Sequence record: MK327933.1
Strand: one strand, 5' to 3'
Length of the DNA stretch: 64,000 bases
From: Escherichia phage vB_EcoM_G2285
Position numbers and translations under genes: made by a program. Positions 1 through 64,000 of the stretch are shown piece after piece. The first letter of the stretch is position 1. The number at the start of each line of letters is the position of its first letter. The notes below the pieces were generated by a model. The model saw nothing but the letters and a program-made list of their open reading frames with translations. It made no database searches and was not told the origin of the DNA.

Positions 1-2214
1 TTATTTGGCCGCTTCCACGGCCTTCATGAATTTAACGATTTGAGCGACCTGTTCTTTGGAAAGAGTACCACGTCGTCCCATGTAGTCTGACACAATATGA
101 TAATTGGTTTCGAATTCAATAACCATTTTATCATCATTATCGTAAGCATTATCTTTAAGCTTATCGAAAATTTTAGCACACAATTCTAACTTCTTATTCA
201 GGTCTGTATTAGTAGCACCTGCGAATCGATTCCATCCCCAACGATTATTTACTGTTGAGAGTTTTGCAAAGTCTTTACTGATTTCTTTGTTCTTAGAGCT
301 AAAATACTTACTAAGGAAGTTAAGCTCTTCATTACGAGTAATATGATTCAAATAAGGCTGTGCTCTACGACTTGGTGATACATACTCATCATAATCCACT
401 TTATCGATTAGCGTAATATAGTCATTAATTGATTTTTCGAACAAGCATTCTACTTCACCAAGTTTACGAACTTTCTTAGCAATCTGTGGACGGACTACAG
501 TGAACTCTTTAATACCTGACAAATCAGCAATACGGGTCAAGAAATTAGAGTCATAGTTCAACCAACCTTTATCTGCGTCAAGACATTCAGCATTAGAACG
601 ATTACGAACTATGGCATAACCTTGGATTTCACCAGCTTCACTCGCTGGAATAAAAAGGTCTTCTGATACCCAAACATCGTTTTCATTCTTAAAGAACCGA
701 TGAGCACTCGGCGATTTAGGACGAGGCTCATTAGTCCGTTTCCTGACTTCAATCCATGGCTTAACGATTTGTAAAAGCTCTGAAGTCTTGTACATGTTAA
801 TGTTGTCGCCATCAAAGATAACTTTAAGGCGTTCCAGAAGTTTCATTGCATCTTCGTCTGTAGGGTCAACGAATAGTACACTTTTACCAAAACCGCGTGG
901 AACTTTACCAGTTAATTTAACCTCGTCTTTAGACATTTCAATTGAATTAAGAGCTCGCATTAATGGAACGCGTCCCTTAACGTCGTCAATAACAATTTCA
1001 ACATTTTTAATGTTAATGCCAATCAGACTGTTAATTGAAATGGTTGCCGTTGAGCTACCGCTTTCACGAATACGACGAAGACGAGGGGATTCAACGATAT
1101 CATATACAACGCCAAGGTTGCACCATTCAGGTCCCATTTTAAAACGTTTGTACAACTCAGAATAAGTTAGTTGTTCTTTAGAGTATTTCAGTGATTCAAT
1201 ATTAGAACCGGCTTTTTCCATGTATTTACGAGCGGTATAGCCAAGAGAATCAATTTCACGGAACACATGACGTGGGTATTTACAATCAATCCATTTCTTA
1301 GAATCTTCAGCGAACAATTTAGCATCGATTTCTGCAACGCGTTTATGGATATTTGCTACTGTACGTTTATCAAATGACAATGCTTCACGAGACGGGGCTA
1401 CATCTAGTTCACCCATAGGGAATTTAATATAAGCTGTAGTGCATCGTGTCATCATCCATGTTTGTTCTTTAATAACACTTCCGATTGGATATACAATACC
1501 ACCGTAAACAGCCATGATATTACCGCGTTCACCCCATGGAGCTTCCTTGGCTAAATAAACATCATCGAATTCCGGGAAGTATTTGATATCTTTAACACCA
1601 CGAACTTCTGCAATATCGCCGAGAGGACGCATAACATATGCAATTTCGGATGCAAACTTTTCAAAATCTTCCGGGTTAACCGGTACGACTACTTCTACAC
1701 CCGTACGGTCATCAGGACCCATCTTATCTACAAAGGTCGGCTTAATTTGTGGACCTGTGTCATCTTGGTAGATTACGTAACCACGAACTTCACCGTTGTG
1801 ATAAGATGTAAGGTTAAACGTATCGGTATATGCTAGTGGAGCTTTAGAGCCGAGTCCGAATCCACCAATGAAATCGTTACTCGATGTTTTAGTTGAAGCA
1901 AAATATGAGTTATAGATTCCTGGCTCTTCGTCATTACCTCGAATGGTGAAATCACTCATACCAGGACCAAAGTCTCGAACTACAAAACGTGGGTCTAAAC
2001 GACCTGGAGCCTGAACAATAAACTTATCAGTGCAACCATTAAGAATTTGTCCATCGATACAGTTTGTGATTAATTCGCGTACACAAGCCAATTCTTTGTT
2101 TGTATAAAGGTCATTAGACAAAATCTTATAAACTTTACTATTGCCTTGAATAGTGAATGCTGTGCTCTTACCGCCTGAACCAATAATCGTTTCTTTAGCC
2201 GTTTCAATAATCAT
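1..2214 (-). CDS. rIIA: rIIA protein (lysis inhibition / exclusion-sensitivity), complete
   Basis: 737 aa ORF; N-terminus MIIETAKETI..ELITN matches recalled T4 rIIA (GHKL-ATPase-like); stop codon at 1-3. Confidence 0.88.
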   Translation of the reverse strand: MIIETAKETIIGSGGKSTAFTIQGNSKVYKILSNDLYTNKELACVRELITNCIDGQILNGCTDKFIVQAPGRLDPRFVVRDFGPGMSDFTIRGNDEEPGIYNSYFASTKTSSNDFIGGFGLGSKAPLAYTDTFNLTSYHNGEVRGYVIYQDDTGPQIKPTFVDKMGPDDRTGVEVVVPVNPEDFEKFASEIAYVMRPLGDIAEVRGVKDIKYFPEFDDVYLAKEAPWGERGNIMAVYGGIVYPIGSVIKEQTWMMTRCTTAYIKFPMGELDVAPSREALSFDKRTVANIHKRVAEIDAKLFAEDSKKWIDCKYPRHVFREIDSLGYTARKYMEKAGSNIESLKYSKEQLTYSELYKRFKMGPEWCNLGVVYDIVESPRLRRIRESGSSTATISINSLIGINIKNVEIVIDDVKGRVPLMRALNSIEMSKDEVKLTGKVPRGFGKSVLFVDPTDEDAMKLLERLKVIFDGDNINMYKTSELLQIVKPWIEVRKRTNEPRPKSPSAHRFFKNENDVWVSEDLFIPASEAGEIQGYAIVRNRSNAECLDADKGWLNYDSNFLTRIADLSGIKEFTVVRPQIAKKVRKLGEVECLFEKSINDYITLIDKVDYDEYVSPSRRAQPYLNHITRNEELNFLSKYFSSKNKEISKDFAKLSTVNNRWGWNRFAGATNTDLNKKLELCAKIFDKLKDNAYDNDDKMVIEFETNYHIVSDYMGRRGTLSKEQVAQIVKFMKAVEAAK

Positions 2215-2226
2215 ATTTTTCTCTCA

Positions 2227-2427
2227 TCACAAGTTACGTTTAAAAATTTCTGCTACTTCAAGAAGTTCTTCTTTAGTAGCTGTATCGGTTTGTATTTTAT
2301 ATCGAATTTCTTTAAAGCGTTCTTTAAAGGACTCTGCTGACTCAATATCAAAAAATCTTTGGATAAGCCGGAATTCCCGGAGCACTGCTTTATCAAAAAG
2401 TTCCAAGTCCACGTTATATGTTCTCAT
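2227..2427 (-). CDS. small protein, positional equivalent of T4 rIIA.1
   Basis: 66 aa ORF immediately upstream of rIIA on same strand. Confidence 0.5.
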   Translation of the reverse strand: MRTYNVDLELFDKAVLREFRLIQRFFDIESAESFKERFKEIRYKIQTDTATKEELLEVAEIFKRNL

Positions 2428-2519
2428 AATATTCTCTTCAGTAGATTCCTAGGGCACTATTACTAAAGACCATATAATCTATCATCTTATGTGTAATAGT
2501 GCCTCAGGCTATTCAGGAT

Positions 2520-3620
2520 TTACGCTGTGAAGATTTTATCCCACATCGCAACAACTGCATCTCGATTATACTTCTTCCATACTGCTTCAGCACGTTTAAC
2601 TCGAGCTTCGTATGTGTCAGTGAATTCTAATACAGCTTTTGTGTAAAGCGCAACTACTTCTTTCTTAGGAGTAGAGGAATCAATTTCTACACGCACAGTA
2701 TCTGGGTCGTATTCGAATGTCGCATGAGGATAATCCTTAAAAACTAACTGGATTACAGGGACACCTTTAGAGATGGCTTCAATAGAACTATTCTCTACTG
2801 TACCTGTGTCAGGACACGTATTAATAAGTGCTTTAGCTGTTTTAAGACGTTCCATGATTTCACTGTGTGGAGCATCAATAATAACAGGATATTTAGCTGG
2901 TGGTGCCCATTTACTAGGACAATAACCAATACCATTTTCGCCTAGTGCTTTAATCGCTTCAAGAGCAACATCAGTACGACGCATTTTAGTGTCATAACGT
3001 TGTGCACTAATAATCAGATCAGTCGCCGGAAGAACTTCAGGTTTCTCATTCAAACAAATAACCGGATAATCTTCGGCTTCAAACAACGGATTTGCTCGCC
3101 AATAATCATAATCGATTTTGTCAGTCAGACCTGAAGTCATATAACAATATTTGCGTTCAAATTCACGGAAGGCTTTAGTAGGAGCATAACTCTTACCACC
3201 ATTCTTATGAATTTGAATAGTCTGGTCCCAAATTTGAACAATGCCGCGAGATACCGGTTCAAATGGTGTTGCCATAAAATTCTTATGAACTTTAGAGAGA
3301 CCTGCGTCTTTAATTGCCTGAACGGTTAGTTTAGTCGGTTCCATAGTAACAACAAAATCGTATTCATGGATGCCGGCTAGTTCAACAATCTTACGAGCCA
3401 TAGTATAACTCATACCTAGACTGAATTTAGTCAGATGACCAACAGGATGGTGTGTAACTTTCCAGTCACCAAACGTGTCATTATCAAAGCCGATATAATC
3501 AATATCAGCACCGATGGACACAAGATATTTCAACACATTTAAATGTACTGCTTCAAGACCACCTTGTACACGGTCAGGATTAAATGGGACCGCACGAGAT
3601 GGGATAAACATAACTTTCAT
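2520..3620 (-). CDS. GT-B (GT4-like) glycosyltransferase, candidate DNA sugar transferase
   Basis: 366 aa; C-terminal E-x7-E-type motif TVENSSIEAISKGVPVI typical of GT4 donor-binding domain; N-terminal MKVMFIP..GG..A Rossmann start. Confidence 0.65.
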   Translation of the reverse strand: MKVMFIPSRAVPFNPDRVQGGLEAVHLNVLKYLVSIGADIDYIGFDNDTFGDWKVTHHPVGHLTKFSLGMSYTMARKIVELAGIHEYDFVVTMEPTKLTVQAIKDAGLSKVHKNFMATPFEPVSRGIVQIWDQTIQIHKNGGKSYAPTKAFREFERKYCYMTSGLTDKIDYDYWRANPLFEAEDYPVICLNEKPEVLPATDLIISAQRYDTKMRRTDVALEAIKALGENGIGYCPSKWAPPAKYPVIIDAPHSEIMERLKTAKALINTCPDTGTVENSSIEAISKGVPVIQLVFKDYPHATFEYDPDTVRVEIDSSTPKKEVVALYTKAVLEFTDTYEARVKRAEAVWKKYNRDAVVAMWDKIFTA

Positions 3621-3634
3621 AATTAAGCCTTATT

Positions 3635-3663
3635 AAAATTAAAATGAAGCTCCCGAAGGAGCT
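3635..3663 (-). terminator. rho-independent terminator (stem AGCTCC / GGAGCT, TTCG loop, U-rich tail)
   Basis: perfect palindrome agctcccgaaggagct overlapping gp39 stop, followed on minus strand by TCATTTTAATTTT. Confidence 0.5.
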
Positions 3664-5483
3664 TAGGACATCCATTCTTTACGAAGTTCTGAATCATCAC
3701 CCAACAACATTTCAAAGAGTTCTTTCCAATTTTCAGGAAGTTTAACTACGTCGTACACAGGGTTCTGAATCATTTCACGATACTCTGACTTTTCAAGGGA
3801 GCCTAATCCCTTGATGTATCGAATACTATGCTTAGGCAGTGTATCTTTAACTTCTTCATACTCAGCTACAGTATAAAACCATTTTTGAGTTTTGCCAATT
3901 TGTGCAATAATTACAGGTGTTTTAACAAAGCGAATACGTCCTTGTTCAAACAATTCGGGCCAATTACTAAAGAAAGCAAGCAAAGACGGATAAATACTTC
4001 CAAGACCGTCATGATCGGCATCGGTCATAATTGCAATATTACGATAGTTCGTATTCTCTGCCTTTTCACCAAGAATAAGACCTGTGATAGCACAGATATC
4101 AAAGAGCTCTTTGTTCTTCATCATATCAGCATATGACATACCCCAGCTATTCATCACCTTACCGCGTAATGGGAATCCGCCGTGTAGTTCACGGTCACGA
4201 ACATCAATGAGATAACCAATTGCCGAATCACCTTCTGTTAAGAACAATGTCGTATCTGCATCTTTACCACATTGGTTAGCTTTAATATGCTTATGAACCT
4301 TAGCTTTAGTTGCCTTTTTAGCTGCTTTAGTTTCTGCAGCCTTTTCTGCCGCCAATTTACGAGCTAATGCGGCTTCAATTATAGGCATTAAAACTGCTTC
4401 AGAATTCAAAATATTTTTTGCCAATTTTTTGGTATCTAATTTAATATGCGTCCGAATTTCGCCATAAGGACTTGTTAAACGCTCTTTGGTTTGGGAATCA
4501 AAACGAAGGTTCTTCATTCCACGAACGAACATTAAGAGAGTGAGACATTCCTTGATGCGCGCTTTAGTCACGTCGATTTTATATTTGCGTTTAATAGCCG
4601 GAATTAATTCTTCGCAAATGTCGTCCATCACACATTCAATGTGATGACCACCATTTTTAGTATGGATGTTATTCACATAAGTTAAATGACGGAAGCCATC
4701 TGGTGACCGACTAATGGCAATAGAGCATCCGTCTTGTTCTTGAATGATGGTCTCTTCATCAAATTGTTTAGCAAACTTCTTAAAGTTACCTTGAATCTTT
4801 TTGCCATTAAATTTAAATTCAATACCAGGATAAACGACTGCCAATGTTTGGAGCCGGTCTATAGTAATATCTTGGTATATTTTTTCAAATTGATTCATTT
4901 CAAAATGAGAGAAATCAGGAATAAACTCGACCTTAGTCCCGTTGTTTTTAGACGGCTTAGATTTCCAAGAAATATTATCAGCATTATTAGAACAATTAAC
5001 TGTCAATTCATTTTTACCATCTGAAGTAGTGCCAACAAAAGAGACAGAAAAAATATTTGTTAATGAAGAACCGACACCGTTTTGTCCACCCGTAACACGT
5101 TCTTTGTCGTCACCAAAGTTGCCACCGGCTTTTGTACGTGTCCACGCCGCAACTGGTCCTGGAATTTCTTCTCCTTCAGGAGTAATAACTGTTTCTTGAG
5201 GAATACCTCGACCATTATCTTCAACAGTCACTTTATTAGAATTTAAATCAATACTAACGGAAATTTTATTAGCATATTTGAAATTGGTTCGAATAGCTTC
5301 GTCTACCGAGTTGTCAATAATTTCATCAATTAATTTGAGAACACCTGCAACATATTTAACCTTTTTAAATTCACCAAATAGGAAACGTTCTTGTTCTTCA
5401 TTGGCAACACTTCCAATATACATGCCAGGACGCTTCAAACAATGCTCTTTATCAGATAGCATTTCAATTTTATTATCAATCAT
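3663..5483 (-). CDS. 39: DNA topoisomerase II large subunit (gene 39 with gene 60 fused, GyrB-like ATPase)
   Basis: HCLKRPGMYIGS GyrB-type motif; ~606 aa continuous ORF; start set at ATG 5483 (track start 5498 is TTG). Confidence 0.85.
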   Translation of the reverse strand: MIDNKIEMLSDKEHCLKRPGMYIGSVANEEQERFLFGEFKKVKYVAGVLKLIDEIIDNSVDEAIRTNFKYANKISVSIDLNSNKVTVEDNGRGIPQETVITPEGEEIPGPVAAWTRTKAGGNFGDDKERVTGGQNGVGSSLTNIFSVSFVGTTSDGKNELTVNCSNNADNISWKSKPSKNNGTKVEFIPDFSHFEMNQFEKIYQDITIDRLQTLAVVYPGIEFKFNGKKIQGNFKKFAKQFDEETIIQEQDGCSIAISRSPDGFRHLTYVNNIHTKNGGHHIECVMDDICEELIPAIKRKYKIDVTKARIKECLTLLMFVRGMKNLRFDSQTKERLTSPYGEIRTHIKLDTKKLAKNILNSEAVLMPIIEAALARKLAAEKAAETKAAKKATKAKVHKHIKANQCGKDADTTLFLTEGDSAIGYLIDVRDRELHGGFPLRGKVMNSWGMSYADMMKNKELFDICAITGLILGEKAENTNYRNIAIMTDADHDGLGSIYPSLLAFFSNWPELFEQGRIRFVKTPVIIAQIGKTQKWFYTVAEYEEVKDTLPKHSIRYIKGLGSLEKSEYREMIQNPVYDVVKLPENWKELFEMLLGDDSELRKEWMS

Positions 5484-6159
5484 TAGATTTTCTCTCAAAT
5501 TGCATGACTATATTTTTGTATGAACCTTCCGGAAATCCACGTTTAATGCTTTCTTTAGCAAATTTCCCAACCTTTGGTTTATCCAATTCTAACCATAATT
5601 TATATAAAGCAGATTCATATTCCCATACAGGACTTTTACGATTTTTAAGCCCACACTTTATAAGCGCTTCCTTTGTATGTTTCTTATTATAAAATGGATT
5701 GTTTTTGCCACTCATTGCTTTAGAATGTTCCGGGCGCTTAATTCCATACATCGGATTAAGATTGCCTTTCTTGATAATGGATTGTAGTTCAATAGTTTCT
5801 TCAGAGTGATTGTGTCCATAAAATGGATTTAACTCTTTTGAAACATCCATACCAAAACACCCATCGACTGTGGCATAAGACATGTTGAAAAATTTTTCAG
5901 ATTTAACCACATTATGCAATTTCTGGTAATACAACTCACAAAACGTCGCTTCTTCCCGTGTATCAAATTCGCCAATAATACATGAATCAAATAAATGAGG
6001 ATTATCTTTTATCTCTTTATCATAAATTTGTTTATATTTTTTCGACTTTACCGTACCATGATAGTAATTGTTTGTATGTTTATCAAGATAAGTAGACCCT
6101 ATATAAAACGGTGGCAACTTATCGCCTGTGTATATTGTTAAGTATGTTATGTATTTCAT
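5476..6159 (-). CDS. GIY-YIG homing endonuclease (Seg-like)
   Basis: N-terminal YLTIYTGDKLPPFYIGST GIY-YIG motif; NPxYG (NUMOD-like) repeats; C-terminal DNA-binding region. Confidence 0.7.
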   Translation of the reverse strand: MKYITYLTIYTGDKLPPFYIGSTYLDKHTNNYYHGTVKSKKYKQIYDKEIKDNPHLFDSCIIGEFDTREEATFCELYYQKLHNVVKSEKFFNMSYATVDGCFGMDVSKELNPFYGHNHSEETIELQSIIKKGNLNPMYGIKRPEHSKAMSGKNNPFYNKKHTKEALIKCGLKNRKSPVWEYESALYKLWLELDKPKVGKFAKESIKRGFPEGSYKNIVMQFERKSND

Positions 6160-6180
6160 AAAGGTATTCTATCGTCCGAA

Positions 6181-6208
6181 ATCTAAAGCAAAAAGGGCCG
6201 AAGCCCTT
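6181..6208 (-). terminator. rho-independent terminator
   Basis: minus strand AAGGGC-TTCG-GCCCTT followed by TTTTGCTTT; overlaps stop of upstream ORF. Confidence 0.6.
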
Positions 6209-6632
6209 ATTTAAATTTAATTTTCTGAAGTGCATCAATTGCAGCTAAACGCCCTTGTTCACTTTTAACTGTAATGACCACATCGCCTGATATGATCACC
6301 GAGCCATCAACAAATTCTATAGAGCCTTTTTTGAAATCGACAGCTGTATCTGGTTCCTGAACTTCTTCAAAGAATTTAAATTCTGCACCATAAAGCAGAA
6401 TATCGCCTTGCATACTATGAATAGTTCGGCCATAATCGCCTACGGCTTCTACAGCAATCATCGAAACGCCGTAACCAATCATCTCTTCCACAATAAAATC
6501 TTTGGACAATAAAGTAGTATGCAGATTAGTATTAAGACGTTTACCAGTCGTATTAAGAATTCTCAAGAAATTATCTTCTTGTCCTTTGATAATACGATAT
6601 TTCTTACCAACTTCAAAACCTTTAAAAGCCAT
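6207..6632 (-). CDS. hypothetical protein
   Basis: 141 aa ORF in minus-strand gene train. Confidence 0.5.
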   Translation of the reverse strand: MAFKGFEVGKKYRIIKGQEDNFLRILNTTGKRLNTNLHTTLLSKDFIVEEMIGYGVSMIAVEAVGDYGRTIHSMQGDILLYGAEFKFFEEVQEPDTAVDFKKGSIEFVDGSVIISGDVVITVKSEQGRLAAIDALQKIKFK

Positions 6633-6634
6633 AA

Positions 6635-6814
6635 TTAACCCTTCTTAAGTAAGTCGTAAAAACCACCGTTCACATGTTTAGGAGCAGAAACCCGACGAGT
6701 AGACAGACGATGACATTCAGGGCAAACATCGTTTTCTCGTTCAGAAATCCTTTTAATTTTTTCATATTCATGGCCACAATCTTCAGATTGGCATTTATAG
6801 TCGTATAACGGCAT
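6635..6814 (-). CDS. zinc-ribbon protein (FmdB-like CxxC...CxxC), 59 aa, absent from ORF track
   Basis: hand translation [59 protein letters not shown]; two CxxC pairs. Confidence 0.6.
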   Translation of the reverse strand: MPLYDYKCQSEDCGHEYEKIKRISERENDVCPECHRLSTRRVSAPKHVNGGFYDLLKKG

Positions 6815-7227
6815 TATTGTTCCTTAAAGTGAGCTTTCAACATTTGATACAAAGACCATGCCTGGTCATTATTTTCGATAGTAATAGTCATCACAGGAAA
6901 TTCAGACAATTCGCCAAGTTCACCAGAATCTTGCTCTTCAGGCGCTTGATACGGATTTTCAACTTCGTCAAAGAATTCTGCTTCATTCGTGGAGAGCCAG
7001 ATAAAGTTTTCATCAAGGATATCACCGCCTGTTGCGTATCCAACCATGCCAGTAGATGTCACAATTTTAGTAGGACGACCAAGATGGTCAACATCTAATA
7101 CTTTAAATGGTTCCATGCCAAGACGTCGTGCATAAATCCCATTATCAGTGTGGTCTTTAATAAACTCTTCTTGGGCACGTTTATCTTTAAATTGGTACCA
7201 TGAGTTAACGCGGAATTTATTAGCCAT
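6814..7227 (-). CDS. hypothetical protein
   Basis: ORF; start chosen at ATG overlapping upstream stop (TAATG). Confidence 0.45.
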
Positions 7228-7454
7228 TAGTAAGTTTCCTTCCAATAAGTTGTACCGTTTTCAGTGATTTCACGGAAGATACCATAGATAGGCATTTCAT
7301 CGCCGAGTTTTTCGTAAACGTAAACCACTTCAGTGTAGCATAAAAATTCAGCCCAGTTTTTCTGTACAACAACTAAATCAGGATTAAACAGAACATCTTC
7401 AAACTCATCGATGTTTGAATCAGTAGTTACGTTTTTAATGATTTGACGTTTCAT
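7227..7454 (-). CDS. hypothetical protein
   Basis: start set at internal ATG with SD AGAGGAGAA; track N-terminal extension runs through the promoter. Confidence 0.45.
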
Positions 7455-7482
7455 AATATTCTCCTCTTGTTTTGATAGGTCT

Positions 7483-7511
7483 ATAGTATCATAGACCATA
7501 GTTGTTGTACA
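7483..7511 (-). promoter_or_regulatory. early-type promoter (-35 TGTACA, 17 bp, -10 TACTAT)
   Basis: minus strand TGTACA-N17-TACTAT then AGACCTATCAAAACAAGAGGAG..ATG. Confidence 0.45.
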
Positions 7512-8036
7512 TCATTTTAGCAAAATAAAATCAACTTGTTCAGCCAATGAACGTCTAAACATTAATTGACAACTTCCGAGGATGAAATCAGGTGCTTCAT
7601 AGACCGCGATGTAGTATCCTTTAGCTTTCAAGAGTTCAACATCCACCTGGTCATCAAACCATGCATAAACCGCGTCAACACTTTCAAATCCAAAATAGAA
7701 CCCTTGAGCCCAATCTTCGTTCAATTCAAATGTGTGCTCAATTCTATAGTATCTTAAGATATTTTGTTCAAGGAGTTTGTCTTCATTTACTGTAGGACGA
7801 TTAGGGACATTATAGTTGTCGCCGTGATGGTAGAAGTTACCTGAGATTATTCCATGTTTATCAAGGAACTCCCATGTTTCTTCAGAGTTGTCGGTGCCCG
7901 ACCAACCGTATGGCGAGCGAGGTTCTTTATTCCAAGAGGTTTCCCAAATTCTGACGGCTTTACCGTCTTCAATAGCAATTCCTGGTAATGATTCACGTTG
8001 AGTACAAAAACTACGTTCTACGCGGTAAACTAACAT
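7512..8036 (-). CDS. hypothetical protein
   Basis: 174 aa ORF with SD GAGGAGAA upstream. Confidence 0.5.
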   Translation of the reverse strand: MLVYRVERSFCTQRESLPGIAIEDGKAVRIWETSWNKEPRSPYGWSGTDNSEETWEFLDKHGIISGNFYHHGDNYNVPNRPTVNEDKLLEQNILRYYRIEHTFELNEDWAQGFYFGFESVDAVYAWFDDQVDVELLKAKGYYIAVYEAPDFILGSCQLMFRRSLAEQVDFILLK

Positions 8037-8062
8037 ATTATTCTCCTCTGGTTGATATGGTT

Positions 8063-8091
8063 ATAATATCAAAACCAGAGGAAAAGTAAAC
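8063..8091 (-). promoter_or_regulatory. early-type promoter (-35 GTTTAC, 17 bp, -10 TATTAT) inside palindrome
   Basis: minus GTTTAC-N17-TATTAT; arms CCTCTGGTT/AACCAGAGG flank the -10. Confidence 0.5.
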
Positions 8092-8095
8092 AACT

Positions 8096-8515
8096 TTATG
8101 CAAAAGATGCTGGACAATATTTTTTGATTTGGAACTCAGGAACTACCATGAACTGTCCAGCGAAAACGATGTTATAAAGCTTAACACCATCTTCTACCCA
8201 TTGGTCCGAAATAAAACCGGCAACTTGATTCGTTGTCCATGGAGACCCGTCAGTTGCAGCAGCAATAGTAAATTCATGGTCTTTTACAACTAAAACAGAC
8301 CTGCACAGTTTCCATTTGAACGCACGTTCTTCTGGCTCAATGAACTGGCTTTTAACGTAACCAATGTTACCATCGGCGTCACGAACTTTAACTTCGTTAC
8401 GTCCAAAAACCGGATCACTCACAGAAAGAACTTCAACCAACTTCCCAGCAACTTTAGAGCGAGAAGCATCCGATACGTGTACATAATCACCTGTAGAGAG
8501 ATTCACAATATTCAT
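8096..8515 (-). CDS. hypothetical protein, tandem paralog A
   Basis: 139 aa; shares GFISDQWVEDG.KLYNIVF block with next ORF. Confidence 0.55.
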   Translation of the reverse strand: MNIVNLSTGDYVHVSDASRSKVAGKLVEVLSVSDPVFGRNEVKVRDADGNIGYVKSQFIEPEERAFKWKLCRSVLVVKDHEFTIAAATDGSPWTTNQVAGFISDQWVEDGVKLYNIVFAGQFMVVPEFQIKKYCPASFA

Positions 8516-8524
8516 AATAATTCC

Positions 8525-8980
8525 TTAAGCTTTACGAGGAGACACATAGCGAGTGATTTCAGATTCTTTAACAACTCGGAAGTCACCTAAGAATACGATA
8601 TTGTATAACTTTTCACCATCTTCAACCCATTGGTCACTAATGAAGCCACACATGGTATCAGTTGTGCTTGGATAACCGTATTCATCGATGAAGTCAAATT
8701 CTTTATCAGTCTGGAATTCAACACCTTTACACAAGGCCCATTTGAACTGTACATTAGGTTCAGTAGAAGCAGATGGAGCGCTCACACGAGTTTCCAGGAA
8801 TTTAGGACTTACGTAAGCGTACTGAGTATCCTGACGTCCAAAACTAGGAATGATTCGAACTTTAACTTCTTTAATACGTCCCATGCCATTTGTGCGAAGT
8901 CCGACAACTTCAACCAGACGACCTGCGGCTTTAGACCGGGATGCAGTTGATACAAGAAGGATTTCACCAATAGTAATCAT
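8525..8980 (-). CDS. hypothetical protein, tandem paralog B
   Basis: paralog of 8096-8515; start set at internal ATG because track extension overlaps promoter -10. Confidence 0.55.
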   Translation of the reverse strand: MITIGEILLVSTASRSKAAGRLVEVVGLRTNGMGRIKEVKVRIIPSFGRQDTQYAYVSPKFLETRVSAPSASTEPNVQFKWALCKGVEFQTDKEFDFIDEYGYPSTTDTMCGFISDQWVEDGEKLYNIVFLGDFRVVKESEITRYVSPRKA

Positions 8981-9001
8981 ATTTTTTCTCTCTTTGTTTA
9001 A

Positions 9002-9031
9002 GTTGAATTCATTATACTCCATCCATCCTTG
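9002..9031 (-). promoter_or_regulatory. early-type promoter (-35 GTTTAC, -10 TATAAT with TGGAG extension)
   Basis: minus GTTTAC-N18-TATAAT; spacer holds palindrome CATCCAAGGATG. Confidence 0.5.
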
Positions 9032-9045
9032 GATGTAAACTGGTT

Positions 9046-9723
9046 TTATCGCTGTTTTACACTTAACGGGTCAGGATTCTCAGGGACATCTTCAAGGCCA
9101 AGCGCATAACGCTGAGCATATTTTAACATCAAAATATCTTTAGCACAATCATGAATACTATCATGGGCAACGAATCCTTTTAGCGTACCCATCGGTAATG
9201 GACATATACTTAATCCTCGTGTCAACGAGTAAGCTTCGATTGCCGTACGAATATCACGTTGAGCCCAGAATTTAACCGGTTCTAATTTATCAGTATCAAT
9301 ATCTGGTTCAAGAACACCTTCATCACGATAGAGGTCACGAATCAAATCGACCAAGATCGGGAAGTCAAAGCTCATACCACGGCACCACATCTGTGATTTC
9401 CATTGGTCAACTTTATTAGCTCGGCAATAATCTAAAAAGATTTTAATGCCTTCAAGCGTAGTGACATCGTCTTCAGACGGAGCCAAGTTTTTACGTGCTT
9501 CAGTCGATTGTTCTTTCCACCATTTCATAGTGGATTTAGCGAAAACTCGCTTCCCTTTCTGAGAAGCTAAATTAAATTTAATTCGCTTACCTCGTTGAAC
9601 AAGTTCTTCAAATGATTCAACAACTTCAGGGTCGGAATTATATGCAATAACCGCAAGGTCAATAACAGCCGCTTTTGATGTATTGCCGAATGTTTCAAAA
9701 TCTATAATAACATCAGTGCTCAT
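9046..9723 (-). CDS. dexA: exonuclease A
   Basis: 225 aa; MSTDVIIDFETFG..AVIDLAVIA..CRGMSFDFPILVDLIRD matches recalled T4 DexA. Confidence 0.88.
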   Translation of the reverse strand: MSTDVIIDFETFGNTSKAAVIDLAVIAYNSDPEVVESFEELVQRGKRIKFNLASQKGKRVFAKSTMKWWKEQSTEARKNLAPSEDDVTTLEGIKIFLDYCRANKVDQWKSQMWCRGMSFDFPILVDLIRDLYRDEGVLEPDIDTDKLEPVKFWAQRDIRTAIEAYSLTRGLSICPLPMGTLKGFVAHDSIHDCAKDILMLKYAQRYALGLEDVPENPDPLSVKQR

Positions 9724-9732
9724 AATTTTCTC

Positions 9733-11046
9733 TCAAATAAAATGGACGTCAAAACGACCACGAGTTGTGCCGACATATAGTAATTGTTTGGCTAATTCTG
9801 AATCGGCATAATGGATACACGGTGTATAAACAAAGGCCGTGTCAACAGACATACCCTGGGCCTTATGGAAGGTTGATACTGGTAATGCCTTCACCTTAGT
9901 GAACATACGTTTAGCATCCCAGAATTCGCTCCACGGGGCTTTACCACCTTTATTCCAGAATTTGTATGTTTCTGCGGTCTTAGCCAAAAACAAATTGAAT
10001 TTATAAAGCTCTTCTTCAGAAGAAATAACCTTTATATCCTCGCGGACGTATTCTTCATCATCCCCATATGTTTCTACTGTAAGATTCCAGTATCGTATCA
10101 TATATTCGCCTGAAACACCACGTGCTTTAACGAATGTAGACGTTTCTACAGCATCTCGAATACGAACGAATTGTCCGTTATTGAAAAGCATTTCAGTCAT
10201 ATTTTTGCCATCTAGCTTGTACGTCTTAGTAAACGGCTCTTGTAGAACAATGACTTCGTCTTTAATAAATGGTTTTTCTGTTTCAAGAAGTTTTCGGCGA
10301 ATAATTGAATTTAACTTGTCCACTGACTTATTTGTGAATGCCATCATTCGATTTTCGAAAAGGTCTTCAGGAGTTTTAACGACGTTAAAATAGTTCATCA
10401 TATACGATTTAAGGTCGGTATATCCGTGAACACCGTGTCCATCAACTACTTTATCGTAAATCCATTTGCCATTACGAATATCAGTCGCAACATCAATAAT
10501 TGGTGCATTGCTACGTTTAACTTCTGTAAGGTTGCATTGCACGAAGTCTTTGTGAGTGAAGAAAGGACTTAGATACGCAGTTGATTCGCCTGGGTCTACC
10601 GGACGAATCTGACATCGGTCGCCGATTCCAATTACTGTACACCATTTAGGGATACTAGCTAACATTATTTTAAAAAGAGAACGGTCGCACATTGACGCTT
10701 CATCAAATAACAGTACACGGCACAAGGCTAAGTCGGGAACCTTTTTCTGTTCAAACAATACGTTTTCTTCGTATGTAGTTGGGTTGATTTTAAGAATGCT
10801 ATGAATAGTCGATGCTTCTTGACCCGCAAGTTTGCTTAGAACCTTTTTAGCAGCATGTGTAGGGGCTGCTAAAATAATACCTGATTCTCCAGAAGAAATA
10901 AGGGCTTCAACGATGAATCTAGTAAGGGTTGTTTTACCTGTACCAGCAGGCCCATTAATAGTTACGTGTTGTTTCTTTTCTTTAATAGCGTTCATAACAA
11001 CGTTGAAGGCGTTTTTCTGGCCTTCAGTCAAATCATCAAATGTCAT
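9733..11046 (-). CDS. dda: Dda DNA helicase (SF1B)
   Basis: 437 aa; MTFDDLTEGQKNAFN..INGPAGTGKTT Walker A; near-colinear with recalled T4 Dda. Confidence 0.93.
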   Translation of the reverse strand: MTFDDLTEGQKNAFNVVMNAIKEKKQHVTINGPAGTGKTTLTRFIVEALISSGESGIILAAPTHAAKKVLSKLAGQEASTIHSILKINPTTYEENVLFEQKKVPDLALCRVLLFDEASMCDRSLFKIMLASIPKWCTVIGIGDRCQIRPVDPGESTAYLSPFFTHKDFVQCNLTEVKRSNAPIIDVATDIRNGKWIYDKVVDGHGVHGYTDLKSYMMNYFNVVKTPEDLFENRMMAFTNKSVDKLNSIIRRKLLETEKPFIKDEVIVLQEPFTKTYKLDGKNMTEMLFNNGQFVRIRDAVETSTFVKARGVSGEYMIRYWNLTVETYGDDEEYVREDIKVISSEEELYKFNLFLAKTAETYKFWNKGGKAPWSEFWDAKRMFTKVKALPVSTFHKAQGMSVDTAFVYTPCIHYADSELAKQLLYVGTTRGRFDVHFI

Positions 11047-11354
11047 CGTAAAGTCCCTGCAATTGGAATACTAACAATACGGCCTGTGTCCAGGATTCGT
11101 TGATACAATTTTTGCGTCTCCGCATCTAGTTTAACGTGTTTCATTTCAAGCTTATTAAACCAGAACTTACGCGGAGTTTCGACCATTCTTAGAACTCCCA
11201 TTTTTAAATCTGTTTTATACTGTGTTTTCAAAGTATCGAAAACTTTATCTGCAATATCCTTTCTAAAAAATACTGCAGGACGATGCTCATCAAGTGGAAC
11301 CGGGGCAGTAAATCCTTCCATATCTCGATAAACTATTGCATATACATAAACCAT
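11043..11354 (-). CDS. hypothetical protein (dda.1 position)
   Basis: 103 aa ORF overlapping dda start by 4 nt. Confidence 0.5.
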   Translation of the reverse strand: MVYVYAIVYRDMEGFTAPVPLDEHRPAVFFRKDIADKVFDTLKTQYKTDLKMGVLRMVETPRKFWFNKLEMKHVKLDAETQKLYQRILDTGRIVSIPIAGTLR

Positions 11355-11356
11355 AA

Positions 11357-12103
11357 TTAACCTTTAATCAGTTGGAATAATGATGCGCTAAGCGGTAAGC
11401 CACGTTTCAATTTTAATTTACCAATGAAACCAATCTTTTCAAAACGTTGCAGACCTTGGATAACTTTATCATATGTGTCGAAAAGCGATTCAGCGTCAGT
11501 TAATTTAGTTTTAGTTTTCCAGTCAGAGCCTTTAAGAAGAACGTTGAGTTTAGTAAGTTCATGGCCTTCTGCTTGATGTGAGCCATTAATGCGTGCTTTC
11601 AAAGCAACAATTCTAAGTTTAGATTCGTTAGATAAAGGTTGATTTTTCATCATGTTCGCCATATGCTTAACACGATTTTCACGTTTTGCTCGGATTTTTA
11701 AAATAGTACCATAAACATTTTTAATTTGAGCCCATTTCTTCTCGTCGAGATTAAGTTTCTCTACTTTACGGGCAGAAGGATTAGCGATACGTCTTGCAAT
11801 GGCATCACGTTTCTCAATAAGTTCTTCTAATGACAAATCAGAACGAGCCGTGTTATATTTTTTCTTAACTGGGATAACATTACCTTTAATGTAGCCGATA
11901 TCGTTATTAAAACGTTCTAAGGATAATTTCTCACCTTCAACAGAGTTATTAAAGGATTCACCTGAGTAAGCGCAGACCTTTTGATCAAGAATGTTTTTAA
12001 GGTAATTAAAGTCTAAGTTAAAATCCTTAGAGCGTCTCTTCGCAGAAGCTCTGGTGTGGTCAAGACGACGATTGATTTTGTTAATTTTATTATTTGATAA
12101 CAT
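11357..12103 (-). CDS. hypothetical protein, positional equivalent of T4 srd
   Basis: 248 aa basic protein between dda.1 and the ADP-ribosyltransferase gene; identity to Srd not verified. Confidence 0.4.
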   Translation of the reverse strand: MLSNNKINKINRRLDHTRASAKRRSKDFNLDFNYLKNILDQKVCAYSGESFNNSVEGEKLSLERFNNDIGYIKGNVIPVKKKYNTARSDLSLEELIEKRDAIARRIANPSARKVEKLNLDEKKWAQIKNVYGTILKIRAKRENRVKHMANMMKNQPLSNESKLRIVALKARINGSHQAEGHELTKLNVLLKGSDWKTKTKLTDAESLFDTYDKVIQGLQRFEKIGFIGKLKLKRGLPLSASLFQLIKG

Positions 12104-12255
12104 AATATTTTCCTCTGTCTTACGGACGTTAGGTCATTTAGCTGATAAGCTTATAATATCATGCCCTCAGGTAGTGTACACTCTTTTTTCATAAAATGCT
12201 TTAATTTTTTATGTGTTATAATGGTTCTGAGTTCCATCCGGTTATTCCAATTCAG

Positions 12256-12864
12256 TCAGTAACTGACAATAGACAGATTCCAGATTGTATAATTTCCATC
12301 TTGAATAATAGAATCTACACGCAGTGTAGTCCCTATAGGGAGCATAAATTCACATTCGTCAGATATAAGTCTAGCATTAGACCGTCTTGTCGCTTCAGGG
12401 AAAGCTCCATTGAACTCACAAGATGGCGCAGCCAGAATCATGTTAAGCATATGTTCACGGAAGTTGAAAGCAAATGGTGCATCTTTGATGCAGAACATAT
12501 TAAATGTTCCGTAAAAATTATACGAAGCAAAGTTACGTGCTACACCGAACACTGGACTGAAGCTCATTACTCTGTCAAATTTAATAATACTACCAATGCC
12601 TTTATCATCGAGTGTGGCCATAGTTTTCTTAGAGATTCCACGATACATTGTCTCAGGAACAGAAGACGACCAATTTCTACGAACAATTGCACTTAAATCT
12701 TGTTGGATGCTATCGGGCTTGTTTTCCATACACTGCCACAGTACACTTTGTTCAATGTCACTGAATTGCTCATCGATTTTGTACTGAAGCATATCTTGAT
12801 ATTCAGGGCATTGAGCACGACGAACCATTTCTTCAATTTCACACTCGTTATACGGCATAAACAT
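12256..12864 (-). CDS. ADP-ribosyltransferase (ModA/ModB-like, R-S-E class)
   Basis: 202 aa; YRG (Arg), SFS (STS-like) and ECEF (ExE-like) motifs in the expected order. Confidence 0.55.
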   Translation of the reverse strand: MFMPYNECEIEEMVRRAQCPEYQDMLQYKIDEQFSDIEQSVLWQCMENKPDSIQQDLSAIVRRNWSSSVPETMYRGISKKTMATLDDKGIGSIIKFDRVMSFSPVFGVARNFASYNFYGTFNMFCIKDAPFAFNFREHMLNMILAAPSCEFNGAFPEATRRSNARLISDECEFMLPIGTTLRVDSIIQDGNYTIWNLSIVSY

Positions 12865-12891
12865 TTAGGTTTCTCCTGTGGTTGATAAAAG

Positions 12892-12921
12892 TATAGTATC
12901 ATCGTCTGTAGAGTTTGTAAA
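12892..12921 (-). promoter_or_regulatory. early-type promoter (-35 GTTTAC, 18 bp, -10 TACTAT)
   Basis: minus GTTTAC-N18-TACTAT then ATCAACCACAGGAGAAACCTAAATG. Confidence 0.5.
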
Positions 12922-13274
12922 CTAAAAATTCAACATTTTTAAATGAATGATTTTGTATAATCGAGATAAAGGGGTCATATTCTAAGTCTTCAATTTCCAC
13001 AATCTCAAATCTAGAGATACCTGAGACCATGTACTCTTGTTCAAATTGACATGTCATGATAGAACCTCCATTTAAAGATAAGCCTATCATAACACGAGAG
13101 GAGGGAATGTAAACTACTTTTTAAGCTTTCCTACTAAAGGACCATCAGGACCAGGTTGTTCTAACATGAATAACGATGCTTTAAAAAGCAATGTCAACCC
13201 TTTCACCATTCGATACCATATCTCAAAGTCTTTTTCCTTGATTTCTAGTAAGAATTTCTCTTTAAATTTCTCTT

Positions 13275-13463
13275 TCATTTCCAAGGACTCCATGGTGGAG
13301 GGTCATCATAATAAGACGCTAGGTCTTTCAGGACTTCTAACGGTAAACTAAAGCCGTGTCGTTGTATAATACTATCTAGTTCATCAACAAGTTCACTACG
13401 ATGCACTTTAGGAGCCTCAACTTCAGGCTCGTCAAACATACTCATAAGGTCCATATTATTCAC
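13275..13463 (-). CDS. hypothetical small protein
   Basis: 62 aa ORF in tight minus-strand array. Confidence 0.4.
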   Translation of the reverse strand: MNNMDLMSMFDEPEVEAPKVHRSELVDELDSIIQRHGFSLPLEVLKDLASYYDDPPPWSPWK

Positions 13464-13920
13464 CTAAATAAAAACTAGGCTGCTCGGAGAATGTTTCTAG
13501 CGCTACACCTTTTGTCTTAAAAAATTTCCAAATAGCTCGTTGCAAATGGATTAAATCTGCTAATGATGTAATAAAGTATTTTTTGGCAAAATACTTATGG
13601 TCTCGCTTTTCAAACAAGTCTAAACGCTTTTCAGGATTCACATAAACGGCATTTTCCGTAGATTCATAACCTAAGTCCTTTATGCCTTCTTCAAGACTAA
13701 ACGGAGAATTTTTAGAATGAGTAATAGCTCCAACTCGCTCTACACGAATTTTGTAACCTTTAGGAATCTGCAATTTGCAGAATTCTTCTACGATATATTG
13801 CGGATTATTTAGACTTTTGTTAATGAGAATAGCTATTTCTAGTGGAGTCTTATCTTCTACTGGTATATGTTTAAATGACTTGGCTTCAAGCAAATACATT
13901 TTAAATAACATAGCATCCAT
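13456..13920 (-). CDS. hypothetical protein
   Basis: 154 aa ORF. Confidence 0.5.
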   Translation of the reverse strand: MDAMLFKMYLLEAKSFKHIPVEDKTPLEIAILINKSLNNPQYIVEEFCKLQIPKGYKIRVERVGAITHSKNSPFSLEEGIKDLGYESTENAVYVNPEKRLDLFEKRDHKYFAKKYFITSLADLIHLQRAIWKFFKTKGVALETFSEQPSFYLGE

Positions 13921-14126
13921 TATAATTTCCTCGATGGTTCACCCATATAAAGTTTTACAATACGTTCGCCTTCATCTTCGATGAGCTTTTCTTCATGTTT
14001 CTGGAATTCTTTAGCCATATTCTCTTCAAGAACATCCAGCCAATCTTCTGGACCGACACCATCATTCAAGCTTTTAAACCATTTTACTATTCTGTTCATT
14101 CGCAGCTCCCTGAGCTTGAACCACAA
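13920..14126 (-). CDS. hypothetical small protein
   Basis: 68 aa ORF, start overlaps downstream gene. Confidence 0.4.
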   Translation of the reverse strand: MWFKLRELRMNRIVKWFKSLNDGVGPEDWLDVLEENMAKEFQKHEEKLIEDEGERIVKLYMGEPSRKL

Positions 14127-14419
14127 TCAGAATAACTTGACCCAGAATCACCAGGCCAAGACGATACGTATGAATGATTATAACTTGAAGAGCTTGAAGC
14201 ATTCGCCTGGTTTGTTTTTAGACGAACAACTTCTTCCATCATTCCATCACCAATATATTCCCAACTTTTTTCATGTGTATCAGGAATAGGCATCATCCCT
14301 TCGCCTGGATTAACAGCAAACAACTTCTTCAGCATCGTAAGCATTAATTGTTCCTCGAACAAAACGAACACCACCATCATCCCAACGGATTTCGGCATTA
14401 AATTTGACGTCTTCACCAT
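14096..14419 (-). CDS. hypothetical protein (true start probably internal)
   Basis: 107 aa track ORF overlaps next ORF by 110 nt; Ser-rich C-terminus. Confidence 0.3.
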   Translation of the reverse strand: MVKTSNLMPKSVGMMVVFVLFEEQLMLTMLKKLFAVNPGEGMMPIPDTHEKSWEYIGDGMMEEVVRLKTNQANASSSSSYNHSYVSSWPGDSGSSYSDCGSSSGSCE

Positions 14420-14537
14420 CCATCATGAATGAGTGTACGACTACGTCATCATAATATCCAAGACCGTATTTCAACGAAACTTCTTGTGCAATCAAAGCGC
14501 CTAATGTGTTATTAGGTTTAATCCAACGATTTAACAT
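14310..14537 (-). CDS. hypothetical small protein
   Basis: 75 aa ORF. Confidence 0.4.
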   Translation of the reverse strand: MLNRWIKPNNTLGALIAQEVSLKYGLGYYDDVVVHSFMMDGEDVKFNAEIRWDDGGVRFVRGTINAYDAEEVVCC

Positions 14538-14600
14538 AATGTTCTCCTCTTGAGTAAGTAAGAATATCTTAACATAGTTTTTAGTGGATGTAAACTCTAG

Positions 14601-14630
14601 AAACGAAAAAAGGAATCCCGAAGGATTCCT
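14601..14630 (-). terminator. rho-independent terminator after soc
   Basis: minus AGGAATCC-TTCG-GGATTCCT followed by TTTTTCGTTT. Confidence 0.65.
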
Positions 14631-14638
14631 TAAATTAT

Positions 14639-14875
14639 TTAACCACTTACCGGTGTAGGGGTAAACATTGCAGCGTTCTTAGTTTTCCAGTCGGCGGCAT
14701 CAGTTACTACAGTAGTGTAAGCAGCTTTTTCAGATGGGAAAGTCTGATAATGAGCATCAGCAATCCGATGTTCGTTTGAATAAATCTCAAACGGTACAGA
14801 AACTTCCATACCTTTAACTTCTTTACCTTCACCCGCAGGATGCGTAAAGGTTTTGATGTTTACATAACCACCCAT
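14639..14875 (-). CDS. soc: small outer capsid protein
   Basis: 78 aa; GYVNIKTF..AHYQTFPSEKAAY matches recalled T4 Soc. Confidence 0.88.
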   Translation of the reverse strand: MGGYVNIKTFTHPAGEGKEVKGMEVSVPFEIYSNEHRIADAHYQTFPSEKAAYTTVVTDAADWKTKNAAMFTPTPVSG

Positions 14876-14906
14876 AATTAACTCCTTTGTTGTTTAATTA
14901 CAGGTG

Positions 14907-14914
14907 TATTTATA
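14907..14914 (-). promoter_or_regulatory. T4-type late promoter TATAAATA
   Basis: plus-strand tatttata about 35 nt upstream of soc start. Confidence 0.5.
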
Positions 14915-14920
14915 ACTTAA

Positions 14921-15442
14921 TCAGTAACCATTATCCTGGCGTTCAAAGTTGTGTTGGTTTTTCAAGTAATACAGTTTAAAGATTTCTTCAGCAGAAAGAC
15001 CTAGACCTTGGAACATATTCAGAACAAAGTGGAGGATATCAATCATCTCGAATTTAATTTCAAGCTGGTCTTCAGGGGACAGTTCATCGATACGACGATT
15101 ACGATATTCAGCATGTTGTGCTTTCCATGGCTTCCATACAGAGCTAGCGGCTTTTTCACCATTGCTCATACCACCAAGTGAAGTCAGCAGTTCACGGAAT
15201 TCATCATCAATATAATCTTTCTGATTACGCAACCAATCAACAACATCACCAGCAGTGGCCAATTCATCAGGATGTTTGTTATGTTCAGGCTTGTCATTTG
15301 CCAGACGAACCTGTAAAGATTTCTGCATATCAAGCATTACCTGCAGTGGGTCTTTATCTTCGTGAATCAGAGCATTAAAATAAGCTTCTTCTGCTTTATC
15401 AACACCAGAAATAAGTTGTGAACATTCGTTAAAGTGCGCCAT
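14921..15442 (-). CDS. 56: dCTP pyrophosphatase (dCTPase/dUTPase, MazG-like)
   Basis: MAHFNECSQ.. and C-terminal LYYLKNQHNFERQDNGY resemble T4 gp56. Confidence 0.8.
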   Translation of the reverse strand: MAHFNECSQLISGVDKAEEAYFNALIHEDKDPLQVMLDMQKSLQVRLANDKPEHNKHPDELATAGDVVDWLRNQKDYIDDEFRELLTSLGGMSNGEKAASSVWKPWKAQHAEYRNRRIDELSPEDQLEIKFEMIDILHFVLNMFQGLGLSAEEIFKLYYLKNQHNFERQDNGY

Positions 15443-15531
15443 TATTTTTCCTTTCAATTCAGTATAAGAGAGTTAATTCTAACATTAATTTTATAAAGCG
15501 TAATAAATAATAAGGTAACTAAGGAGATATT

Positions 15532-15729
15532 ATGTTTAAACTTCCATCGTTAATCAACGCTATTAAAGGCAATAAAAAGAAAACTGCTATCGCTGCAATA
15601 GTTGTAGGTGGCATTATTTCATGGAACTTCGGGATTGCACCATTGTTAGTTGCCCATGGTGTTATGGTTCCTTCTGTTCCATTGGATACTGTAGTTGACC
15701 TAGCTTTTGCTGTTATAGGGCTGGTCTAA
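15532..15729 (+). CDS. small hydrophobic membrane protein
   Basis: 65 aa plus-strand ORF with strong SD AAGGAGATATTATG; two hydrophobic segments. Confidence 0.45.
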   Translation: MFKLPSLINAIKGNKKKTAIAAIVVGGIISWNFGIAPLLVAHGVMVPSVPLDTVVDLAFAVIGLV

Positions 15730-16748
15730 ATTTTAGAATACTGAGATAATCTCATTTTAGCATGCAACCCACTTGAAATATTCTGTTTCATATATTCTAA
15801 AATTTCTTGTGGTGTTGCATTTTCTTTCATTACCATATCATTCACATCCTTTGATCTCCATGGAGCTCTATCCCAGAACATGACACGTTCGCCTGCATCA
15901 ACTAATCGCTTCATGCGAGCTATAGTATCCGGATGCCTAGGTTCATTATCCATTACCCATACCCGACGTTCTTTAAATGGTACCACATCTAAATCTATTG
16001 AGCCGCCTGTAATAGCGATTGCATTGGGTATGAATAAACTATCAATAGGGCCTTCCATTACCCAGACGTCTCCTTCCTTAACACGTTCAACACCATAAAT
16101 TTTTGTTGCAGACTCAAACGCTTTAATAGTGATATATTTCTGAGGAGCATCTTTACGAAGTGCACGTCCTTGGAATGACTCGGCCTTCCCGTCTTTATTA
16201 AAAATAGGAATCACTAAACGTGGTTCGGGAATCTCTTTCTTATACGTACCAGGTTGAATCTTGTTGACCAATTTGGGCCATTCTAATGTGAACCATAATC
16301 TGTTCCATGATTCTTTAGGAATGCATCGAGACTTAACATATTTCACAATAGGATGCTCTTCAGGCAGCTTGTCCAGACGAGAACAAGACGGCAAAGAATT
16401 TATAGTCTTTTTCTCTGGCTCCGGCTTGGCTTCAGGAACCTTTTCAATCTTTGGTTCCATTCTAGCTTTTTCTTTACGAACTTCCATTAGATATTCGCGA
16501 TAAAGCTCTTCATCATACTCTTTTAAGTATCCGGAAATTGTATTGTGGTATTGACAGTTATAGCAATGTACATTGCCAGGAGTACCGCCATAATACCATC
16601 CACGAGCTTTCATTGCATCTGTCTGGGAGTCGCCACAAACTGGACATCGAAATGTTAATTTAAATGTGCTTGAATTATTGATTTGTCTAAAACGAGGTAG
16701 GTGAGAAAACGCACGATAAGCAAATTCATTATCTATCCATTCAGCCAT
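15726..16748 (-). CDS. 61: DNA primase
   Basis: 340 aa; zinc ribbon CPVCGDS..CYNC and colinearity with recalled T4 gp61. Confidence 0.93.
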   Translation of the reverse strand: MAEWIDNEFAYRAFSHLPRFRQINNSSTFKLTFRCPVCGDSQTDAMKARGWYYGGTPGNVHCYNCQYHNTISGYLKEYDEELYREYLMEVRKEKARMEPKIEKVPEAKPEPEKKTINSLPSCSRLDKLPEEHPIVKYVKSRCIPKESWNRLWFTLEWPKLVNKIQPGTYKKEIPEPRLVIPIFNKDGKAESFQGRALRKDAPQKYITIKAFESATKIYGVERVKEGDVWVMEGPIDSLFIPNAIAITGGSIDLDVVPFKERRVWVMDNEPRHPDTIARMKRLVDAGERVMFWDRAPWRSKDVNDMVMKENATPQEILEYMKQNISSGLHAKMRLSQYSKI

Positions 16749-16787
16749 AGTATTCTCCAGAGGCCTTAAATTAATAAGGCCATCTTA

Positions 16788-17282
16788 TCACAACTTATTA
16801 ATATTTACTTTAATTCGCTTTCTTTTCTTGGAAGGAATTTGTTCTGGACCTTTATTTACAATTGCACCCGTAGTAGTTCCTGATGCAATAGCTTGAGGAC
16901 TGCCGTCTGAATCACCAGCAACCATATCCTCAAATAAAGGGAGTTCTTTAAATATTTCTTTCTGTTGTTCTTCCGTAATGTTATAGCGTGAAGCTACAGC
17001 ACTCCAGGCAGACATCATTGAGGCCATTCCATTAAGACCTGGAACAGTGCTCATCATTCGCTTCATTGAACGAACTGAAGCATGAAAAGGTGTATACGCA
17101 GCTTTCTCTTCGGGAGTAGAAGGACGTTTAAGAACACTCCCACGTTCATCGATGATTTTGGCTTCATACGCTTTCCATTCGGTAAAAGGTTTTTGCATTA
17201 GTCGAATAAACTTATATGCGTAAACAGAATCTATTGCAGTGTTAATAATACCCATAGGTACCTCCTGAGTATATTTAATCAA
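16788..17282 (-). CDS. hypothetical protein (61.1 position)
   Basis: 164 aa ORF. Confidence 0.5.
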   Translation of the reverse strand: MIKYTQEVPMGIINTAIDSVYAYKFIRLMQKPFTEWKAYEAKIIDERGSVLKRPSTPEEKAAYTPFHASVRSMKRMMSTVPGLNGMASMMSAWSAVASRYNITEEQQKEIFKELPLFEDMVAGDSDGSPQAIASGTTTGAIVNKGPEQIPSKKRKRIKVNINKL

Positions 17283-17472
17283 TTACAAAGATTGCTTTGT
17301 CACCATTTATATCTGTGACTTCATATGTAGTGCCTTCATACTGTGGAATATTCCAAATTACACCATCATTAGCTTTTACGCTAATATGGTATTGGTGTTT
17401 TGAAACAACTTCATAATCTTCAAAACTTGTAAAAACACTAATTTTAGAACCAGTGCAAATTGCAGTAGTCAT
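17275..17472 (-). CDS. hypothetical small protein
   Basis: 65 aa ORF. Confidence 0.45.
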   Translation of the reverse strand: MTTAICTGSKISVFTSFEDYEVVSKHQYHISVKANDGVIWNIPQYEGTTYEVTDINGDKAIFVID

Positions 17473-17473
17473 T

Positions 17474-18133
17474 TTAACCTCGATTCATAAATGCATTAAA
17501 TATTTGGTCATCAACAGAAATTTCTAATTCAACTTCAATTGCTTCAGCCTTTTCTTCAGGTGGTAATTCGTATCCACACACTACAATTTTTTCATCGATA
17601 TCAAAATATACAGAAGCAATACGATTAATGTTATTTTCAGTTAAGTCTAAATCAACATCAACATCTTTTTGACCTACACTTAAAGGATAACTAATACGGG
17701 TTATTTTATTATCTTTAACAAAGAGTCCACCAACATACTCTGTACTACGTTTGAAGTTTACACGTTTCCGAAATGAAAGATATGATGCATCTTTACCATG
17801 AGCCCTGCTCATAGGACATAATGAATAACTAGAATAAGAGATGTCAAATCCTACACCTTCAATATGAGCCAACGTGTCATGATTAAACCAATTATAATCA
17901 TATGCCAAATCCATTATATTGTAATATGTGAAAGGCACAGGATTAACATCATATGTTGTACCTTTAAAATCTGCCCAGGCAACGATTTCGTTATCTTTAA
18001 CAATTACAAAAATTACACCGAGATGGTATCCGTTATTATTTTCATTCGGCGTTATATTATAACATTGTGCATTAGGAAATTTACCATATTTAAATGGCGC
18101 ATTTTTGTGCATATAATAAATCATATTATTCAC
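17474..18133 (-). CDS. hypothetical protein
   Basis: 219 aa ORF. Confidence 0.5.
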   Translation of the reverse strand: MNNMIYYMHKNAPFKYGKFPNAQCYNITPNENNNGYHLGVIFVIVKDNEIVAWADFKGTTYDVNPVPFTYYNIMDLAYDYNWFNHDTLAHIEGVGFDISYSSYSLCPMSRAHGKDASYLSFRKRVNFKRSTEYVGGLFVKDNKITRISYPLSVGQKDVDVDLDLTENNINRIASVYFDIDEKIVVCGYELPPEEKAEAIEVELEISVDDQIFNAFMNRG

Positions 18134-18419
18134 CTGTGATTTCGGTTACGATATCTTTGTTATCGAAATTAGGGTCACAATACAAAACATAGTTGTACTG
18201 CATGATACCGCCAGACTTAAGTTGTTCAACAACTTTATTAACCATATTAGGACGGTCTCGTTTAGTGATGTTCATGATATCAGAGAAGATTTGTTGTTCA
18301 ACATCTTCTTGATTTGCAGTCATTGACCACTCACAGAGGTCTTTATCATAACCTGCCGTAACTGGAGCTGGTGCACATGATACTGCAAGTAAGATTGCTG
18401 CCAATGATAACTTTTTCAT
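18126..18419 (-). CDS. sp: Spackle periplasmic protein (lysozyme inhibitor, superinfection exclusion)
   Basis: 97 aa; signal peptide, GYDKDLCEWSMTA..GGIMQYNYVLYCD matches recalled T4 Sp. Confidence 0.85.
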   Translation of the reverse strand: MKKLSLAAILLAVSCAPAPVTAGYDKDLCEWSMTANQEDVEQQIFSDIMNITKRDRPNMVNKVVEQLKSGGIMQYNYVLYCDPNFDNKDIVTEITGE

Positions 18420-18448
18420 TTTAACTCCTTAGTTGATTTGATAGGACT

Positions 18449-18478
18449 ACTATACTATAGTCCATCTATAATGTAAAC
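18449..18478 (-). promoter_or_regulatory. early-type promoter (-35 GTTTAC, -10 TATAGT in palindrome GGACTA..TAGTCC)
   Basis: minus GTTTAC-N18-TATAGT then CAAATCAACTAAGGAGTTAAAATG. Confidence 0.5.
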
Positions 18479-18482
18479 AAGT

Positions 18483-18731
18483 TTATTCTTTTTCGCGAAT
18501 AATAATTACTTGTTGAGGCTGCTGAGCAGATTTCTTTTCGGCAACGATAGACCAAATTAAAGTTCCAATCCAACCAATCATCGTCCAGTTAAAGAGTAAA
18601 GATACAAAGAAGATTGCTGTTGTGCTTTTTGTGCCACGAATAAGTGTTATTACCCAAGGCAACATGTAAATGATGATTGAACCAATACCTGCGATTAAAA
18701 CTGCTACTGAACTAGCTACGAATAATTCCAT
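18483..18731 (-). CDS. superinfection-immunity-family membrane protein (Imm-like)
   Basis: 82 aa, two TM segments, PWVITLIRG..NWTMIGWIGTLIWSI pattern typical of Imm family. Confidence 0.5.
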   Translation of the reverse strand: MELFVASSVAVLIAGIGSIIIYMLPWVITLIRGTKSTTAIFFVSLLFNWTMIGWIGTLIWSIVAEKKSAQQPQQVIIIREKE

Positions 18732-18792
18732 GTTAATTTCCTCTTGATTTGTTATGTTTATAGTATCTTGTTTTAACTTTGGTGTAAACCAA

Positions 18793-19161
18793 TTAATTAA
18801 ATTTGTTTAAACGTTCAATACACTGGACGTAGTTATTCGCGATTTGTTTCTGGGTAGGCTCTTTACCAGTTGTTTCAACATAGCGAATGAATGCGATTTC
18901 AGTAGCCCGTAAGCAATGTTCTTTAACGCGTTGTTCTTTTGACAATGCTACAGTATCAGAGTCACGATAACGTTGAGCACGGGCATCAGCTTGAATCATT
19001 CGATTACCTACAGTAACCGGGTCTTCCACTTCAACTTTAGGTTGTTCATATTGTTTAACATTCGGATTGTAAATCAGTTGGCCAACATTATTAGGGATAA
19101 AGCCATGAGCACCACATCCGGTTAATCCAAATACCATTGCTAAAGCGATTAATTTTTTCAT
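18793..19161 (-). CDS. lipoprotein
   Basis: 122 aa; signal peptide with lipobox LTGC. Confidence 0.6.
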   Translation of the reverse strand: MKKLIALAMVFGLTGCGAHGFIPNNVGQLIYNPNVKQYEQPKVEVEDPVTVGNRMIQADARAQRYRDSDTVALSKEQRVKEHCLRATEIAFIRYVETTGKEPTQKQIANNYVQCIERLNKFN

Positions 19162-19232
19162 TTCAATTTCCTCTGTAGTTGATAGAAAGATAGTAACACA
19201 GTATGTGGGGCTTGTAAACAGTTATTTTAAAA

Positions 19233-19421
19233 TTATCGAAAATCTGCTTCGAAAACTTTCTCGTCATTAATAAATGCTTTAACTAATGCATTGTTCACTT
19301 CAGCAAGTTGTACCGTAACCCACTCGATTTCTTCGCGATCACCTGATAACATGATATCTTTAGTGAACATCTCACCGCTTTTAAACCAACCGATAAAAGT
19401 AACTTTAGTTAATTTGCTCAT
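19233..19421 (-). CDS. dmd: Dmd antitoxin (discriminator of mRNA degradation)
   Basis: MSKLTKVTFIGWFK..MFTKDI..YAEVNNALVKAFINDEKV matches recalled T4 Dmd; start set at internal ATG. Confidence 0.82.
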   Translation of the reverse strand: MSKLTKVTFIGWFKSGEMFTKDIMLSGDREEIEWVTVQLAEVNNALVKAFINDEKVFEADFR

Positions 19422-19735
19422 ATTTCCTCGCAAAATGCCCATTCAGCATGATAAACTGTAGCGCCTTTAGTATTATTCATTTGAACTACGTCTACCGGAG
19501 AAATTACTCGATAGAGACGTGGTTCACCTCCATAAGAGCGTGCTGCTCGTCCTGCATAAATCTTTGCTAAACCGATATCTTCAGTAAAGAATACACGATC
19601 CAAGTTTTTCTTACGTCCAGTTTCAGACAGAACTCCTGTTTCTTCAGGAGGACAAAGCATGTTTTCGATGTTAGCTGAACTACTTGAACCGTGATAAAAA
19701 ATCTTAAATTCTGCTTTACAATCGATGGTTTTCAT
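19418..19735 (-). CDS. Arr-like ADP-ribosyltransferase-fold protein (candidate)
   Basis: 105 aa; FYHGSSS.. (HG[ST] motif), VFFTED, YRVISP blocks align to recalled Arr rifampin ADP-ribosyltransferase. Confidence 0.45.
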   Translation of the reverse strand: MKTIDCKAEFKIFYHGSSSSANIENMLCPPEETGVLSETGRKKNLDRVFFTEDIGLAKIYAGRAARSYGGEPRLYRVISPVDVVQMNNTKGATVYHAEWAFCEEI

Positions 19736-19761
19736 TTTGTTCTCCAGTAGTTGATAGGTCT

Positions 19762-19790
19762 ATAATAACACAACTACTGGAGAAGTAAAC
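19762..19790 (-). promoter_or_regulatory. early-type promoter embedded in 14-bp-arm palindrome (arms 19740-19753 / 19771-19784)
   Basis: minus GTTTAC-N17-TATTAT; downstream arm CAACTACTGGAGAA contains the SD. Confidence 0.55.
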
Positions 19791-20165
19791 TTAAAAATGT
19801 AATTTAGATATATCTGCGTTGATTTCGTTTTGGTTTGCGTCATATGCAATTAAACGAACCGCTTTAGATGGGTCATTCAATGCATAGAAATGATGGAACA
19901 TTGCTCGAACGATATCACCATTTACGAGTTCTACCTGGATAGGAGAACCTTTTTCGAGTTGGAAATGTTCATAAGCTTTGATGGTTCGTAGATAATCAAG
20001 TTTTTGATTTCCAGCTCCAACTATTTGTACGATACGTTTGCCTGTGTTTTCCATACGAGATACAATAGATTTAGGAGCAAGAATAACGTAGGTTGCCAGC
20101 GGAGAAACTACTTCAACAGTTGTGTTTTCGGTGATTGCAGTAAAAATTGCTTGAGACATATTCAT
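19791..20165 (-). CDS. hypothetical protein
   Basis: 124 aa ORF between gp41 and dmd, not in the T4 backbone as recalled. Confidence 0.5.
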   Translation of the reverse strand: MNMSQAIFTAITENTTVEVVSPLATYVILAPKSIVSRMENTGKRIVQIVGAGNQKLDYLRTIKAYEHFQLEKGSPIQVELVNGDIVRAMFHHFYALNDPSKAVRLIAYDANQNEINADISKLHF

Positions 20166-20194
20166 AATGTTTTCCTCTTGGTTGGTGTAAGTAC

Positions 20195-20224
20195 ATCATA
20201 TCATGCCTAGAGGAAGATGTAAAC
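20195..20224 (-). promoter_or_regulatory. early-type promoter (-35 GTTTAC, 18 bp, -10 TATGAT)
   Basis: minus GTTTAC-N18-TATGAT then CAACCAAGAGGAAAACATTATG. Confidence 0.4.
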
Positions 20225-20230
20225 CCCGAA

Positions 20231-20250
20231 AGGAGACCGAAGTCTCCTTT
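20231..20250 (-). terminator. hairpin terminator after gene 41 (T-run stronger on plus strand)
   Basis: AGGAGAC-CGAA-GTCTCCT with TTTTT on plus strand; TTCGGGGTTT on minus. Confidence 0.45.
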
Positions 20251-20253
20251 TTA

Positions 20254-21696
20254 TTAAAATTTTAACTCGTTGGCTAAGCTATCTAGGTCAGCACGTGTTG
20301 CTTTGGCTTTACCTACGCGTTCCGTACGATTCATCTCTGCCTGACGCATCTGAGCACCTGCGTTTTCATTTACTGTGTTAGGTGTGTTCATGCCTTCTTG
20401 CTCAATCTCAACCCATTTCTGGTTGCCTTTACGTACACCCATCAGGAATTTATTCCACTTATTCTTATCACCATATCGTGATTTGATTTGTTTGATAAGT
20501 TGTTGTTCAGCTTGTGCAAGTTCTTCGGTTTCAATTACGGCCAACATGAAATCTGCCGTTGCTGGTAAACCTGCTGATTCTGCAATATCACTCATGTTCA
20601 TGTCTGAAGCATCCCATGCTGCACGTCCTACTTGAGCTGCAGTCCATAGAACTGTTTCAGATTCTACTGCTAATGCACGAAGTTCTTCTGCGATAGCTTT
20701 AACTAATGTGTAGCTATTTTCAGTGTAAACTCTGATACGACAAGACCCACAAATACCTAAGTAATCAACCATGATTACAGATGGTACAAAGTTCTTCTTA
20801 AGTTTTAACTCATTAAGCAATGCACGGAATGTATTAGCGTTAGCTCCGCCAGTAGGATACTGTTTAACTACTAAACGTCCTAATGTGGATTTTGAACGCC
20901 ATTTTTCCATCTTGGCTTTATATTCAGCATAAGATACGTTACCATCATCGATATCATCGAGTGATACGTCAAGCATGTTTGCATCTATACGCTTAGCACA
21001 AACTTCTTCAGCCATTTCCATGGAAATATAAAGAACGTTATGACCTGTTTGAAGATAATCTGCAGCAAGTGAACAAAGGCCTAAAGATTTACCGACGTTA
21101 ACACCAGCCATTAAAACGTTTAGTGTACCGGTTTCTGCGCCGCCTTTGGTGATTTTATTCAAAATGTTTAATTTGAACGGGACCTTACGTGCTTTATTTA
21201 GATAAGAAAGCCAGCGTGCTTCGTAGTCTTCCATCCAGTCGTGTCCAACATAACTATCGAACGAAATTGAAAGTGCTTGACGCATAATATCAGGAATAGC
21301 TCCTACGTCAGGCATTTTCTTGTTACGTTGTTCTGGAGGTAGTTCAGCATTAGACTGAATCTCAATGATTTTGGATGTAGCATTATACATCGCTTTTTGC
21401 TGGACATATTTCTCAGTTTCTTTAACCAACCACTCATGGTCTTCAGGAGTATCAGCCAATTTTTCAATTAGGTCTGAAGTTCCTTTATATTCGGCTTCAG
21501 TTAAAGAACTGTTATCTAAAGCCACCTTTAACGCATTGATAGATGGCATTGCATTATATTCGTTAACGTGGCTCTTTATAATTTTAAAGACATTTTTTGC
21601 CGGTCCACGCTCAAAATACTCAGAATCCATATAAGGCCAGACCTTAGAAAAATAAGCCTGGTCGTATACTAGATGAGACAAAATAATTTCTACCAC
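20254..21696 (-). CDS. 41: replicative DNA helicase (DnaB-like)
   Basis: 480 aa; MVEIILSHLVYDQAYFSKVWPYMDSEYF and near-colinear with recalled T4 gp41. Confidence 0.95.
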   Translation of the reverse strand: MVEIILSHLVYDQAYFSKVWPYMDSEYFERGPAKNVFKIIKSHVNEYNAMPSINALKVALDNSSLTEAEYKGTSDLIEKLADTPEDHEWLVKETEKYVQQKAMYNATSKIIEIQSNAELPPEQRNKKMPDVGAIPDIMRQALSISFDSYVGHDWMEDYEARWLSYLNKARKVPFKLNILNKITKGGAETGTLNVLMAGVNVGKSLGLCSLAADYLQTGHNVLYISMEMAEEVCAKRIDANMLDVSLDDIDDGNVSYAEYKAKMEKWRSKSTLGRLVVKQYPTGGANANTFRALLNELKLKKNFVPSVIMVDYLGICGSCRIRVYTENSYTLVKAIAEELRALAVESETVLWTAAQVGRAAWDASDMNMSDIAESAGLPATADFMLAVIETEELAQAEQQLIKQIKSRYGDKNKWNKFLMGVRKGNQKWVEIEQEGMNTPNTVNENAGAQMRQAEMNRTERVGKAKATRADLDSLANELKF

Positions 21697-21705
21697 GATA
21701 ACTCC

Positions 21706-22047
21706 TTAAAAGAATTTAAATTTTTTCTTGGTTCGTTCATTAAAAGCTTGTTGTACTTGCATTGTAACACATTTTTCAACGTGTGGTGCAAGTTCTGCTT
21801 TTCTGTCCTGGTCAAGAACTGCAAAGTCCATTACGATTTTACCATCATCCCAGTCTAGTTTTGTAATATAGACTATATGATGGGAACCGTCTTCAAGTGT
21901 AATCAGAATCTCTTGAATGACATTTTCCATTGCTGAACGGACAATTTTAAGAGATTCATTAAACACTCGTTCTTTGCGAATGTCCTCCCCTTCCGAAGAA
22001 GGGGAGTCATCAACGATTTCTAGATTTAAATCATCGAGATTATTCAT
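21706..22047 (-). CDS. 40: gp40-like protein (head vertex assembly chaperone position)
   Basis: about 113 aa between uvsX and gene 41; positional call. Confidence 0.5.
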   Translation of the reverse strand: MNNLDDLNLEIVDDSPSSEGEDIRKERVFNESLKIVRSAMENVIQEILITLEDGSHHIVYITKLDWDDGKIVMDFAVLDQDRKAELAPHVEKCVTMQVQQAFNERTKKKFKFF

Positions 22048-23212
22048 CGAAATCTTCCATTTCGTCAAGGTCGTTTTCTATATCTGCTGCAGACGGAGCA
22101 TCAGAAGTTTTAACCGGAACTTTAGTTGTTGCTTTGCAATTAATAAGGTCATTAACAGCGTCATCAACTTCTTTAATAGAAGAGATAGCACCTAGTTTAT
22201 ATTTAGTTTCAATTGCATCTCGGAAAGGTTTGTGTTTAAACAACGGCCCCCAGAATTCTACACAATCAGTAGCTTTAGCACGCCATGATTTTTCTTCACG
22301 AATCATTTCGCCTGTTTCTTCGTCAAGGAATTCACGAGCATACCACCCGGCTTTAGGCTTAACTACAAAACCAATTTCAGTTGCCATTTCTAACAAGCCG
22401 CTGAATGGGTCGATACCACCATCGAAATTAACCGTGATCGGGAAAGTAGATTTTTCTTTAACAGTACGAGATTTTTCTGCTTTCAACGTGAAGTCATAAC
22501 CGGTCAATTCTGTACCTTCTTTAACCTGACGTTTAGAGATAAAGAATACAGTGTTAGCAGAGTAAAGAATACCTGTACCACCACCCATAATCTCTTTAGG
22601 ATATAGTCCGCCGATTTCCATTGCGGTATGGTTAATTGCAACACACGGAATATCTTTAATAGTCAGATACGGGGTCACAATGCGGAACAGAGATTTAAGT
22701 GCCTTAGCACGAGACATATCACCTACAACTTTCTCGTTCAACGCATCTTCGGTTTCTTTCTTAGATGCAGTATTACCGATTGAATCGATAAAGATAATAA
22801 CTTTATCACCCCGTTCAATCGCGTCAAGCTGATTAGTCATATCAACTTTAAGTTGTTCGACGGATTGAATCGGAGTATGAACTACACGGTCTAAATCAAC
22901 ACCCATTGAACGAAAATAAGATTCTGAAGCACCGAATTCTGAGTCATAAAACAAACAGATTGCATCTTTATATTTCTTCATATATGCTGCAACCATAGTT
23001 AGTCCAAACAGTGTTTTAAAATGTTTAGAAGGTGCAGCAAAAATAGTTAAGCCTGATTGCAACCCGGCATTCAGTGCACCACCTAATGCAATATTCAACA
23101 TCGGAATACGAGTAGGGACTTCATCACGATTATTAAACAGCTTAGACTTAGTCAAGTCTGCAGTCATTTTAGAAGTAGAAGCTTTAATCAGACGAGATTT
23201 TAAATCAGACAT
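22040..23212 (-). CDS. uvsX: UvsX recombinase (RecA-like)
   Basis: 390 aa; MSDLKSRLIKASTSK.., GPSKHFKT Walker A; colinear with recalled T4 UvsX. Confidence 0.95.
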   Translation of the reverse strand: MSDLKSRLIKASTSKMTADLTKSKLFNNRDEVPTRIPMLNIALGGALNAGLQSGLTIFAAPSKHFKTLFGLTMVAAYMKKYKDAICLFYDSEFGASESYFRSMGVDLDRVVHTPIQSVEQLKVDMTNQLDAIERGDKVIIFIDSIGNTASKKETEDALNEKVVGDMSRAKALKSLFRIVTPYLTIKDIPCVAINHTAMEIGGLYPKEIMGGGTGILYSANTVFFISKRQVKEGTELTGYDFTLKAEKSRTVKEKSTFPITVNFDGGIDPFSGLLEMATEIGFVVKPKAGWYAREFLDEETGEMIREEKSWRAKATDCVEFWGPLFKHKPFRDAIETKYKLGAISSIKEVDDAVNDLINCKATTKVPVKTSDAPSAADIENDLDEMEDFDE

Positions 23213-23310
23213 TGTATTTTTCCATAGGCATCATTATATTTTACTCATGTTTAAAAGATAAGATGATTATATACTAAGGGTTATACAGCATTTAAAACTT
23301 TAAATGGCTC

Positions 23311-23859
23311 TTAACGAGCCCATTTGATGATTTCTGTAATCAAATCATTACGTTCGCTTGCATTAAATCCTATAACTTTGTTAGCACCATCATGATTAAG
23401 TAATTGATACGTTTGGATTTCGTTATGAATTGCAAACTCTTCAAAATATGAAATGACTGTATTAAAACCGAATGAAGACAAAGTAATAAGGTCGTCTTCA
23501 AAACTTTCAGTCATTTCGTTACGTGTTAAAATAATTGTGAACACATCATGGTTTTGGCAAAGACGAACATAATCCTGTTCATAAACGTCAAGAACCGAGT
23601 CCGCATCTTGTCGAATACGTCCATAAACCCAGTTACTAATATATCCACGGTCTAACAGATAAATCTTAGTAGGGTCTAAATAATTCAACATCGTTTCGAA
23701 ACAACCAACTTCATTTCGAGACTTAACATCGAAACGTCCATCAACTGTTCGTTTAGGGAAATCAATCTTTACATATCTTTCACTAATTTCCATTATGTCA
23801 TTAATGAAAGTTGTTTTACCAGCATTATCCGGGCCATCTACTAAAATAATTTTAGCCAT
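23311..23859 (-). CDS. P-loop nucleotide kinase-like protein (dNMP/thymidylate-kinase fold)
   Basis: 182 aa; Walker A VDGPDNAGKTT, downstream LLDRGY (DRY-like) motif. Confidence 0.5.
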   Translation of the reverse strand: MAKIILVDGPDNAGKTTFINDIMEISERYVKIDFPKRTVDGRFDVKSRNEVGCFETMLNYLDPTKIYLLDRGYISNWVYGRIRQDADSVLDVYEQDYVRLCQNHDVFTIILTRNEMTESFEDDLITLSSFGFNTVISYFEEFAIHNEIQTYQLLNHDGANKVIGFNASERNDLITEIIKWAR

Positions 23860-23860
23860 T

Positions 23861-24760
23861 TTATTCCTCGATTACGACATCTTCATATTTAGGTATATTA
23901 TACGGTGAAGAAATTAAAGCATTAAAGTAGATGAACTCACCAAGACCTGGATGGAATACTTCTTCAGGATTTTCGAAATATTGAATCTTCGGACGTCCTT
24001 TAAGAATTTGATAGTACTCAGTTTTAGTTGGTTTAAAAATTCGAATCAGCGCTTCTTCAGGATACTTATTTCTGTCGAAGCTATTATTTGGATCGGTTAT
24101 ATAAAGCGGTTGACCTAATTGAATTGCACATTCAACCACTTGTTCAAAACGATAGCATGGGTCACTAATTCGAAACGGATGAAAAATACCATCTAGATGA
24201 ATAGGAGCCAAATCACCTACAAGACGCTGCATGATGGAAGGACGTATAACTTTCTGCGTTACGATAATCTTATTACCATCGGCACCAGCGTTAACCAGCA
24301 CTTCTTTTTGACGTTCATTCAACACAGTAGTTTGAAGTGAACGATTAACCGACAACATGTCGGTTTTTAAGAATTCGTCAATATAAAAACGTGGTTTATT
24401 AGGGTCTGCCGTGATATTGAAATTGAATTCCACATCAAAAGCGCCGTCATATCCAGTGATATCTGTGATTAGAAAATCACAATCATAATAAGCAATTAAT
24501 GAATCAACCACAAATTCATTTTCAGACCAGAAATATTTACGAGTGTTATACGCGTTATCTTTATACCATAATGGAACAAACTTAAATTCCGGGAAAAGAC
24601 GTTCGCATTCTTTAATATCAGATGCATTACGTGGATATGTAATCACATCACCTGGATTAGCACGGTGCAAATGAAGTTGGAAGTTGCCATCCTTAAGGAT
24701 AGCATACTGTCCAGTTTCATAAGACCGCATACTCAAGATTGGTACGCGGAAAATAGCCAT
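23861..24760 (-). CDS. hypothetical protein in the position of T4 beta-glucosyltransferase
   Basis: 299 aa; tightly coupled to flanking genes; no recognised motif. Confidence 0.5.
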   Translation of the reverse strand: MAIFRVPILSMRSYETGQYAILKDGNFQLHLHRANPGDVITYPRNASDIKECERLFPEFKFVPLWYKDNAYNTRKYFWSENEFVVDSLIAYYDCDFLITDITGYDGAFDVEFNFNITADPNKPRFYIDEFLKTDMLSVNRSLQTTVLNERQKEVLVNAGADGNKIIVTQKVIRPSIMQRLVGDLAPIHLDGIFHPFRISDPCYRFEQVVECAIQLGQPLYITDPNNSFDRNKYPEEALIRIFKPTKTEYYQILKGRPKIQYFENPEEVFHPGLGEFIYFNALISSPYNIPKYEDVVIEE

Positions 24761-25476
24761 TAGTCAAGGAATCCTTTAACATAATCAAAATCACGTTCAA
24801 ACACATGGGCACTTACCATGGTATGAGTATAATCACCAACTTCTACACCACATTCGTTAGCGATATAATGAAGTAATTTTCCTTGGAGATAAAAATCCAA
24901 CTGCATAACAACAGCACAGTTCTGGGAACGCATATGACAGTGGGTATAAAGCTTACCATCACGAATATAATAAGTCACTGAGTCAGTACATGGATATTCA
25001 AGCGTTTCGTCCGAATCAAGCAAAGCCTGATCAGAACTTTCTAGAATTTGGAACACAACTCTTCGAGAGTTAGGCTTCTCTTTAAGTTCTTTTAGAAGAG
25101 CTGGTAATTGGGCCGCAATGCGAGGACCATAGAAAGTGTTGAAGTTTGCCGGCAAAACATCTGATTTTGGTTTAGAAATAAATTTAGCGACATTAGGATA
25201 TGCCTTAAACGCTTCTTCTGCGTTGGTACCACCAGAAATCATAAACTTCCAGAAGTCTTCGGCATATTCATAAGAGATGCGGTTAATACGTGGGTCGGTC
25301 ATTTTGAATGATGATGGAGTGTCAACAACTACTGTCATAGACCCAATTTCATTACAACGTCCAATACGAGAATCAGTTACGAATTCCGGGTTTTCTAAAA
25401 TTTCACGATTGACTGCTTTAAAGGCGGTTTGAAAATCTGCGGCTTTGATATATTTCATTGTGTTATGTTTTCCCAT
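24760..25476 (-). CDS. thymidylate-synthase-family pyrimidine hydroxymethylase (gp42-like, divergent)
   Basis: 238 aa; NSRR, YPCTDS (catalytic Cys), HMRSQN blocks of TS/dCMP-hydroxymethylase fold; N-terminal half unlike recalled T4 gp42. Confidence 0.6.
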   Translation of the reverse strand: MGKHNTMKYIKAADFQTAFKAVNREILENPEFVTDSRIGRCNEIGSMTVVVDTPSSFKMTDPRINRISYEYAEDFWKFMISGGTNAEEAFKAYPNVAKFISKPKSDVLPANFNTFYGPRIAAQLPALLKELKEKPNSRRVVFQILESSDQALLDSDETLEYPCTDSVTYYIRDGKLYTHCHMRSQNCAVVMQLDFYLQGKLLHYIANECGVEVGDYTHTMVSAHVFERDFDYVKGFLD

Positions 25477-25505
25477 GTTTACCTCAATACAATTTATTAT
25501 ATACT

Positions 25506-25530
25506 CAATTCATAAAGCTTATTTGAATTT
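25506..25530 (-). promoter_or_regulatory. middle-promoter-like element (MotA-box-like AAGCTTTA, 11 bp, -10 TATAAT)
   Basis: minus AAGCTTTA-TGAATTGAGTA-TATAAT then GAGGTAAACATGG. Confidence 0.4.
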
Positions 25531-25653
25531 CTTAGCGATGTTGATATAACGTAAAGCTTCAGCATCAATACTTCCAAGAACACTATGAAGAAATGCATCA
25601 GCGTAGTATTACAATTGAACAGGTTCTTTAATCACTTTAGCCGCTTTGGTTTT

Positions 25654-25677
25654 AAAAAGGCCCATCAGGGCCTTTTT
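25654..25677. terminator. bidirectional rho-independent terminator
   Basis: perfect palindrome AAAAAGGCCC-ATCA-GGGCCTTTTT, T-runs on both strands. Confidence 0.7.
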
Positions 25678-25754
25678 AAGAATTTGTTCGTTAGTGTTCA
25701 GTTTCGTAGTCAAAATCTCTTCATTAAGTTGGTGGTTAAAAGTTTTTCTAGAAA

Positions 25755-26915
25755 TCATTCCGGGTACCTCAAAGCGTCATCAGAGTTAGTTATATCAATA
25801 ATAGATATAGAGTTTTCTGCTAACCCGGTTTTAGATAATTGACGTTTATAATATCTTTCACAATATGTACACGTCGTCCCGCAGATTTCATTAGCACAAT
25901 CGAAATCTGGATGTCTGAACCACCTTTTTTCTAAAAAGCCATCTAACAAAGAGGTTTCAATATTTACTGTATGTGAAAACTCTGTCTCATTTTCAAGAGT
26001 GAAAATGGTCTCTAAAGGCTTCCACAGTTCTAACAAATTACCTTCAAACTTTTCAGAAGCATAAGCTTCAAGAACTTTCAAAATGTAGTCTGTGCTACCT
26101 GTACGTCCTGAAACTTTGAATTGAGTGATACCAATATCATTATAAAGTTTCAAATCTTGAGGACGAACAAAACGAGTTCTCAACCAGTTAAATGGATCTG
26201 TATCACGAGCTTTAATACAGTGCTGCATTGGATATCCATTTAAAGATTTGGCATCATCAGCTGTAACATCAGTACTATGGAAAATATAGCAAGAGTCACG
26301 ATAACTACAATGTGTTGTATACCCTTTACCAGCATTAGAACAGAACTCATTTACAAGAACTTCAAATATTATATTGTTCTTATTGCAAAACTCTGCTGCA
26401 CGCTTCAGGAAAGAAACTGAACGGTTCTTATGAATTCCACAGCAGACCTTTTTGATATTATATTGGTCATGCAAGTATTTGATTTGAGTTACAGCATCGA
26501 CATGTAGAATTGTTGAAACTTCAATCTCAATATCTTTATTGACTTCACGAACAATTTCCATAACAACAGGGTTAGCGATAGTAATACGCCATACGCCTAT
26601 TGACCAAAGATACTGAACATAATCCTGAATAGCTTTCTTCTTCCACTCAACTAGTTCTCTTTTTGAACCAGGATTTATCGTGTTGAGTGTATAGTTAAAG
26701 CAAATACCTAATTCGTTACAACGTTTAACGTAATCTTCTAACATCTTTTTGTCAACGTCAGGAAGCCTAAAATCAGGTCTGGCTGCTACAAAAGCCATTT
26801 CTCTTGTAGAGCCGTATACTTCGTTTATCAAGCTATTAGGATAAGTTTTATTGAGCTCTACGATTTTATCAAGAAGAGCTAAATCAAAATTCGTTCCGAT
26901 TTTAAAAGTATTCAT
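25755..26915 (-). CDS. Cys-rich enzyme of unknown function (weak peptidase-U32-like resemblance)
   Basis: 386 aa; C-terminal C-x4-C-x3-C-x2-C cluster plus VCCG, CSNAG, HCSYRDSC. Confidence 0.5.
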   Translation of the reverse strand: MNTFKIGTNFDLALLDKIVELNKTYPNSLINEVYGSTREMAFVAARPDFRLPDVDKKMLEDYVKRCNELGICFNYTLNTINPGSKRELVEWKKKAIQDYVQYLWSIGVWRITIANPVVMEIVREVNKDIEIEVSTILHVDAVTQIKYLHDQYNIKKVCCGIHKNRSVSFLKRAAEFCNKNNIIFEVLVNEFCSNAGKGYTTHCSYRDSCYIFHSTDVTADDAKSLNGYPMQHCIKARDTDPFNWLRTRFVRPQDLKLYNDIGITQFKVSGRTGSTDYILKVLEAYASEKFEGNLLELWKPLETIFTLENETEFSHTVNIETSLLDGFLEKRWFRHPDFDCANEICGTTCTYCERYYKRQLSKTGLAENSISIIDITNSDDALRYPE

Positions 26916-26972
26916 TTTTTTTGCATCTCACGTTAATTGACGCGATGGTTTTTGCAGGTCTTACTTAAATTA

Positions 26973-27374
26973 TTATAGATTCGGTTTATACGATTTAAAT
27001 GTTTCGAATTCGCCTTTATTCATAAGAGCTTTGAATTCGTCAGGACGCATAGCTTTGTCGTCGATAATCCAATCATATACTGGTTTATGTGTTAGCAAAT
27101 TATGGTACTTCAAACCAATGTTTTCCAAGTTCTGAATCAGACTTGGGAGAATGTCAATTGCTATACGACCAGGACCTACTGACTTCATACCGCGAGCAGT
27201 GTAAAGCGTTATGGTATGCCCTGCATCATACAGGGCATTAATGGCAGACACCATTTCGACGTCAGGTTTGAAGTTCACGTAATCACGATTGTTATTCCAC
27301 TCTGTTATACAATCATCGACATCAAAACAAAGATTAAGCATGTTTTCTACACGGTGCATTAGATTCGTTCCCAT
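26973..27374 (-). CDS. HAD-superfamily phosphatase
   Basis: 133 aa; motif I LCFDVDDCIT (DxDx[TV]) near N-terminus; alternative start 27359 overlaps upstream stop. Confidence 0.6.
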   Translation of the reverse strand: MGTNLMHRVENMLNLCFDVDDCITEWNNNRDYVNFKPDVEMVSAINALYDAGHTITLYTARGMKSVGPGRIAIDILPSLIQNLENIGLKYHNLLTHKPVYDWIIDDKAMRPDEFKALMNKGEFETFKSYKPNL

Positions 27375-29044
27375 TGATGAGTGATATCGCCACCGATTGG
27401 ACGATAGGAAACACCAGTTTCTTTATCAGTTAGTACCCATTTACCAGGATTTTTTGTAATCAGAGTAGCCGTTACAGGTTCTGCTACGTCATAACTAATA
27501 GAGCCGTCCTGAAGTACACGGCCCATATTACGTAATTGCTTAGTCAGAAGTTCCATACCTTTATAATATGCGGCTACCGCTTTAAGTGGATTATTCTTAA
27601 AATAACCACCTAATGCAATCCAGATAATTGCCACTGCCAAATGATGATACTCGTTAAATGAACTCATCTTTCCATATTTGTAAACTAATGGATTGATGTT
27701 AATAGTCACATTACAAGTTGTTTCATCAATAGTAAACTGGCCCCAGGTCGGATTAGCGTTGAATTCATCATAACCTGAAACAGCATAAAGCACTTTAGCT
27801 TCATCATACAATTTTGGCCCGTAAATCTTGGTTTCGCCAAAATATCCACGAGGGTCGATAAACTTGACTTCGCCGTTATCAGTAATCATAGTATTACTGA
27901 AGTTCGGGTCACCATGAATAACAGAGTACTGTCCCTGAGAACGGTTATGATAGCGAATAAGATGTTCTAAAGCTTGTTTCAGCATTGGCTTCAGACGTCC
28001 AATCTTAGTGTAGTTCACATGTGTGATTTTACCAAATGAATCAATCAATGGTTGAATGCTTTCACAACGATCAATAACTTTCGTATAGAATTCTTTAGTG
28101 AAATCACGACGAACAGTTTCAGGACTTACAAAATAAGTGTCTGTGCTGAATTTCAGTGCATCTAAAATTGCATCAACAATTTGTGGACGAGCAAGACTTG
28201 ATTTGGATTTAATATATTCAAATGCCGGCTTACCTTTAATGCGTTCCATTTCAAAGTTATTTTCATTAACAGAAACTAACTGAGGAACTGAATCTGATTT
28301 CACTTTAAGATACCATGAAATCTCATCTTTCTGAAGAGCTCGACCTTGTTCGGTTAATGCGAATTTAGTTACAGTTTCTTCACCAATTTCAACTGCATTA
28401 AAACTACGATTAAGTTCACGAACTTCATGGGCCTTTTCAAGTTTAGGCATATCACCAAGGTCGATGATATTCATAAGCTCTGATTTATTGAATGCGCCGC
28501 TGTAAAGGAATTCTACGAAATCACGTCCTTTGCAGTATTCATGAATTTCCTCATCAGTAGAACCCATGTAGAATTCCCAGTCTTTGAACTGATAAATTCC
28601 TACAACATTACCACCTGTTGAACCTACGTTAGTGATATTTTCACCGTCGAAATTATATCGACATTCGTCACCCTTAACATAGATTGCGTTAACATTCCAA
28701 GACCATGAACCAAAATCTGGAATAATATCACACCAGTTAACAATTACGTTATGGCCGTCTAAATCTTTGTGTAATTTAGCAAGAGCATAAGCAGAACCAT
28801 ACGCTTCATCAACTGTACGAATAGTCACATTGAACCCTTCTTGCTCACAATAAGCTCGAACAGTTTCAGCAAATTTTGAATGAACTACTACAATAATTTC
28901 ATCTGCGCCAAGGTCAGAATAAATTGTATACAAATTGCTCAGAATAGTGTCTTGTTTATAGTTAACAAGCACCTTGGGAATATGATGCGTTATTGGATAT
29001 AAACGAGTTGCCAGACCAGCACCAAGAATAACAGCTTTTTTCAT
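27359..29044 (-). CDS. bifunctional sugar-phosphate nucleotidyltransferase / APH-like kinase
   Basis: 561 aa; N-terminal ILGAGLATRL NTP-transferase motif; C-terminal VIHGDPNFSN..IDPRG kinase catalytic-loop-like motif. Confidence 0.6.
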   Translation of the reverse strand: MKKAVILGAGLATRLYPITHHIPKVLVNYKQDTILSNLYTIYSDLGADEIIVVVHSKFAETVRAYCEQEGFNVTIRTVDEAYGSAYALAKLHKDLDGHNVIVNWCDIIPDFGSWSWNVNAIYVKGDECRYNFDGENITNVGSTGGNVVGIYQFKDWEFYMGSTDEEIHEYCKGRDFVEFLYSGAFNKSELMNIIDLGDMPKLEKAHEVRELNRSFNAVEIGEETVTKFALTEQGRALQKDEISWYLKVKSDSVPQLVSVNENNFEMERIKGKPAFEYIKSKSSLARPQIVDAILDALKFSTDTYFVSPETVRRDFTKEFYTKVIDRCESIQPLIDSFGKITHVNYTKIGRLKPMLKQALEHLIRYHNRSQGQYSVIHGDPNFSNTMITDNGEVKFIDPRGYFGETKIYGPKLYDEAKVLYAVSGYDEFNANPTWGQFTIDETTCNVTININPLVYKYGKMSSFNEYHHLAVAIIWIALGGYFKNNPLKAVAAYYKGMELLTKQLRNMGRVLQDGSISYDVAEPVTATLITKNPGKWVLTDKETGVSYRPIGGDITHQWERI

Positions 29045-29085
29045 GTTGAAGTCCTCATTGGTAAGTAGGAGTATTGTACACTATT

Positions 29086-29229
29086 CTAGTTAAAGCATTC
29101 ATACTTTGCTTGTAGTCCAATCATAATCCATCCAATCACAAGTGTTGGAATCATTACCGGAGCCGTTAAGCTCCAGTAGATAGTCATGAAAAGCATCAAT
29201 AGTAAAAGTCCTATTGTTATTGCTTTCAT
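29086..29229 (-). CDS. 47 aa hydrophobic membrane peptide, absent from ORF track
   Basis: hand translation MKAITIGLLLLMLFMTIYWSLTAPVMIPTLVIGWIMIGLQAKYECFN; ATGA overlap with upstream stop. Confidence 0.4.
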   Translation of the reverse strand: MKAITIGLLLLMLFMTIYWSLTAPVMIPTLVIGWIMIGLQAKYECFN

Positions 29230-29861
29230 TGTTCGCCTCGTAACATGGCACCTAGTGCACCGCCTGGATGGAACTTAAGGAAGTCATTAGAGGTAAATCC
29301 ACGTTCAGACGAAAGGTTGATAGCAAACGTATCGATAAGCGCTAACAACAATGTAGTTGACATCGTCGGAGCTAAAGAGTTCTCGTCAACTTCTACCGCG
29401 ATACCGGTACAGAACGTATAATCAAAAAGAGCTTCGTATTCTTGTGGAATGTCTGGGTTACAATGCAACAGAATCTGTTTGACGTTCGGACGAATCATTT
29501 TAAGATGCTTAGCCACGCCTATCATTTCTTCAGTCTTACCAGAACGACTGATGTGAACTAATACATCATTAGGTGCAATAAATCCTGCATCACCGTGAGA
29601 ATAATGCCCAGTGTTCAAGTACATACTCGGGATACCGAGTGAAGCAAATGTCTCAGAAGCTTTAGTTGCGATATTAGCATTCTTACCAACACCTGTAATA
29701 ATTACTCGGCTTTCATAATTACTAAGTCCAGGGCGTCGAAGAGTTTCTAGAATAGCATTATAACGAGCAGGGTTTTGACTAATTACTTCGGCCATAGTGG
29801 CCAAAGAAGAAGCTTGTTTTATGATTGCGTCAATAGCGATAGTAATAGGAGTAGTTTTCAT
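29226..29861 (-). CDS. SIS-domain sugar-phosphate isomerase (arabinose-5-phosphate isomerase-like)
   Basis: 211 aa; ITGVGKNANIATK, HGDAGFI, ISRSGKTEE, APTMSTT, FHPGGALG match KdsD/GutQ SIS-domain blocks. Confidence 0.7.
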   Translation of the reverse strand: MKTTPITIAIDAIIKQASSLATMAEVISQNPARYNAILETLRRPGLSNYESRVIITGVGKNANIATKASETFASLGIPSMYLNTGHYSHGDAGFIAPNDVLVHISRSGKTEEMIGVAKHLKMIRPNVKQILLHCNPDIPQEYEALFDYTFCTGIAVEVDENSLAPTMSTTLLLALIDTFAINLSSERGFTSNDFLKFHPGGALGAMLRGEQ

Positions 29862-29901
29862 ATTTCTCTCATTTAATTAGTTTACCGTCCATGGCATTAT
29901 A

Positions 29902-30905
29902 TCAAAAATCGAACATATCGAACAGAGATGCTTTCTTCTCGTAATCGAGTTTCGCTGCTGATGTGAATCCTTCAAGTGGTTTAATAAATGTCTTCTCAAG
30001 GAGAACAGTGTAGTCCATCCAATGAAGTACATCGTCTTTAATTAAATCTGTGATTTCAGTACCAGAAGGCCATGCGATACATTTATCACCGAATGGGTTT
30101 CCTTCACGTAAAGGCAGAACATATACTTTTTCACCTTCTACAACTTGCGGTGCATCGATATTACCTTTGATAGCCCGGTTATACGTCAGAATTCCACGAA
30201 TATGGAACGGGCATTTAGGACCAGGGAATCCACCGACGTCATATTTAGCAATGTTATTCGCAGAAGATACCGACGCGATGCTAATATAATTCAATTGACG
30301 GAATTCTTTTTCAAACTCTTTAAAATATTCTTGTAATGATTCTTCGCCTTCCTGAAGCATACGACGAATACATTCCTTAAGAGCTTTCTGTACTGCTTTA
30401 GGAGTCGAAGATTTCTGAGTCTCTAGACCCATGATTTTAAGCTTAGGTTCAGCGTATCTGGTTCCTTCCATATCCCACACGTTTAATGCATAACGTTTCT
30501 TACCAGTCCAGAATCCACCAATACCTTTAGAACCAAGCGGAGGACCAGCAATAGCTTCTCGGTCCATGAACATCAAATGTTGTTTATTGTTCATGTATTC
30601 ACACATTTCACGGAAACCTCTATCAATAGCTGGTTCCATACGTTCACGTGCAAACTTATCTAAGAAGTCTACCCAATGGTTGGTATCACGGAATTTAGAT
30701 TCACCAACCTTATCAATAATTTTATCTGCAGATACGTAAATGGAGTCTGTATCACCATAAAGAACGAAAGCTTCACCTTCTGTACCACAAACTTCATTCA
30801 GATATTCATTAACTTTACGTTCAATCCACTGTAAAGCCATTTGACCAAATGTTGTGATTGCAGTAGCATTACGCAAATCGTAATAACGGAACCAAACGTT
30901 ACCCA
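29902..30905 (-). CDS. 43: DNA polymerase gp43, cistron B exon 2 (palm/thumb, YGDTDS)
   Basis: translation from GNVWFRYYDLRNATAIT through YGDTDS to ..FDMFDF matches recalled RB69/T4 gp43 C-terminus; 5' boundary set at inferred splice site. Confidence 0.85.
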
Positions 30906-31137
30906 CATTATGTTCGACTGAGGTCGTTAATCTCAGCCCGGAATTATATCCAGCTGCATGTCGCCATGCAGAGCAGACTATATCATCATCTTTATAGATG
31001 CTATGCGCTTCCACCCACTTGGGCGTACTCCTTTCGGATAGTCGTTGCACGTTCCTCATAGAGGCTTCGCTCAGGATTGTCTACTAGAGATGTCCCCTGA
31101 ATTCACATAGTTTAAAGTGCGCCGAGTTATTTGGTTA
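30906..31137 (-). ncRNA. group I intron (td/nrdD-like, ORF-less, 232 nt) in gene 43
   Basis: interrupts motif B codons (..LYGAL | GNVWF..); core elements CTCTAGTAGACAATCC and GATATAGTCTGCTCTGCATGGCGACATGCAGC; starts TAA after exon U, ends ..CATAATG. Confidence 0.75.
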
Positions 31138-31306
31138 ACGCACCATACAGACTATTAATAAGCAATTTACGGTTAATCTGAGCCGTATTACCTGCTACTT
31201 CAGCCAATTCGCAGTTTTTAAGATGTTGTTCTAAATCAGCTTTGCTTAAGGACTTGAGATAAGAAATTTCATCTTGTGAAAAGTCTTGAGTGTATGTTAA
31301 ATTCAT
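31138..31306 (-). CDS. 43: DNA polymerase gp43, cistron B exon 1 (motif B)
   Basis: ATG overlapping HEG stop (TAATG); encodes MNLTYTQDF..NTAQINRKLLINSLYGA, the polymerase K-x3-NSxYG region. Confidence 0.7.
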
Positions 31307-32127
31307 TATATTTTATTCCTACAGTTATCAAAGTGCCAACGTTTCATACCAGATAATATACCTTCTTTACCACAGTGCGGACACGTTGCTTTAATCTCTT
31401 TAGCTTTAGCCCAGTATTCTTTCTTAGAGTCTGAAAGGGCCTTATTATGGGCTTCCGAATTGGTTTTGCCTAATCTTGTTTTAACTATATTAGGATTCTC
31501 TGAAATTCTTTGCTTCATCCTAGAAGACTGTTTAGAACGTTGTTCTTTCGACCAGCCATCAGATAAAACTTTCTTTTGTTCTTCAGTTTTGGTTGTACCG
31601 AAGAGATGGGATTTATTTTTAGAATAGTATTCTTTGAGACCTATAGATTGTTTTAACGAAGTTTCAGCAGAATGCTTTGTTCCTATTTTATTTTTACTTG
31701 CTACAGCCCAATTGGCTGCTGCTATGGCTTTATACTTTTCAGGATTTTTGGCTATAGTGATTTTAATAGAATCTGAAACCTTTTTAGCAATCTCTTGGGA
31801 CTTCATAGGATTTGGTAGATTTAAAGAATTTACATAATCCCAACCGCCTTTACCACCAGGATTAAGATTATATGTATCATTTCTTTTTACAAAATCTTTA
31901 TCTACAATTTTAGCTTCAAGGGCATAAGCTTCATCTTCATTATCGAATACTTCCAAAATGGTCTTTTGGAGATTTTCTATACCGTATTTTTCAACGGCTG
32001 CTTTAACAACAGGTCCAGAACCGCGGTAAATATCGTTTTGATTAGACTCATCACACTTATGAACACCTACATAAATTTTACCATTAACGACATTAGTAAT
32101 TTGGTAAACAGTATAAACAGTTTTCAT
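31306..32127 (-). CDS. GIY-YIG homing endonuclease inserted within gene 43
   Basis: VYQITNVVNGKIYVGV GIY-YIG motif; C-terminal CPHCG..MKRWHFDNC zinc finger; start set at ATG with SD GGAGG. Confidence 0.75.
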   Translation of the reverse strand: MKTVYTVYQITNVVNGKIYVGVHKCDESNQNDIYRGSGPVVKAAVEKYGIENLQKTILEVFDNEDEAYALEAKIVDKDFVKRNDTYNLNPGGKGGWDYVNSLNLPNPMKSQEIAKKVSDSIKITIAKNPEKYKAIAAANWAVASKNKIGTKHSAETSLKQSIGLKEYYSKNKSHLFGTTKTEEQKKVLSDGWSKEQRSKQSSRMKQRISENPNIVKTRLGKTNSEAHNKALSDSKKEYWAKAKEIKATCPHCGKEGILSGMKRWHFDNCRNKI

Positions 32128-32153
32128 AATATCCTCCATTAGTTGATAAGACT

Positions 32154-32183
32154 ATAATACCACATCCTTGTGGTATTGTAAAC
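32154..32183 (-). promoter_or_regulatory. early-type promoter for the intragenic endonuclease
   Basis: minus GTTTAC-N18-TATTAT then AGTCTTATCAACTAATGGAGGATATTATG. Confidence 0.45.
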
Positions 32184-33703
32184 TATTTTGAAGCCAAAAT
32201 CTCTTTAATTATTTCAGCATTTCGCTGTGCAGCCAACATGTAGCGCTTATGTTCTTTACGCTGCAAGAATACCTTAGTGATTTCTGTTGGAATCACACCA
32301 TCACGGTCTTTATAATACATCATGCCGTTAGGAGAGCAACTGTACACATCTGAAGGACGTTCGGCGATTGCGTTAATATACTCATGCAGTGGAGCTACTT
32401 TAAACGTTCCTGCTATTGTTTCCGGGCTAATATTCACTTGGCGAATAATACTTGGATACAGAGATGTAAGGTCGAAACTCATTACATATTTGTATCGATT
32501 TGGAATAGGTTCCTTAACAAAAGCGCCAGGATAAGGTTGAACCGGGTGAGAACGACCTTGTGGAATCACCTTGTTCTGCTCTTTAAGGCTATTAAAAATA
32601 ATAGCATCCCATGTTTTAATTGGGCTAAACACAGATTGAATCTGTATCTTAGCATAATAACCCATGTCCAAGCTCAAGTTGATGAACTGACGCTTAGCAT
32701 CAATTTGCAATACACGATACACGTCGATAATGTTATAAGAAATATATCGTTGGTGATTGCTTTCACGAAGCTTAGAAATAGGGCCGTCATATTTCAGTTT
32801 ACCAACGTTCAATTCAAATTCTGAAATGTAATCCAGAGAATATGACGGTTGATTGGTAAAAGAGAATTTTTTGTAAAGGTCAATGTAATCAAGAACAGAG
32901 ATACCGAACAATGTAATGATTTCACGAGAACCATACATGTTTTCGATAACTTTAACACGAGTTTTACGATGTGGTGACAACCGTTTTGCTGTGGATTCGC
33001 CAAAAATATTCTTGATTCGGTTATACACATATGGAATATCAAATGACTCAACGTTCCATCCAGTCAAAATGACAGGAGTTTTCTGTTGCCAGAAGTTGAG
33101 ATATTCCATCAACAATTCTTTTTCGTTATCGAACGGCATATAAATGATTTTATCGATAATTTCAGATGGAACTTCATCACCGCCTTGTTCTTGAAGCTTA
33201 GCAGCGATTTCAATAGACCATTCTTCTACATTACCATACGGAGAATTCAATAGATCAAATACATAGAACCTGTCGTCAATTGAGTCATAATGGGTGATAG
33301 CATCAATCGGATGTTTTGCTTGTGACGGCTCAGGGAACCCATCCGGAGATGTTACTTCGATGTCGAAGTTAGCCACACGAATTTTTGTATGGTCGTATTT
33401 GATTTCATAGTTATAAGTGTCAGACAAATACGCCAATTTGAAATCGTCCATGCCAAGTGCTTCAAGTCCGATATCTTCCATGCGTTTAATCCATTGGGAG
33501 GCATCACGCATATTAGCGAACAGCTTACGAGTACACGGCTTACCGTAGATATCGAAATATTTCGTAGCCTGACTTTCTGGACAATGAGCAAACAGTGATG
33601 GTTTATATTCTACTTCACGAGTACGTTCACGGCCATTAGAATCGATGTAACGTTCAAAAATTGAATCACCAATCTGTTCAACCGTTAAGTAAAATTCTTT
33701 CAT
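32183..33703 (-). CDS. 43: DNA polymerase gp43, cistron A (N-terminal and 3'-5' exonuclease domains, motif A)
   Basis: 506 aa; MKEFYLTVEQIGDSIFERYID..FDIEV..YNIIDV..DLTSLYPSII matches recalled RB69 gp43 N-terminal half; ends at in-frame stop. Confidence 0.9.
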   Translation of the reverse strand: MKEFYLTVEQIGDSIFERYIDSNGRERTREVEYKPSLFAHCPESQATKYFDIYGKPCTRKLFANMRDASQWIKRMEDIGLEALGMDDFKLAYLSDTYNYEIKYDHTKIRVANFDIEVTSPDGFPEPSQAKHPIDAITHYDSIDDRFYVFDLLNSPYGNVEEWSIEIAAKLQEQGGDEVPSEIIDKIIYMPFDNEKELLMEYLNFWQQKTPVILTGWNVESFDIPYVYNRIKNIFGESTAKRLSPHRKTRVKVIENMYGSREIITLFGISVLDYIDLYKKFSFTNQPSYSLDYISEFELNVGKLKYDGPISKLRESNHQRYISYNIIDVYRVLQIDAKRQFINLSLDMGYYAKIQIQSVFSPIKTWDAIIFNSLKEQNKVIPQGRSHPVQPYPGAFVKEPIPNRYKYVMSFDLTSLYPSIIRQVNISPETIAGTFKVAPLHEYINAIAERPSDVYSCSPNGMMYYKDRDGVIPTEITKVFLQRKEHKRYMLAAQRNAEIIKEILASK

Positions 33704-33715
33704 TTAATTTCCTTT

Positions 33716-33731
33716 AGACGAGTTATTGTCT
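33716..33731 (-). promoter_or_regulatory. gene 43 translational operator-like hairpin
   Basis: minus AGAC-AAUAACUC-GUCU 15 nt upstream of ATG; loop matches the recalled T4 gp43 operator loop. Confidence 0.45.
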
Positions 33732-33762
33732 TTTGTTTGTTGATGAACTTATTATACTCCAA

Positions 33763-33780
33763 ATGGGACCGAAGTCCCAT
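33763..33780 (-). terminator. hairpin after regA (ATGGGAC-TTCG-GTCCCAT), followed by TGGAGTATAAT promoter-like -10
   Basis: perfect 7-bp stem with TTCG loop; weak U-tail. Confidence 0.4.
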
Positions 33781-33784
33781 TGCT

Positions 33785-34153
33785 TTAATTACCAATTGTA
33801 TATTTTGCTTTCAAAGTCCAGTCATCTTTCTGTTTAAAAGAGATAACACGGAAGTTATTAGTCAGGCCAAACAGATCTTCACGAGCAGAGTCTTCAATAA
33901 CAATCAAGCCCCAGTCTTCAAGCAACTGAGCAATCGAATCACGTCGCTGATAGTCTTCACCATCAATATCAACCTGACGTCCGTCCATACGCAACATTTC
34001 TTTAAAGTGGACGATGTAGTATTTACCTTGCTTTTGGAGGATATGACAGGACTGATAAAGAACTTTATCCTTGTTATTAGCGATGCCCATACGGGTCAAA
34101 GTCTCTTTGACTTTCAGAAAATCTTCAGGGTTCTTCAATTTAATTTCAATCAT
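33785..34153 (-). CDS. regA: RegA translational repressor
   Basis: MIEIKLKNPEDFLKVKETLTRMGIANNKDKVLYQSCHILQK matches recalled T4 RegA. Confidence 0.9.
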   Translation of the reverse strand: MIEIKLKNPEDFLKVKETLTRMGIANNKDKVLYQSCHILQKQGKYYIVHFKEMLRMDGRQVDIDGEDYQRRDSIAQLLEDWGLIVIEDSAREDLFGLTNNFRVISFKQKDDWTLKAKYTIGN

Positions 34154-34155
34154 TT

Positions 34156-34719
34156 TTACCATTCCAATGCTAATTTTTTAAATTGTTTTTGTTCTTTCAC
34201 ATTTTTTGTAACTTCTTTGAGAAACTCATCAGTGACCATGGCCTTCAGTTCTTTAAGGACTATTGGCAACTTGTTATTTTTTTCAAGGAGCCGCTTATAC
34301 TCGGTAGCATCATTCATGTTGATTGTGTAATGTTTCATCAACAGTTTGATAACTAGTAACTCTGAAGTGTCTTCGACTAGTTTAGCCCATTTAGAGAATC
34401 GACGACCACGCGGAATTGCTGCCATCATATAGTTGAAGTGCGCTTCATCACTTAATTCAGAACCGACTAAGTTCATCATGTAAACAGCTGGCATACATTC
34501 TGGGAACTGGGATAATGAGTTCTCAACCATAAATTTTGAGTAGTCGACCTGAGCAATTGACATAGATTTCTTTTCATTAATAGCATTAATGATTTTAAAG
34601 AATTCATTCTCAGGTTTTTCTTTAAACATATCAGCACATTTTTGAATCGCATCAGCATCATTAGACTTCCATGCAATTTGGTGCTCGTTAAGTTGGACGT
34701 CATCATCAAATAAGTTCAT
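34156..34719 (-). CDS. 62: clamp loader small subunit
   Basis: 187 aa; position and length match T4 gp62. Confidence 0.8.
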
Positions 34720-34720
34720 A

Positions 34721-35683
34721 TTATTTCCAAGTCAGTTCGCAGGTCAGTTGAAGAAGCATATACATAACATGTAATTCAATATTACTTGCTAATCCATGAA
34801 ACTTATTATTTTCGCCTGCAATTTCATAAAGCGAAATAATACTTTTACCTGGTGCAACTTTGTCATAACACTCAGAAACTAATTTATCGATGAACCATGA
34901 ATAATCAGCGGCATATTTTGGAGCTAACGCACGAAGCTGTTTGATATCTTTATTTTTCATTGCTTCTATGACATCATCTACCGTGCCACGATCATTGGTT
35001 ACAATCGACAAAATACCTGCATCAAGAACACCTTTAGACGAGTACTGGTCTAATTGACCAATTGTACGTCGAAAGTCCGGGAAGTTCTTTTTAACCAGAG
35101 CTGCAACAACTTTCATATCAGCGATTTCGATATTTTCGTTCTTACAGATTTCAACCATGCGATGAATCATTTTCTTCATCATTGAGATTTTATCTTCTTC
35201 GGTTGGACGTCCGAATTCGATAACTCGACAACGACTACGTAACGGTTCGATAATTCCATCGATGTTGTTGGCAGTAATAATAATAGAACAGTTACTAGAG
35301 AATTCTTCCATGAATGTACGAAGGTGACGTTGTGATTCAGCGAGGCCACTACGGTCAAATTCATCAATAACAATAACTTTAGGCTTGCCTTCCATTGAGA
35401 CTGAACGAGCGAATGCAGTTAATGGGCCACGCACAAAATCAATCTTACAATCAGAACCGTTGACGAACATCATTTCGGCATTGATATCATTACATAATGC
35501 TTTTGCTACGGTTGTTTTACCTGTACCAGGAGAAGGAGAGTGTAAAATAATATGAGGAAGTTTTCCTTTAGATACTAAAGACTTGAATGTTTCATGGTCA
35601 TACGCAGGCAGAATACATTCGTCAATGGAAGAAGGACGATATTTCTGTTCTAGAATGTGTTCTTTGGAATTGATAGTAATCAT
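34721..35683 (-). CDS. 44: clamp loader large subunit (AAA+)
   Basis: 320 aa; Walker [11 protein letters not shown], Walker B VIVIDEFD. Confidence 0.92.
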
Positions 35684-35758
35684 GTAATTTTCCTCATTAT
35701 CATTAAACTGGAGGATTTCTCCTCCATAATCGTATCACAATAAACGTAAAGCTTTGAC

Positions 35759-36445
35759 TTAGAAGTCGTGAGTAGAATCGGCTTCCATCGCAATAACATA
35801 ACTTACTTGAGAGCTTTCAAACTTAGCTGCAACTTTATCACCAGCTCCCCACAACATTACTTTATAGTTACCTGGCTGGATTTTCATATTAGCCATATTG
35901 ATTACGAAGTTAAAGTTGTTAGAACCATCATAATCGGTAAGAGTCAAAGAATACTTAGGACGAGTTAGTCCGGAATCTTCAACTTTATTATAGCCATTGA
36001 TAACAATTTTACCATCTTTATTTGTAATAGCAATTGTATCAATCTGAAGACCACGTGAAACTCGAAGCAATTGTTGAAGGTCTTCGGCTTTAATTTCAGT
36101 AATCACAGAAGCCACTGGGAATTGAATTGGCTTATTAGGAAAAACAATGGTGCTCTTGTCAGCGGCAGGCCAATAAACTGTGGAACGTGTATCTGCAATT
36201 TTAATATTACCATCAGTGTGCATTGAAATTTCAGCATCGTCAGACACTAGACTCAAAATGCTTAAGAAGCTATTCAAATCATAAAGTGCTACGTCAAAAT
36301 CAATTTCATCAGAGATATTTGCTTCCGCATAAGTGGTGCCATTAACTGCACGAGTCATAATAAATTTACCTTGACTCAGCAGAATGCCAGAGTTAATAGA
36401 AGCGAAGTTTTTCAGAATATTTACGGTTTCACGGCTAAGTTTCAT
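35759..36445 (-). CDS. 45: sliding clamp
   Basis: 228 aa; MKLSRETVNILKNFASINSGILLSQGKFIMTRAVNGTTYAEANISD matches recalled T4 gp45. Confidence 0.93.
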   Translation of the reverse strand: MKLSRETVNILKNFASINSGILLSQGKFIMTRAVNGTTYAEANISDEIDFDVALYDLNSFLSILSLVSDDAEISMHTDGNIKIADTRSTVYWPAADKSTIVFPNKPIQFPVASVITEIKAEDLQQLLRVSRGLQIDTIAITNKDGKIVINGYNKVEDSGLTRPKYSLTLTDYDGSNNFNFVINMANMKIQPGNYKVMLWGAGDKVAAKFESSQVSYVIAMEADSTHDF

Positions 36446-37340
36446 TTAGGTTTCCTATTAGCATAATAATTTGTCCAAGACCGGATAGCACCTTGGTATG
36501 ATTCATCATTAAAACCATGCTGAATTGCATGTTTTCTAAATGTAATATAACTTGGTTTTCCTAAAGCAATCCACAATTCCTTTAATTTTTGTTCATGAAA
36601 TATCCATGTACCTCTAGCTTTAGATTTTCTGAATTTATCCTTAAATTCTTTGGTTGCATTTCTTTTCGAAGCTGCGATAGAGGCCTTTGCTCTATTTTCA
36701 GGTTTAGACCAATACAATGTTTTAGATATTTTTATTTTATCTTTAACATTAGGAGAATTCATTATATCTTTAAATTTTAAAGCAAAATCTCTATCGCTAA
36801 ACATTTTTTAGAACGAATAGAAACTTTCTCTCTTCGTTCTTTGGTCCAATATGTTTTTTGAAATTCTCTAATTGCGTTTAAATGATTCTCCGACAATTTG
36901 CAATTTTTTCTAACACCGACGTAATCTTCATTTATTTCGTTTTTAGAAAGTTTTACTATTTTGCCTGTTTTTAAATTTTTATACGGTGCGTATCCTTTAG
37001 CTGATATTCTAGACTTCTCGTTAGCATAAGCCTTATTAAAATATTTTTCATTTGAAACGGCTTTAACATTGAGTTGGAATAGTCTTTCTATTCTTCTAGG
37101 GTCTAATGTGGTTTCGCCTAAAATTTTTACAGAATATTCGCCTTGGTCTATTAATCTGTTATATAAAGGAGAATACGAGGAATTAACACTACCGGTATAT
37201 ATTTTACCGGTAGAATCTTCAATAATATCCTTTCCATTAAAATGACACGAAACTTTAGAACCTATATAATAACACGGGTATTCATTTTTAATCTCACGAT
37301 TATAAAAGGTTATAAGATATATTAAATTCATAATTATCAA
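36442..37340 (-). pseudogene. Seg-like GIY-YIG homing endonuclease split into two overlapping ORFs (36777-37340 catalytic domain; 36442-36804 DNA-binding domain)
   Basis: N-terminal ORF has YLITFYNREIKNEYPCYYIGSK GIY-YIG motif; C-terminal ORF aligns to C-terminus of the 5476-6159 endonuclease (W..L..LW..L.KP..F.K..I..GF..SY); frames differ. Confidence 0.5.
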
Positions 37341-37753
37341 GCAGCAACCATTTGCTTTTTAATAGCTTCAGGCAGTGATTCAATATATTCTGGAATTTTA
37401 GAAGCAACAATTTCGCCAGCTGCAATTAGTTGTTCGTCGGCATCAACACAGTAAAAATCTTCAAGGCGTTCAGAACCGTCTTTATCAAGAACGATTTTAG
37501 CACCTGCTTCGATAGAATCTTTATAGTGCTTACGCATCAAATGAATCCACATATCAGACACATCGTTATCAATAAAACCATAAATCATGAAACGAGTTTC
37601 TTGTGGAAGAGATTGAAGCTTTTTAGCACTTGCGTCATCACAATGCAGGACCCATGCTTTACGAACACGATTATGGTTATGTGGGTTAGCGTCAGTACGG
37701 ATAGAAGTAACTTTCAGATCAGCAGCAGTGAAACCTTTAGCAGTAGTAAACAT
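37337..37753 (-). CDS. hypothetical protein
   Basis: 138 aa ORF. Confidence 0.5.
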   Translation of the reverse strand: MFTTAKGFTAADLKVTSIRTDANPHNHNRVRKAWVLHCDDASAKKLQSLPQETRFMIYGFIDNDVSDMWIHLMRKHYKDSIEAGAKIVLDKDGSERLEDFYCVDADEQLIAAGEIVASKIPEYIESLPEAIKKQMVAA

Positions 37754-37765
37754 ATTATTTCTCTC

Positions 37766-37957
37766 TTATTCGTAGAAGTCGGTAACTGTCCATGCGGAAT
37801 TGCGATTAGACATTATTTTATTATACTCATCTTTAAAAGCAGATTCGAGCATTTGTTCAGTAACAATATGTTCTTCACCTGAAAACGTATTGGTCAAAAC
37901 ATATTTTTTAATTTCAGGGACAACAAGAAGATGTTGACCAGTTGAATACTCCGCCAT
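37766..37957 (-). CDS. hypothetical small protein
   Basis: 63 aa ORF. Confidence 0.4.
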   Translation of the reverse strand: MAEYSTGQHLLVVPEIKKYVLTNTFSGEEHIVTEQMLESAFKDEYNKIMSNRNSAWTVTDFYE

Positions 37958-38034
37958 TATAAATCTCCGAGATTAAAGCAATATAAATAGGTTTATCAAT
38001 TTATCTGTTGCTGTATCAAATAAGGATTTAGTAA

Positions 38035-38751
38035 ATGAATTATAACTCAATATACGAAAAGCTTATCACCAATGCTAAATCAAGAAGTTTAGATGGTTAT
38101 ACAGAACGTCATCACATTATACCACAATGTTTAGGTGGAAGTGATGATGCTTTAAACTTAGTAGACTTAACACCGGAAGAACATTATTTGGCACATCAAC
38201 TGTTGGTAAAAATCCATCCAGATAATGCCTCTTTAATATATGCTGCTCGTATGATGACTATCTCATCTCCTAAAGCAGATAGAAGCAAAAACAAATTATT
38301 TGGATGGCTTCGACGTAAGAATCAAGAAGTTCAAAAGAACAAAGAATTCACTGCTGAAACTCGTAAGAAAATGTCCGAGTCGGCAAAAAATAAACCAAAG
38401 ATTACATGTCCACACTGCGGTTTAACCGGCACTGAAGGAAACATGAGACGTTGGCATTTTGATAACTGTAAACAAGGCCCTACGCCTAAAATAGTAAAAC
38501 TTGATCAAGAAACAAAGGATAAAATAATTAAAACCATGGCCACGAAAATTTGGAAAGAAGATTCTTGCCCGTTTTGTGGCTTAACTACTAAGTTATCGGC
38601 GTTAAAGCCGCATATAAAATTCTGTAAATCAAATCCTAACAGAAAGAAAAAAGAGGACAAGAAAATTAAATGTCCTCATTGCGATAAAATAGGGATCCCT
38701 GCTAATATGCGTCGTTGGCATTTTGATAACTGTAAACATAAGCCTCATTAA
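38035..38751 (+). CDS. HNH homing endonuclease (Mob-like) with three zinc-finger repeats
   Basis: ERHHIIPQCLGGSDDALNLVDLTPEEHYLAH HNH motif; three CPHCG/CPFCG..MRRWHFDNCK repeats; plus strand among minus genes. Confidence 0.8.
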   Translation: MNYNSIYEKLITNAKSRSLDGYTERHHIIPQCLGGSDDALNLVDLTPEEHYLAHQLLVKIHPDNASLIYAARMMTISSPKADRSKNKLFGWLRRKNQEVQKNKEFTAETRKKMSESAKNKPKITCPHCGLTGTEGNMRRWHFDNCKQGPTPKIVKLDQETKDKIIKTMATKIWKEDSCPFCGLTTKLSALKPHIKFCKSNPNRKKKEDKKIKCPHCDKIGIPANMRRWHFDNCKHKPH

Positions 38752-40436
38752 GAGGCTTTCATTACAGTAAATCGTCCAACTTTGCTCATTTGCAAATGCT
38801 GTCCATAAGCTTGTGGGTCATGGTCTCTGTGACTAATTATAAACACGTTTGCATCGGTTAGAGAGTTAAGAATTGTTGAAATAGCTTTAATACCTTCAGA
38901 ATCAGTCGCGGAATCCATGACTTCGTCCATAATTAATGTATTGATTCTAACACCAGAGACCTTTTCAGCAATATCTCGCCATGTAAACAACAACGCGATA
39001 TCAATACGTGCTTTTTCACCTTGACTAAATGAAGCATAACTGAACTCTTCACGGCCACGTGATTTTATAGATTCGTTGAATTCTTCGTCAATAGAAAACA
39101 CGTAATCAGCTTCCATGATTTTAAGATAATGGTTAATCTGCTTGTTGAACAGAGGCACATATTTTTTAATGATAGCACCTTTAATACCAGAATCTTTTAA
39201 CATATCTGTAATAATACCACGATGGTATTTTTCAAGAACGATATCTGATTTTGTTTTAATGATTTTATCAAGTTCTTTTTGAAGCAAAGCTATCTCATCG
39301 GCATGGTCGATAAATTCTGCTGAGGCTTGCTCTATTGCAGCTTTAACTTTCTTAGCTTTATCAATAGTGGCAATCATTGCTTGTTTCTTGGTACGAATAT
39401 CAGATGCAAGGTCCTGTTTAGTCTTAACATTAGCTCTATATTCGTCCACTAGGACACTCAGATTATCTCTGTGACATGTAAGTTGCTCGAATGAGTGATT
39501 ACATTCATGAAGCTTATCGGTAATCTTAGAGACAATAGGATCACCCTGGTGCAACTGTGATGCACAAGTAGGACATGTGCCACCGTCATGATACATCTTA
39601 ATAACTTTGTTATATGAGTCGATTTTAGATTTAATCAAGAATGCTTCTTGTCCTATCTTGTTGAATGCCTCAGTAGGGTCTTCGTCAAGAACGATATTAA
39701 GTAGACGCTCGTTAGCTTCTTCAATTTCTGCTTTTAATGAACGAGCTTCTTTGGCTAGGTCGTCATACATATTCTGTAGACGCGCTACATTATCACCAGA
39801 TAATTTCTTTTGACGTTCGATATTCTCGTTATAAATCTTAATTTGTTGGATAACACCATCTTTCTTGGCATCGAGAACTTGTCCCTGGGAATTAAGTTCT
39901 CGAACTTGAGACTTATTGATTTTATCCATTTCAGCGAGTGTGCCGACTTCTAAAAGGTCTTCGACAAGTTTTCTACGAGCAGGGGTGCTAAGAGCCATGA
40001 AAGGGGTATACCCTGCCGTCCCAAGCACAACGATCTGTTTAAAAGACGCGTATGACATTCCGATGCTACGTTCAAATTCTTCTTGGAAGTCACGACTGCT
40101 GGCAGATTCATCAAGACGAACACCGTCAACGGAGATTTCGAAAATATTGGGCTTTTGGCCACGTCTAATGAAGTATTTTTTATCATCGAATTCCATCCAA
40201 AGCTCAACTAAGAGCTCTTTCTTGTTCGTGCTATTAATGATTTGTCCTTTCTTAACATCACGAAATGGTTTACCGAAAAGTCCGAAAGTAATGGCTTCTA
40301 ACATCGTAGATTTACCACCGCCATTTTTACCTGTGATTAAGGTCTTTTGGACTTTATCTAATTGGATATCGATAAAATTTTGCCCAACAGACATTATATT
40401 TTTATAACGAACACGATTTAATTTAAATGTTTTCAT
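38748..40436 (-). CDS. 46: recombination endonuclease subunit (Rad50/SbcC-like)
   Basis: 562 aa; Walker A GKNGGGKST, coiled-coil middle, C-terminal D-loop region LIMDEVMDS. Confidence 0.9.
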   Translation of the reverse strand: MKTFKLNRVRYKNIMSVGQNFIDIQLDKVQKTLITGKNGGGKSTMLEAITFGLFGKPFRDVKKGQIINSTNKKELLVELWMEFDDKKYFIRRGQKPNIFEISVDGVRLDESASSRDFQEEFERSIGMSYASFKQIVVLGTAGYTPFMALSTPARRKLVEDLLEVGTLAEMDKINKSQVRELNSQGQVLDAKKDGVIQQIKIYNENIERQKKLSGDNVARLQNMYDDLAKEARSLKAEIEEANERLLNIVLDEDPTEAFNKIGQEAFLIKSKIDSYNKVIKMYHDGGTCPTCASQLHQGDPIVSKITDKLHECNHSFEQLTCHRDNLSVLVDEYRANVKTKQDLASDIRTKKQAMIATIDKAKKVKAAIEQASAEFIDHADEIALLQKELDKIIKTKSDIVLEKYHRGIITDMLKDSGIKGAIIKKYVPLFNKQINHYLKIMEADYVFSIDEEFNESIKSRGREEFSYASFSQGEKARIDIALLFTWRDIAEKVSGVRINTLIMDEVMDSATDSEGIKAISTILNSLTDANVFIISHRDHDPQAYGQHLQMSKVGRFTVMKAS

Positions 40437-40681
40437 ATGTATTCTCTTCGAATGAAGTCCTCTACATATTTTAACATGTCATCTCTATCAGCAAAATATT
40501 CATCTAGTTCTGCATACATAACAACACCTGGTGCGTACTCACAGGTAACATACATTGTTCCAAAGAAACGAGGAGTTGATTCCTCGTAATTCTCGGTCCA
40601 TTCAACAATACCAATATAACCGTCACCAATACTAAATTCATGACGATGGATTTCATAATCAGTCTTCGTCATTATACGCAT
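40433..40681 (-). CDS. hypothetical small protein
   Basis: 82 aa ORF. Confidence 0.45.
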   Translation of the reverse strand: MRIMTKTDYEIHRHEFSIGDGYIGIVEWTENYEESTPRFFGTMYVTCEYAPGVVMYAELDEYFADRDDMLKYVEDFIRREYI

Positions 40682-40916
40682 CCTCGATACACGCTTCAGC
40701 CATTTTAAGAATAGAACCAGGAGTATCGTTGTCCATTATATTAAAGCTAAATTCAATAGCCCAGTCGGTGCAGACATGAACTGCTTTAACTTCATTGCCT
40801 TCAACGCGTAATGGCTCAATCCAATACTTAATAGTGTTCTCGAATCCATCATCATCTTTAACGTCCATTTCAACTTCAAGCCTGAGTCCAGCATTGTTAA
40901 ATTCATCTAAAGTCAT
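40659..40916 (-). CDS. hypothetical small protein
   Basis: 85 aa acidic ORF. Confidence 0.45.
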   Translation of the reverse strand: MTLDEFNNAGLRLEVEMDVKDDDGFENTIKYWIEPLRVEGNEVKAVHVCTDWAIEFSFNIMDNDTPGSILKMAEACIEDAYNDED

Positions 40917-41932
40917 TGTGTTGCCTCAATATAAAGTTCGTTGGAATATTTGACCAGCGCTTCTCTGTCTTCGTCTGAGATATCTGGAATCGCGTCAATA
41001 TATTCTTTAATGATATCTTGAAGTGATTTAATCTCGATTTCCTGGTCGTCATCAGATTCAACACTGTTATCAACTTTAGAAACCATACGAAGAGAGTGAA
41101 CTACTTTTTCAAGTTCAGATTCAAACTTAGTCAACTCTGAATCAATTTCTGATACTATAACACGTACGGCTAGATTAGTATAATCAGAATAATTGATTTT
41201 GCCTTTAAACGGATAAGTGATTCGTCGATGCCATGTTGTTTCGTTAGGAATAAATTCCATACGTTCAACATCAGTGTCAAATACCCAGAATCCGCGCGGG
41301 TCGTTCTCATCACCTGCAGTAAGGGTCCACGGTGTCCCAATATATTTGACGTTAGCAGCTTCAGAGATTGTGTGGAAGTGGCCGGACCAGACTTGTTTAT
41401 AGGTCTTTAAGAAATCAGGTTCAAGCCCATGAGACTTCATTCCTTTATAGAAATAAAAGCCATTCAGTTCCCAGTGCCCAACACAATACGCTGCGGAAGA
41501 AGTCTTGATGTGCTCTAAGATTTCACCTGTATTTTCTTCACACATCCATGGAACGATATCAATCAGACATCCGTCAAAATCTACAGTAGTTGGATGTTCA
41601 TAAATAGTAAAGTTTTCAAATTGAGTTAACAATTCAGAAACAGTGTTAGGTGTTATTGTATTCTTAAACGCCATGTCATGGTTTCCTATCGTGACATGAA
41701 CGTGAATGCCTGCTTTAGAAATCATACCAACGATTTCACGATTGAATTCCATTGTACGATGTGTTATTGCTTTACGGACGTCAAACCAATCGCCGTACTG
41801 AATCCAAGTTTTAATCCCGTGTTTCTTAGAGTATTCAATTGCTTGACGAATACCATCACGTTGAATATCTTGAACCCATGGGTCGTCTTGTTTGACTCCG
41901 ATATGGAAGTCGCCTAAGTGCAAAATTTTCAT
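40913..41932 (-). CDS. 47: recombination endonuclease subunit (Mre11/SbcD-like)
   Basis: 339 aa; MKILHLGDFHIG phosphoesterase motif I, GNHD motif. Confidence 0.92.
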   Translation of the reverse strand: MKILHLGDFHIGVKQDDPWVQDIQRDGIRQAIEYSKKHGIKTWIQYGDWFDVRKAITHRTMEFNREIVGMISKAGIHVHVTIGNHDMAFKNTITPNTVSELLTQFENFTIYEHPTTVDFDGCLIDIVPWMCEENTGEILEHIKTSSAAYCVGHWELNGFYFYKGMKSHGLEPDFLKTYKQVWSGHFHTISEAANVKYIGTPWTLTAGDENDPRGFWVFDTDVERMEFIPNETTWHRRITYPFKGKINYSDYTNLAVRVIVSEIDSELTKFESELEKVVHSLRMVSKVDNSVESDDDQEIEIKSLQDIIKEYIDAIPDISDEDREALVKYSNELYIEATQ

Positions 41933-41974
41933 ATTATTTCCTCATTAGTTAATTCATTCTATCATCCGTTTATA

Positions 41975-42002
41975 AAGCAAAAAAGGAACTCCGAAGAGTT
42001 CC
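41975..42002 (-). terminator. rho-independent terminator
   Basis: minus GGAACTC-TTCG-GAGTTCC followed by TTTTTTGCTT. Confidence 0.7.
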
Positions 42003-42175
42003 TATCCACATAGTACACCGTACAGAGGCTCATTTGAACTTTTAAATCGAATGGGCTTGTATGTAATAGTTCCTTCGGCTTTAGCTTTATCATAAGACTC
42101 TTTAAAACGTCTCATTCTTTCTGCTTTGCCTTTACGGATTTTATCGAAATTTTCAGAAGTCGGGATGTTCGTCAT
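42002..42175 (-). CDS. 57 aa basic protein, absent from ORF track
   Basis: hand translation MTNIPTSENFDKIRKGKAERMRRFKESYDKAKAEGTITYKPIRFKSSNEPLYGVLCG. Confidence 0.4.
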   Translation of the reverse strand: MTNIPTSENFDKIRKGKAERMRRFKESYDKAKAEGTITYKPIRFKSSNEPLYGVLCG

Positions 42176-42214
42176 GCATAAGCACCTCTCAGAAAATACC
42201 TAAATCGATTTCTC

Positions 42215-42436
42215 TCATCGTTTCCACCATTTCTTAACTTGAAATGAATCGACCCACACGAGTTGTTTTGGGTCTGCCTTTACAATAGGCGGACAAATTT
42301 CTGTAATAGAACCGTCGTGATATTCCTTTTCAGAAATTTTAACACAAAGAGGACCTCCCAATTTAAGGGTGAACCCGGCGTTCAGCTTCAGACGTTTAAA
42401 CTTTGTTTGAACTAGCGCCATTAATGATGTCCTCAA
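42215..42436 (-). CDS. hypothetical small protein
   Basis: 73 aa ORF in the slot where T4 has alpha-glucosyltransferase. Confidence 0.4.
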   Translation of the reverse strand: MRTSLMALVQTKFKRLKLNAGFTLKLGGPLCVKISEKEYHDGSITEICPPIVKADPKQLVWVDSFQVKKWWKR

Positions 42437-42719
42437 TAGCCTGACGAGTAGTAACCCACTGGATTTTAATTAACTTGTCATTGTATGGTTGTCGTAGAAT
42501 ATCCCGAGATTTCTTAATAGCATATTCGTAAGCTTCGAAGTTGTTTTGAATTGCTGCTTCTTGAGCATGAGCATAAAGACGGTTTAGTTCAAAACGATTC
42601 TTTTTAAGAATCTTTTCGGATTTTTTACGTGCTTCAGCTTCATTTTTCTTTTGGATTTCTTGTAGCATTTTAGCTACTGCATCTTCTGCTTCTTTATTTT
42701 CAATAATCTCGGTAGTCAT
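42396..42719 (-). CDS. hypothetical protein
   Basis: 107 aa ORF. Confidence 0.45.
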   Translation of the reverse strand: MTTEIIENKEAEDAVAKMLQEIQKKNEAEARKKSEKILKKNRFELNRLYAHAQEAAIQNNFEAYEYAIKKSRDILRQPYNDKLIKIQWVTTRQAIEDIINGASSNKV

Positions 42720-42720
42720 A

Positions 42721-42936
42721 TTATCTCATTAAATTAAAATAAAAACGTCCATCCTCTTCAATACAGAACTCATACTCAACCGGAGTCCCATTTATCGAAA
42801 ATGACACGTCATGTGGGTTCAAAGGGTCGATGTCAAAATTAATTTTAAATTCACGACCCAACAGTTTTACCAAATAAGGGATTGCTTCGTCAAAAGGTTC
42901 TTCTAAGTAGTTAGAGATGTCAATTGTCATCCTCAT
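42721..42936 (-). CDS. hypothetical small protein
   Basis: start set at internal Met to avoid overlap with gp55. Confidence 0.4.
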
Positions 42937-43495
42937 ATAAAAAATCCAAACTAGGCGAATCGCTAACAACTTCCTTCTTTTCAGCCCCAGGAGCTTTATA
43001 AGCGGATTCTTCATAATGCGTCATTTTATCGTAGATGTCTTGAATAAACGTTTCATCTACCAACGCTACCATATCATCGTCATGACTGTCGTAGACATTA
43101 TGAACGAAGTAACTATATTTCTTTGCAACTTCCTTACGTTCTTTTTTGATACGTTGGACAAAAGCATTAAAACAAGCTCGAGTTATGTATGCATGTGGGT
43201 TATTGTACTTAGTTTCGTCGAAATTATGAAGTCCCTTAATAGAGGCTTCAATCCCATCTGCAATCATCTCCTGCTTCCAAGACTGGGTATATCCTGAAAA
43301 GTTGAAACGTTTGGACAGGCCTTCGGCGATAAGCATAATTGCTAAACCGATGGTATCATTCTGACGAATAATTTTGTTTGGGTCTTTATTATTTAAGAGC
43401 TCCTTTTTCCACTCGATTATGGCGGCGAGAAGCTCTTTATTATTCACATAGTTATTTTTAGGTTTTTGTTCAGTCATAAGTACCTCTTGGCTCAA
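42920..43495 (-). CDS. 55: late-transcription sigma factor
   Basis: [43 protein letters not shown] matches recalled T4 gp55. Confidence 0.92.
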
Positions 43496-43632
43496 TTCAT
43501 AGGTCTATTATATCATAATATTTAGAGACCTATCTTAAAGCACGAGATACTATCAAAGATACGTGACTTTCATAAAGTTGTCGACTTAAAATTCGCCCGG
43601 CTTTTCTTCAGTTATACTGATTCGAGTTAATT

Positions 43633-43860
43633 TCATTCTAGTTCCTTTGCTGCTTCAAGAGCAGCATCCAACGAATCAAATTGGTCAACGAAATCAATAT
43701 TCAACGCATCGTCAACCGTAGCATATAACCACCATTGTTTGAATTCGTATTCTAGAATAAATCCAGGACCTTCAATCTGAGGAAGACCTAGACTATTTGT
43801 ACCAACTTCGTAACCAGCTAGACGCAGGTCATTAATCAAAGTTTCTGTTAATACGCTCAT
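43633..43860 (-). CDS. hypothetical small protein
   Basis: 75 aa acidic ORF. Confidence 0.45.
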   Translation of the reverse strand: MSVLTETLINDLRLAGYEVGTNSLGLPQIEGPGFILEYEFKQWWLYATVDDALNIDFVDQFDSLDAALEAAKELE

Positions 43861-44189
43861 TTTACCGCCTTAACAATTTTAAGGTCAACGAATTTTTTCT
43901 TACGTTGATTTTTCATACGACGGATAGTCTTTTCAGAGATTTCATGTTTCTGATAAGCTTTAGATTCAACACCAAATGCAGCAACGTCAAATTCAGAAAG
44001 AATATATTGTACTAGAATTTCACGAATAGAATTACGTCCAATTTTCTGGTCGTGTTTTTGCATGATTTCATAAAGACGGAATTCCCACGCATCAAGAACT
44101 TGAGGAGTAACAATATTGCCAGATTCCAGAAGAGCAACAACTTTATCGAAAGCGAAAGAATTAACTACGTTTTTGATTTTAGTAGACAT
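43857..44189 (-). CDS. hypothetical protein
   Basis: start set at ATG with SD GAGGAAAA. Confidence 0.45.
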   Translation of the reverse strand: MSTKIKNVVNSFAFDKVVALLESGNIVTPQVLDAWEFRLYEIMQKHDQKIGRNSIREILVQYILSEFDVAAFGVESKAYQKHEISEKTIRRMKNQRKKKFVDLKIVKAVK

Positions 44190-44258
44190 ATTATTTTCCT
44201 CGGTTATTTTATTATCCAATGAGAGCATTATACTCTGCTCTCAAGAGTTTGTAAATCG

Positions 44259-44471
44259 TTATCCGAACTTTTTAGCGCCTTTCCAGCCTTCGTACATAAC
44301 TGCACAAGTCAGTAGTACAGCGTGCTGGCATTCTTTGTATTTGTAAATCCAGAACCAGCGTAAGAAGTCTTCATCCTCAACGCCGTTGAGTTTCATATTG
44401 GCAAAGAATTCGGCACGTTCTTCACGAAGCTTTTGCGATAACATAGATTCAGGATTCATTTTGTGTTCCAC
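44259..44471 (-). CDS. hypothetical small protein
   Basis: 70 aa ORF. Confidence 0.4.
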   Translation of the reverse strand: MEHKMNPESMLSQKLREERAEFFANMKLNGVEDEDFLRWFWIYKYKECQHAVLLTCAVMYEGWKGAKKFG

Positions 44472-44683
44472 ACCCCATTTTCATCGATGAACTTAATCCA
44501 GTCATTTACAGACCATTTAGTTGTATCGCCCTTTGGATTAACATTTAAAGTATATAATCCCTGCTTAAAAAGCATTCGTTTGATATTCATAATTTCCTCA
44601 ACTGTAACGATAACATTCGTTAGCTTTACGTTTGGCTTCAGTATGAGAAGTATTATAATCATACTCTTCTTTACTGTAAACAT
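44456..44683 (-). CDS. hypothetical small protein
   Basis: 75 aa ORF. Confidence 0.4.
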   Translation of the reverse strand: MFTVKKSMIIILLILKPNVKLTNVIVTVEEIMNIKRMLFKQGLYTLNVNPKGDTTKWSVNDWIKFIDENGVWNTK

Positions 44684-44918
44684 CTTTTTTCAACTTACGA
44701 ACTTCTTTGCGGAGTTGTCGATTCATTTCATTCTTGACTTCAGAATCAACGCCTTTCATACGTTTCCATTTATCTGAGCGGAAAATGTTTTCAACCATGT
44801 CTTTGTGGCTAACACCGTCAGGAGCTTTACGTTTACCAAAATAGTCATAATCACGAACTTTCAAATCTTTACGACGATACGTTTTACCCATAGCTACCTC
44901 AGAGGTTGATTGATACAA
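44598..44918 (-). CDS. hypothetical basic protein (start probably internal)
   Basis: 106 aa track ORF overlaps previous ORF. Confidence 0.35.
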   Translation of the reverse strand: MYQSTSEVAMGKTYRRKDLKVRDYDYFGKRKAPDGVSHKDMVENIFRSDKWKRMKGVDSEVKNEMNRQLRKEVRKLKKDVYSKEEYDYNTSHTEAKRKANECYRYS

Positions 44919-45309
44919 CGCGTTTGATAAAATTCACTTCACTTACTGAAAGGTCTTTAAGACCGATTGATTCTAAACGCTGAATAAAAGTCAACATTGG
45001 GATATAGTCCCAATGTGTTTTAGACGTTTGATAAGTACGGACGCCATTAGCAATTTCAACGTTCAAATCGGAAATGGTAATGAATATCGGACGTTCGTTA
45101 TTTACATTAAGAGATAGAACAACTTTCTTCGAATTCAGACTAATCATTTTGTTTTCCTCTGTAGTAGATGATGCTAATCTTAACATATCTATCGAGGATG
45201 TAAACTGTTTTATGAAAATATTTTTGATTTGAGAGGGGCACAAGGAGATAGTGAAGTGAAGATTCCAATGGATTATATTAGAAATGAGATAAAGAAGACC
45301 AGGCGGCAC
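44899..45309 (-). CDS. hypothetical protein
   Basis: 136 aa ORF. Confidence 0.45.
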   Translation of the reverse strand: MPPGLLYLISNIIHWNLHFTISLCPSQIKNIFIKQFTSSIDMLRLASSTTEENKMISLNSKKVVLSLNVNNERPIFITISDLNVEIANGVRTYQTSKTHWDYIPMLTFIQRLESIGLKDLSVSEVNFIKRVVSINL

Positions 45310-45313
45310 CTGG

Positions 45314-45622
45314 TCAATCTTCTATGATATCAGAGTCATATCCTAATGAAATCAAGGACTTTTTAAACTCTGCAATATTCTTTTGTTTCTTATCATTTAA
45401 AAATATGACAGGATAACGAATATTAAGTGAAGTGAATCCAGCACGTTTAGCAAGAGATACGATTAAAGGACGGTCATATTCAATCTTACCATTATTAGTG
45501 AGGACTTTATAAAATGTATAAGGAGCATTGAGCTCCTTTAAAAGTTTTGTAACAGTATAACATCCTGGACAACGTCCAACTTCTTCAGGGATGCCATAGA
45601 TTTCAATCTTGTTGTGTTCCAC
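45314..45622 (-). CDS. nrdH: glutaredoxin-like protein NrdH
   Basis: 102 aa; CPGC redox motif near N-terminus; adjacent to nrdG/nrdD. Confidence 0.75.
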   Translation of the reverse strand: MEHNKIEIYGIPEEVGRCPGCYTVTKLLKELNAPYTFYKVLTNNGKIEYDRPLIVSLAKRAGFTSLNIRYPVIFLNDKKQKNIAEFKKSLISLGYDSDIIED

Positions 45623-45624
45623 AA

Positions 45625-45837
45625 TTATTCCTTGCCAAGAACAGAATTCAGTTTATTAGTAATTTTGTCCAAACGTTCATTGAATTCGCTGGAGGATAAA
45701 CCCTTTTCCGGAGAAATTAAACTAATCACGAAAAATACAACAGTAAAAGGAATAAGAAAAATAGCTCCAACTGCCATAAACAAAAAGAACGTTACAGTTG
45801 TAAGAAAATCAGCTAAACCTTTACGAAATTTATACAT
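45625..45837 (-). CDS. small membrane protein
   Basis: 70 aa, two hydrophobic segments. Confidence 0.45.
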   Translation of the reverse strand: MYKFRKGLADFLTTVTFFLFMAVGAIFLIPFTVVFFVISLISPEKGLSSSEFNERLDKITNKLNSVLGKE

Positions 45838-45947
45838 ATTTACCCTTAATTAACTAAGCATTGATAAGCACTAAACTATATTGCGAATAAAATTCTGGAC
45901 CAAAACGAAAAATCATATCATTTATAGTATCCATAATGTAATTCAAT

Positions 45948-46418
45948 TTAATCATGTTTCCACACCCCATTGGTATTTAACCAAAGTCGCTGATTATCTG
46001 ATCCTCGCCACAGCTTTTTAGTCGGAAGATTTTTCTCATACTTCCCATCAATAATAACATCAACATATTTAAGCATTTCTAGCTGTTTAATATCTTCAAA
46101 CTTATATCCTGTCCACAACCAAATGCTTTTATTGGGATAAAGATTTTTTACTGTTTGAACAATGCAATGAATAACATCTCGGTTATCAGGATAGAGAGGG
46201 TCACCTCCGGTTATAGTCAATCCTTCTATATAATCATTATTCAAACATTCAATTAATTGTTCTAGTGTTTCACCAGTGAATGGAATACCATTTCTAGCAT
46301 TCCATGTTGATTTATTATAACACCCTTCACATTTATGCAAACAACCTGTAACGAAAAGAACGACCCTGCAACCAGGGCCATTCACAAAATCGCAAGGATA
46401 AAATCTATCATAATTCAT
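45948..46418 (-). CDS. nrdG: anaerobic ribonucleotide reductase activating protein (radical SAM)
   Basis: 156 aa; C-x3-C-x2-C motif TGCLHKCEGCYN. Confidence 0.88.
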   Translation of the reverse strand: MNYDRFYPCDFVNGPGCRVVLFVTGCLHKCEGCYNKSTWNARNGIPFTGETLEQLIECLNNDYIEGLTITGGDPLYPDNRDVIHCIVQTVKNLYPNKSIWLWTGYKFEDIKQLEMLKYVDVIIDGKYEKNLPTKKLWRGSDNQRLWLNTNGVWKHD

Positions 46419-47694
46419 TGGTGTTTAACCCTATGCATTATTTCTTTATTTTTACCGAGATTAAATCCGCGTTCGTTCGGATTTCCCAAATAACCGCATG
46501 TTCTTCTTATGGTGTTCATCTTTTTAGGATCAGTTTCTCCGCAAACTGAACAAACAAATCCGTTTTCAGTAGGAGTCATTTCATGGGTACTTCCGCATGT
46601 AAAACATTTATCTACTGGCATATTAACACCAAAATAATCTAAATGTTGTGCAGCATAATCCCATACGGCCTCAAGACCTTTTAAGTTATTTTTCATATCA
46701 GGAAGTTCAACATAAGAAATGTGGCCACCTGTCGCAATGAAATGATATGGTGCTTCACGAGAAATCTTTTCAAACGGAGTAATATTTTCTTCTACTGAAA
46801 CATGGAAACTATTAGTGTACCAGCCTTTATCAGTGACATCCTTTACACTTCCATATTTTTCTGTATCAAGTTTACAGAAGCGATAACAAAGGTTTTCAGC
46901 AGGAGTCGAATATAAACTAAAAGCAAACCCAGTTCTTTCAGTCCACTGTTTAAGATGAGCATTCATTTTAGTTAAAATTTCCTGTCCAATATCACGACCG
47001 ACAAGAATATTCAATTCATGAATACCAATGTATCCTAGGGACACTGAACTTCTACCGTTTTTAAATAACTCAATTATGTCGTCATCAGGTTTAAGACGAA
47101 CCCCGAATGCACCTTCTTGGTAAAGAATAGGAGCAACAGTCGCTTTAACTCCTTTTAAGGAACTAATTCTACACATCAAAGCTTCAAAACACAAATCCAT
47201 TCGTTCATTGAATAATTCAACAAATTTCTGTTCATTGAACTGTGTTCCAATATAAGAATCTAACGCGATGCGAGGAAGATTCAATGTTACAACACCAAGA
47301 TTATTACGTCCATCAAGAATTTCATTACCAGTCGAATCTTTCCATACGCTCAAGAAACTACGGCAGCCCATTGGAGAAACTGGAACTGAAGAACCGGTAA
47401 TAGCTTTATTATTCTTAACCGAAATAATGTCAGGATACATTCTTTTGCTTGCACATTCTAACGCAAGTTGTTTAATATCATAGTTCGGATCATCTTTATA
47501 AAGATTAACACCTTCTTCAACAAACATAACAAGCTTAGGGAAAATAGGAGTTATCCCATCACGACCAAGACCTTTAATCCGATTTTTCAGAATTGCTTTC
47601 TGAATCATTCGTTCAGTCCAGTCAGTTCCAGTACCAAATGTAATTGTTACAAAAGGCGTTTGTCCATTTGAACTGAAAAGTGTATTTACTTCAT
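46415..47694 (-). CDS. nrdD: anaerobic ribonucleotide reductase NrdD, exon 2
   Basis: glycyl radical motif RRTCGYLG and C-terminal zinc ribbon; 5' boundary at inferred 3' splice site so the join reads ..AYE-YEVNTLF.. Confidence 0.85.
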
Positions 47695-47720
47695 CATTAT
47701 ATTCAGCATGAGTCGCAAAT

Positions 47721-48491
47721 TCATGCTCGTTTATATGAAACAACAAAATTTGGATAGTCCATAGATATGCAACGTTCTTTTATAGTGCTAGGATGAAAAT
47801 TTAGCGCTTTAGCTGCTTCTATATAAGACGTATACTTAATACCGTCAACAACCACATATTCAGGAACTTTATGAATAGTAGTCTTAATACTCAAAACAAG
47901 AGGATGAGTTTCGACTTCACTTTCAGTGCAATTTAAATATTCCGCTGCTTTTTTAAAACTTCTAAAAGTTTTATTTTTAAGCTTTATCGATACTTGTTTT
48001 TTACTTTTTCGACTATTGATATTATTTTGCACATGTTCCTTAGATCTTCCGTTTTTAGCATAATATTCAGCTACAGAAGATTTTATATTGTTTTTATGAG
48101 ATTCGGATAACACTTTACCCTTATGAGCATCTCTTAATTTTTGAATATGTTCTTCAGTATCCGGATGCTTATAAAACTTTTTACCGCCTATGGATTTATT
48201 TAAACATTTTTTGCTATAAAAATATTTACGTATGACCTCTTCTTCATGTTTTAATGCATCTTTATAACTATCAAATGTTTTTAAAATTATCCATTTAGTA
48301 GGTGTATCAGTTTTTAAGCGTTCATTTATATACTTAGATGACGTTGTGTAAGTTTTCCAGTTTGTGGGCTTGTTTTTAATTGTTCTAAATTTTTTATAAC
48401 CGATATAAATGTCGCCATTAGAAAACTTAACTAAGTATGTAAATGCGTCTTTATCTTTTATTTTAGTACAACGTCTTTTTATCCATTTCAT
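47721..48491 (-). CDS. intron-encoded GIY-YIG homing endonuclease (I-TevII-like)
   Basis: 256 aa; YLVKFSNGDIYIGYKK GIY-YIG motif; lies in 3' part of the nrdD intron. Confidence 0.8.
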   Translation of the reverse strand: MKWIKRRCTKIKDKDAFTYLVKFSNGDIYIGYKKFRTIKNKPTNWKTYTTSSKYINERLKTDTPTKWIILKTFDSYKDALKHEEEVIRKYFYSKKCLNKSIGGKKFYKHPDTEEHIQKLRDAHKGKVLSESHKNNIKSSVAEYYAKNGRSKEHVQNNINSRKSKKQVSIKLKNKTFRSFKKAAEYLNCTESEVETHPLVLSIKTTIHKVPEYVVVDGIKYTSYIEAAKALNFHPSTIKERCISMDYPNFVVSYKRA

Positions 48492-48520
48492 TGTTTCACC
48501 TCGTATTCATAAGATAATCT

Positions 48521-48528
48521 TATTTATA
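48521..48528 (-). promoter_or_regulatory. T4-type late promoter TATAAATA inside intron
   Basis: about 30 nt upstream of endonuclease start, followed by SD GAGGTG. Confidence 0.5.
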
Positions 48529-48739
48529 CAAGATGACTGCTGCATGTCGCCATGCAGATTAGACTATATCTTCATCTTTCGATGCCGGCCGTTTCGAATA
48601 GCATTAGCTTCTATTCTACACCGCTACATTCATCACGGTTAGTCGTTAGGCATTTAGTTCAAAAGAACATTTAGCACGGGATTGTCTACTAGAGAGGTTC
48701 CCCGTTTAGACCGGTTTTACATGAGCCTGAATTAAATTA

Positions 48740-49277
48740 ACTCATACGCCTGGAATGCATCGTATACGTCTTTTTCTGTTTTAGATTGAGCATAATTCAA
48801 CGCATCAGCGATTTGCCATTTTTCTGCATCTTCAATATGTTTAGCATATGTGCGTTTAACATAAGGAGAAAGTACTTTATCTACATTCGCAAATGTAGTT
48901 CCGCCATACTGGTGTGAAGCAACTTGCGCGGTAATTTGTGCCATAATTGCAGTAGCAACACCGATTGATTTAGGAGTTTCAATCTGTGCATTACCTAGCT
49001 TAAATCCGTTTTCAAGCATTCCTTTTAAATCTACTAAACAACAATTAGTAAATGGAAGAGCAGGGGAATAATCAATATCGTGCACGTGAATAATTCCGCT
49101 TTCATGCGCTTTCATAATAAAAGACGGGACTATATTTTTGGCAATGTGTTTAGACACAATACCAGCCATAAGGTCCCGTTGAGTTGGAAAAACACGAGAA
49201 TCTTTATTAGCATTCTCGTTTAAAAGGTCTTTATTAGTTTTATGAATCAATCCTTCAATTTCTTTTTCAATTGTCAT
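48740..49277 (-). CDS. nrdD: anaerobic ribonucleotide reductase NrdD, exon 1
   Basis: MTIEKEIEGLIHKTNKDLL.. matches recalled T4 NrdD N-terminus; exon1+exon2 = 605 codons. Confidence 0.85.
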
Positions 49278-49747
49278 TTTAAACTCTTTCTAAGCTGCTT
49301 CTTAAATGAAGCTATTAACTGTGTTTTGGTGTCAGATTCATTATATTCAAATCCTCTTTGAAGCATCTCAGCCATCATTTCCTCTTTTCCTAAACGAGAA
49401 AATTCCTTTGATTTATCTCCAACAAAATTAGGATGGATATTATTATCAGAATAATCTTGTTTCAAATAAGCAAGAAGAGATTCAAGCCATTCGAGGTAGT
49501 CGACATCACGACCTTTAAGACCAGAACGGTTGAACTTATGCTTCATTTGACCTTCTGCTGCGTTGCACAGATTACAGAGTAATCCACGAACTCTACCGGC
49601 TTTTGGCCCGTTTAATTCATGGTCGTGGTCAAGATGGTTACCTTGAACATCAGGGTCTAATTCACGGTGGCAAATAGGACACTTACCGTTCTGTGCATCA
49701 TAAAATTTTTGTTTTTCTTCTTTATATTTTGCGCCTGATAATAACAT
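49274..49747 (-). CDS. 49: endonuclease VII (Holliday junction resolvase)
   Basis: 157 aa; near-colinear with recalled T4 gp49 incl. CPICHRELDPDVQGNHLDHDHELNGPKAGRVRGLLCNLCN. Confidence 0.93.
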   Translation of the reverse strand: MLLSGAKYKEEKQKFYDAQNGKCPICHRELDPDVQGNHLDHDHELNGPKAGRVRGLLCNLCNAAEGQMKHKFNRSGLKGRDVDYLEWLESLLAYLKQDYSDNNIHPNFVGDKSKEFSRLGKEEMMAEMLQRGFEYNESDTKTQLIASFKKQLRKSLK

Positions 49748-49786
49748 GATAAACCCTTACCTTAAATAGATAAGGGTATTTATAAT

Positions 49787-49966
49787 TTAGTAAACGTTAT
49801 AAAAGTCTCGATGAAAACGTTTATATTGGCGAATCATTTTCTTAGTAGGACGTGTTACTGAAATAATTGAAGTAGCCATAGTCGGATTGTTTGGAGCACC
49901 AGTCATAACAAATTTCCAGGTCTTCTCCCCGTTTTTTCTTTCAGTATAAATCGTTTCTGTTCTCAT
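49787..49966 (-). CDS. 59 aa protein, absent from ORF track
   Basis: hand translation MRTETIYTERKNGEKTWKFVMTGAPNNPTMATSIISVTRPTKKMIRQYKRFHRDFYNVY. Confidence 0.35.
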   Translation of the reverse strand: MRTETIYTERKNGEKTWKFVMTGAPNNPTMATSIISVTRPTKKMIRQYKRFHRDFYNVY

Positions 49967-49975
49967 AATAAGCCT

Positions 49976-50407
49976 TTAACTTAAACATCTTTCTAAATAT
50001 TCGATGTATTCCGCTGCAGCTTGCATCAGATTACCTTCATAACCGTCATTATTTTCTTGACCAGCTAATTTAGCTAAAGCATAAGAAATACGTTCACCTT
50101 CGAATTCGCCAAGTCCACCATCACAAACTACTTGGTCAATTTCTTCGAGTTCATCTATTGAATGGGATTCCCAGAAGCACCAAAGAGAAGTATCACGGTC
50201 ATAGATGCAAAGTTTCTCACCTGTGTTCAACATCACTTCGATAATGCCATGGTCGCCATACCCATCTTCGGTAGTAGTACCAATTACCTTGATGATTGTA
50301 TCTTTCTTTAATTCAGGAAACTTATCTTGGAGTTCTTCATCTTCTTTAACAATCTTGAACCATTTACCGCGAGTTTCAGAAATATTCATAACCATACTCC
50401 ATATCAA
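49976..50407 (-). CDS. hypothetical protein (pin/49.x position)
   Basis: 143 aa acidic ORF. Confidence 0.45.
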   Translation of the reverse strand: MIWSMVMNISETRGKWFKIVKEDEELQDKFPELKKDTIIKVIGTTTEDGYGDHGIIEVMLNTGEKLCIYDRDTSLWCFWESHSIDELEEIDQVVCDGGLGEFEGERISYALAKLAGQENNDGYEGNLMQAAAEYIEYLERCLS

Positions 50408-50508
50408 TTAATTCATTTATTGAAGGTTCATCATAACATGGTTCTTCGTCGTTGTAAACTGTTTCGACGTCTGGCTCAACAGTCTCCCATCGAGCCGAAT
50501 ACCATGGT

Positions 50509-50844
50509 TTAACCGCGGAACTTATTGAGCTCTTCATAATCAATCCAGGATTCTAGTCTGGATGGCAAAGCAGATTCAATGTTCCACAGAAGATCTTCGA
50601 TGGCTTGTAGGCGATTATATTCTTCAACAGTAATAGTAACCATTGTTTCAGGCTTTTTAACCATCATGTCATTCATCAGAATGTACAGGTCTTCACAAAC
50701 AGCCAGGTCGTCCCATGTCCATATTTCAGCATCTCGAACCAATGAAGTCGGAATCGAATTTAAAACTTCAAGCTTAGTAGGAGCGTCAGGGCCGAGAAGA
50801 GTTGCTACAAATTTATATGCTTTGGCGAAATCAATATCGTTCAT
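50509..50844 (-). CDS. hypothetical protein
   Basis: 111 aa ORF. Confidence 0.45.
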   Translation of the reverse strand: MNDIDFAKAYKFVATLLGPDAPTKLEVLNSIPTSLVRDAEIWTWDDLAVCEDLYILMNDMMVKKPETMVTITVEEYNRLQAIEDLLWNIESALPSRLESWIDYEELNKFRG

Positions 50845-51104
50845 TTAAAATATTCTCGCAGTTGGTCAAATCCGCCAATGTGACTTCCGTCAGGAGCAAA
50901 CACTTGAGGCATAGTCAATCCGACTTGCGATTCACGTCCAAGCTTAACAAGAAGCTCAGTAATTTTCTCATCATCGAACACACCTTTTTCCGGCATAACA
51001 TTAATGAATTCGAATGGTTGTTTCTTAACAGTCAGCAATCGTTTCGCATTATCACAATAAATGCATTTATGAATAGTAGAGTCATACCCATACACTTTAA
51101 ACAT
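50841..51104 (-). CDS. nrdC: thioredoxin NrdC
   Basis: MFKVYGYDSTIHKCIYCDNAKRLL.. matches recalled T4 NrdC; CxxC redox motif. Confidence 0.9.
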   Translation of the reverse strand: MFKVYGYDSTIHKCIYCDNAKRLLTVKKQPFEFINVMPEKGVFDDEKITELLVKLGRESQVGLTMPQVFAPDGSHIGGFDQLREYFK

Positions 51105-51510
51105 TATTTTTCCTTTCATCGATTAAATATGCAATGCCAAATACAATACATGTAATAAAACCTGTGATACAGATAGAAACCAACAACACTGTACCAAAGA
51201 ACCAAATCAAGTTATCTTTAGTAGTTTGTTTGATATCCATCTCACGAATTTCTATAGCTATCGTATCACCTTTATTCAGAAGCGTATAAAACGATGGCGA
51301 TACACGCCTGTCAAAAACTCGTCCTTGTTCATCTTTATAGACTGCAATAAATTCTAATTTAGAATATTTTCCTGTAGATTGACCTGAGATTAATTCCACT
51401 ACCTCCACAGGAATTACTTTAGTTTCCATGTAAGTATTCTGGCTGCTCCAAATGAATGGAATAATGGCAAAAACTAAAGCTGTGATAAAACAACGAAGGC
51501 TATATCTCAT
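51097..51510 (-). CDS. membrane protein
   Basis: 137 aa, N- and C-terminal TM segments. Confidence 0.5.
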   Translation of the reverse strand: MRYSLRCFITALVFAIIPFIWSSQNTYMETKVIPVEVVELISGQSTGKYSKLEFIAVYKDEQGRVFDRRVSPSFYTLLNKGDTIAIEIREMDIKQTTKDNLIWFFGTVLLVSICITGFITCIVFGIAYLIDERKNNV

Positions 51511-51785
51511 TATAATGTTCTCTCAAATTTGTGGAAGCATTTACGGCATTTCAATTTCAGGTTATCAGTGGTCCAGTTAACCAGTTGGACTTGGATAGTT
51601 CCACATTCCGGACATGGATGTTTTGCTGCCGATTTGGCAGCATTTTCACGTCGTTCAACCATTTTCATGATTTCGTTCCATGCCGGAGGAACGAACTCTT
51701 CTTCACCGTGGATTTTATCTTGCTGAACAAATTCAATCTTTGAACTATCGTCAATAAACTTAACCAAGCGGTGATTAGTGCTCAT
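51510..51785 (-). CDS. zinc-ribbon protein
   Basis: C-terminal CPECG..CRKC; start set at internal Met. Confidence 0.45.
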   Translation of the reverse strand: MSTNHRLVKFIDDSSKIEFVQQDKIHGEEEFVPPAWNEIMKMVERRENAAKSAAKHPCPECGTIQVQLVNWTTDNLKLKCRKCFHKFERTL

Positions 51786-51814
51786 ATCAATATCCTCTAA
51801 AAGACGTAGTTTCA

Positions 51815-52765
51815 TTATAAAACCTCAATGGCATTTCGTAAACCATCCGCTTTCGCATTCAGAGCTTTTAACGATTTAGTTTGTTCTGCAATCTGGGCTT
51901 CGACTTCTTTCAGACGAGATTTGAGATATTCGCGTTCTTCTCTTAAGTTATCAACTTTTTCTGCTTTAGGTTCTTTAATAGGCTTAGGTTTATACGTATT
52001 AGGGTTCTTCAGTTTAATTTGAATGCGTGAACTGTATAACATTGAACCATTATCTTCGGTTTCATCATACATTTCTACTACATCCATAGTCTGTAACATC
52101 GTACAAAGTTTATAAGACAGCGAACGAACGGTTTTGTTGTGCTTATTAATTTCTTCGGCTTTCATGATACCGAGATTACGTGAGTAATAATAAGGAACCT
52201 GGATATCAATTGACAATGATGCGTTACCATTACCGGTTGGTTTGAATACTGCAGTAACCCAATCTTTAACATGAACTTTATTTGTACGACCGTCGCCGCC
52301 TGTGAATAATTTACGTGAATGTTTAAAAAGCATGTTCACTTGGTTATTGAATTCACAAGCAAATTTATCAGCAAATTTAGTTTCAGGAATGGTAGATAAC
52401 CAATCAGCCAAATGGGTCTTTTTAACATCGTTAATAATAGTAAATTCAACTAAATCAGTTTTAGATGTCACAGATTTAATAAAGCTCGGCTTCATAAAGT
52501 TTTTAATGTTATCGCGAGCTACAGTAGAAGATAATAAACGAGAACGTTTGAACCATTGAAGCAGCGTCCCTAATGAATGAGAATACGCATTCTGTGTATC
52601 TTTACAGATATGATTTTCTTGACCTGTGTATGTACAAAAATCGCGAAGAATACCACTTACTACATCTCGGTGTGGAATATCAAATCCTAGTGCACCAGCA
52701 GCGCGCTGAGCATGAACGTTAGCGATAAGACCGGCAAAGTATTCAATGTAATGTGAACGTGTCAT
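51815..52765 (-). CDS. hypothetical protein with C-terminal coiled coil
   Basis: 316 aa ORF. Confidence 0.5.
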   Translation of the reverse strand: MTRSHYIEYFAGLIANVHAQRAAGALGFDIPHRDVVSGILRDFCTYTGQENHICKDTQNAYSHSLGTLLQWFKRSRLLSSTVARDNIKNFMKPSFIKSVTSKTDLVEFTIINDVKKTHLADWLSTIPETKFADKFACEFNNQVNMLFKHSRKLFTGGDGRTNKVHVKDWVTAVFKPTGNGNASLSIDIQVPYYYSRNLGIMKAEEINKHNKTVRSLSYKLCTMLQTMDVVEMYDETEDNGSMLYSSRIQIKLKNPNTYKPKPIKEPKAEKVDNLREEREYLKSRLKEVEAQIAEQTKSLKALNAKADGLRNAIEVL

Positions 52766-52793
52766 AATATTTTCCTCTCGTTAAGATAGGTTC

Positions 52794-52822
52794 ATTATAC
52801 TCCAACCATCCTTGGTTGTACA
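52794..52822 (-). promoter_or_regulatory. early-type promoter (-35 TGTACA, 17 bp, TGGAG-TATAAT)
   Basis: minus TGTACA-ACCAAGGATGGTTGGAG-TATAAT. Confidence 0.45.
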
Positions 52823-53818
52823 TCATTCCTTAAGAAGTTTTACTACCTGAATAAGATTAGCTCGTTCTGTTTTATTTTTACCATTTAAGCCTGCTAATCG
52901 TGAGATTTCATCGTCAGTCTGTTGAATAGTTACATTAAGTTCGTTAATCAAAGCTTCAAAGTATTTGATTTGCTCAGCATGTTTTGATTCAAATTTCTGA
53001 ACCGGAATAACGTCTTGGTTTAGTTCATCAATAAGGTCTTTAAGAGCATCTTCTTGGTTGATATCATATTCAACTTCTTTTATTTCTTCAACGAGCTCGT
53101 CTTTATATCTAACGTCTTTTAGTCCTGGTGCTGGTCCTGAAATCTCTTCTTTAAGAGTACAAACATATCCAATACGGTATCCAATGCCGTCTCGCTTGAT
53201 ATCAACTTCGTCGATAAATCCACAATGTTTAAGACCAGAGCCGATTAGGTTAAAATATCCTTGACGTCGTCCTTCAAACGTTACACGAACTACTAAGACA
53301 GTTTTGCCACCAACCTTTTGAAGCTCACATTTATAAAAGTCCGTTGAACCTGAATAACGTGGGTGAGTTTTAAAGTTCATCTGACGATCTAGGCCCATTT
53401 GTAAACGTGCTGTTACGGCCAGAAAACGTGTTTGGTTCTCGTTAAGATGAGCAACAATCCGTTTCAAAGGCATTTTACACTGTTCACGACCGAACAAATC
53501 AGTACGTCCTAGATTACGCAGGATATTGTTAGAGTTAATCATCGACAGAACGTTAAGTTTATTCAGCGCGCTGAAGATTCCATCAGCCATTGATTTTCCA
53601 TAACCTTTACACGCTTTAATAAGTGCTCGCGGCAGATTAGTATAGATTTCAGACGGCATATGAAAATCAAATTTACTAGTCAGTAATTGATGAACTTGGA
53701 TAGCAATTTGCTCATAATTAAGTGCTCTGCGATCGTTATGGTCTTTAAACCACACTTTAATCTGTGAAGCACATAAACCGTTAATTTCATGTTTTACCGC
53801 ATCAGATGTAATGCTCAT
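52823..53818 (-). CDS. hypothetical protein with C-terminal coiled coil
   Basis: 331 aa ORF. Confidence 0.5.
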   Translation of the reverse strand: MSITSDAVKHEINGLCASQIKVWFKDHNDRRALNYEQIAIQVHQLLTSKFDFHMPSEIYTNLPRALIKACKGYGKSMADGIFSALNKLNVLSMINSNNILRNLGRTDLFGREQCKMPLKRIVAHLNENQTRFLAVTARLQMGLDRQMNFKTHPRYSGSTDFYKCELQKVGGKTVLVVRVTFEGRRQGYFNLIGSGLKHCGFIDEVDIKRDGIGYRIGYVCTLKEEISGPAPGLKDVRYKDELVEEIKEVEYDINQEDALKDLIDELNQDVIPVQKFESKHAEQIKYFEALINELNVTIQQTDDEISRLAGLNGKNKTERANLIQVVKLLKE

Positions 53819-53880
53819 AACTATTTCCTCAGATTGAATTGGAACTCAAAACCATTATAACCCGTCCTTGGGTAAAGCGT

Positions 53881-54408
53881 TTATGCGTGAACCGTCTTTA
53901 AACGTTCTTCAAATTTCCGAAGAGTACTAATACGTTCTGCTTTCTGTTTTGTATAGTTTGCAATACGTTCTGAAGTGAGAGCGTATCGTTCGTTTACTGT
54001 TTCTTTCATGAAGTCAGGGATTTCACGAGAAGCTTTAATTTCATCAAACTTATCGAGTACTGCCTGGTCTTCAGCGATTAAATTTTCGTACATCTCGATA
54101 TCTTTCTTGATAAACTCGATATCTTCCTGGGTTACTTTGGATAAACGAGATGCTTTATCCTTTTTGTACTGCTCGTTAGTTTCACGAGACCAGAATAATG
54201 TACGTTTTTTGTTAGTGTTTTTGTAGACTTCCACAATTCCAACCGAATCGATGATAACAATCCAATTCCAGCGAGATTTGAAAATCTGACCTCCGTCCAC
54301 GGTAATCTCGTTACCATAAGCAATGTCATTAAAGAACTTACTTTGTGCTTCAGATTTAAATTTACCGTCGTTATAATTTACCAGGTTGAAAATATCTTTA
54401 GCGTTCAT
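53881..54408 (-). CDS. hypothetical protein
   Basis: 175 aa; SD GGAGGTAAAAC before ATG. Confidence 0.5.
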   Translation of the reverse strand: MNAKDIFNLVNYNDGKFKSEAQSKFFNDIAYGNEITVDGGQIFKSRWNWIVIIDSVGIVEVYKNTNKKRTLFWSRETNEQYKKDKASRLSKVTQEDIEFIKKDIEMYENLIAEDQAVLDKFDEIKASREIPDFMKETVNERYALTSERIANYTKQKAERISTLRKFEERLKTVHA

Positions 54409-54435
54409 GTTTTACCTCCAGTAGTTGATAGGTCT

Positions 54436-54464
54436 ATAATAACATAACCATAGACCTTGTAAAC
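54436..54464 (-). promoter_or_regulatory. early-type promoter (-35 GTTTAC, 17 bp, -10 TATTAT)
   Basis: minus GTTTAC-N17-TATTAT-AGACCTATCAACTACTGGAGG. Confidence 0.5.
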
Positions 54465-54466
54465 AA

Positions 54467-54754
54467 CTAAAAGAAACTTTTTTCGGTATTTTTTCCACTG
54501 AACCAAACAGACTTCGGGATTTTTTGTAATTTTTCAGATTTAAGTTTCTCTTCCTGTTCTTTCTTATATACACCCTTGTCGTACTGGAGCATCTCTATGG
54601 CATTCTTTTGCAAACGATCTAAGGTAATTAAGGCTTTAGTTTTTCCTTTCAAGGAAGAGTCCTGGCGAACCTCCTCGCTATATTGCATCGTAGAACTAAC
54701 CATACGATGAGCATAGAGTTCGACTGCGGCTTTAATTTTTTGCATAAAATCCAT
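54467..54754 (-). CDS. hypothetical small protein
   Basis: 95 aa ORF. Confidence 0.4.
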   Translation of the reverse strand: MDFMQKIKAAVELYAHRMVSSTMQYSEEVRQDSSLKGKTKALITLDRLQKNAIEMLQYDKGVYKKEQEEKLKSEKLQKIPKSVWFSGKNTEKSFF

Positions 54755-54892
54755 AACATATCCTCTTTGATTTGTACATCATTATTTTTAAATATTTCTA
54801 TGCCCTCAGTAGGTTCCTGGTGTCCTTATTTGAGGTAAGCCATATGATTATTCATCTTTATGGCTTTTGTTACCTCAGAACTTCCTATAAGC

Positions 54893-55873
54893 TTATTTCA
54901 GTAAAGTTACTTCAGAGATTTCCTCCCAACCATCTTTGTCAGTTGAAATAAAATCTGCTACATAAAGAGCCGTACGTAATGATACATTGCGAAGACGAGA
55001 TACGTTAGCCTTCATCCAGGACAATGCTTTGTACGTTTCTGCATCAGTCAGACCACGTTTCTGCATCATGTCAGTAGATAATATTACATCTTCAACTCGA
55101 ACCATAATCTCTTCATTAGAGTGTACTCCAAGGTCGAGATACACTGAACGAGATACTAAAGCTTGAAGGTGAGGAGCAAGTTTCGAACCACGTTCTAACT
55201 CTTTATCGATATCAACGTTTGTAATGAAAACGATAGTACCTTCAAACTCAAATTCTTTATCGATACCCTTATCATCAAGATAAGATGATGCAGTGCTCCA
55301 GCAAACTTTGCGTTTATCACCGGTATCTAATGCTGCTTTAAGAAGGTTCAAGATGTCCATATCTGAGAATACGTCAACGTCGTCGATTAAGAGAACGCTG
55401 TCTGCATCACGGTTGAGCCAAAGTTGTTCGTAAAGGCCAATACCAGAGATTTTACCATTAATGCTTTTGTATTTGATGAAACCATTATCATTAGCATTAT
55501 TAAGTGCTTTATCCAGAGAATACGTCTTACCAATACCGGCTGCACCTGAAATAATGAGTGAACGAATTTTGCCATCGATAATGCCATTCGTCATCATGTT
55601 CATTACTTTAAAGCGTTTGTTGATACGAGTTTTCATATCTTCAGTGCTTTCAACAACTGCAACTGGTGATGTCTCAACTCCTTCCATTACGATGTCTGAT
55701 TTGAAGACCCATACTCCACGTTCAGAACCATCAATCATAACGAAAATTTTACCATCACCTAAGTGGGAACATTCAGGATTAAGCTTTGCCGGGAACCAGG
55801 TCTTTGTGGCAACATAAGAACCAGAGATTTCGTTATTACGATAGATACCTTTTTTGATTTGAACATTGAACAT
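54893..55873 (-). CDS. P-loop ATPase
   Basis: Walker A GAAGIGKTYS and Walker B VLLIDDVD; start set at ATG with SD GGAG. Confidence 0.55.
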   Translation of the reverse strand: MFNVQIKKGIYRNNEISGSYVATKTWFPAKLNPECSHLGDGKIFVMIDGSERGVWVFKSDIVMEGVETSPVAVVESTEDMKTRINKRFKVMNMMTNGIIDGKIRSLIISGAAGIGKTYSLDKALNNANDNGFIKYKSINGKISGIGLYEQLWLNRDADSVLLIDDVDVFSDMDILNLLKAALDTGDKRKVCWSTASSYLDDKGIDKEFEFEGTIVFITNVDIDKELERGSKLAPHLQALVSRSVYLDLGVHSNEEIMVRVEDVILSTDMMQKRGLTDAETYKALSWMKANVSRLRNVSLRTALYVADFISTDKDGWEEISEVTLLK

Positions 55874-55911
55874 TTTATTCTCCAATTTACTCATTTCGTT
55901 TCGATAGGTCT

Positions 55912-55940
55912 ATAGTATCATATCCTAAAAGCATGTACAC
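55912..55940 (-). promoter_or_regulatory. early-type promoter (-35 TGTACA, 17 bp, -10 TACTAT)
   Basis: minus TGTACA-N17-TACTAT-AGACCTATC. Confidence 0.45.
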
Positions 55941-55992
55941 TACTTTTTTAAAAATATTTTAACCCCCTAAAGGGACCCGAAGGTCCCCACAT

Positions 55993-56259
55993 TTACTTAT
56001 CGCACTTAGCAACATAATTAGGCATATCACAGAATACGGAGCGAGTAACTACTCGGCCCTTTGACCATGCTTCAGTTGCTTGTCCGGCCGTGCTATTAAT
56101 ATAGCTTGATCTAATGTTCTCAATACCCTGAGAATGTGATGCATTTACCGAACCGTTAGAAGGCCCAGAAGACTGGTTACCACCAGCTCCTGCGCCCGTG
56201 GTAGCACCAACAGAGAATGCCATCATTACTGCGAATAAACCAATTACTAATTTTTTCAT
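55993..56259 (-). CDS. secreted small protein
   Basis: 88 aa with signal peptide MKKLVIGLFAVMMAFSVGA. Confidence 0.5.
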   Translation of the reverse strand: MKKLVIGLFAVMMAFSVGATTGAGAGGNQSSGPSNGSVNASHSQGIENIRSSYINSTAGQATEAWSKGRVVTRSVFCDMPNYVAKCDK

Positions 56260-56286
56260 ATTTACCTCAAGTTAATGGTTATTTAT

Positions 56287-57276
56287 CTATTTATAGTAAG
56301 AATTATGATTTTCGAGATAGACTTGCTCAAGGAAGTCGTCCCAGAAACTCATATCTACTTTTTGTTGCATACCGTTCTTAGCGGCTTGTTCTGACGCATG
56401 TTCAACTTGGTCAACGATATCTTCTAGGAATTCTTGTACAGTTTTAAATGTATGTTTACCAAGCTTAACATCGAGAATAAATGGAGCATCCTGAAGTGGG
56501 TAAACCAGGTCGCCGGTTTTGTAAATTTCCAATAGTTGAAGTCCACCACGACATGCATGACTCAATGCTTTCCAGTCAATACCTTCGTTGGCTTCGGCCT
56601 TACGAGCACGTTCACCATAGTTCTCTTCCAGTTTAACCAGGATGGCATTGAACTCTTTATTGGTTAACGTGTCTTGGAATTTACGGTCTAACAGATTATA
56701 GAATGTTTGCTTACCTGTTTTCTCGTTTTCGGTTTCAACCCACGAAGCAAATTCACCTACAGGCAGAACATTCTTCATATGTGATAAACGAATTACTGCA
56801 CCATTATCAAAGTATTGTCCCCATTCATTAGAACGTTTAAGGGCTTGACGAAGAACAGCCAGTCGAGAACCCTTGACACCGTATTTAGAAGCTTGCTTAC
56901 GGACATACCCTAAATAAGATTTCATGTTAGTGGTATAGAAACGAGACCTGTTATCTTGAATATACTTCCATACATCAGGCAAATCAGATTTAACTACTAG
57001 ACTTGGTGGAGTGTGAAGCATATCTAATGCGACGGTTTCACCATCCGCAGCTAGTTTAAAGAAATATTTGAGACTATACAACTCATGGTCTACGTCGTCT
57101 TTTGTGTTCTTAGAAGATGTGTTATTCGTGTTCTTGCTCATGTGTTCTTTAACGTTACCGGTCAAGATATCACGAGCATGAGGGACATAAATTTCTTTAA
57201 AATCGACATCAGATTCAGGAGTAGACGTTCCATAAAGGTGGCTACCAAAGTAGCTTTTCATAATTGTTTTCATCAT
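56287..57276 (-). CDS. pol-beta-superfamily nucleotidyltransferase, function unknown
   Basis: 329 aa; FGSHLYGTSTPESDVDF = GS-x10-DxD minimal NTase signature. Confidence 0.55.
   Translation of the reverse strand: MMKTIMKSYFGSHLYGTSTPESDVDFKEIYVPHARDILTGNVKEHMSKNTNNTSSKNTKDDVDHELYSLKYFFKLAADGETVALDMLHTPPSLVVKSDLPDVWKYIQDNRSRFYTTNMKSYLGYVRKQASKYGVKGSRLAVLRQALKRSNEWGQYFDNGAVIRLSHMKNVLPVGEFASWVETENEKTGKQTFYNLLDRKFQDTLTNKEFNAILVKLEENYGERARKAEANEGIDWKALSHACRGGLQLLEIYKTGDLVYPLQDAPFILDVKLGKHTFKTVQEFLEDIVDQVEHASEQAAKNGMQQKVDMSFWDDFLEQVYLENHNSYYK
56288..56295 (-). promoter_or_regulatory. T4-type late promoter TATAAATA
   Basis: about 30 nt upstream of the secreted-protein ORF. Confidence 0.45.
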
Positions 57277-57746
57277 TTAGCCTTATATTCAAGAGTAAGA
57301 CAGACTTTTTCTTTACGAGCTTTAAGGTATTCACCTATTAATGATTTCTTACGTTCAATAGGCTCAAGTCCATTTTTAATTCGTTCTTGGTTTTGCGCAA
57401 TGAGCTCAATTTCTTTATAATATTTTCTGTCGTTATATTTGTCTAACAACCAAGACGGACCAATTACTAACCCGGTAGCAATAAAAGCCATGACTGCTAC
57501 AATTAAAATGCCTACACCAATTGAGGCTGGAACTAATGTCCATAGACTGCTAAAAACAAAGAATTTAGTTAAAATTTCCTGGCCAACGATTGTGACTGCT
57601 GCTAAAATCGCAAATCCAATAATTGAAACAGCCAATACCGGGATTAACGTTTTCCAAAAATAAGCACACAACGTTTTCGGACGATTCCATGTACTATTGA
57701 ACGCGGCATAAATTTTAAAGTGCCAAGAGTTTTCATTGATAATCAT
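57273..57746 (-). CDS. membrane protein
   Basis: 157 aa, multiple TM segments. Confidence 0.5.
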   Translation of the reverse strand: MIINENSWHFKIYAAFNSTWNRPKTLCAYFWKTLIPVLAVSIIGFAILAAVTIVGQEILTKFFVFSSLWTLVPASIGVGILIVAVMAFIATGLVIGPSWLLDKYNDRKYYKEIELIAQNQERIKNGLEPIERKKSLIGEYLKARKEKVCLTLEYKAK

Positions 57747-57755
57747 AATAATTCC

Positions 57756-58286
57756 TTATTTCAAAGTTGGGATAATAGAATCGAGATAAGCTTTAAGAGC
57801 AACTGCCTCATCTTTGTCTAATGTAATGATATGTTGACGAAGGTCATCAATTTGGCGAATAACTACGACATCACCATCTTCATAAGAAGGATTAACGCCT
57901 AGGACTGTTGTATAGTCAGGGCGGTCCTGATTTGTAATAAAAGCATTACGGCATTTAGCCCATTGAAGTTTGGCCTTTTTGGCTGTTTCAGATTCCATTA
58001 ATTCTTTCACCTTAGTGACGAATGTTTTCCAATTATTAATAGAAAAACATTCATCTTCGGTTTCGATATTAACCCCACTATAAAGTCCGTGATAAAAACG
58101 AACTTGAAGGTCTTCATCAATGTTAATTACAGATGCATGACCGGGTGGATTGAGTTTCAAAATCTTGTCTAGTTCCATAGGAAGAATAGTAGCAGCATCA
58201 TCTTCTTGTGTCAGAACATACACATAACCACGTTTTTCGATACATAAATCACCGAACAACTCGGTTGTTTCAATTACAGTTTTCAT
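57756..58286 (-). CDS. hypothetical protein
   Basis: start set at first ATG (track start is TTG). Confidence 0.5.
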   Translation of the reverse strand: MKTVIETTELFGDLCIEKRGYVYVLTQEDDAATILPMELDKILKLNPPGHASVINIDEDLQVRFYHGLYSGVNIETEDECFSINNWKTFVTKVKELMESETAKKAKLQWAKCRNAFITNQDRPDYTTVLGVNPSYEDGDVVVIRQIDDLRQHIITLDKDEAVALKAYLDSIIPTLK

Positions 58287-58287
58287 A

Positions 58288-58467
58288 TTATTCACCAATT
58301 AAAGTTTCAACAAAATTCACCAAAGCATTCTGGCACGCATCAACCTGATTTTCATAAAAGTCTCCGGTATCATTTACCGCATGGTAAGCTACATCATTCA
58401 AATCTGAATCGGCTTCACGTAAGTCACGGATAAGGTCCATCAATTTTTCAGCTTGTTCACGGGTCAT
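58288..58467 (-). CDS. 59 aa acidic protein, absent from ORF track
   Basis: hand translation MTREQAEKLMDLIRDLREADSDLNDVAYHAVNDTGDFYENQVDACQNALVNFVETLIGE. Confidence 0.35.
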   Translation of the reverse strand: MTREQAEKLMDLIRDLREADSDLNDVAYHAVNDTGDFYENQVDACQNALVNFVETLIGE

Positions 58468-58602
58468 TTTACCATACTCGCTTCAATAAGATTCATTACA
58501 CCATTTACCATGTTATAGGTAAACATCGGATAATTGTATTGTACTACAACATAAGCGATAAGCAAAAGTTTCATTTTGTTCTCCATTTGTTTTGGTAGGA
58601 CT

Positions 58603-58632
58603 ACTATAACATAATCCTACCAAGTTGTAAAC
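58603..58632 (-). promoter_or_regulatory. early-type promoter (-35 GTTTAC, -10 TATAGT in palindrome TTGGTAGGA..TCCTACCAA)
   Basis: minus GTTTAC-N18-TATAGT. Confidence 0.45.
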
Positions 58633-58865
58633 TACCGATTGTGTTTTAAATGTTGATAAAGTTCTTCAACTTGTTTAGGGTCCAAAACAATTAAGTCATT
58701 TTCTTGACGAAGATAAATCCATCCCTTATCCCCAGGGCCATTTTTACAAAACATCACCACCATATCATCATCTTCAGCGCTTTCAGGTAAAAGTTCAAGT
58801 ACACCGTCTTCAGATTTTCCAGTATAATCGTAAAGCATAATATCCTCACATAATCTCGTTAACAT
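58632..58865 (-). CDS. hypothetical small protein
   Basis: 77 aa ORF. Confidence 0.45.
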   Translation of the reverse strand: MLTRLCEDIMLYDYTGKSEDGVLELLPESAEDDDMVVMFCKNGPGDKGWIYLRQENDLIVLDPKQVEELYQHLKHNR

Positions 58866-59025
58866 ACATTTGCAATTCGGTGTGGGCTTCGGCCATCTTT
58901 TTCATAGCTCTGTTAATGTCGATGTCTCCATCTTCGCAACCATGAGCATTTTCCCAATCAGATACCGCATTAGCGTACTCTTCAATCAAAAACATCAACT
59001 TAGAAATTTTTTCTTTACGTGACAT
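58846..59025 (-). CDS. hypothetical small protein
   Basis: start set at ATG after SD AGAGGAGAA. Confidence 0.4.
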   Translation of the reverse strand: MSRKEKISKLMFLIEEYANAVSDWENAHGCEDGDIDINRAMKKMAEAHTELQMYVNEIM

Positions 59026-59052
59026 AACGTTCTCCTCTAGTAAGTAAGGTTT

Positions 59053-59081
59053 ACTATAACACAACCTGAGGAGAAGTAAAC
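59053..59081 (-). promoter_or_regulatory. early-type promoter (-35 GTTTAC, 17 bp, -10 TATAGT)
   Basis: minus GTTTAC-N17-TATAGT then ..CTAGAGGAGAACGTTATG. Confidence 0.45.
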
Positions 59082-59126
59082 TGCTAAATGCAAAAAAGCC
59101 CCAACCGTAAGGAAGGGGCTAGTAAA

Positions 59127-59429
59127 TTAGATAGATGTAGGCTCTAATTTTATTTTCATGAACTCGGCAAATTGTCTGGCAGTTTTTATGCCTTGTTCAT
59201 GACATTCAAATGCATCATCACAGGGGCTATTTTTGTAATGCTTTGCCATATACTTATAGAATTTTTCAGAATTCTCGACATTTTGAATTTCAAACAAAGT
59301 ATATACGTTTTTAATCCCTGATTCCATAAAGTTATCAAAATATGGGTCGATATATGCAGTACCAACGATAGGAGTTGTTGCTGCAAAAAACCCCAGCATC
59401 GCCATGACAGCTATCGCTCTTAAGGCCAT
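59127..59429 (-). CDS. rI: lysis inhibition regulator RI
   Basis: 100 aa; MALRAIAVMAMLG.. signal-anchor, DPYFDNFMESGIKNVYTLFE.., KNSPCDDAFEC match recalled T4 RI. Confidence 0.85.
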   Translation of the reverse strand: MALRAIAVMAMLGFFAATTPIVGTAYIDPYFDNFMESGIKNVYTLFEIQNVENSEKFYKYMAKHYKNSPCDDAFECHEQGIKTARQFAEFMKIKLEPTSI

Positions 59430-59441
59430 ATAGGCCTCCTG

Positions 59442-59675
59442 TTAATTTTGGCCAGTATTTATTTTTCGCCTTTGGACGGCCTTAACATCTGTGAGGTATT
59501 TTTCCAGCTTGCGCTTGCGTGTATAATCAGCTTTAGAACCAGTTTGACGGATATCCTCGTTTAAATGAGAAATAGAATGTCCTAATTCTCTTCGGATTTC
59601 ATCTAATTGGGTTACAGTAAGATTACGAAGTTGTCTTTCGTTTAATTGCTGCATATATACCTCTTGGTTAGACAT
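59442..59675 (-). CDS. hypothetical small protein
   Basis: 77 aa ORF. Confidence 0.45.
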
Positions 59676-59681
59676 TAGTAT

Positions 59682-60263
59682 TTATAACAACCCTGTCAAA
59701 TCATTCCAATGCTTCCGGCATAATGACACATATCTATCAGTATCACCAATTTCAATTTGACTGCCATCTGTAATTGGAAGTCCGTCTTCCGTGACTCTAG
59801 CTACCATTGTGGCCTTTTTACCGCAATGACAGACACCTTTAAGTTCAACAAGCTTATCGGCAATAGCCATTAATGCTTGAGAACCTTCAAATAGATTACC
59901 TTTAAAATCTGTTCGTAGTCCATATGCCATTACCGGCACATTGTATACGTCAACAATACGACTAAGTTGATACACCTTTTCAGTAGTTAAGAACTGAGCT
60001 TCGTCAACAAATACGCAGTGAATATCCTTTTGTGCTGCAGCCCATTTATAAAATTCAAAGATATCCATGTCTTTTGTAATTATATTGGCGTCCTGACGAA
60101 TACCAATACGAGAGACTATTTCACCTTTTGAATCGCGAGTATCAATAGCCGGTTTAAGAACTAATACACCCATGCCACGTTCTTTATAGTTATGTGCGGC
60201 AGTAAGTAATGAAGCAGACTTACCAGCGTTCATAGCGGCATAGGTAAAAATTAAACTAGCCAT
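59682..60263 (-). CDS. tk: thymidine kinase
   Basis: 193 aa; Walker A AAMNAGKS, VDEAQF, C-terminal zinc ribbon CHCG..C. Confidence 0.92.
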   Translation of the reverse strand: MASLIFTYAAMNAGKSASLLTAAHNYKERGMGVLVLKPAIDTRDSKGEIVSRIGIRQDANIITKDMDIFEFYKWAAAQKDIHCVFVDEAQFLTTEKVYQLSRIVDVYNVPVMAYGLRTDFKGNLFEGSQALMAIADKLVELKGVCHCGKKATMVARVTEDGLPITDGSQIEIGDTDRYVSLCRKHWNDLTGLL

Positions 60264-60272
60264 AAGAGTCCC

Positions 60273-60455
60273 TTATAGTGAATTCACGTAGTCAATGAGT
60301 TCTTGTTCTTTCCTGTCAAATGATTCCAACAATGCTTGATATTCTTCGACCGTCAAAGGAGCATATTCATCATACGCATTGGTGGCTGCTTGTTCATCTA
60401 ATAGGTCATGGATAAGTTCGAACAGTTTAGCTTTCTCTTCTTTAGTTAATTTCAT
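60273..60455 (-). CDS. hypothetical small protein
   Basis: 60 aa acidic ORF. Confidence 0.4.
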   Translation of the reverse strand: MKLTKEEKAKLFELIHDLLDEQAATNAYDEYAPLTVEEYQALLESFDRKEQELIDYVNSL

Positions 60456-60946
60456 TTAGGTTCCCAATCAACAATCACAATTTCTAGTTTAGTGGAATAC
60501 GTATCTAAAATCTCTTCGATGACATCCCAGTTTCCACCACCAATACCTGCACCAATTCTTGGCATATAAATTACAGGCTTTGTTATCTTATTCTTTCCGA
60601 ATTCATTTAATTCTATTATACAATTCATTAAAGCATAGTACTCAAAATTAGGTCCCGGCTCAAACTGCGTATAAAGATTAAAGCAATAAGCTTTATGGGT
60701 CTTAAAATATTTTTCATAAACCGAATAAGTCCCGAGTTTAGACTCGTCTCCGAATTCGGTTTGAAGTTTATCGGCTTCTAAAATTTTTGGATAAGCCTTT
60801 GCTAATTGACCTGCCACACCGGCGCCCATTGTATGAAAACAATTACACCCATGAGCTATATTATTACCTTTAGAAAACAGGGCGACAATATCGCCCTTGA
60901 TATAGTTTTTAATCACTTGCTGCAAGTCCTCTAGTATAAGAGTCAA
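60452..60946 (-). CDS. macro-like / Rossmann-type nucleotide-processing domain protein
   Basis: 164 aa; HGCNCFHTMGAGVAGQLAKA and PRIGAGIGGG glycine-rich loops resembling macro (or LOG/SLOG) domains. Confidence 0.45.
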   Translation of the reverse strand: MTLILEDLQQVIKNYIKGDIVALFSKGNNIAHGCNCFHTMGAGVAGQLAKAYPKILEADKLQTEFGDESKLGTYSVYEKYFKTHKAYCFNLYTQFEPGPNFEYYALMNCIIELNEFGKNKITKPVIYMPRIGAGIGGGNWDVIEEILDTYSTKLEIVIVDWEPK

Positions 60947-61256
60947 CTAGACGGTCCACCATAGAATTGCATGCTGCCTTATCTTTAGGTTCCGCCACCG
61001 AGCATTCTAATATTTGCCATTTTTTATAGTATCTTTTAATTAAGGTAGACGCCTTGAACCTACTAGACGCCCCATCTTTTTCTCCGTCTTTATACGCATA
61101 TAACAATTTTTGTGAAAAATCTACTTTACACTCTTGACTTTTACCGCAATAATCAGACGCTGTTCTGTTTGTATACTCCGTTACATCGGTATATGTAGTA
61201 TTAGCAAGAGCATTAAATGAAACCAAGCCAACTATTAAAGCCAACATTTTGGTCAT
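60909..61256 (-). CDS. secreted protein (vs position)
   Basis: 115 aa with signal peptide. Confidence 0.45.
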   Translation of the reverse strand: MTKMLALIVGLVSFNALANTTYTDVTEYTNRTASDYCGKSQECKVDFSQKLLYAYKDGEKDGASSRFKASTLIKRYYKKWQILECSVAEPKDKAACNSMVDRLVDSYTRGLAASD

Positions 61257-61795
61257 TCTTTTATTTCCAGTAGTTTATTTGATTTAAGGTAATTAGCCTT
61301 TTCTAGGACTTCAGAAGCATATTTACTTCCAGCACTTGTCTTCCATCCCGCATTATATGAGGATATAGCTTTTCTTATATCCCCGTTATGTATATTTAAC
61401 CAATAAGAAAATTCGATATAAGCCCATCTGGCTGAATTAGACCGCTTAGATAGCATTTTCTTAATTTGGGCATCAGTCATATTATAACCAAGCTGGTTAA
61501 TTCTTGCCCTCATTGTTGGTAGATAATTTTGGAACATTCCATACGCATGGTGACCTTTCTTATCTTTAAGATTAATACCGGCAGATGATTCCTGCCATAG
61601 TATTGCGGCCATTATGTATCCAAGTCCTTTCTTATGCATATTTTCATGCGTTTTAAATTTTCCATCCTTAGAAAACTGTTCCCCAAACTGATAAGCATAA
61701 TTCAAGTTATCGAGTTGGACATTACTAAAAGTATGCTCGGAGCTATGTGCTGATAACGAAAGAGCAAATAGACCAGCGAGTAGTGCTTTTCTCAT
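61253..61795 (-). CDS. lytic transglycosylase-like protein
   Basis: 180 aa; signal peptide; ILWQESSAG ... YGMFQ SLT-type catalytic Glu-Ser and GxMQ motifs. Confidence 0.6.
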   Translation of the reverse strand: MRKALLAGLFALSLSAHSSEHTFSNVQLDNLNYAYQFGEQFSKDGKFKTHENMHKKGLGYIMAAILWQESSAGINLKDKKGHHAYGMFQNYLPTMRARINQLGYNMTDAQIKKMLSKRSNSARWAYIEFSYWLNIHNGDIRKAISSYNAGWKTSAGSKYASEVLEKANYLKSNKLLEIKE

Positions 61796-61803
61796 GTTTA
61801 CCT

Positions 61804-62262
61804 CTAGATTTTAATCACTGCTTTAGAAGCTTTTCCTGGTAGTCGTTTACTGTTAATAATAGCCATTCTACATTGAAGAGTCTTCATTTTGAATGCTGGA
61901 TTTTCGCGACAAACTGTAAGTCCTAACCAAAGATTTCCATCAGTTATTTCTAAACGGCCCGGGCGATATTCGACACCTTCGACAAAATCTTCATCAACAT
62001 CTGGACGTGCCGGCATTGATAAAAATTCTGCAACTTCTTTAACATGATTTTTTACTTTATGAAATAATTCAAAAACGTAATTCTCATCTATTTCTCTCTG
62101 GATGGCACGATCTAAGAGATGTTGAGAATACTTGATATGAAAGCCTGGTAGTCCAAGAGACTTTGCAGCATCTTTTATACCGGCATTTATTTTGCGGAAC
62201 TCCGTTTCAAAGATTCGACGGAGTTTATTACGGCGGATAAAAACGTCTGAATTGATAGTCAT
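61804..62262 (-). CDS. regB: RegB site-specific endoribonuclease
   Basis: MTINSDVFIRRNKLRR..YSQHLLDRAIQREIDE..GVEYRPGRLEITDGNLWLG matches recalled T4 RegB. Confidence 0.92.
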   Translation of the reverse strand: MTINSDVFIRRNKLRRIFETEFRKINAGIKDAAKSLGLPGFHIKYSQHLLDRAIQREIDENYVFELFHKVKNHVKEVAEFLSMPARPDVDEDFVEGVEYRPGRLEITDGNLWLGLTVCRENPAFKMKTLQCRMAIINSKRLPGKASKAVIKI

Positions 62263-62290
62263 TTTGATTTCTCCTCTAGTTGACAGGTCT

Positions 62291-62319
62291 ATAGTAACAC
62301 AACTAGAGGAGAAGTAAAC
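62291..62319 (-). promoter_or_regulatory. early-type promoter embedded in 12-bp-arm palindrome (arms 62271-62282 / 62300-62311)
   Basis: minus GTTTAC-N17-TACTAT; downstream arm CAACTAGAGGAG contains the SD. Confidence 0.55.
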
Positions 62320-62323
62320 TACT

Positions 62324-62581
62324 TTATTGATAAAATGGAGTTAAAGCCCAAGATTCTTTAGATACCATATTGGCGAAATGCCTCATCTCTTCGATTTGGC
62401 GACGACGCTGGTCAGCATAGTCTTCTTCGCCTTCTTCCTTACAATCTTCAAGGTCTTCTTCAAGATACTTTAAGTATTCACTACAAATTTTGTTGACCTT
62501 TTCTTGAAAGTCCAATAACCCAGTAATAGTAGAAGCCATTAGTATTTTTCCTCGGGTCGAAATACCGCACGACATGCCCAC
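62324..62581 (-). CDS. hypothetical small protein
   Basis: 85 aa ORF. Confidence 0.4.
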   Translation of the reverse strand: MGMSCGISTRGKILMASTITGLLDFQEKVNKICSEYLKYLEEDLEDCKEEGEEDYADQRRRQIEEMRHFANMVSKESWALTPFYQ

Positions 62582-62973
62582 ATGCTGGCTTCTTTTAGAT
62601 GTTGCTTAGCATACTTAAGAGCCTGCACTGCATCCATATCTTCTTTGGTTTGTTGCTCTGTTTCATTTTCTTTCAAGATATATGCTTCTTCAATCAGAGC
62701 ATCAAACAACAATCCAAGACGGACTTCAGCATCTTTAATAGCGTTCACTTTACCGATTTTATCATCGGTATGCGGCTTGTAGCCTTTGATGTCTTCAATC
62801 GACATAAGGAATTTCCTCATCTGTGGCAAGGTCATATTCGACCAATTGGATAGGCTCATTAATACCATATCCACGTACAGTGATATCAGTTGTCGGATAG
62901 TTTCCAGTAATATCACCCGTTCTAAATGCTTCAATGAATGATTGCTCGCCTGAGCAACTAAACCAGGCGGCAA
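62539..62973 (-). CDS. hypothetical protein (true start probably internal)
   Basis: 144 aa track ORF overlaps neighbours at both ends. Confidence 0.35.
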   Translation of the reverse strand: MPPGLVAQASNHSLKHLERVILLETIRQLISLYVDMVLMSLSNWSNMTLPQMRKFLMSIEDIKGYKPHTDDKIGKVNAIKDAEVRLGLLFDALIEEAYILKENETEQQTKEDMDAVQALKYAKQHLKEASMWACRAVFRPEEKY

Positions 62974-63019
62974 AACATTTTAAAACATCTTCAGACCCTT
63001 CTATAATCAATTTAGCCAT
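62795..63019 (-). CDS. hypothetical small protein
   Basis: 74 aa ORF. Confidence 0.4.
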   Translation of the reverse strand: MAKLIIEGSEDVLKCFAAWFSCSGEQSFIEAFRTGDITGNYPTTDITVRGYGINEPIQLVEYDLATDEEIPYVD

Positions 63020-63381
63020 TATAGACTTTCAGTAAAGGTACGAGCGATAACGTCGCGCTGCTGTTCCGGAGTCAGAGAGTTAAAGCGAACTGCATAACCA
63101 GATACACGGATGGTCAGCTGCGGATATTTTTCCGGATGCTTAACTGCATCTTCCAGAGTTTCACGACGCAGAACGTTAACGTTCAGATGTTGACCACCTT
63201 CAATTTTAACTTTAGGTTGATGTTCAATTTCAATTTCACGGGCATTCAAACCGTAGAAAATTTCCGGGTCTACAATAGCGTCTTCTTTAAAAGTCTTAGA
63301 GACAATAATCCGGGCTTGAGTACCGTCTTCAAAATAAATAGTGCCTTTATGTGCACCTTCAAGAATTTGATATGCTTTCAT
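63019..63381 (-). CDS. GrcA/YfiD-like autonomous glycyl radical cofactor
   Basis: 120 aa; C-terminal [60 protein letters not shown] with RVSGY glycyl-radical motif. Confidence 0.7.
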
Positions 63382-63387
63382 ATAACC

Positions 63388-63696
63388 TCAATTAGAAAAT
63401 AAATTTATCCAAGTTTTTTCTTTAATCAAAAATGGGTCGGAATTAAACGCCATTAAACTTTGAGTGATTAATCCCTTAAATGGCCCATCAATAAATTCCA
63501 TTTTGAAATGCGGAATACTAGTCATCAACCGTGCATTAGGAGCAGTACAAAGAACCTGCTGCCCTGCGAACGGACCTTTAGTCAAACGATATCGTTTAGG
63601 TTTAAAATGGTAAATCTCATAATTTTCTACAAGAGCCCTTTTATTGCATACTGGGCTGTTATAACAATACTCAAAAACTTCAATAGTGGTCATCAT
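63388..63696 (-). CDS. hypothetical protein
   Basis: start set at ATG overlapping upstream stop. Confidence 0.4.
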   Translation of the reverse strand: MMTTIEVFEYCYNSPVCNKRALVENYEIYHFKPKRYRLTKGPFAGQQVLCTAPNARLMTSIPHFKMEFIDGPFKGLITQSLMAFNSDPFLIKEKTWINLFSN

Positions 63697-64000
63697 TGCA
63701 TTCCAATCACAAAAAATTGAGGACGAGCAATACCGCCGATGCAATATTTGCTTTTGCAGCAGTGCTGTACTGATTTAATATGGACATTGTAAATCTTATC
63801 CATATCAGGAGCTTTAATAGGCTCGTCAATTATATACAGAATACGAGAAAGCGTTAATCCACGGAATTTAGAACCTTCATTGCCAATAAAACTACGAACA
63901 GAATCAGTAAATAAACGGAATCGAATATCATCGCTAGAATAACGAGAAAATTCTTTTTTAATGTTGCCAACAGAAATTTTAGCATAAGCTGAAGTATTAG
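63693..64000 (-). CDS. hypothetical protein, partial (N-terminus beyond window end)
   Basis: open frame running to the window edge, ending ..FFVIGMQ at TGA 63693-63695. Confidence 0.4.
   Translation of the reverse strand, partial: NTSAYAKISVGNIKKEFSRYSSDDIRFRLFTDSVRSFIGNEGSKFRGLTLSRILYIIDEPIKAPDMDKIYNVHIKSVQHCCKSKYCIGGIARPQFFVIGMQ

Follow-up and report, generated by a model that had tools for sequence, protein, structure and literature searches.

Two homing endonuclease genes in the analyzed DNA, one encoding an HNH nuclease and the other a GIY-YIG nuclease, carry the same zinc finger behind unrelated catalytic domains. With a probability of roughly 0.8, this finger is an old and widely dispersed building block that was joined to several nuclease types and was not exchanged between these two genes. 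The analyzed DNA, here called the window, is a 64,000-nt stretch of Escherichia phage vB_EcoM_G2285 (MK327933.1). The positions and strands that a sequence-only reading had assigned to the two genes agreed with the open reading frame calls, the ribosome-binding sites, and the starts of homologues (Table 1). The same reading had taken the shared module as direct evidence that the homing endonucleases of this one genome had shuffled domains among themselves, and this conclusion needed revision.

Table 1. Coordinates of the endonuclease genes, their domains, and the surrounding elements in the window
Feature	Position	Strand	Basis
HNH homing endonuclease gene, free-standing, 238 aa	38035..38751	+	ORF, phrog_655
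Insert bearing the HNH gene, 806 bp, between genes 45.2 and 46	37953..38758	+	Alignment to JK45
Putative late promoter, TATAAATA	37982..37989	+	Read from sequence
AAGGA ribosome-binding site of the HNH gene	38023-38027	+	Read from sequence
HNH catalytic domain, aa 1-100; H26, H27, N41, H50	38035..38334	+	Homologue alignment, model
NUMOD3-like helix, aa 102-118, NKEFTAETRKKMSESAK	38338..38388	+	Profile-profile comparison, model
Zinc finger 1, canonical, CPHCGLTGTEGNMRRWHFDNC; C125, C128, H141, C145	38407..38469	+	Regex, model
Zinc finger 2, variant, CPFCGLTTKLSALKPHIKFC; C178, C181, H193, C197	38566..38625	+	Regex, model
Zinc finger 3, canonical, CPHCDKIGIPANMRRWHFDNC; C213, C216, H229, C233	38671..38733	+	Regex, model
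GIY-YIG homing endonuclease gene, 273 aa, between cistrons 43A and 43B	31306..32127	-	ORF, phrog_314
GIY-YIG catalytic domain, aa 1-95	31843..32127	-	1mk0 match, homologue alignment
GIY-YIG C-terminal zinc finger, CPHCGKEGILSGMKRWHFDNC; C249, C252, H265, C269	31321..31383	-	Regex, model
Cistron 43A, 506 aa, N-terminal part of DNA polymerase	32183..33703	-	ORF, JS09 alignment
Cistron 43B, exon 1 31138-31306, exon 2 29902-30905	29902..31306	-	ORFs, JS09 alignment
ORF-less group I intron in 43B, 232 nt	30906..31137	-	Rfam RF00028, JS09 alignment

Six-frame translation of the 64-kb window yielded exactly four sites with the pattern C-x2-C-x8..16-H-x3-C, whereas by chance 0.07 would be expected from shuffled bases and 0.10 from shuffled residues, with a maximum of 1 to 2 sites in 200 shuffles. 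All four fingers are located C-terminal to the nuclease domain, spanning residues 125 to 233 of 238 in the HNH protein and residues 249 to 269 of 273 in the GIY-YIG protein. The second Cys and the His are separated by 12 residues in three fingers and by 11 in the middle HNH finger. The unit is about 25 residues long, with the consensus (V/I)-T-C-P-H-C-x-K-x-G-x4-M-K-R-W-H-F-D-N-C-K, and it is basic and flanked by K/R residues. The sequence-only reading described three HNH repeats that begin with CPHCG or CPFCG and end with M(R/K)RWHFDNCK. Three fingers do exist, but the tail MRRWHFDNCK is found in fingers 1 and 3 only, and the third repeat begins with CPHCD, not CPHCG. Finger 2 keeps the ligands without the WHFDNC motif, and this variant finger occupies the same middle position in close orthologues of the HNH protein.

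The AlphaFold models (pLDDT of 93.2 for the HNH protein and 92.1 for the GIY-YIG protein) predicted a hairpin followed by a helix in every finger: hairpin 122-124/131-133 and helix 134-144 in finger 1, hairpin 175-177/184-186 and helix 187-199 in finger 2, strands 211-212/219-220 and helix 222-232 in finger 3, and hairpin 246-248/255-257 and helix 258-268 in the GIY-YIG finger. The relative orientation of the units in both models is unreliable (pTM, 0.45 to 0.61). Scans of both proteins against Pfam and NCBIfam returned no finger model, only sub-threshold zinc-ribbon matches, and neither protein matched Pfam NUMOD3 (PF07460) at an E value of ≤1.

The HNH protein consists of a MobE-type HNH domain, one NUMOD3-like helix, and the three zinc fingers. 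It matched phrog_655 (“homing endonuclease”; E = 1.2e-66), its catalytic domain is homologous to T4 MobE (phmmer E = 6.8e-26), and the whole protein is 58% identical to RB32ORF054w and 46% identical to the Lw1 “mobE” product. The four catalytic residues listed in Table 1 were invariant among 93 homologues and also in an alignment with the I-TevIII, RB32, and Lw1 proteins, and the model shows a beta-beta-alpha core (strands 24-27 and 42-45, helix 47-60). The HH...N...H catalytic motif is thus present, but the Pfam HNH models all scored below the gathering score (the best, HNH_5, at 13.5 versus 27.5 bits). These models are insensitive to this subfamily. In the profile-profile comparison, the NUMOD3-like segment, a helix at residues 107 to 118 in the model, aligned with repeats of the form G-x-x-H-S-x-E-T-x-x-K-x-S in the GIY-YIG family. 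In a PDB sequence search with the HNH protein, the sole matches, to the LapB rubredoxin-like tail, were at chance level. When the window's open reading frames were searched by phmmer with five queries (the window's two catalytic domains, T4 MobE, T4 I-TevI, and RB3 I-TevIII), only the two known endonuclease ORFs matched.

The HNH gene is a mobile insert, showing presence/absence polymorphism between conserved genes. In phage JK45, which is without it, the flanks match positions 37400 to 37952 and 38759 to 39300 of the window, and a 67-bp spacer lies where the insert sits. The insert was present in 13 of the 160 matching phage records, most relatives being without it. The sequence TATAAATA, which we take to be the T4 late-promoter consensus, is located ~45 bp upstream of the HNH start codon.

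The GIY-YIG open reading frame extends in full from 31306 to 32139 on the minus strand. Its true start is likely the ATG at 32127, because a GGAGG ribosome-binding site lies just upstream and close homologues begin with MKTVY. The protein matched phrog_314 (E = 5.3e-46), and the top Foldseek match of its model was the I-TevI catalytic domain 1mk0 (probability, 1.00; E = 9e-3; 94 columns; TM of 0.59 on the target). Residues Y8, Y19, G21, E71, and N87 were invariant among 58 homologues, so that both the fold and the motifs of a GIY-YIG enzyme were found. It fell narrowly under the Pfam cutoffs (PF19835, 23.7 versus 25 bits; PF01541, 21.2 versus 22.6 bits), whereas homologues of the family do exceed the gathering scores; a PDB sequence search with this protein returned no match. 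The statement that the two catalytic domains are unrelated is borne out by these results, one being of the T4 MobE type and the other modeling as 1mk0.

The gene is part of a split gene 43. Cistron 43A is 96.9% identical to nucleotides 1 to 1503 of the JS09 gene 43, and the start ATG of 43B shares one base with the stop codon of the endonuclease gene. Further along the JS09 gene, nucleotides 1643 to 1706 match positions 31203 to 31140 at 81% and nucleotides 1711 to 2712 match positions 30903 to 29902 at 97.1%. The intervening group I intron was detected by Rfam model RF00028 at 30954 to 31170 (83.6 bits against a gathering score of 50; E = 5e-21) and sits within the coding sequence of motif B (SLYGAL|GN); its boundaries, deduced from the U(-1)/terminal-G rule and from comparison with the JS09 gene 43, which has no interruption, carry an uncertainty of about 2 nt. 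The intron is context for the GIY-YIG gene and lies outside the finger module.

The likeness between the fingers of the two proteins extends well beyond the ligands. The fingers were the only parts of the two proteins that BLASTP aligned, in matches with 18/32 (E = 6e-11) and 16/25 (E = 2e-10) identities. At the family level, hhalign (99.8%; E = 1.2e-28) aligned 103 columns covering the whole C-terminal regions and left the N-terminal domains without alignment. The observation that the GIY-YIG protein ends in the same unit as the HNH protein was therefore correct; that unit is one canonical finger. The sequence-only reading had proposed pairwise alignment as a check and similarity limited to generic CxxC spacing as the contrary outcome: the protein match was significant, not limited to such spacing, and the bases were 68 to 71% identical. 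Convergence or chance, which would reduce the likeness to a generic CxxC...HxxxC spacing, might draw on the weak sub-threshold Pfam matches to many unrelated zinc-ribbon models, but 14 to 15 of the 21 positions carry the same residue, among them P, H, G, M, R, W, F, D, and N at non-ligand positions, and neither the E values above nor four sites against ~0.1 expected fit such an explanation. BLASTP, hhalign, and the shuffle counts together refute it, and its probability is practically nil.

A recent exchange inside the genome, as the sequence-only reading implied, in which recombination or gene conversion carried a copy of the finger from one of the two genes to the other, might be suspected from the fact that both genes lie within 7 kb of each other and that the final 21 finger bases of the GIY-YIG copy differ from either canonical HNH copy at one position. 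However, this near-identical stretch encodes the nearly invariant RWHFDNC. Over the entire finger, only 43 to 45 of 63 bases are identical between the GIY-YIG copy and the canonical HNH copies, and of the 14 to 15 identical residues, 9 to 10 use the same codon. In a comparison of the GIY-YIG finger with 151 unrelated metagenomic fingers, the median identity equaled the 14 to 15 of 21 seen against the HNH fingers, the best reached 18 of 21, and 80 of the 151 were at least as close as the HNH fingers. Finger identity was 0.555 between the families compared to 0.54 and 0.59 within them; with ~21 informative columns, a finger carries too little signal for a phylogeny. In addition, orthologues of each gene in other phage genera already carry this finger in the corresponding place. 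The RB32 and Lw1 relatives of the HNH protein carry the same three fingers, and their genes also lie at the 45.2|46 site, and the Aeromonas phage relatives of the GIY-YIG protein have the same C-terminal finger and also reside in a split gene 43. Both architectures thus predate this genome, and copying between the two genes is highly improbable. Shuffling of domains is supported, but not as an event within this genome.

An old and dispersed building block is also what the distribution suggests. The sequence-only reading had called for a search for the module in other phage endonucleases, and a search with the 120-aa three-finger region of the HNH protein found at least 6374 cluster representatives at E ≤ 0.001, with 1 to 8 fingers each. 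The finger was also present in 321 phage records. Among 120 finger-bearing proteins, the domain partners were NUMOD3 (42), GIY-YIG (10), SegE_GIY-YIG (8), HNH (8), HNH_3 (6), and HNH_5 (2). The nuclease partners of the finger thus comprise GIY-YIG domains and HNH domains of at least two types. The number of fingers ranged from 1 to 7 in the HNH family, and of 120 homologues of the GIY-YIG protein, 63 carried the finger and 57 had other C-terminal modules. A text search of the literature for the motif string and for GIY-YIG plus C2HC retrieved nothing relevant.

We propose that both genes encode modular homing endonucleases in which an N-terminal nuclease, a MobE-type HNH domain in one and a Seg-type GIY-YIG domain in the other, would be followed by a C-terminal DNA-binding region made of a string of short units, the NUMOD3-like helices and the C2HC fingers. 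Each finger would adopt a beta-beta-alpha fold with the classical C2H2 ligand spacing and Cys in place of the last His. One zinc ion would be held by the Cys pair of the hairpin together with the His and Cys that close the short helix. The fingers would anchor the enzyme on its target DNA, and the tethered nuclease would cut nearby. The likely target of the HNH enzyme is the 45.2/46 junction of phages without the HNH gene, and that of the GIY-YIG enzyme would be the intron-free motif B site of gene 43.

Zinc and DNA binding by the window fingers are expected by analogy to I-TevIII. Each of its CX2CX12-13HX3C fingers binds about one zinc, and Cys-to-Ala mutations in either finger led to loss of zinc and diminished DNA binding and cleavage (PMC1865063). 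Since the I-TevIII fingers are needed for DNA binding, a DNA-binding role for the shared module, as the sequence-only reading had it, is reasonable by homology; the homology of the finger itself is well founded. This role is probably one of general affinity or correct positioning, because the helix face (M, K/R, R, W, F, D, N) is nearly invariant across thousands of proteins with different targets. The M and W positions correspond to the specificity-giving helix positions of C2H2 fingers, and their invariance argues against base-specific reading by the finger itself. Specificity would then probably lie in the hairpin tip, which varies, in the linkers and NUMOD3 units, and in how many units are present and in what order.

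The role of zinc fingers in homing endonucleases is not uniform, and the window fingers might serve as structural spacers or rulers or make protein-protein contacts without binding DNA. For instance, the I-TevI zinc finger determines how far the cutting domain lies from the binding domain and is dispensable for DNA binding, and I-TevIII has a dimerization determinant at residues 194 to 241, beside its fingers (PMC1865063). A generic role of this kind would also accommodate the variation in finger number, from 1 to 8, and a helix face that is the same in enzymes with different targets. On the other hand, the I-TevI finger has another ligand pattern, and none of the T4 sites in the six-frame scan was in I-TevI, whereas mutation of either finger reduced DNA binding itself in I-TevIII, and no other enzyme of this finger type has been studied. 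The basic, K/R-flanked character of the fingers points the same way, and a spacer or contact role is unlikely. Anchoring on DNA is the role that we favor.

A bolder reading is that the fingers constitute an uncatalogued, very large viral family of the classical beta-beta-alpha type whose arrays of up to eight, fused to HNH or GIY-YIG domains, read DNA modularly, each finger taking a few base pairs, with the variable hairpin tip setting the specificity. We regard this as quite improbable. If true, such arrays would be a natural counterpart of engineered zinc finger nucleases and a new retargetable DNA recognition scaffold for heavily modified phage DNA. The near-invariant helix face bears more generally on how these enzymes divide affinity from specificity.

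The modest addition made here is the breadth of the finger and of its nuclease partners, whereas the recombining of nuclease and DNA-binding units is known; such mix and match has already been stated for homing endonucleases (PMC1865063, discussion). The I-TevIII finger type, characterized in 2007, is not peculiar to one intron enzyme and is among the commonest blocks of phage homing endonucleases. Without a Pfam or NCBIfam model, the finger goes unannotated, and a curated model would help with thousands of phage “hypothetical proteins.” A finger-bearing homologue is named “RNA polymerase subunit RPC12/RpoP” in one source and “YacG” in another.

The closest known system for the finger is I-TevIII, encoded in the nrdB group I intron of RB3 and truncated in T4. 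The window fingers are of its type in ligand pattern, in similarity beyond the ligands, and in position after the nuclease. HNH fingers 2 and 3 matched the RB3 and T4 versions at E values of 4e-11 and 8e-12, the RB3 alignment showing 38% identity over 74 aa with fingers I and II, NPNR linker included, and the GIY-YIG finger matched T4 finger II at E = 1e-6. HNH finger 2 is the counterpart of I-TevIII finger I (CDFCGHIGKGPGFYLKHNDRC plus NPNR) and finger 3 that of finger II, so that both enzymes have tandem C-terminal fingers after an HNH nuclease in the order variant, then canonical. The isolated GIY-YIG finger matched phrog_27406 and phrog_12324 (“endonuclease” and “intron-like DNA endonuclease”), which we read as I-TevIII families by their names and profile lengths (97 and 269). 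However, I-TevIII is intron encoded and has two fingers, whereas the window HNH gene is free-standing at 45.2/46 and has three. Its HNH subtype (EIHHKDGNRENN...) also differs, with no significant N-terminal alignment to the window protein, and is presumably close to Pfam HNH_3.

The same 45.2|46 site and three fingers are shared with RB32ORF054w and Lw1 mobE, although their genes are on the opposite strand. T4 MobE, in contrast, is 141 aa long and without a finger, and in T4 the 45.2|46 site is empty of any gene. In that phage, a finger with NUMOD3-like repeats is found in a separate ORF, nrdB.1, immediately downstream of mobE. In a six-frame scan of the whole T4 genome, the pattern turned up twice in the I-TevIII remnant, again in nrdB.1, and nowhere else; T4's own Seg and Mob enzymes, considered as other carriers, had none.

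As short DNA-binding units that recur after unrelated nuclease domains, the fingers resemble the NUMOD modules, which Sitbon and Pietrokovski reportedly described in 2003 as DNA-binding modules common to GIY-YIG and HNH homing endonucleases. To our knowledge, the finger is not among NUMOD1-4. The resemblance to TFIIIA/Zif268-type C2H2 fingers lies in the C-x2-C-x12-H-x3-(H/C) spacing, the predicted hairpin and helix, and the tandem arrays of up to 8 fingers. Unlike those, the last ligand is Cys, the M and W helix positions are nearly invariant, and zf-C2H2 (PF00096) scored 14.6 versus 25.2 bits. A Foldseek search of the HNH model against the PDB gave no significant match, CTCF and other C2H2 arrays leading at E ≥ 0.06, and we therefore do not assign the fingers to the C2H2 family. 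I-TevI is comparable in being a T-even GIY-YIG homing endonuclease with a zinc finger between or after nuclease and DNA-binding units, but its linker finger is of the Cys4 type (C-x-C-x10-C-x2-C) and shows no sequence similarity to the window finger.

The GIY-YIG gene has its nearest relatives in the Aeromonas phages. In phage 25, seg43(25) is accompanied by the intron 25.g43B (Petrov, Ratnayaka, and Karam 2010, J Mol Biol 395:457, cited in PMC2988022 and PMC2993671). As far as those citing papers describe it, the GIY-YIG gene of that cassette separates 43A from 43B, a group I intron without an ORF follows ~170 bp downstream in 43B, and a hairpin lies just upstream of the endonuclease's ribosome-binding site, all of which have counterparts in the window. 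The same layout and intron are found in phiAS4, where the intron was confirmed by Rfam, and in the metagenome contig L012. Unlike the phage 25 cassette, that of the window belongs to a Mosigvirus-like coliphage, and no coliphage record in the phage collection had this GIY-YIG gene, the best protein match being 44% identical. The protein is 41 to 44% identical to those of the split gene 43 in Aeromonas phages 25, phiAS4, and Aes508, over a full-length homology that takes in the C-terminal finger. A split gene 43, a GIY-YIG gene, and a downstream 43B group I intron are all present in the window, and the GIY-YIG gene is a homologue of seg43(25), the enzyme that, in the work of Petrov in 2010, is said to cleave intron-free 43B sites.

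The zinc-finger similarity between the HNH and the GIY-YIG endonuclease of this phage goes well beyond generic CxxC spacing, because a six-frame regular-expression search of the whole 64 kb for C-x2-C-x8..16-H-x3-C returned exactly four sites compared to 0.07-0.10 in shuffled sequence, and because BLASTP aligned the fingers alone between the two proteins (E 6e-11 and 2e-10). The sequence-only reading had placed a finger in the GIY-YIG protein, where it was indeed found, and three repeats with a common M(R/K)RWHFDNCK tail in the HNH protein. All three repeats carry the ligands, but the middle one lacks this tail and the third starts with CPHCD. A 26-nt run, CGTTGGCATTTTGATAACTGTAAACA, is identical in HNH fingers 1 and 3 (window 38446-38474 and 38710-38738, +), and outside it the two units are ~60% identical; either codon bias at the invariant positions or gene conversion within the gene could account for this.

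Endonuclease genes, zinc fingers, and intron in the window
Feature	Coordinates	Strand	Detail	Basis
HNH ORF	38035-38751	+	238 aa	
HNH finger 1	38407-38469	+	CPHCGLTGTEGNMRRWHFDNC	Regular expression
HNH finger 2	38566-38625	+	CPFCGLTTKLSALKPHIKFC	Regular expression
HNH finger 3	38671-38733	+	CPHCDKIGIPANMRRWHFDNC	Regular expression
GIY-YIG ORF	31306-32139	-	Full ORF extent	
GIY-YIG C-terminal finger	31321-31383	-	CPHCGKEGILSGMKRWHFDNC	Regular expression
Group I intron	30906-31137	-	232 nt, ORF-less	Deduced by alignment with uninterrupted gene 43 of phage JS09

Scans of both proteins and of other finger-bearing proteins found no Pfam or NCBIfam model for the finger, and a PDB sequence search found no matching entry; the finger is present in the PHROG phage homing endonuclease families 655, 314, 27406, and 12324. 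One source labels two finger-bearing HNH homologues (P0138 and P0220) "DNA-directed RNA polymerase subunit RPC12/RpoP" and "inhibitor of DNA gyrase (YacG/DUF329)", probably mis-annotations that arose because the finger has no model. We assign the module by alignment to the type found in I-TevIII, the HNH enzyme encoded in the nrdB intron of RB3 (Robbins et al. 2007, PMC1865063), because HNH fingers 2 and 3 and the GIY-YIG finger all align with I-TevIII fingers. Using the T4 and RB3 I-TevIII sequences, HNH fingers 2 and 3 were 38% identical to I-TevIII fingers I and II over 74 residues (E 8e-12 and 4e-11), and the GIY-YIG finger matched finger II with an E value of 1e-6. I-TevIII and the HNH protein are also alike in their variant-then-canonical finger order and NPNR linker. 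The C terminus of I-TevIII consists of two tandem fingers with the consensus CX2CX12-13HX3C, each binding about one zinc, and Cys-to-Ala mutants lose zinc and are diminished in both DNA binding and cleavage (Robbins et al. 2007, PMC1865063).

The catalytic domains are unrelated, as had been proposed. In its N terminus the HNH protein shows homology to T4 MobE (phmmer E 6.8e-26); its H26, H27, N41, and H50 do not vary among 93 homologues, and its AlphaFold2 model has a beta-beta-alpha core. The GIY-YIG protein matches phrog_314 (E 5.3e-46), and the top PDB match of its model is the I-TevI catalytic domain (1mk0, probability 1.00). Neither protein reached the gathering score of a Pfam catalytic family, falling just below or well below it, which was treated as model insensitivity. 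When the two families were compared profile against profile, the entire C-terminal region, comprising NUMOD3-like repeats and finger, aligned with 99.8% probability (E 1.2e-28), whereas the catalytic domains gave no alignment. The module is also widespread. A search of 1.84 billion cluster representatives with a profile built from the four window units matched at least 6374 proteins at E<=0.001, with up to eight fingers each, and tblastn found the finger in 321 phage records, with hosts including Escherichia, Klebsiella, Salmonella, Vibrio, Aeromonas, and Cronobacter. Among 120 finger-bearing proteins, the Pfam partners were NUMOD3 (42), GIY-YIG (10), SegE_GIY-YIG (8), HNH (8), HNH_3 (6), and HNH_5 (2). 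HNH family proteins have one to seven fingers, with the canonical-variant-canonical order at fixed positions in close orthologues. Of the 120 top-ranked GIY-YIG homologues, 63 end in a single finger; in the remaining 57 the strict H-x3-C motif is absent, with a close H-x2-C variant of the finger in some and different C-terminal modules in the rest. The distribution and the profile comparison strongly support modular shuffling as a general process.

The sequence-only reading, however, had placed this shuffling among the endonucleases of this very genome, and that part found no support. Pairwise alignment of the repeats bore out homology at the protein level, but the finger-coding copies are only 68-71% identical in DNA. 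The GIY-YIG finger is identical to the same-genome HNH fingers at 14-15 of 21 positions, which is its median identity to 151 unrelated fingers, several of which reach 17-18. Fingers compared across the two families have a mean identity of 0.555, equal to that of fingers compared inside either family (0.54 and 0.59). RB32ORF054w (Tequatrovirus) and Lw1 "mobE" (Pseudotevenvirus) lie, like the HNH gene, at the 45.2|46 site and carry the same three fingers, and the gene 43-splitting GIY-YIG genes of Aeromonas phages 25, phiAS4, and Aes508 are 41-44% identical over the full length, including the finger. Both architectures thus predate vB_EcoM_G2285.

The surrounding region shares 98-99.5% identity with Mosigvirus-type T4-like coliphages, for example, Escherichia phages 348Ecol098PP and ST0. 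The HNH gene, with rpbA, 45.2, and gene 46 as neighbors, lies in an 806-bp insert (37953-38758) that is present in 13 of 160 related records, phages without the gene having a 67-bp spacer there; the gene is typical of free-standing homing endonuclease genes. At 37982-37989 is TATAAATA, the T4 late-promoter consensus and a candidate promoter, and a ribosome-binding site, read from the sequence, also precedes the gene. The HNH ORF and the convergent gene 46 overlap at their 3' ends by 4 nt (38748-38751), and therefore no spacer separates the insert from gene 46.

Gene 43 is interrupted twice, by the GIY-YIG gene between 43A and 43B and then by the group I intron in 43B (Rfam RF00028 at 30954-31170, -; 83.6 bits, E 5e-21). 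The GIY-YIG protein most likely starts at the ATG at 32127, as previously read, because a GGAGG ribosome-binding site lies directly upstream and close homologues start MKTVY. The intron falls within the codons for polymerase motif B (SLYGAL|GN), ~170 bp downstream of the endonuclease gene. The same intron occurs at this site with a GIY-YIG gene upstream in phiAS4 (locus L011, 3444-3690) and a T4-like metagenome contig (L012, 3956-4169), and it is also there, but with no endonuclease gene, in Dhakavirus PSD2002, an Escherichia phage (L005, 2555-2757). In the public records of these three, the split gene is given as two or three distinct "DNA polymerase" CDSs, and no intron is listed. A corresponding layout in Aeromonas phage 25, with endonuclease gene seg43(25) and intron 25.g43B, was reportedly described by Petrov et al. 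2010. Within 31140-32200 (-), the 64-nt exon stretch between GIY-YIG gene and intron is only 81% identical to JS09 compared to 97% in the flanks, and the phage collection held no close match to the GIY-YIG gene (best 44% aa, Aeromonas phages), which suggests that gene, exon piece, and intron came in together from a divergent donor. The 43A/GIY-YIG spacer (32128-32182, -) contains a sigma-70-like TTTACA-17-TATTAT and, just 5' of GGAGG, a putative hairpin with a perfect 8-bp stem, ATACCACA AGGA TGTGGTAT; a hairpin upstream of the ribosome-binding site is likewise described for seg43(25). At 31304-31308 (-), the GIY-YIG stop codon and the 43B exon 1 ATG overlap by one base (TAATG), which could couple 43B translation to the endonuclease gene.

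AlphaFold2 models built with family alignments (mean pLDDT 93.2 for the HNH and 92.1 for the GIY-YIG protein) predict one layout for all four fingers, in which a short beta-hairpin bears the Cys pair and a helix carries the His and last Cys at its C-terminal end. Classical C2H2 fingers have exactly this ligand spacing and beta-beta-alpha arrangement, but here the fourth ligand is Cys. Foldseek hits, headed by CTCF and other C2H2 arrays, were non-significant (E >= 0.06); the predicted finger is described as working like a C2H2 finger, with no claim of family membership. By homology to I-TevIII, the fingers would bind zinc and help keep the enzyme on its target, the tethered nuclease cutting some distance away. 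Although the proteins compared must differ in their targets, the residues of the helix face (M, K/R, R, W, H, F, D, N) show 78-100% conservation among their fingers, and variation is confined to the hairpin tip. This pattern suggests that the finger provides affinity of a general kind, or positioning, and does not itself read specific bases. The variable tip, linkers, NUMOD3 units, and unit number would then supply the specificity. The main rival is a ruler or scaffold role, as for the unrelated Cys4 finger of I-TevI. The glucosylation of T-even DNA in the major groove and the minor-groove contacts indicated by I-TevIII footprints (PMC1865063) would be consistent with a binding mode unlike that of Zif268.

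Directly downstream of mobE in T4, nrdB.1 (T4 139716-139967; locus L003, 6717-6968, -) encodes an 83-aa "hypothetical protein" of NUMOD3-like repeats and one canonical finger, CPHCGKKVNKGNALRWHYDKC, that matches the window HNH C-terminal region (E 3e-9), whereas T4 MobE (141 aa) has no finger. Because nrdB.1 holds these repeats and finger next to mobE, the pair looks like a single full-length gene of MobE type that has been split; nrdB.1 goes unmentioned in the mobE paper. A T4 genome scan found the finger in none of the Seg enzymes. The searchable literature yielded no statement of the I-TevIII finger on GIY-YIG enzymes and no account of its distribution. The NUMODs were reportedly recognized in 2003 as DNA-binding modules shared by GIY-YIG and HNH enzymes. 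The same principle is given in PMC1865063. The finger type (I-TevIII, 2007), the shared-module principle, and the gene 43 cassette, the last from phage 25 (Petrov et al. 2010), are all already known.

Follow-up and report, generated by a model that had tools for sequence, protein, structure and literature searches.

The sugar on cytosine in phage RB69 is arabinose, reported in 2018 as arabinosyl-hmC (PMC6024577) and in 2026, for RB69 and DLP3, as arabinosyl-5-hydroxycytosine (PMC13326640). Arabinose on cytosine was also shown chemically for the Mosigvirus NP (PMC13390438). Both the absence of a-gt and b-gt and the arabinose-based modification in RB69-type phages are thus already established in print. 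Among the RB69 proteins, gp48 was shown to have 5-hydroxy-dCMP synthase activity (PMC13326640), RB69p046:47 was proposed as the first arabinosyltransferase (PMC13326640) and RB69p003/ORF003c as the second (PMC6024577, PMC13326640). How sensitive a phage is to type IV restriction enzymes, DNA glycosylase defences and CRISPR depends on the way its DNA is modified, and so does its ability to recombine with T4-type phages.

In T4, the 3152-base interval between genes 47 and 55 carries 47.1, a-gt (400 aa, in agreement with the first-pass annotation of the DNA studied here), mobB, and a-gt.2 to a-gt.5, with mobB located between a-gt and a-gt.2 (PMC2988022). In RB69, a Mosigvirus, RB69p066-p071 correspond to 47, a-gt.2, a-gt.3, a-gt.4, a-gt.5 and 55, as named in the phage's own annotation, which has no a-gt among them. 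Motifs that combine a stem-loop with a middle promoter (PmSL) are recombination sites of T4-like phages according to PMC4122927 and PMC2839356, in which such promoter and stem-loop cassettes (PeSL, PmSL) are proposed to bring about the shuffling of modules; PmSLs were described for Vibrio phage nt-1, and the two papers make no mention of RB69.

Here, the corresponding interval was analysed in a window of 64 kb, the whole stretch of DNA taken from Escherichia phage vB_EcoM_G2285 (MK327933.1). The interval is very probably the standard Mosigvirus (RB69-type) 55-47 segment, in which the a-gt cassette is absent, the chemistry would be arabinose-based and recombination probably acted at the junction modules. 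Since the RB69-type chemistry is already established, the finding mainly classifies the window as Mosigvirus with arabinosyl-5-hydroxycytosine chemistry. The only element not in print, a modest one, is the junction anatomy: two copies of a hairpin and middle-promoter module in a-gt carriers and one here.

Gene content of the 47-55 interval

The interval (41933-42919, minus strand) comprises 987 bases between gene 47 and gene 55 and contains a terminator-like hairpin and four small minus-strand ORFs. The features are as follows:

40913-41932, minus strand: gene 47 (SbcD-like recombination nuclease subunit), 339-aa ORF, downstream border of the slot
41979-41956, minus strand: MotA-box type, middle-promoter-like site TGCTTTA-N11-TAGAAT (pattern match), 5 nt past the hairpin
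42003-41984, minus strand: hairpin AGGAACTC-TTCG-GAGTTCCT followed by TTTTTTGCTTT, intrinsic-terminator-like or mRNA-stabilising, overlapping the a-gt.2 stop codon
42002-42175, minus strand: a-gt.2 ortholog, 57 aa (tblastn against T4 a-gt.2: 76% identity, E 3e-24)
42215-42421, minus strand: a-gt.3 ortholog, 68 aa from ATG (tblastn against T4 a-gt.3: 71% identity, E 2e-29)
42396-42719, minus strand: a-gt.4 ortholog, 107 aa (tblastn against T4 a-gt.4: 58% identity, E 2.5e-32)
42721-42936, minus strand: a-gt.5 ortholog, 71 aa (tblastn against T4 a-gt.5: 47% identity, E 1e-14)
42920-43477, minus strand: gene 55 (late sigma factor), ~89-91% identity to T4 gp55, upstream border of the slot

The gene 47 product aligned over its full length with T4 gp47 at 76% identity (tblastn). 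When all six frames were checked, the longest stop-to-stop frame in the interval had 109 codons, so no glycosyltransferase-sized frame is present. The first-pass description of the slot as holding a terminator and only small ORFs of 57-107 aa is thus correct, but the ORFs are no replacement for a-gt, since T4 carries the same four as well. No late promoter (TATAAATA) was found within the interval, and an Rfam scan of 41500-43600 at E <= 1 returned no RNA family.

The four ORFs are real genes, not chance frames, and are the orthologs of T4 a-gt.2, a-gt.3, a-gt.4 and a-gt.5. Three of them scored above the Pfam gathering cut-offs, namely a-gt.2 (DUF5486, E 4.5e-28, 97.3 bits, cut-off 27), a-gt.4 (DUF2654, E 1e-27, 96.6 bits, cut-off 25) and a-gt.5 (DUF5491, E 5.8e-13, 49.4 bits, cut-off 27). 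All four matched PHROG families, among them PHROG 2140 for a-gt.2 and PHROG 1648 (E 1.6e-34) for a-gt.3, which has no Pfam family. Their dN/dS values against T4 ranged from 0.09 to 0.24. The a-gt.3 product would be 73 aa if begun at an upstream TTG, the annotations of relatives using the 68-aa length, and that of a-gt.5 would be 97 aa if begun at an upstream ATG inside gene 55. Since the genes are tightly packed, with a-gt.5 overlapping the 3' end of gene 55 by 17 nt and a-gt.3 that of a-gt.4 by 26 nt, the series a-gt.5, a-gt.4, a-gt.3 and a-gt.2 is most likely co-transcribed and translationally coupled with gene 55.

Neither PADLOC nor NCBIfam gave a match for any of the four small proteins, and a literature search on DUF2654 and on a-gt.2 to a-gt.5 brought up no functional study. 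Within the block, conservation is widest for a-gt.4, which is present in 11 of 11 sampled lineages outside the cyanophages and has been described only as conserved and of unknown function (PMC1524935). Its AlphaFold model, built with a word-indexed homolog search that supplied only 5 proteins, is all-helical with four helices and of moderate confidence (pLDDT 74, pTM 0.46). Comparison with PDB folds yielded only non-significant helical matches (best E 0.63), and therefore no function is put forward for a-gt.4. A 'head maturation protease' label on a-gt.2, derived from a secondary PHROG match (phrog_17354) covering 34 residues of its 57 aa, was rejected as an annotation artefact. Likewise set aside was Emp, the hit of a preprint on the Mosigvirus AV110 in which 45 early proteins were screened for toxicity; it adjoins motA, outside the interval.

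Comparison with RB69, T4 and other T4-like phages

Gene order, sizes and overlaps of the interval are the same as in RB69, from which it differs only by point differences (98.3% identity over 987 bases, 0 gaps); identity to the Mosigvirus PNJ-6 is 99.2%. The best-matching phage records for the 47-55 segment were all Mosigvirus, and 146 phage records covered at least 80% of a 2.6 kb 47-55 query in one piece. For gp47 alone, matches were obtained in roughly 2000 T4-like genomes.

T4 and the window have the four small genes in common, arranged in the same order. In both, a-gt.3 overlaps a-gt.4 and a-gt.5 overlaps 55, and a UUCG hairpin covers the stop codon of a-gt.2, with a GCTTTATAAA MotA box after it. 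In contrast, about 2.2 kb is found only in T4, consisting of the HNH homing endonuclease gene mobB, a-gt, a second hairpin and MotA-box module, and 47.1. Among 11 sampled lineages, a-gt occupied the same slot in three, represented by T4, Klebsiella phage Roth79 and Erwinia phage Cronus. It was absent from the slot in the sampled Dhakavirus, Kanagawavirus, Mosugukvirus, Gelderlandvirus, Tegunavirus, Krischvirus and Acinetobacter phage Ac42. For the Gelderlandvirus STP4-a, b-gt and ba-gt homologs have been reported (PMC6024577, Table 1). By itself, an empty a-gt slot is not diagnostic.

Search for glucosyltransferase genes

The window and the complete 172.6 kb genome of Mosigvirus AV111, a relative that is ~98% identical, were searched by tblastn and phmmer (--max) for homologs of T4 Agt, of T4 Bgt and of the RB14 (T2-type) beta-alpha glucosyltransferase. 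These searches, which include the tblastn comparison with Agt and Bgt that the first-pass annotation had proposed as a check, found no homolog in the window or the AV111 genome, the best hit (E = 0.046) covering a 69-aa stretch. For Agt (tblastn, phmmer), the best E value was 2.5 in the window, and that in complete AV111 was 0.046; for Bgt it was 1.8 in the window by tblastn, with nothing at E <= 1 in AV111; and for the RB14 enzyme the values were 0.85 (tblastn, AV111) and 3.3 (phmmer, window). No ORF of ~400 aa resembling T4 Agt lies between a-gt.2 and 47, none of ~350 aa resembling T4 Bgt lies between uvsX and the gene-42 homolog, and the searches gave none of ~280 aa resembling the RB14/T2 enzyme (ba-gt/TAGT, T2/T6 type).

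The absence of a b-gt homolog after uvsX, also claimed at first pass, holds at the sequence level; the position itself, however, is taken up by a 299-aa protein whose GT-B fold is predicted with confidence, together with an unrelated ORF of 182 aa. When a 3-sequence Agt alignment was compared by hhalign with the two glycosyltransferases of the window, probabilities were below 1%. These profiles are shallow, and the null result is therefore compatible with the remote GT-B relationship described in PMC6024577.

Arabinose modification genes in the window

The following genes of the window correspond to the RB69-type pathway:

2520-3620, minus strand: GT4-like glycosyltransferase, 366 aa, RB69p003/ORF003c ortholog, rIIA-proximal (phmmer E 6e-251 to PDB 9IQZ/9IR0)
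23861-24760, minus strand: GT-B glycosyltransferase, 299 aa, RB69p046:47 ortholog, between uvsX and the gene-42 homolog (the T4 b-gt position)
24760-25476, minus strand: thymidylate-synthase-family enzyme at the gene 42 position (Pfam Thymidylat_synt, E 2.3e-15)
25755-26915, minus strand: Peptidase_U32-family protein, sugar-nucleotide set (Pfam/PHROG)
26973-27374, minus strand: phosphatase-like protein, sugar-nucleotide set (Pfam/PHROG)
27359-29044, minus strand: NTP-transferase plus kinase fusion, sugar-nucleotide set (Pfam/PHROG)
29226-29861, minus strand: arabinose-5-phosphate isomerase, sugar-nucleotide set (Pfam/PHROG)

The window contains the gene set of the RB69-type arabinosyl-5-hydroxycytosine system (gene list in PMC13326640, Table 1). 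Orthologs of the RB69/DLP3 pathway follow one another in the same order: a kinase-like gene, the GT-B transferase and the thymidylate-synthase homolog, then the U32-family protein, the phosphatase-like protein, the NTP-transferase/kinase fusion and arabinose-5-phosphate isomerase. The sugar-nucleotide set (25755-29861, minus strand) has the order of RB69p050-055 given in PMC13326640 and PMC6024577. The 299-aa ORF is intact in the window, as PMC13326640 says it should be, whereas the RB69 reference record splits it in two. Its AlphaFold2 model (pLDDT 94.6, pTM 0.89) matched GT-B enzymes in a Foldseek search of the PDB, namely UDP-GlcNAc 2-epimerases, MshA (3c4q) and sucrose-phosphate synthase (6kih), at E 1e-6 to 1e-4. 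The PDB entries 9IQZ/9IR0 matched by the GT4-like protein are titled 'Glycosyltransferase subfamily 4-like N-terminal domain-containing protein'; a literature search for both returned only unrelated chemistry papers.

Orthology to these RB69-type genes points to arabinosyl-5-hydroxycytosine as the likely chemistry of this phage. The gene-42 homolog, the ortholog of RB69 gp48 with only 25% identity to T4 gp42, would make 5-hydroxy-dCMP, not hydroxymethyl-dCMP, and no hmC glucosyltransferase would be needed. The phage-encoded sugar-nucleotide pathway would supply the arabinose donor, and two unrelated GT-B enzymes (2520-3620 and 23861-24760) would transfer the arabinose. The suggestion of a non-glucose modification chemistry is supported by the lack of Agt, Bgt and ba-gt homologs, the presence of the arabinosylation set and the published chemistry of RB69 and NP.

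A predicted hairpin and MotA-box module at the a-gt.2/47 junction

The junction hairpin has an 8-bp stem, a UUCG loop (C(UUCG)G tetraloop) and the U-run tail TTTTTTGCTTT, and is by sequence a predicted Rho-independent terminator. Positionally equivalent hairpins with other stem sequences occur in T4, JS10, Roth79, Cronus, ZX14, PM2, TG1, G5211 and Ac42. The 96-nt junction region as a whole folded no better than shuffles (z = -0.75), only the short hairpin being conserved. The putative MotA site precedes the start codon of gene 47 by ~24 nt. Its pattern is overrepresented in the window (23 matches, 3.0 expected), and a site of this type is kept at the same junction in JS10, T4, Roth79 and TG1.

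Taking a middle promoter/PmSL module as a Mot box (a/t)TGCTT(t/c)A ~12 nt upstream of a TAnnnT -10 element and preceded by a stem-loop, the 47-proximal junction is a predicted module of this kind. The hairpin would probably terminate or stabilise the gene 55-to-a-gt.2 transcript, and the MotA-box-like site and Shine-Dalgarno directly after it would restart transcription into genes 47 and 46. The likeness to the described PeSL/PmSL elements extends to layout and location: a stem-loop followed directly by a Mot box (TGCTT) and a -10-like box, at the very point where insertions or deletions distinguish related genomes. As the coding strand of the window (64 kb) contains only two hairpin and MotA-box modules, they are not a pervasive recombination signal within it.

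Origin of the empty a-gt slot

A recent deletion or assembly artefact peculiar to the MK327933.1 genome is one conceivable account of the missing a-gt, and beyond the examination of a single window nothing favours it. The same gap-free architecture is present in RB69, PNJ-6, mar005P1, 348Ecol098PP and AV111, and the 146 records spanning the 47-55 query further argue against it; for practical purposes this account is refuted. Alternatively, the two GT-B genes could be descendants of b-gt or a-gt with altered sugar specificity. Both proteins share the GT-B fold with Agt and Bgt, the 299-aa gene is syntenic with T4 b-gt, and a remote relation of RB69 ORF003c to Agt-like GT4 enzymes emerged from published deep HMM and HHpred comparisons (PMC6024577, Tables 2 and 3). 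However, neither protein resembled Agt, Bgt or ba-gt in sequence or in shallow profile comparisons, the best structural matches of the 299-aa model are bacterial GT-B enzymes and not the T4 enzymes, and the sugar, arabinose, is a different one, as is the acceptor base, 5-hydroxycytosine (PMC13326640). Given that the GT-B superfamily is very large and a common fold is no proof of direct descent, such an origin appears unlikely.

That some phages have a-gt at this slot and others lack it would be best explained by recombination between hairpin and MotA-box modules, with loss here or gain elsewhere, because two module copies bracket a-gt in the carriers whereas the window has a single copy. More specifically, a-gt of T4-like phages may be a swappable cassette between direct PmSL repeats, the Mosigvirus junction being the empty site with a single hybrid copy and the repeats a route for gain and loss of modification enzymes; we put this forward tentatively, as it is rather more doubtful than probable. 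The similarity between modules could also reflect their common function (terminator and promoter) and not a history of recombination. A different account holds that the slot was never occupied in the Mosigvirus lineage, that the single junction is ancestral, and that the ancestors of Tequatrovirus, the Klebsiella JD18-like phages and Roskildevirus acquired a-gt together with a module copy of its own. It is consistent with the direct a-gt.2/hairpin/promoter/47 (or 47.1) junction common to Mosigvirus, Dhakavirus, Kanagawavirus and Tegunavirus, among which the leader sequence is recognisably homologous, with the adjacency of 55 and 47 in cyanophages, and with the occurrence of a-gt in only three of the 11 lineages. 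Nevertheless, Agt has diverged among T4, Roth79 and Cronus (57-67% identity) about as much as the flanking gp46 and gp47 (66-70%). Furthermore, T4 gp46, gp47 and gp55 are closer to those of the window (82, 76 and ~89-91%) than to those of the other a-gt carriers, and these pairwise identities would, under vertical descent, place Mosigvirus inside the a-gt-bearing group. With evidence on both sides, we lean slightly against a slot that was never occupied.

If the cassette reading is true, lineages that switch to another cytosine chemistry would acquire or shed whole DNA-modification enzymes through module recombination, and the patchy distribution of a-gt across Tevenvirinae would be explained. 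If confirmed across many genomes, the junction anatomy would provide a concrete mechanism for the modular exchange of modification genes.

Elsewhere, the window carries homing-endonuclease and intron insertions that are absent from its relative AV111. A mobB-like ORF is located at 38035-38751 (plus strand), and gene 43 contains a rare group I intron together with a homing endonuclease gene.

Identity of the phage

All long ORFs of the window lie on the minus strand, in the T4 early-region order rIIA, 39, ..., 41, uvsX, 43, 45, 46, 47, 55, nrdG/nrdD. When 50,697 phage records were searched by megablast with 40900-43500, the best 40 records listed, including APCEc01, PhAPEC2, JK45, mar005P1 and NicPhage, matched over the full length at 99.0-99.3% identity, and each top-matching record among them whose entry was checked was classified as Mosigvirus. 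At least 80% of this query was matched in one piece in 146 records. A 25 kb window query was fully covered by no phage record; the best was the complete Mosigvirus genome AV111 (92% covered, 97.8% identity), from which the window differs by mobile-element insertions. The near-identity to Mosigvirus records and the nature of these differences identify the window as part of an RB69-like phage.

The interval between genes 47 and 55

The interval and its borders comprise the following features.

40913-41932, minus strand, gene 47
42003-41984, minus strand, terminator-like hairpin with UUCG loop and U-run
42920-43477, minus strand, gene 55

The 987 bases separating the two genes contained four minus-strand ORFs (57, 68, 107 and 71 aa from the annotated starts) and no frame longer than 109 codons in any of the six phases, in agreement with the first-pass annotation, which had described a terminator and small ORFs only, without a glycosyltransferase-sized frame, where T4 carries the α-glucosyltransferase gene (α-gt). 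The T4 interval of 3152 bases indeed holds 47.1, α-gt (400 aa), mobB and α-gt.2 to α-gt.5, of which the window lacks only 47.1, α-gt and mobB. In tblastn, T4 proteins matched the four ORFs one-to-one and collinearly (α-gt.2, 76%; α-gt.3, 71%; α-gt.4, 58%; α-gt.5, 47%). Pfam gathering scores were passed by three of the four (DUF5486, DUF2654, DUF5491), all matched PHROG families of unknown function, and their dN/dS against T4 (0.09-0.24) lay in the range seen for gene 47. A replacement of α-gt by these ORFs was rejected, since T4 also has them as α-gt neighbours. The names α-gt.2 to α-gt.5 are already used in the RB69 reference annotation, the RB69 interval aligns without gaps to that of the window at 98.3% identity, and the interval is ordinary for Mosigvirus.

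The predicted structure of α-gt.4 comprised four helices at moderate confidence, and a fold search with this model returned no significant match; defence and NCBI family libraries yielded nothing for the small proteins, and the literature found describes them only as "conserved, unknown". Their placement, orientation and overlaps are suggestive of non-structural accessory proteins co-expressed with gene 55.

Distribution of glucosyltransferase genes

T4 Agt, T4 Bgt (β-glucosyltransferase) and the T2-type βα-gt product of RB14 were used as queries in tblastn, and in phmmer with filters off, against all six-frame ORFs of the window, and also against the complete AV111 genome (172,602 bases), a relative standing in for the remainder of this genome. 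No homologue of the three was found in the 64 kb window or in AV111, so the proposed absence of agt and bgt elsewhere was not refuted; the best match (E = 0.046, a 69-aa stretch) was dismissed as noise. Across the phage collection, T4 Agt matched 657 records, with at least 80% identity in Tequatrovirus, about 66% in Klebsiella and Raoultella phages and 56.5% in Erwinia phage Cronus, besides a few cyanophages. None of the Mosigvirus phages identified with the window was named among the 60 sampled from these 657 records.

The carriers of α-gt at this slot are T4, Klebsiella phage Roth79 and Erwinia phage Cronus (Roskildevirus). The gene is absent there from Mosigvirus PNJ-6, Kanagawavirus ZX14, Mosugukvirus PM2, Gelderlandvirus STP4-a, Tegunavirus TG1, Krischvirus G5211, Acinetobacter phage Ac42 and Dhakavirus JS10, the last of which retains 47.1, and in cyanophages 47 stands directly beside 55. 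Among the lineages sampled, a slot without α-gt is thus commoner than an occupied one, and alone it says little about the sugar used. For STP4-a, β-gt and βα-gt homologues have been reported (PMC6024577, Table 1). In this Salmonella phage an unannotated ORF (about 3861-4004), immediately upstream of gene 47 and overlapping its start codon, resembles 47.1 ("...FGRACWVGFFSTPDGFISMIL..." versus "...FTRACWIGFFSTPDG..." in T4).

Glycosyltransferases and the arabinose gene set

The following genes were located.

2520-3620, minus strand, GT4-like glycosyltransferase (366 aa), matching PDB 9IQZ/9IR0 and corresponding to RB69 ORF003c
22040-23212, minus strand, uvsX
24760-25476, minus strand, gene-42 homologue of the thymidylate synthase family, only 25% identical to T4 gp42

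The first product is nearly identical to 9IQZ/9IR0, deposited as a GT4-like glycosyltransferase (phmmer E 6e-251, all 366 residues aligned). Between uvsX and the gene-42 homologue lie ORFs of 182 and 299 aa. The 299-aa protein matched no Pfam family; its model (pLDDT 94.6, from an alignment of 44 homologous sequences) gave PDB matches to GT-B enzymes (best E 9e-7), among them MshA (3c4q) and sucrose-phosphate synthase (6kih), the same matches as reported for RB69 gp46:47 (PMC13326640). The first-pass claim that no bgt homologue follows uvsX holds at the level of sequence, but the modelled fold indicates that this position holds a glycosyltransferase sharing the fold class of Bgt. Yersinia phage TG1 has a 65%-identical homologue of this protein.

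Downstream of the gene-42 homologue, Pfam and PHROG identified a Peptidase_U32-family protein, a phosphatase-like protein, an NTP-transferase/kinase fusion and an arabinose-5-phosphate isomerase. Judged by homology, the modification genes of the window are the RB69 arabinose set, which supports the non-glucose chemistry proposed earlier. Arabinose on RB69 DNA was shown in 2018 (PMC6024577), and a 2026 paper identified the modified base as mono- and di-arabinosylated 5-hydroxycytosine and the gene-42 homologue as a 5-hydroxy-dCMP synthase (PMC13326640); Mosigvirus NP has the same chemistry (PMC13390438). For RB69 and its genus, both the confirmed observation and its supported interpretation had been described before. 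Homologues of imm and imm.1 lie at 18486-19161, before gene 41 and uvsX and beside sp and dmd; their T4 counterparts are found between genes 42 and 43, where the window has its arabinose pathway genes.

A hairpin and MotA-box module at the junction

On the minus strand, the hairpin (AGGAACTC-UUCG-GAGUUCCU) overlaps the α-gt.2 stop codon and is followed by the U-run, TGCTTTA-N11-TAGAAT, a GAGG Shine-Dalgarno sequence and the gene 47 ATG. TGCTTTA-N11-TAGAAT, a putative middle promoter, fits the MotA-box pattern; the window has 23 matches to this pattern (3.0 expected), most of them on the coding strand. In other genera this module of hairpin and promoter-like site recurs at every junction of the slot, namely the T4 junctions α-gt.2/mobB and α-gt/47.1, the Roth79 junctions α-gt.2/α-gt and α-gt/47, the Cronus α-gt.2/α-gt junction and the JS10 α-gt.2/47.1 junction, with stems that keep their pairing across genera and differ in sequence. 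In carriers α-gt lies between two direct copies, whereas the window slot has one.

Such stem-loop and promoter motifs, including a middle-promoter version, have been proposed for modular shuffling in T4-like phages (PMC2839356, PMC4122927). α-gt might likewise be a cassette exchanged by recombination between modules, and the window junction would be the matching empty site. Its single module (GCTTTATAAACGGATGATAGAAT), with a 5' end like the first T4 copy (GCTTTATAAA...) and a 3' end like the second (...CGGAGTTTGATATAAT), fits the expected look of such a site. This reading of the slot is the only new lead here, and a modest one. As to direction, two points favour a long residence of α-gt in the slot followed by loss in the window lineage: between carriers, Agt identity (57-67%) parallels that of the flanking gp46/gp47 (66-70%), and the T4 flanking proteins are closest to those of the window. 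The opposite order, with the empty slot as the old state, is favoured by one point, the homologous α-gt.2/47 leader common to several non-carrier genera.

The coding strand of the window has only one other such module (6166-6203). Just upstream of gene 43, a plus-strand hairpin at 33782-33806 (AATGGGAC-CGAA-GTCCCATT) is the reverse complement of a UUCG hairpin, and a Mot-box-like pattern then follows on the plus strand; the element probably acts as a bidirectional terminator and not as a promoter.

Mobile elements and other insertions

Gene 43 (DNA polymerase) is interrupted, with an N-terminal ORF at 32183-33703 (506 aa) and a C-terminal ORF at 29902-31059 (385 aa). Between them lies a 1.3 kb insertion (30901-32200) that is absent from AV111 and as a whole matched no phage record. 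Within it, Rfam identified a full-length group I intron (30954-31170, minus strand, 83.6 bits, E 8.5e-20), accompanied by a SegA-like GIY-YIG ORF (31306-32139). The intron core, which resembles td-gene introns of Klebsiella and Enterobacter T4-like phages, is shared only with Dhakavirus PSD2002 (93.7% over 350 nt), whose polymerase is likewise annotated as two pieces, about 218 nt apart.

A further insertion relative to AV111 (37953-38758) lies between 45.2 and 46; its 238-aa ORF (38035-38751), on the plus strand and opposite to all neighbours, resembles MobB, an HNH homing endonuclease of T4, in its N-terminal half (E 2e-22). About 1 kb at 47702-48741, missing from AV111 and located in the region of nrdD (443-aa ORF, 46415-47746), includes a 256-aa ORF (47721-48491) and is probably another mobile-element insertion. 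At 5428-6203, a 227-aa homing-endonuclease-like ORF (5476-6159; weak SegA similarity, E 0.004), directly preceded by the 6166-6203 module, is absent from AV111, where a homing endonuclease gene instead flanks gene 39 on its other side. In TG1, gene 47 has a GIY-YIG homing endonuclease gene (2723-3504 of its segment) immediately upstream; ahead of the latter stands a duplicate of the 5' part of gene 47, whose upstream leader is homologous to the α-gt.2/47 leader of the window.

Follow-up and report, generated by a model that had tools for sequence, protein, structure and literature searches.

The nrdD gene of Escherichia phage vB_EcoM_G2285 (MK327933.1) very probably carries a mobile, self-splicing IA-type group I intron with its own homing endonuclease gene, which occupies the site of the phage T4 nrdD intron and belongs to a second, diverged lineage. 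This reading is supported directly by the anatomy of the element, by substitutions that preserve RNA structure, by intact reading frames and by the pattern of occurrence among phages. The sequence analyzed, referred to here as the window, is a stretch of 64,000 nucleotides from this genome, and the features of the locus are listed in Table 1.

Table 1. Features of the nrdD locus in window coordinates. In the stop-codon row a slash marks the exon-intron boundary; in the hairpin row it separates the paired arms.
Feature	Position	Strand	Description
nrdD exon 1	49277..48740	minus	538 nt; codons 1-179 and first base of Tyr180; ends ...GCG TAT GAG T
Predicted group I intron in nrdD	48739..47695	minus	1045 nt; 5' TAATTTAATTCAGG ... 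AATATAATG 3'; terminal G at 47695
nrdD exon 2	47694..46415	minus	1280 nt with stop; begins AT GAA GTA AAT
In-frame TAA stop	48732..48734	minus	3 codons into intron, GAG T/TA ATT TAA
Ribozyme core P1-P9	48540..48745	minus	RF00028 match; first ~200 nt of intron plus exon side of P1
P3, P4, P5, P6/P6a, P7, P7.1, P7.2, P8, P9	intron positions 26-200	minus	helix pairing
T4 late-promoter motif TATAAATA	48528..48521	minus	30 nt upstream of endonuclease ATG; overlaps/abuts hairpin 5' arm
Shine-Dalgarno (SD) GAGGTG	48502..48497	minus	7 nt between GAGG and ATG
Predicted SD-sequestering hairpin	48496..48536	minus	UCAUCUUGUAU (48536..48526) pairs AUACGAGGUGA (48506..48496)
Putative homing endonuclease gene	48491..47721	minus	256 aa, I-TevII homologue, in 3' part of intron
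3'-terminal hairpin AGCAUGA/UCAUGCU	47705..47727	minus	intron 1013-1035; includes ORF stop codon; followed by tail GAAUAUAAUG

The joined nrdD ORF comprises 605 codons, and residues 1-605 align without gaps to residues 1-605 of T4 NrdD (PDB 1H78), with five of the 605 differing. Across the junction the protein reads ...DAFQAYE-Y-EVNTLF... and the Tyr codon is split T/AT, so that exon 1 ends one base past the Glu codon. The predicted ligated junction is ...GCGTATGAGT/ATGAAGTAAAT... (in longer form, ...CAGGCGTATGAGT/ATGAAGTAAATACAC...), and the two exons are contiguous at exactly this point in the intronless phages T2, T6, KMB39 and JS09. The initial annotation had given the same exon ends, intervening length and codon count, and in this it was correct to the base. 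At the nucleotide level, exons 1 and 2 are 96.5% and 95.1% identical to T4 nrdD. A DNA divergence of approximately 4.5%, set against five changed residues relative to 1H78, argues that nrdD is under purifying selection.

The raw ORF list breaks nrdD in two, as had also been remarked: a 181-aa ORF extends into the intron by 3 codons, and a second ORF of 443 aa begins at a spurious TTG inside the intron, within the endonuclease gene. The in-frame TAA stop probably serves to halt ribosomes ahead of the ribozyme core; a stop is found at this position in T4 too (GAG T/TA ACG TAA). Downstream, nrdD and nrdG overlap at 46415..46418 in the window, with no endonuclease gene between them. In the window and in the 43 public genomes that carry this intron, nrdD should be annotated as one spliced 605-aa CDS; most of the 43 records show two 'unrelated' nrdD fragments.

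A covariance-model search bore out the proposal that the 5' region of the intron holds a group I ribozyme core. The Rfam model RF00028 (group I intron) matched 48775..48540 over model positions 1-253 with 70.6 bits (E = 1.6e-17; gathering score 50), while the T4 nrdD intron scores 105.3 bits on the same model. When the full 64-kb window was scanned with default Rfam settings, the gene 43 intron alone was reported. The nrdD intron was missed and surfaced only when a 1.5-kb sub-window was scanned; the miss is a filter loss rather than an absence. P1 is formed by exon AUGAGU (48745..48740) and intron GCUCAU (positions 14-19). Pairing of G14 with the final U of the exon gives a U.G wobble at the 5' splice site, and the intron ends in G. 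Additional helices P7.1 (ACCG/CGGU) and P7.2 (GAAUAG/CUAUUC, also predicted by RNAalifold) lie between P7 and P3' and place the intron in subgroup IA, phage IA2-type, for which extra P7.1 and P7.2 are class criteria (PMC3984707).

Every core helix pairs in both the window intron and the T4 intron although the sequences differ. P3 is CCGGUC/GGCCGG in the window and UCUGCC/GGCAGA in T4, P6a is GUUC/GAAC and CAGC/GCUG, and P7.1 is UCCC/GGGA in T4; P4, P7.2, P8 and the 3' hairpin are likewise paired with different sequences. RNAalifold applied to five related cores returned 42 pairs, 16 of which carry compensatory double changes. These substitutions point to selection on the structure of the intron RNA. 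One MAFFT alignment mixing nrdD and gene 43 introns placed P1 and P3 off register by one column and was set aside, and these two helices were therefore judged only by comparison of the window intron with that of T4. The 3'-terminal hairpin region is kept in both natural endonuclease-deleted forms of the intron described below. Sequence inspection also suggests a candidate P10 between exon 2 bases +2..+5 (UGAA) and intron positions 9-12 (UUCA).

The closest known system is the T4 nrdD (sunY) intron encoding I-TevII, which lies in the same host gene at exactly the same position (after ...TATGAGT, before ATGAAGT). There too the core occupies the first ~200 nt, the ORF lies downstream of P9, the remote 3' splice site follows a terminal hairpin, and TATAAATA, a GAGGTG SD and an SD-sequestering hairpin accompany a homologous endonuclease. 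The two introns are nevertheless only 66% identical in nucleotide sequence overall (core ~74%, ORF 63%) and differ in size, with 1045 nt in the window and 1033 nt in T4. The window intron has a longer P7.2 and a shorter P8 capped by a GAAA loop, and the T4 counterpart of the 3' hairpin, at the same place, has the stem GUAGAG/CUCUAC. The window also differs from T4 at five positions within exon 2 +8..+17, which we take to be near the reported I-TevII cleavage site. Because the intron is only 66% identical to that of T4 while the exons are 95-96.5% identical, we conclude from these alignments that the window intron is not T4's intron; it represents a second, strongly diverged lineage at the T4 site, here called W-type.

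The T4 td intron, encoding I-TevI, also belongs to the phage IA-type family. Window intron positions 30-71 (3' end of P3, P4, P5, P4' and start of P6) match td positions 43-84 with 100% identity, and the J8/7-P7-P9 sequence and 3' tail are similar. The td intron differs in its host gene and site, and its ORF precedes the 3' half of the core, where that of the window intron follows P9; I-TevI has no detectable sequence similarity to the window endonuclease beyond motif level. Vibrio-phage nrdD introns were considered as possible occupants of the same site and rejected; they are located at NrdD residues 125/126 and 289/290.

The endonuclease gene has a G+C content of 28.5%, compared with 36% in the exons. 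Its product aligns over its full length with T4 I-TevII (256 versus 258 aa; 56% identity, E = 1e-101), and the earlier wording 'I-TevII-like' fits. The GIY-YIG assignment made in the initial annotation is also upheld, with a marginal match of the N-terminal domain to Pfam PF19835 SegE_GIY-YIG (26.6 bits, cut-off 25), a family matched by 24 of 40 relatives (best E = 3e-16). A NUMOD1-type DNA-binding module is predicted at the C-terminus (Pfam NUMOD1, 25.3 bits), and PHROG 314 'homing endonuclease' is matched with E = 3.6e-29. The GIY-YIG motif reads FTY19-x9-Y29IG31; Y29, G31, E83 and N98 are invariant in the 40 relatives, in which Y19 is at least 90% conserved. Searches against PDB sequences gave no match at E <= 10, NCBIfam holds no family for the protein, and hhalign of a profile of the window endonuclease and I-TevII against I-TevI returned an uninformative probability of 0.9%. 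Divergence from I-TevII is uniform, at 52-63% identity per 50-aa block, with no domain-specific divergence found. On these similarities the protein is best described as a GIY-YIG/Seg-like homologue of I-TevII rather than I-TevII itself.

The endonuclease ORF is preceded by TATAAATA and an SD, as first reported. Six matches to TATAAATA occur in the window against 7.6 expected; the motif is thus not enriched, and its count alone carries no weight. A late promoter is described for I-TevII in T4, and in the td intron I-TevI is controlled by a late promoter together with an SD hairpin (PMC2988022). The motif, in a position homologous to the T4 I-TevII promoter, suggests that TATAAATA acts as the late promoter of the window endonuclease, and its placement fits late transcripts missing the hairpin's 5' arm (48536..48526). 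The hairpin has a minimum free energy of -17.8 kcal/mol (z = -4.2), and none of 200 shuffled sequences folded equally well. It is kept in architecture and not in sequence, with 11 bp and a 19-nt loop in the window and 8 bp, an 8-nt loop and arms CCUCGUAU/AUACGAGG in T4. A resemblance of the homing site to the region over the SD, as an 'operator' or relic of invasion, was considered and rejected: the T2-type site matches intron 225-244 at 16 of 20 positions, which 9 of 200 shuffles equaled, and the W-type and T4 spliced junctions match at 14 of 20, no better than shuffles. At most, the resemblance hints weakly at such a relation, in line with Loizos et al. as cited in PMC3984707.

By analogy with the T4 homologue, from which splicing, timing of expression and cleavage are carried over, the intron would be transcribed within the nrdD pre-mRNA, and ribosomes on exon 1 would halt at the UAA, leaving the core free to fold. 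P1 and the P3-P9 core would then support guanosine-initiated splicing, with the remote 3' hairpin, P10 and the terminal G recruiting the 3' splice site ~800 nt downstream, and the ligated exons would encode the 605-aa NrdD. In early transcripts the hairpin would bury the endonuclease SD, while initiation at the late promoter would yield transcripts without the arm, so that the endonuclease would be made only late in infection. During co-infection the enzyme would cleave the intronless nrdD of other phages close to the exon junction, and repair off the intron-bearing copy would result in homing with very short co-conversion tracts.

This nrdD junction occurs in 701 phage records: 633 lack an intron, the W-type intron is present in 43 and the T4-type in 25; approximately 90% of related phages are therefore without an nrdD intron. 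The initial annotation had considered the element expected for T4-like phages, which is overstated given these counts. The 43 W-type copies, in Tequatrovirus and Mosigvirus records, are 99.4-100% identical (99.7-100% in 235Ecol030PP, JEP6, PNJ-6, F27, F2 and KAW3E185), while the exons of the carriers, from two genera, are only 91.8-96.5% identical to those of the window. This contrast indicates recent horizontal spread of the W-type intron among T4-like phages, as judged from sequence comparison, and part of the near-identity could reflect ordinary recombination instead of endonuclease-driven homing. No intermediates connect the two types: every public copy shares at least 99.4% identity with the W-type or at least 99.5% with the T4-type, and their endonucleases form separate 90% protein clusters. 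Among distinct field isolates the W-type is the commoner.

Exon polymorphism restarts 9-14 nt from the junction on both sides of the intron. Co-conversion tracts that end so close point to a cut beside the insertion site, not ~1.3 kb away. Exon position -2 is G, as needed for P1, in 10 of 10 intron-bearing alleles examined and A in three of four intronless alleles. Decay products are present in other phages, namely frameshifted endonuclease copies and two natural endonuclease-deleted mini-introns of 479 and 345 nt. The T-even homing cycle likewise features introns far better conserved than the surrounding gene, present in a minority of relatives and accompanied by degenerate or deleted endonuclease genes. 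A 2004 study by Sandegren and Sjoberg, 'recent transfer of old introns', reportedly detected the nrdD intron in no phages other than T4 and U5; in the database, both are T4-type. The W-type lineage was found only among genomes deposited after that study, and our literature search found no paper describing it.

It is possible, if on balance unlikely, that the W-type and T4-type introns are two old, independent lineages competing for one site, and there is precedent for intron-versus-intron competition in I-HmuI and I-HmuII of phages SPO1 and SP82. Under such competition the endonucleases may have diverged in target preference to fit exon-2 variants near the cleavage region (...GTAAATACACTTTTC and ...GTAAATACTCTCTTT, versus ...GTGAACACGTTATTC in T4), and one endonuclease might cut DNA that holds the other intron. 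If this is true, the pair offers a natural T-even system for intron-versus-intron competition.

A different view of the mobility data would have the intron splice while its endonuclease is inactive or no longer drives spread, copies moving by general recombination between co-infecting phages or by trans-homing through a neighbouring free-standing endonuclease such as mobC or segH. The enzyme mobE acts in trans for the defunct I-TevIII. Trans-homing is documented for nrdB (PMC2790892). Some copies elsewhere are frameshifted (alignments of 772 or 770 nt versus 771, with split annotation in F1/FN, 236Ecol005PP and F27), the ORF is wholly lost in two intron copies, and in many relatives an endonuclease gene (mobC, SegH or another) separates nrdD from nrdG. 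In the window, however, the ORF is intact and 99.4-100% identical in 43 records, and the catalytic-motif positions are conserved; the region between nrdD and nrdG holds no endonuclease gene, and the co-conversion tracts stop within 14 nt of the intron on both sides. We consider this explanation improbable.

Much less credible is a split gene, with two polypeptides encoded around a free-standing endonuclease gene, or a decaying pseudogene, in either case without splicing. The mobE-split nrdA of phage Aeh1 provides a model for the former, and ORF callers and most GenBank records do show two separate nrdD CDSs. A complete group I core with P1, the U.G wobble, a terminal G and compensatory evolution argues instead for splicing, as do the break inside a codon and the strong purifying selection on the protein across the junction. 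Moreover, the start of exon 2 lacks an in-frame ATG or SD, and the sole upstream start is the TTG inside the endonuclease gene. That the element duplicates T4's canonical nrdD intron and I-TevII without change, as its insertion site, order of parts and host gene might suggest, is refuted by the alignments, given the far lower identity of the intron than of the exons, the 56% protein identity, the 12-nt difference in length (1045 versus 1033 nt) and the lack of intermediates.

The preferred reading, a mobile W-type intron, concerns a known kind of element and does not alter what is known of group I intron homing. It adds to the classic T4 nrdD/I-TevII element a second lineage, deeply diverged yet inserted at the shared site, and this lineage crosses the boundary between Tequatrovirus and Mosigvirus almost unchanged. 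Together the W-type and T4-type introns constitute natural covariation data for the sunY ribozyme, the two ORF-less mini-introns delimit the parts required for splicing, and the related pair of endonucleases allows target recognition to be compared.

Elsewhere in the window, gene 43 (DNA polymerase) contains a rare cassette in which a split gene is combined with a group I intron and a free-standing endonuclease gene, a type so far described only in Aeromonas phages.

The nrdD gene of the window is interrupted by a group I intron that is a homologue of the T4 nrdD/I-TevII intron, lies at the same site and, by analogy, would work like it. The initial annotation placed the gene at 46415-49277, with an intron of 1045 nt and a joined reading frame of 605 codons; all three values held when exons and intron were read and joined on the minus strand. 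The predicted splice falls within a Tyr codon (GAG T/AT GAA, the slash marking the junction), so that NrdD reads ...DAFQAYE-Y-EVNTLF.... Protein alignment of the joined 605-aa product, residues 1-605, with residues 1-605 of T4 NrdD chain 1H78 is gap-free, with five differences. Locus comparison demonstrated that in the intronless phages T2, T6, KMB39 and JS09 the exons abut exactly at this splice point. The raw ORF list does split the gene in two, as had been reported: a 181-aa ORF runs three codons into the intron and ends at TAA, and a 443-aa ORF begins at a spurious TTG inside the intron. The in-frame UAA three codons into the intron is likewise present in T4. Genes nrdD and nrdG overlap at 46415..46418 in the window, with no endonuclease gene between them, whereas mobC occupies this position in T4, and SegH or other endonuclease genes do so in F2, T6, 235Ecol030PP, KAW3E185 and BYEP01.

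Features of the nrdD and gene 43 loci and of two related mini-introns (mini-introns in the coordinates of their own loci)
Feature	Coordinates	Strand	Remarks
nrdD locus	between gene 49 (endonuclease VII, 49747..49274) and nrdG (46418..45948)	minus	
nrdD exon 1	49277..48740	minus	538 nt
nrdD intron	48739..47695	minus	1045 nt
Late-promoter motif TATAAATA	48528..48521	minus	upstream of endonuclease ORF
SD GAGGTG	48502..48497	minus	upstream of endonuclease ORF
Homing endonuclease ORF	48491..47721	minus	Pfam and PHROG matches
nrdD exon 2	47694..46415	minus	1280 nt
Gene 43 region	33703..29902 (insert 32200..30904)	minus	
43A	33703..32183	minus	506 aa, ends in stop
43A-endonuclease spacer	after 32183	minus	43 nt, with hairpin
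Free-standing GIY-YIG endonuclease gene	32139..31306	minus	277 aa
43B exon 1	31306..31138	minus	ATG overlaps endonuclease gene stop
Gene 43 group I intron	31137..30906	minus	232 nt, ORF-less, Rfam 83.6 bits
43B exon 2	30905..29902	minus	
215Ecol030PP mini-intron (L009)	2253..2731		479 nt, endonuclease deleted
BYEP01 mini-intron (L010)	2244..2588		345 nt, endonuclease deleted

The covariance-model search proposed with the initial annotation, run on 47500..49000, matched the nrdD intron to RF00028 at 48775..48540 with 70.6 bits (E = 1.6e-17; gathering score 50). The T4 nrdD intron scored 105.3 bits under the same test. The window intron was absent from the default (gathering) Rfam scan of the whole 64 kb; size-dependent filter settings can conceal true group I introns in such scans. 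Script-checked inspection identified P1, formed by exon AUGAGU and intron GCUCAU with U.G at the splice site, as well as P3, P4, P5, P6/P6a, P7, P7.1, P7.2, P8 and P9 within the first 200 nt of the intron. A terminal hairpin at intron positions 1013-1035 directly precedes the 3' tail GAAUAUAAUG.

The nrdD gene of T4 (NC_000866) has its intron at the same position; this intron is 1033 nt long and codes for I-TevII (258 aa). The exons share 96.5% (exon 1) and 95.1% (exon 2) identity with those of the window, and the introns 66% overall (about 74% in the core, 63% in the ORF). The endonucleases share 56% protein identity over their full length, with divergence even along the chain. The window intron (W-type) is not the same element as the T4 nrdD intron (T4-type), given the 66% identity and lack of intermediates. 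A script check showed that almost all helices are unlike in sequence between the two introns, with pairing retained: P3 is CCGGUC/GGCCGG in the window versus UCUGCC/GGCAGA in T4, P6a is GUUC/GAAC versus CAGC/GCUG, and P7.1 is ACCG/CGGU versus UCCC/GGGA, while P7.2, P8 and the 3' hairpin likewise differ and still pair. RNAalifold, applied to five related cores (both nrdD intron types and three gene 43 introns), independently predicted P4-P9, with compensatory double changes in 16 of 42 pairs. Such double changes, together with pairing kept despite changed sequence, indicate that both lineages are under selection for the fold. A 42-nt stretch (48710..48669, window intron positions 30-71, spanning P4-P5-P4') is matched at 100% identity by the td introns of many phages, T4 (td intron positions 43-84), T6 and RB3 among them; the T4 nrdD intron is different over these positions. 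Either shared ancestry (a conserved ancestral core) or exchange between introns could account for the match.

The I-TevII-like GIY-YIG endonuclease previously assigned to the 3' region of the intron is supported by its identity to I-TevII and by matches to PHROG 314, labelled "homing endonuclease", with E = 3.6e-29, and to two Pfam families, NUMOD1 and SegE_GIY-YIG (the latter at 26.6 bits, with a cut-off of 25). Forty relatives were aligned, and 24 of them match SegE_GIY-YIG; residues Y29, G31, E83 and N98 do not vary across the alignment and Y19 hardly does, which gives the GIY...YIG/Glu/Asn signature. A word-indexed protein search returned only two 90% clusters, one of 64 members for the window type and one of 38 for T4 I-TevII; exhaustive HMMER searching extended this to 249 representatives (E <= 1e-3), of which the next nearest is 38% identical. 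A sequence search of solved structures gave no match to the protein. Both the SD and the late-promoter motif reported ahead of the ORF are present. An 11-bp hairpin, UCAUCUUGUAU/AUACGAGGUGA, is predicted to bury the SD (-17.8 kcal/mol, z = -4.2), its T4 counterpart being CCUCGUAU/AUACGAGG. Since the motif and the 5' arm overlap, transcripts begun there would lack that arm; the same promoter-over-hairpin arrangement has been described for the three T4 intron endonucleases (PMC2988022). The window contains TATAAATA about as often as expected by chance, and promoter function is therefore suggested by homologous position only. A second copy, at 49777..49784 (minus strand), lies 30 nt 5' of the gene 49 start codon and fits a candidate late promoter of that gene.

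An nrdD intron with a homing endonuclease is a textbook kind of system. In a 2004 survey of T-even introns, T4 and U5 were reportedly the only phages with an nrdD intron; both are T4-type in the database. W-type sequence is already public, usually annotated as two nrdD fragments and a "homing endonuclease", and a literature search found no published description of the lineage. The exon junction is uninterrupted in 633 of 701 phage records matching it; the window-type endonuclease gene occurs in 43 records (99.4-100% identity) and the T4-type in 25 (at least 99.5%), comprising many T4 stocks, U5, RB55, RB59, PST and others. Six W-type phages (Tequatrovirus and Mosigvirus) have introns 99.7-100% identical to that of the window, with exon 1 at 91.8-95.7% and exon 2 at 93.1-96.5%, and exon polymorphism starts 9-14 nt from the junction on both sides. 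This pattern points to recent horizontal transfer accompanied by short co-conversion tracts. Exon position -2 is G in all intron-bearing alleles, completing P1, and A in three of four intronless alleles. A more novel reading, of low probability, has the two lineages as competitors for the nrdD site with diverged endonuclease specificities. Frameshifted copies (F1/FN, 236Ecol005PP, F27) and endonuclease-deleted copies are decay products of the W-type element. Both mini-introns result from deletions between short repeats (AAGAC; GA(A)CGTTG). They retain the first 263-293 nt, with the ribozyme core and the promoter/SD region, together with 81-191 nt at the 3' end. Introns have invaded nrdD repeatedly: in the unrelated, ~140-kb Vibrio phages F96 and 1.084.O the gene is interrupted elsewhere, at NrdD residues 125/126 and 289/290, and the introns there contain HNH or wHTH ORFs, their cores being 74-85% identical to positions 85-204 of the window intron.

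Gene 43 (DNA polymerase) is more unusual in the window than nrdD. A 1297-nt cassette stands in place of 207 nt of a Mosigvirus gene otherwise 97-98% identical, and 43B joined as predicted reproduces the ...NSLYGALGNVWFRYY... of intact Mosigvirus gp43 without a change. The cassette was not found at megablast level among 50,697 phage genomes. In Aeromonas salmonicida phages 25, phiAS4 and Aes508, the endonuclease of the split DNA polymerase gene is 41-44% identical to that of the window, the parts have the same order and the intron is homologous; the best IMG/VR relative of the endonuclease (47% identity) also lies between polymerase halves. The cassette matches the composite element known from Aeromonas phage 25 (reviewed in PMC2988022), here in a coliphage. 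It looks like a whole polB cassette laterally transferred into a Mosigvirus-like coliphage, and is probably an example of collaborative homing. Escherichia phage PSD2002 (Dhakavirus) has only the intron (about 3067..3295 of its locus, 93.8% identical) at the same site, after ...LYGA, without the endonuclease gene or the 43A/43B split; in its GenBank record the gene is entered as two "DNA polymerase" CDSs. In Shigella phage JK42, a 3' segment of gene 43 is duplicated (about 2964..3409 of its locus, window 30331..29957 matching twice), annotated as a truncated polymerase and a "hypothetical protein"; the duplication is either an assembly artefact or real.
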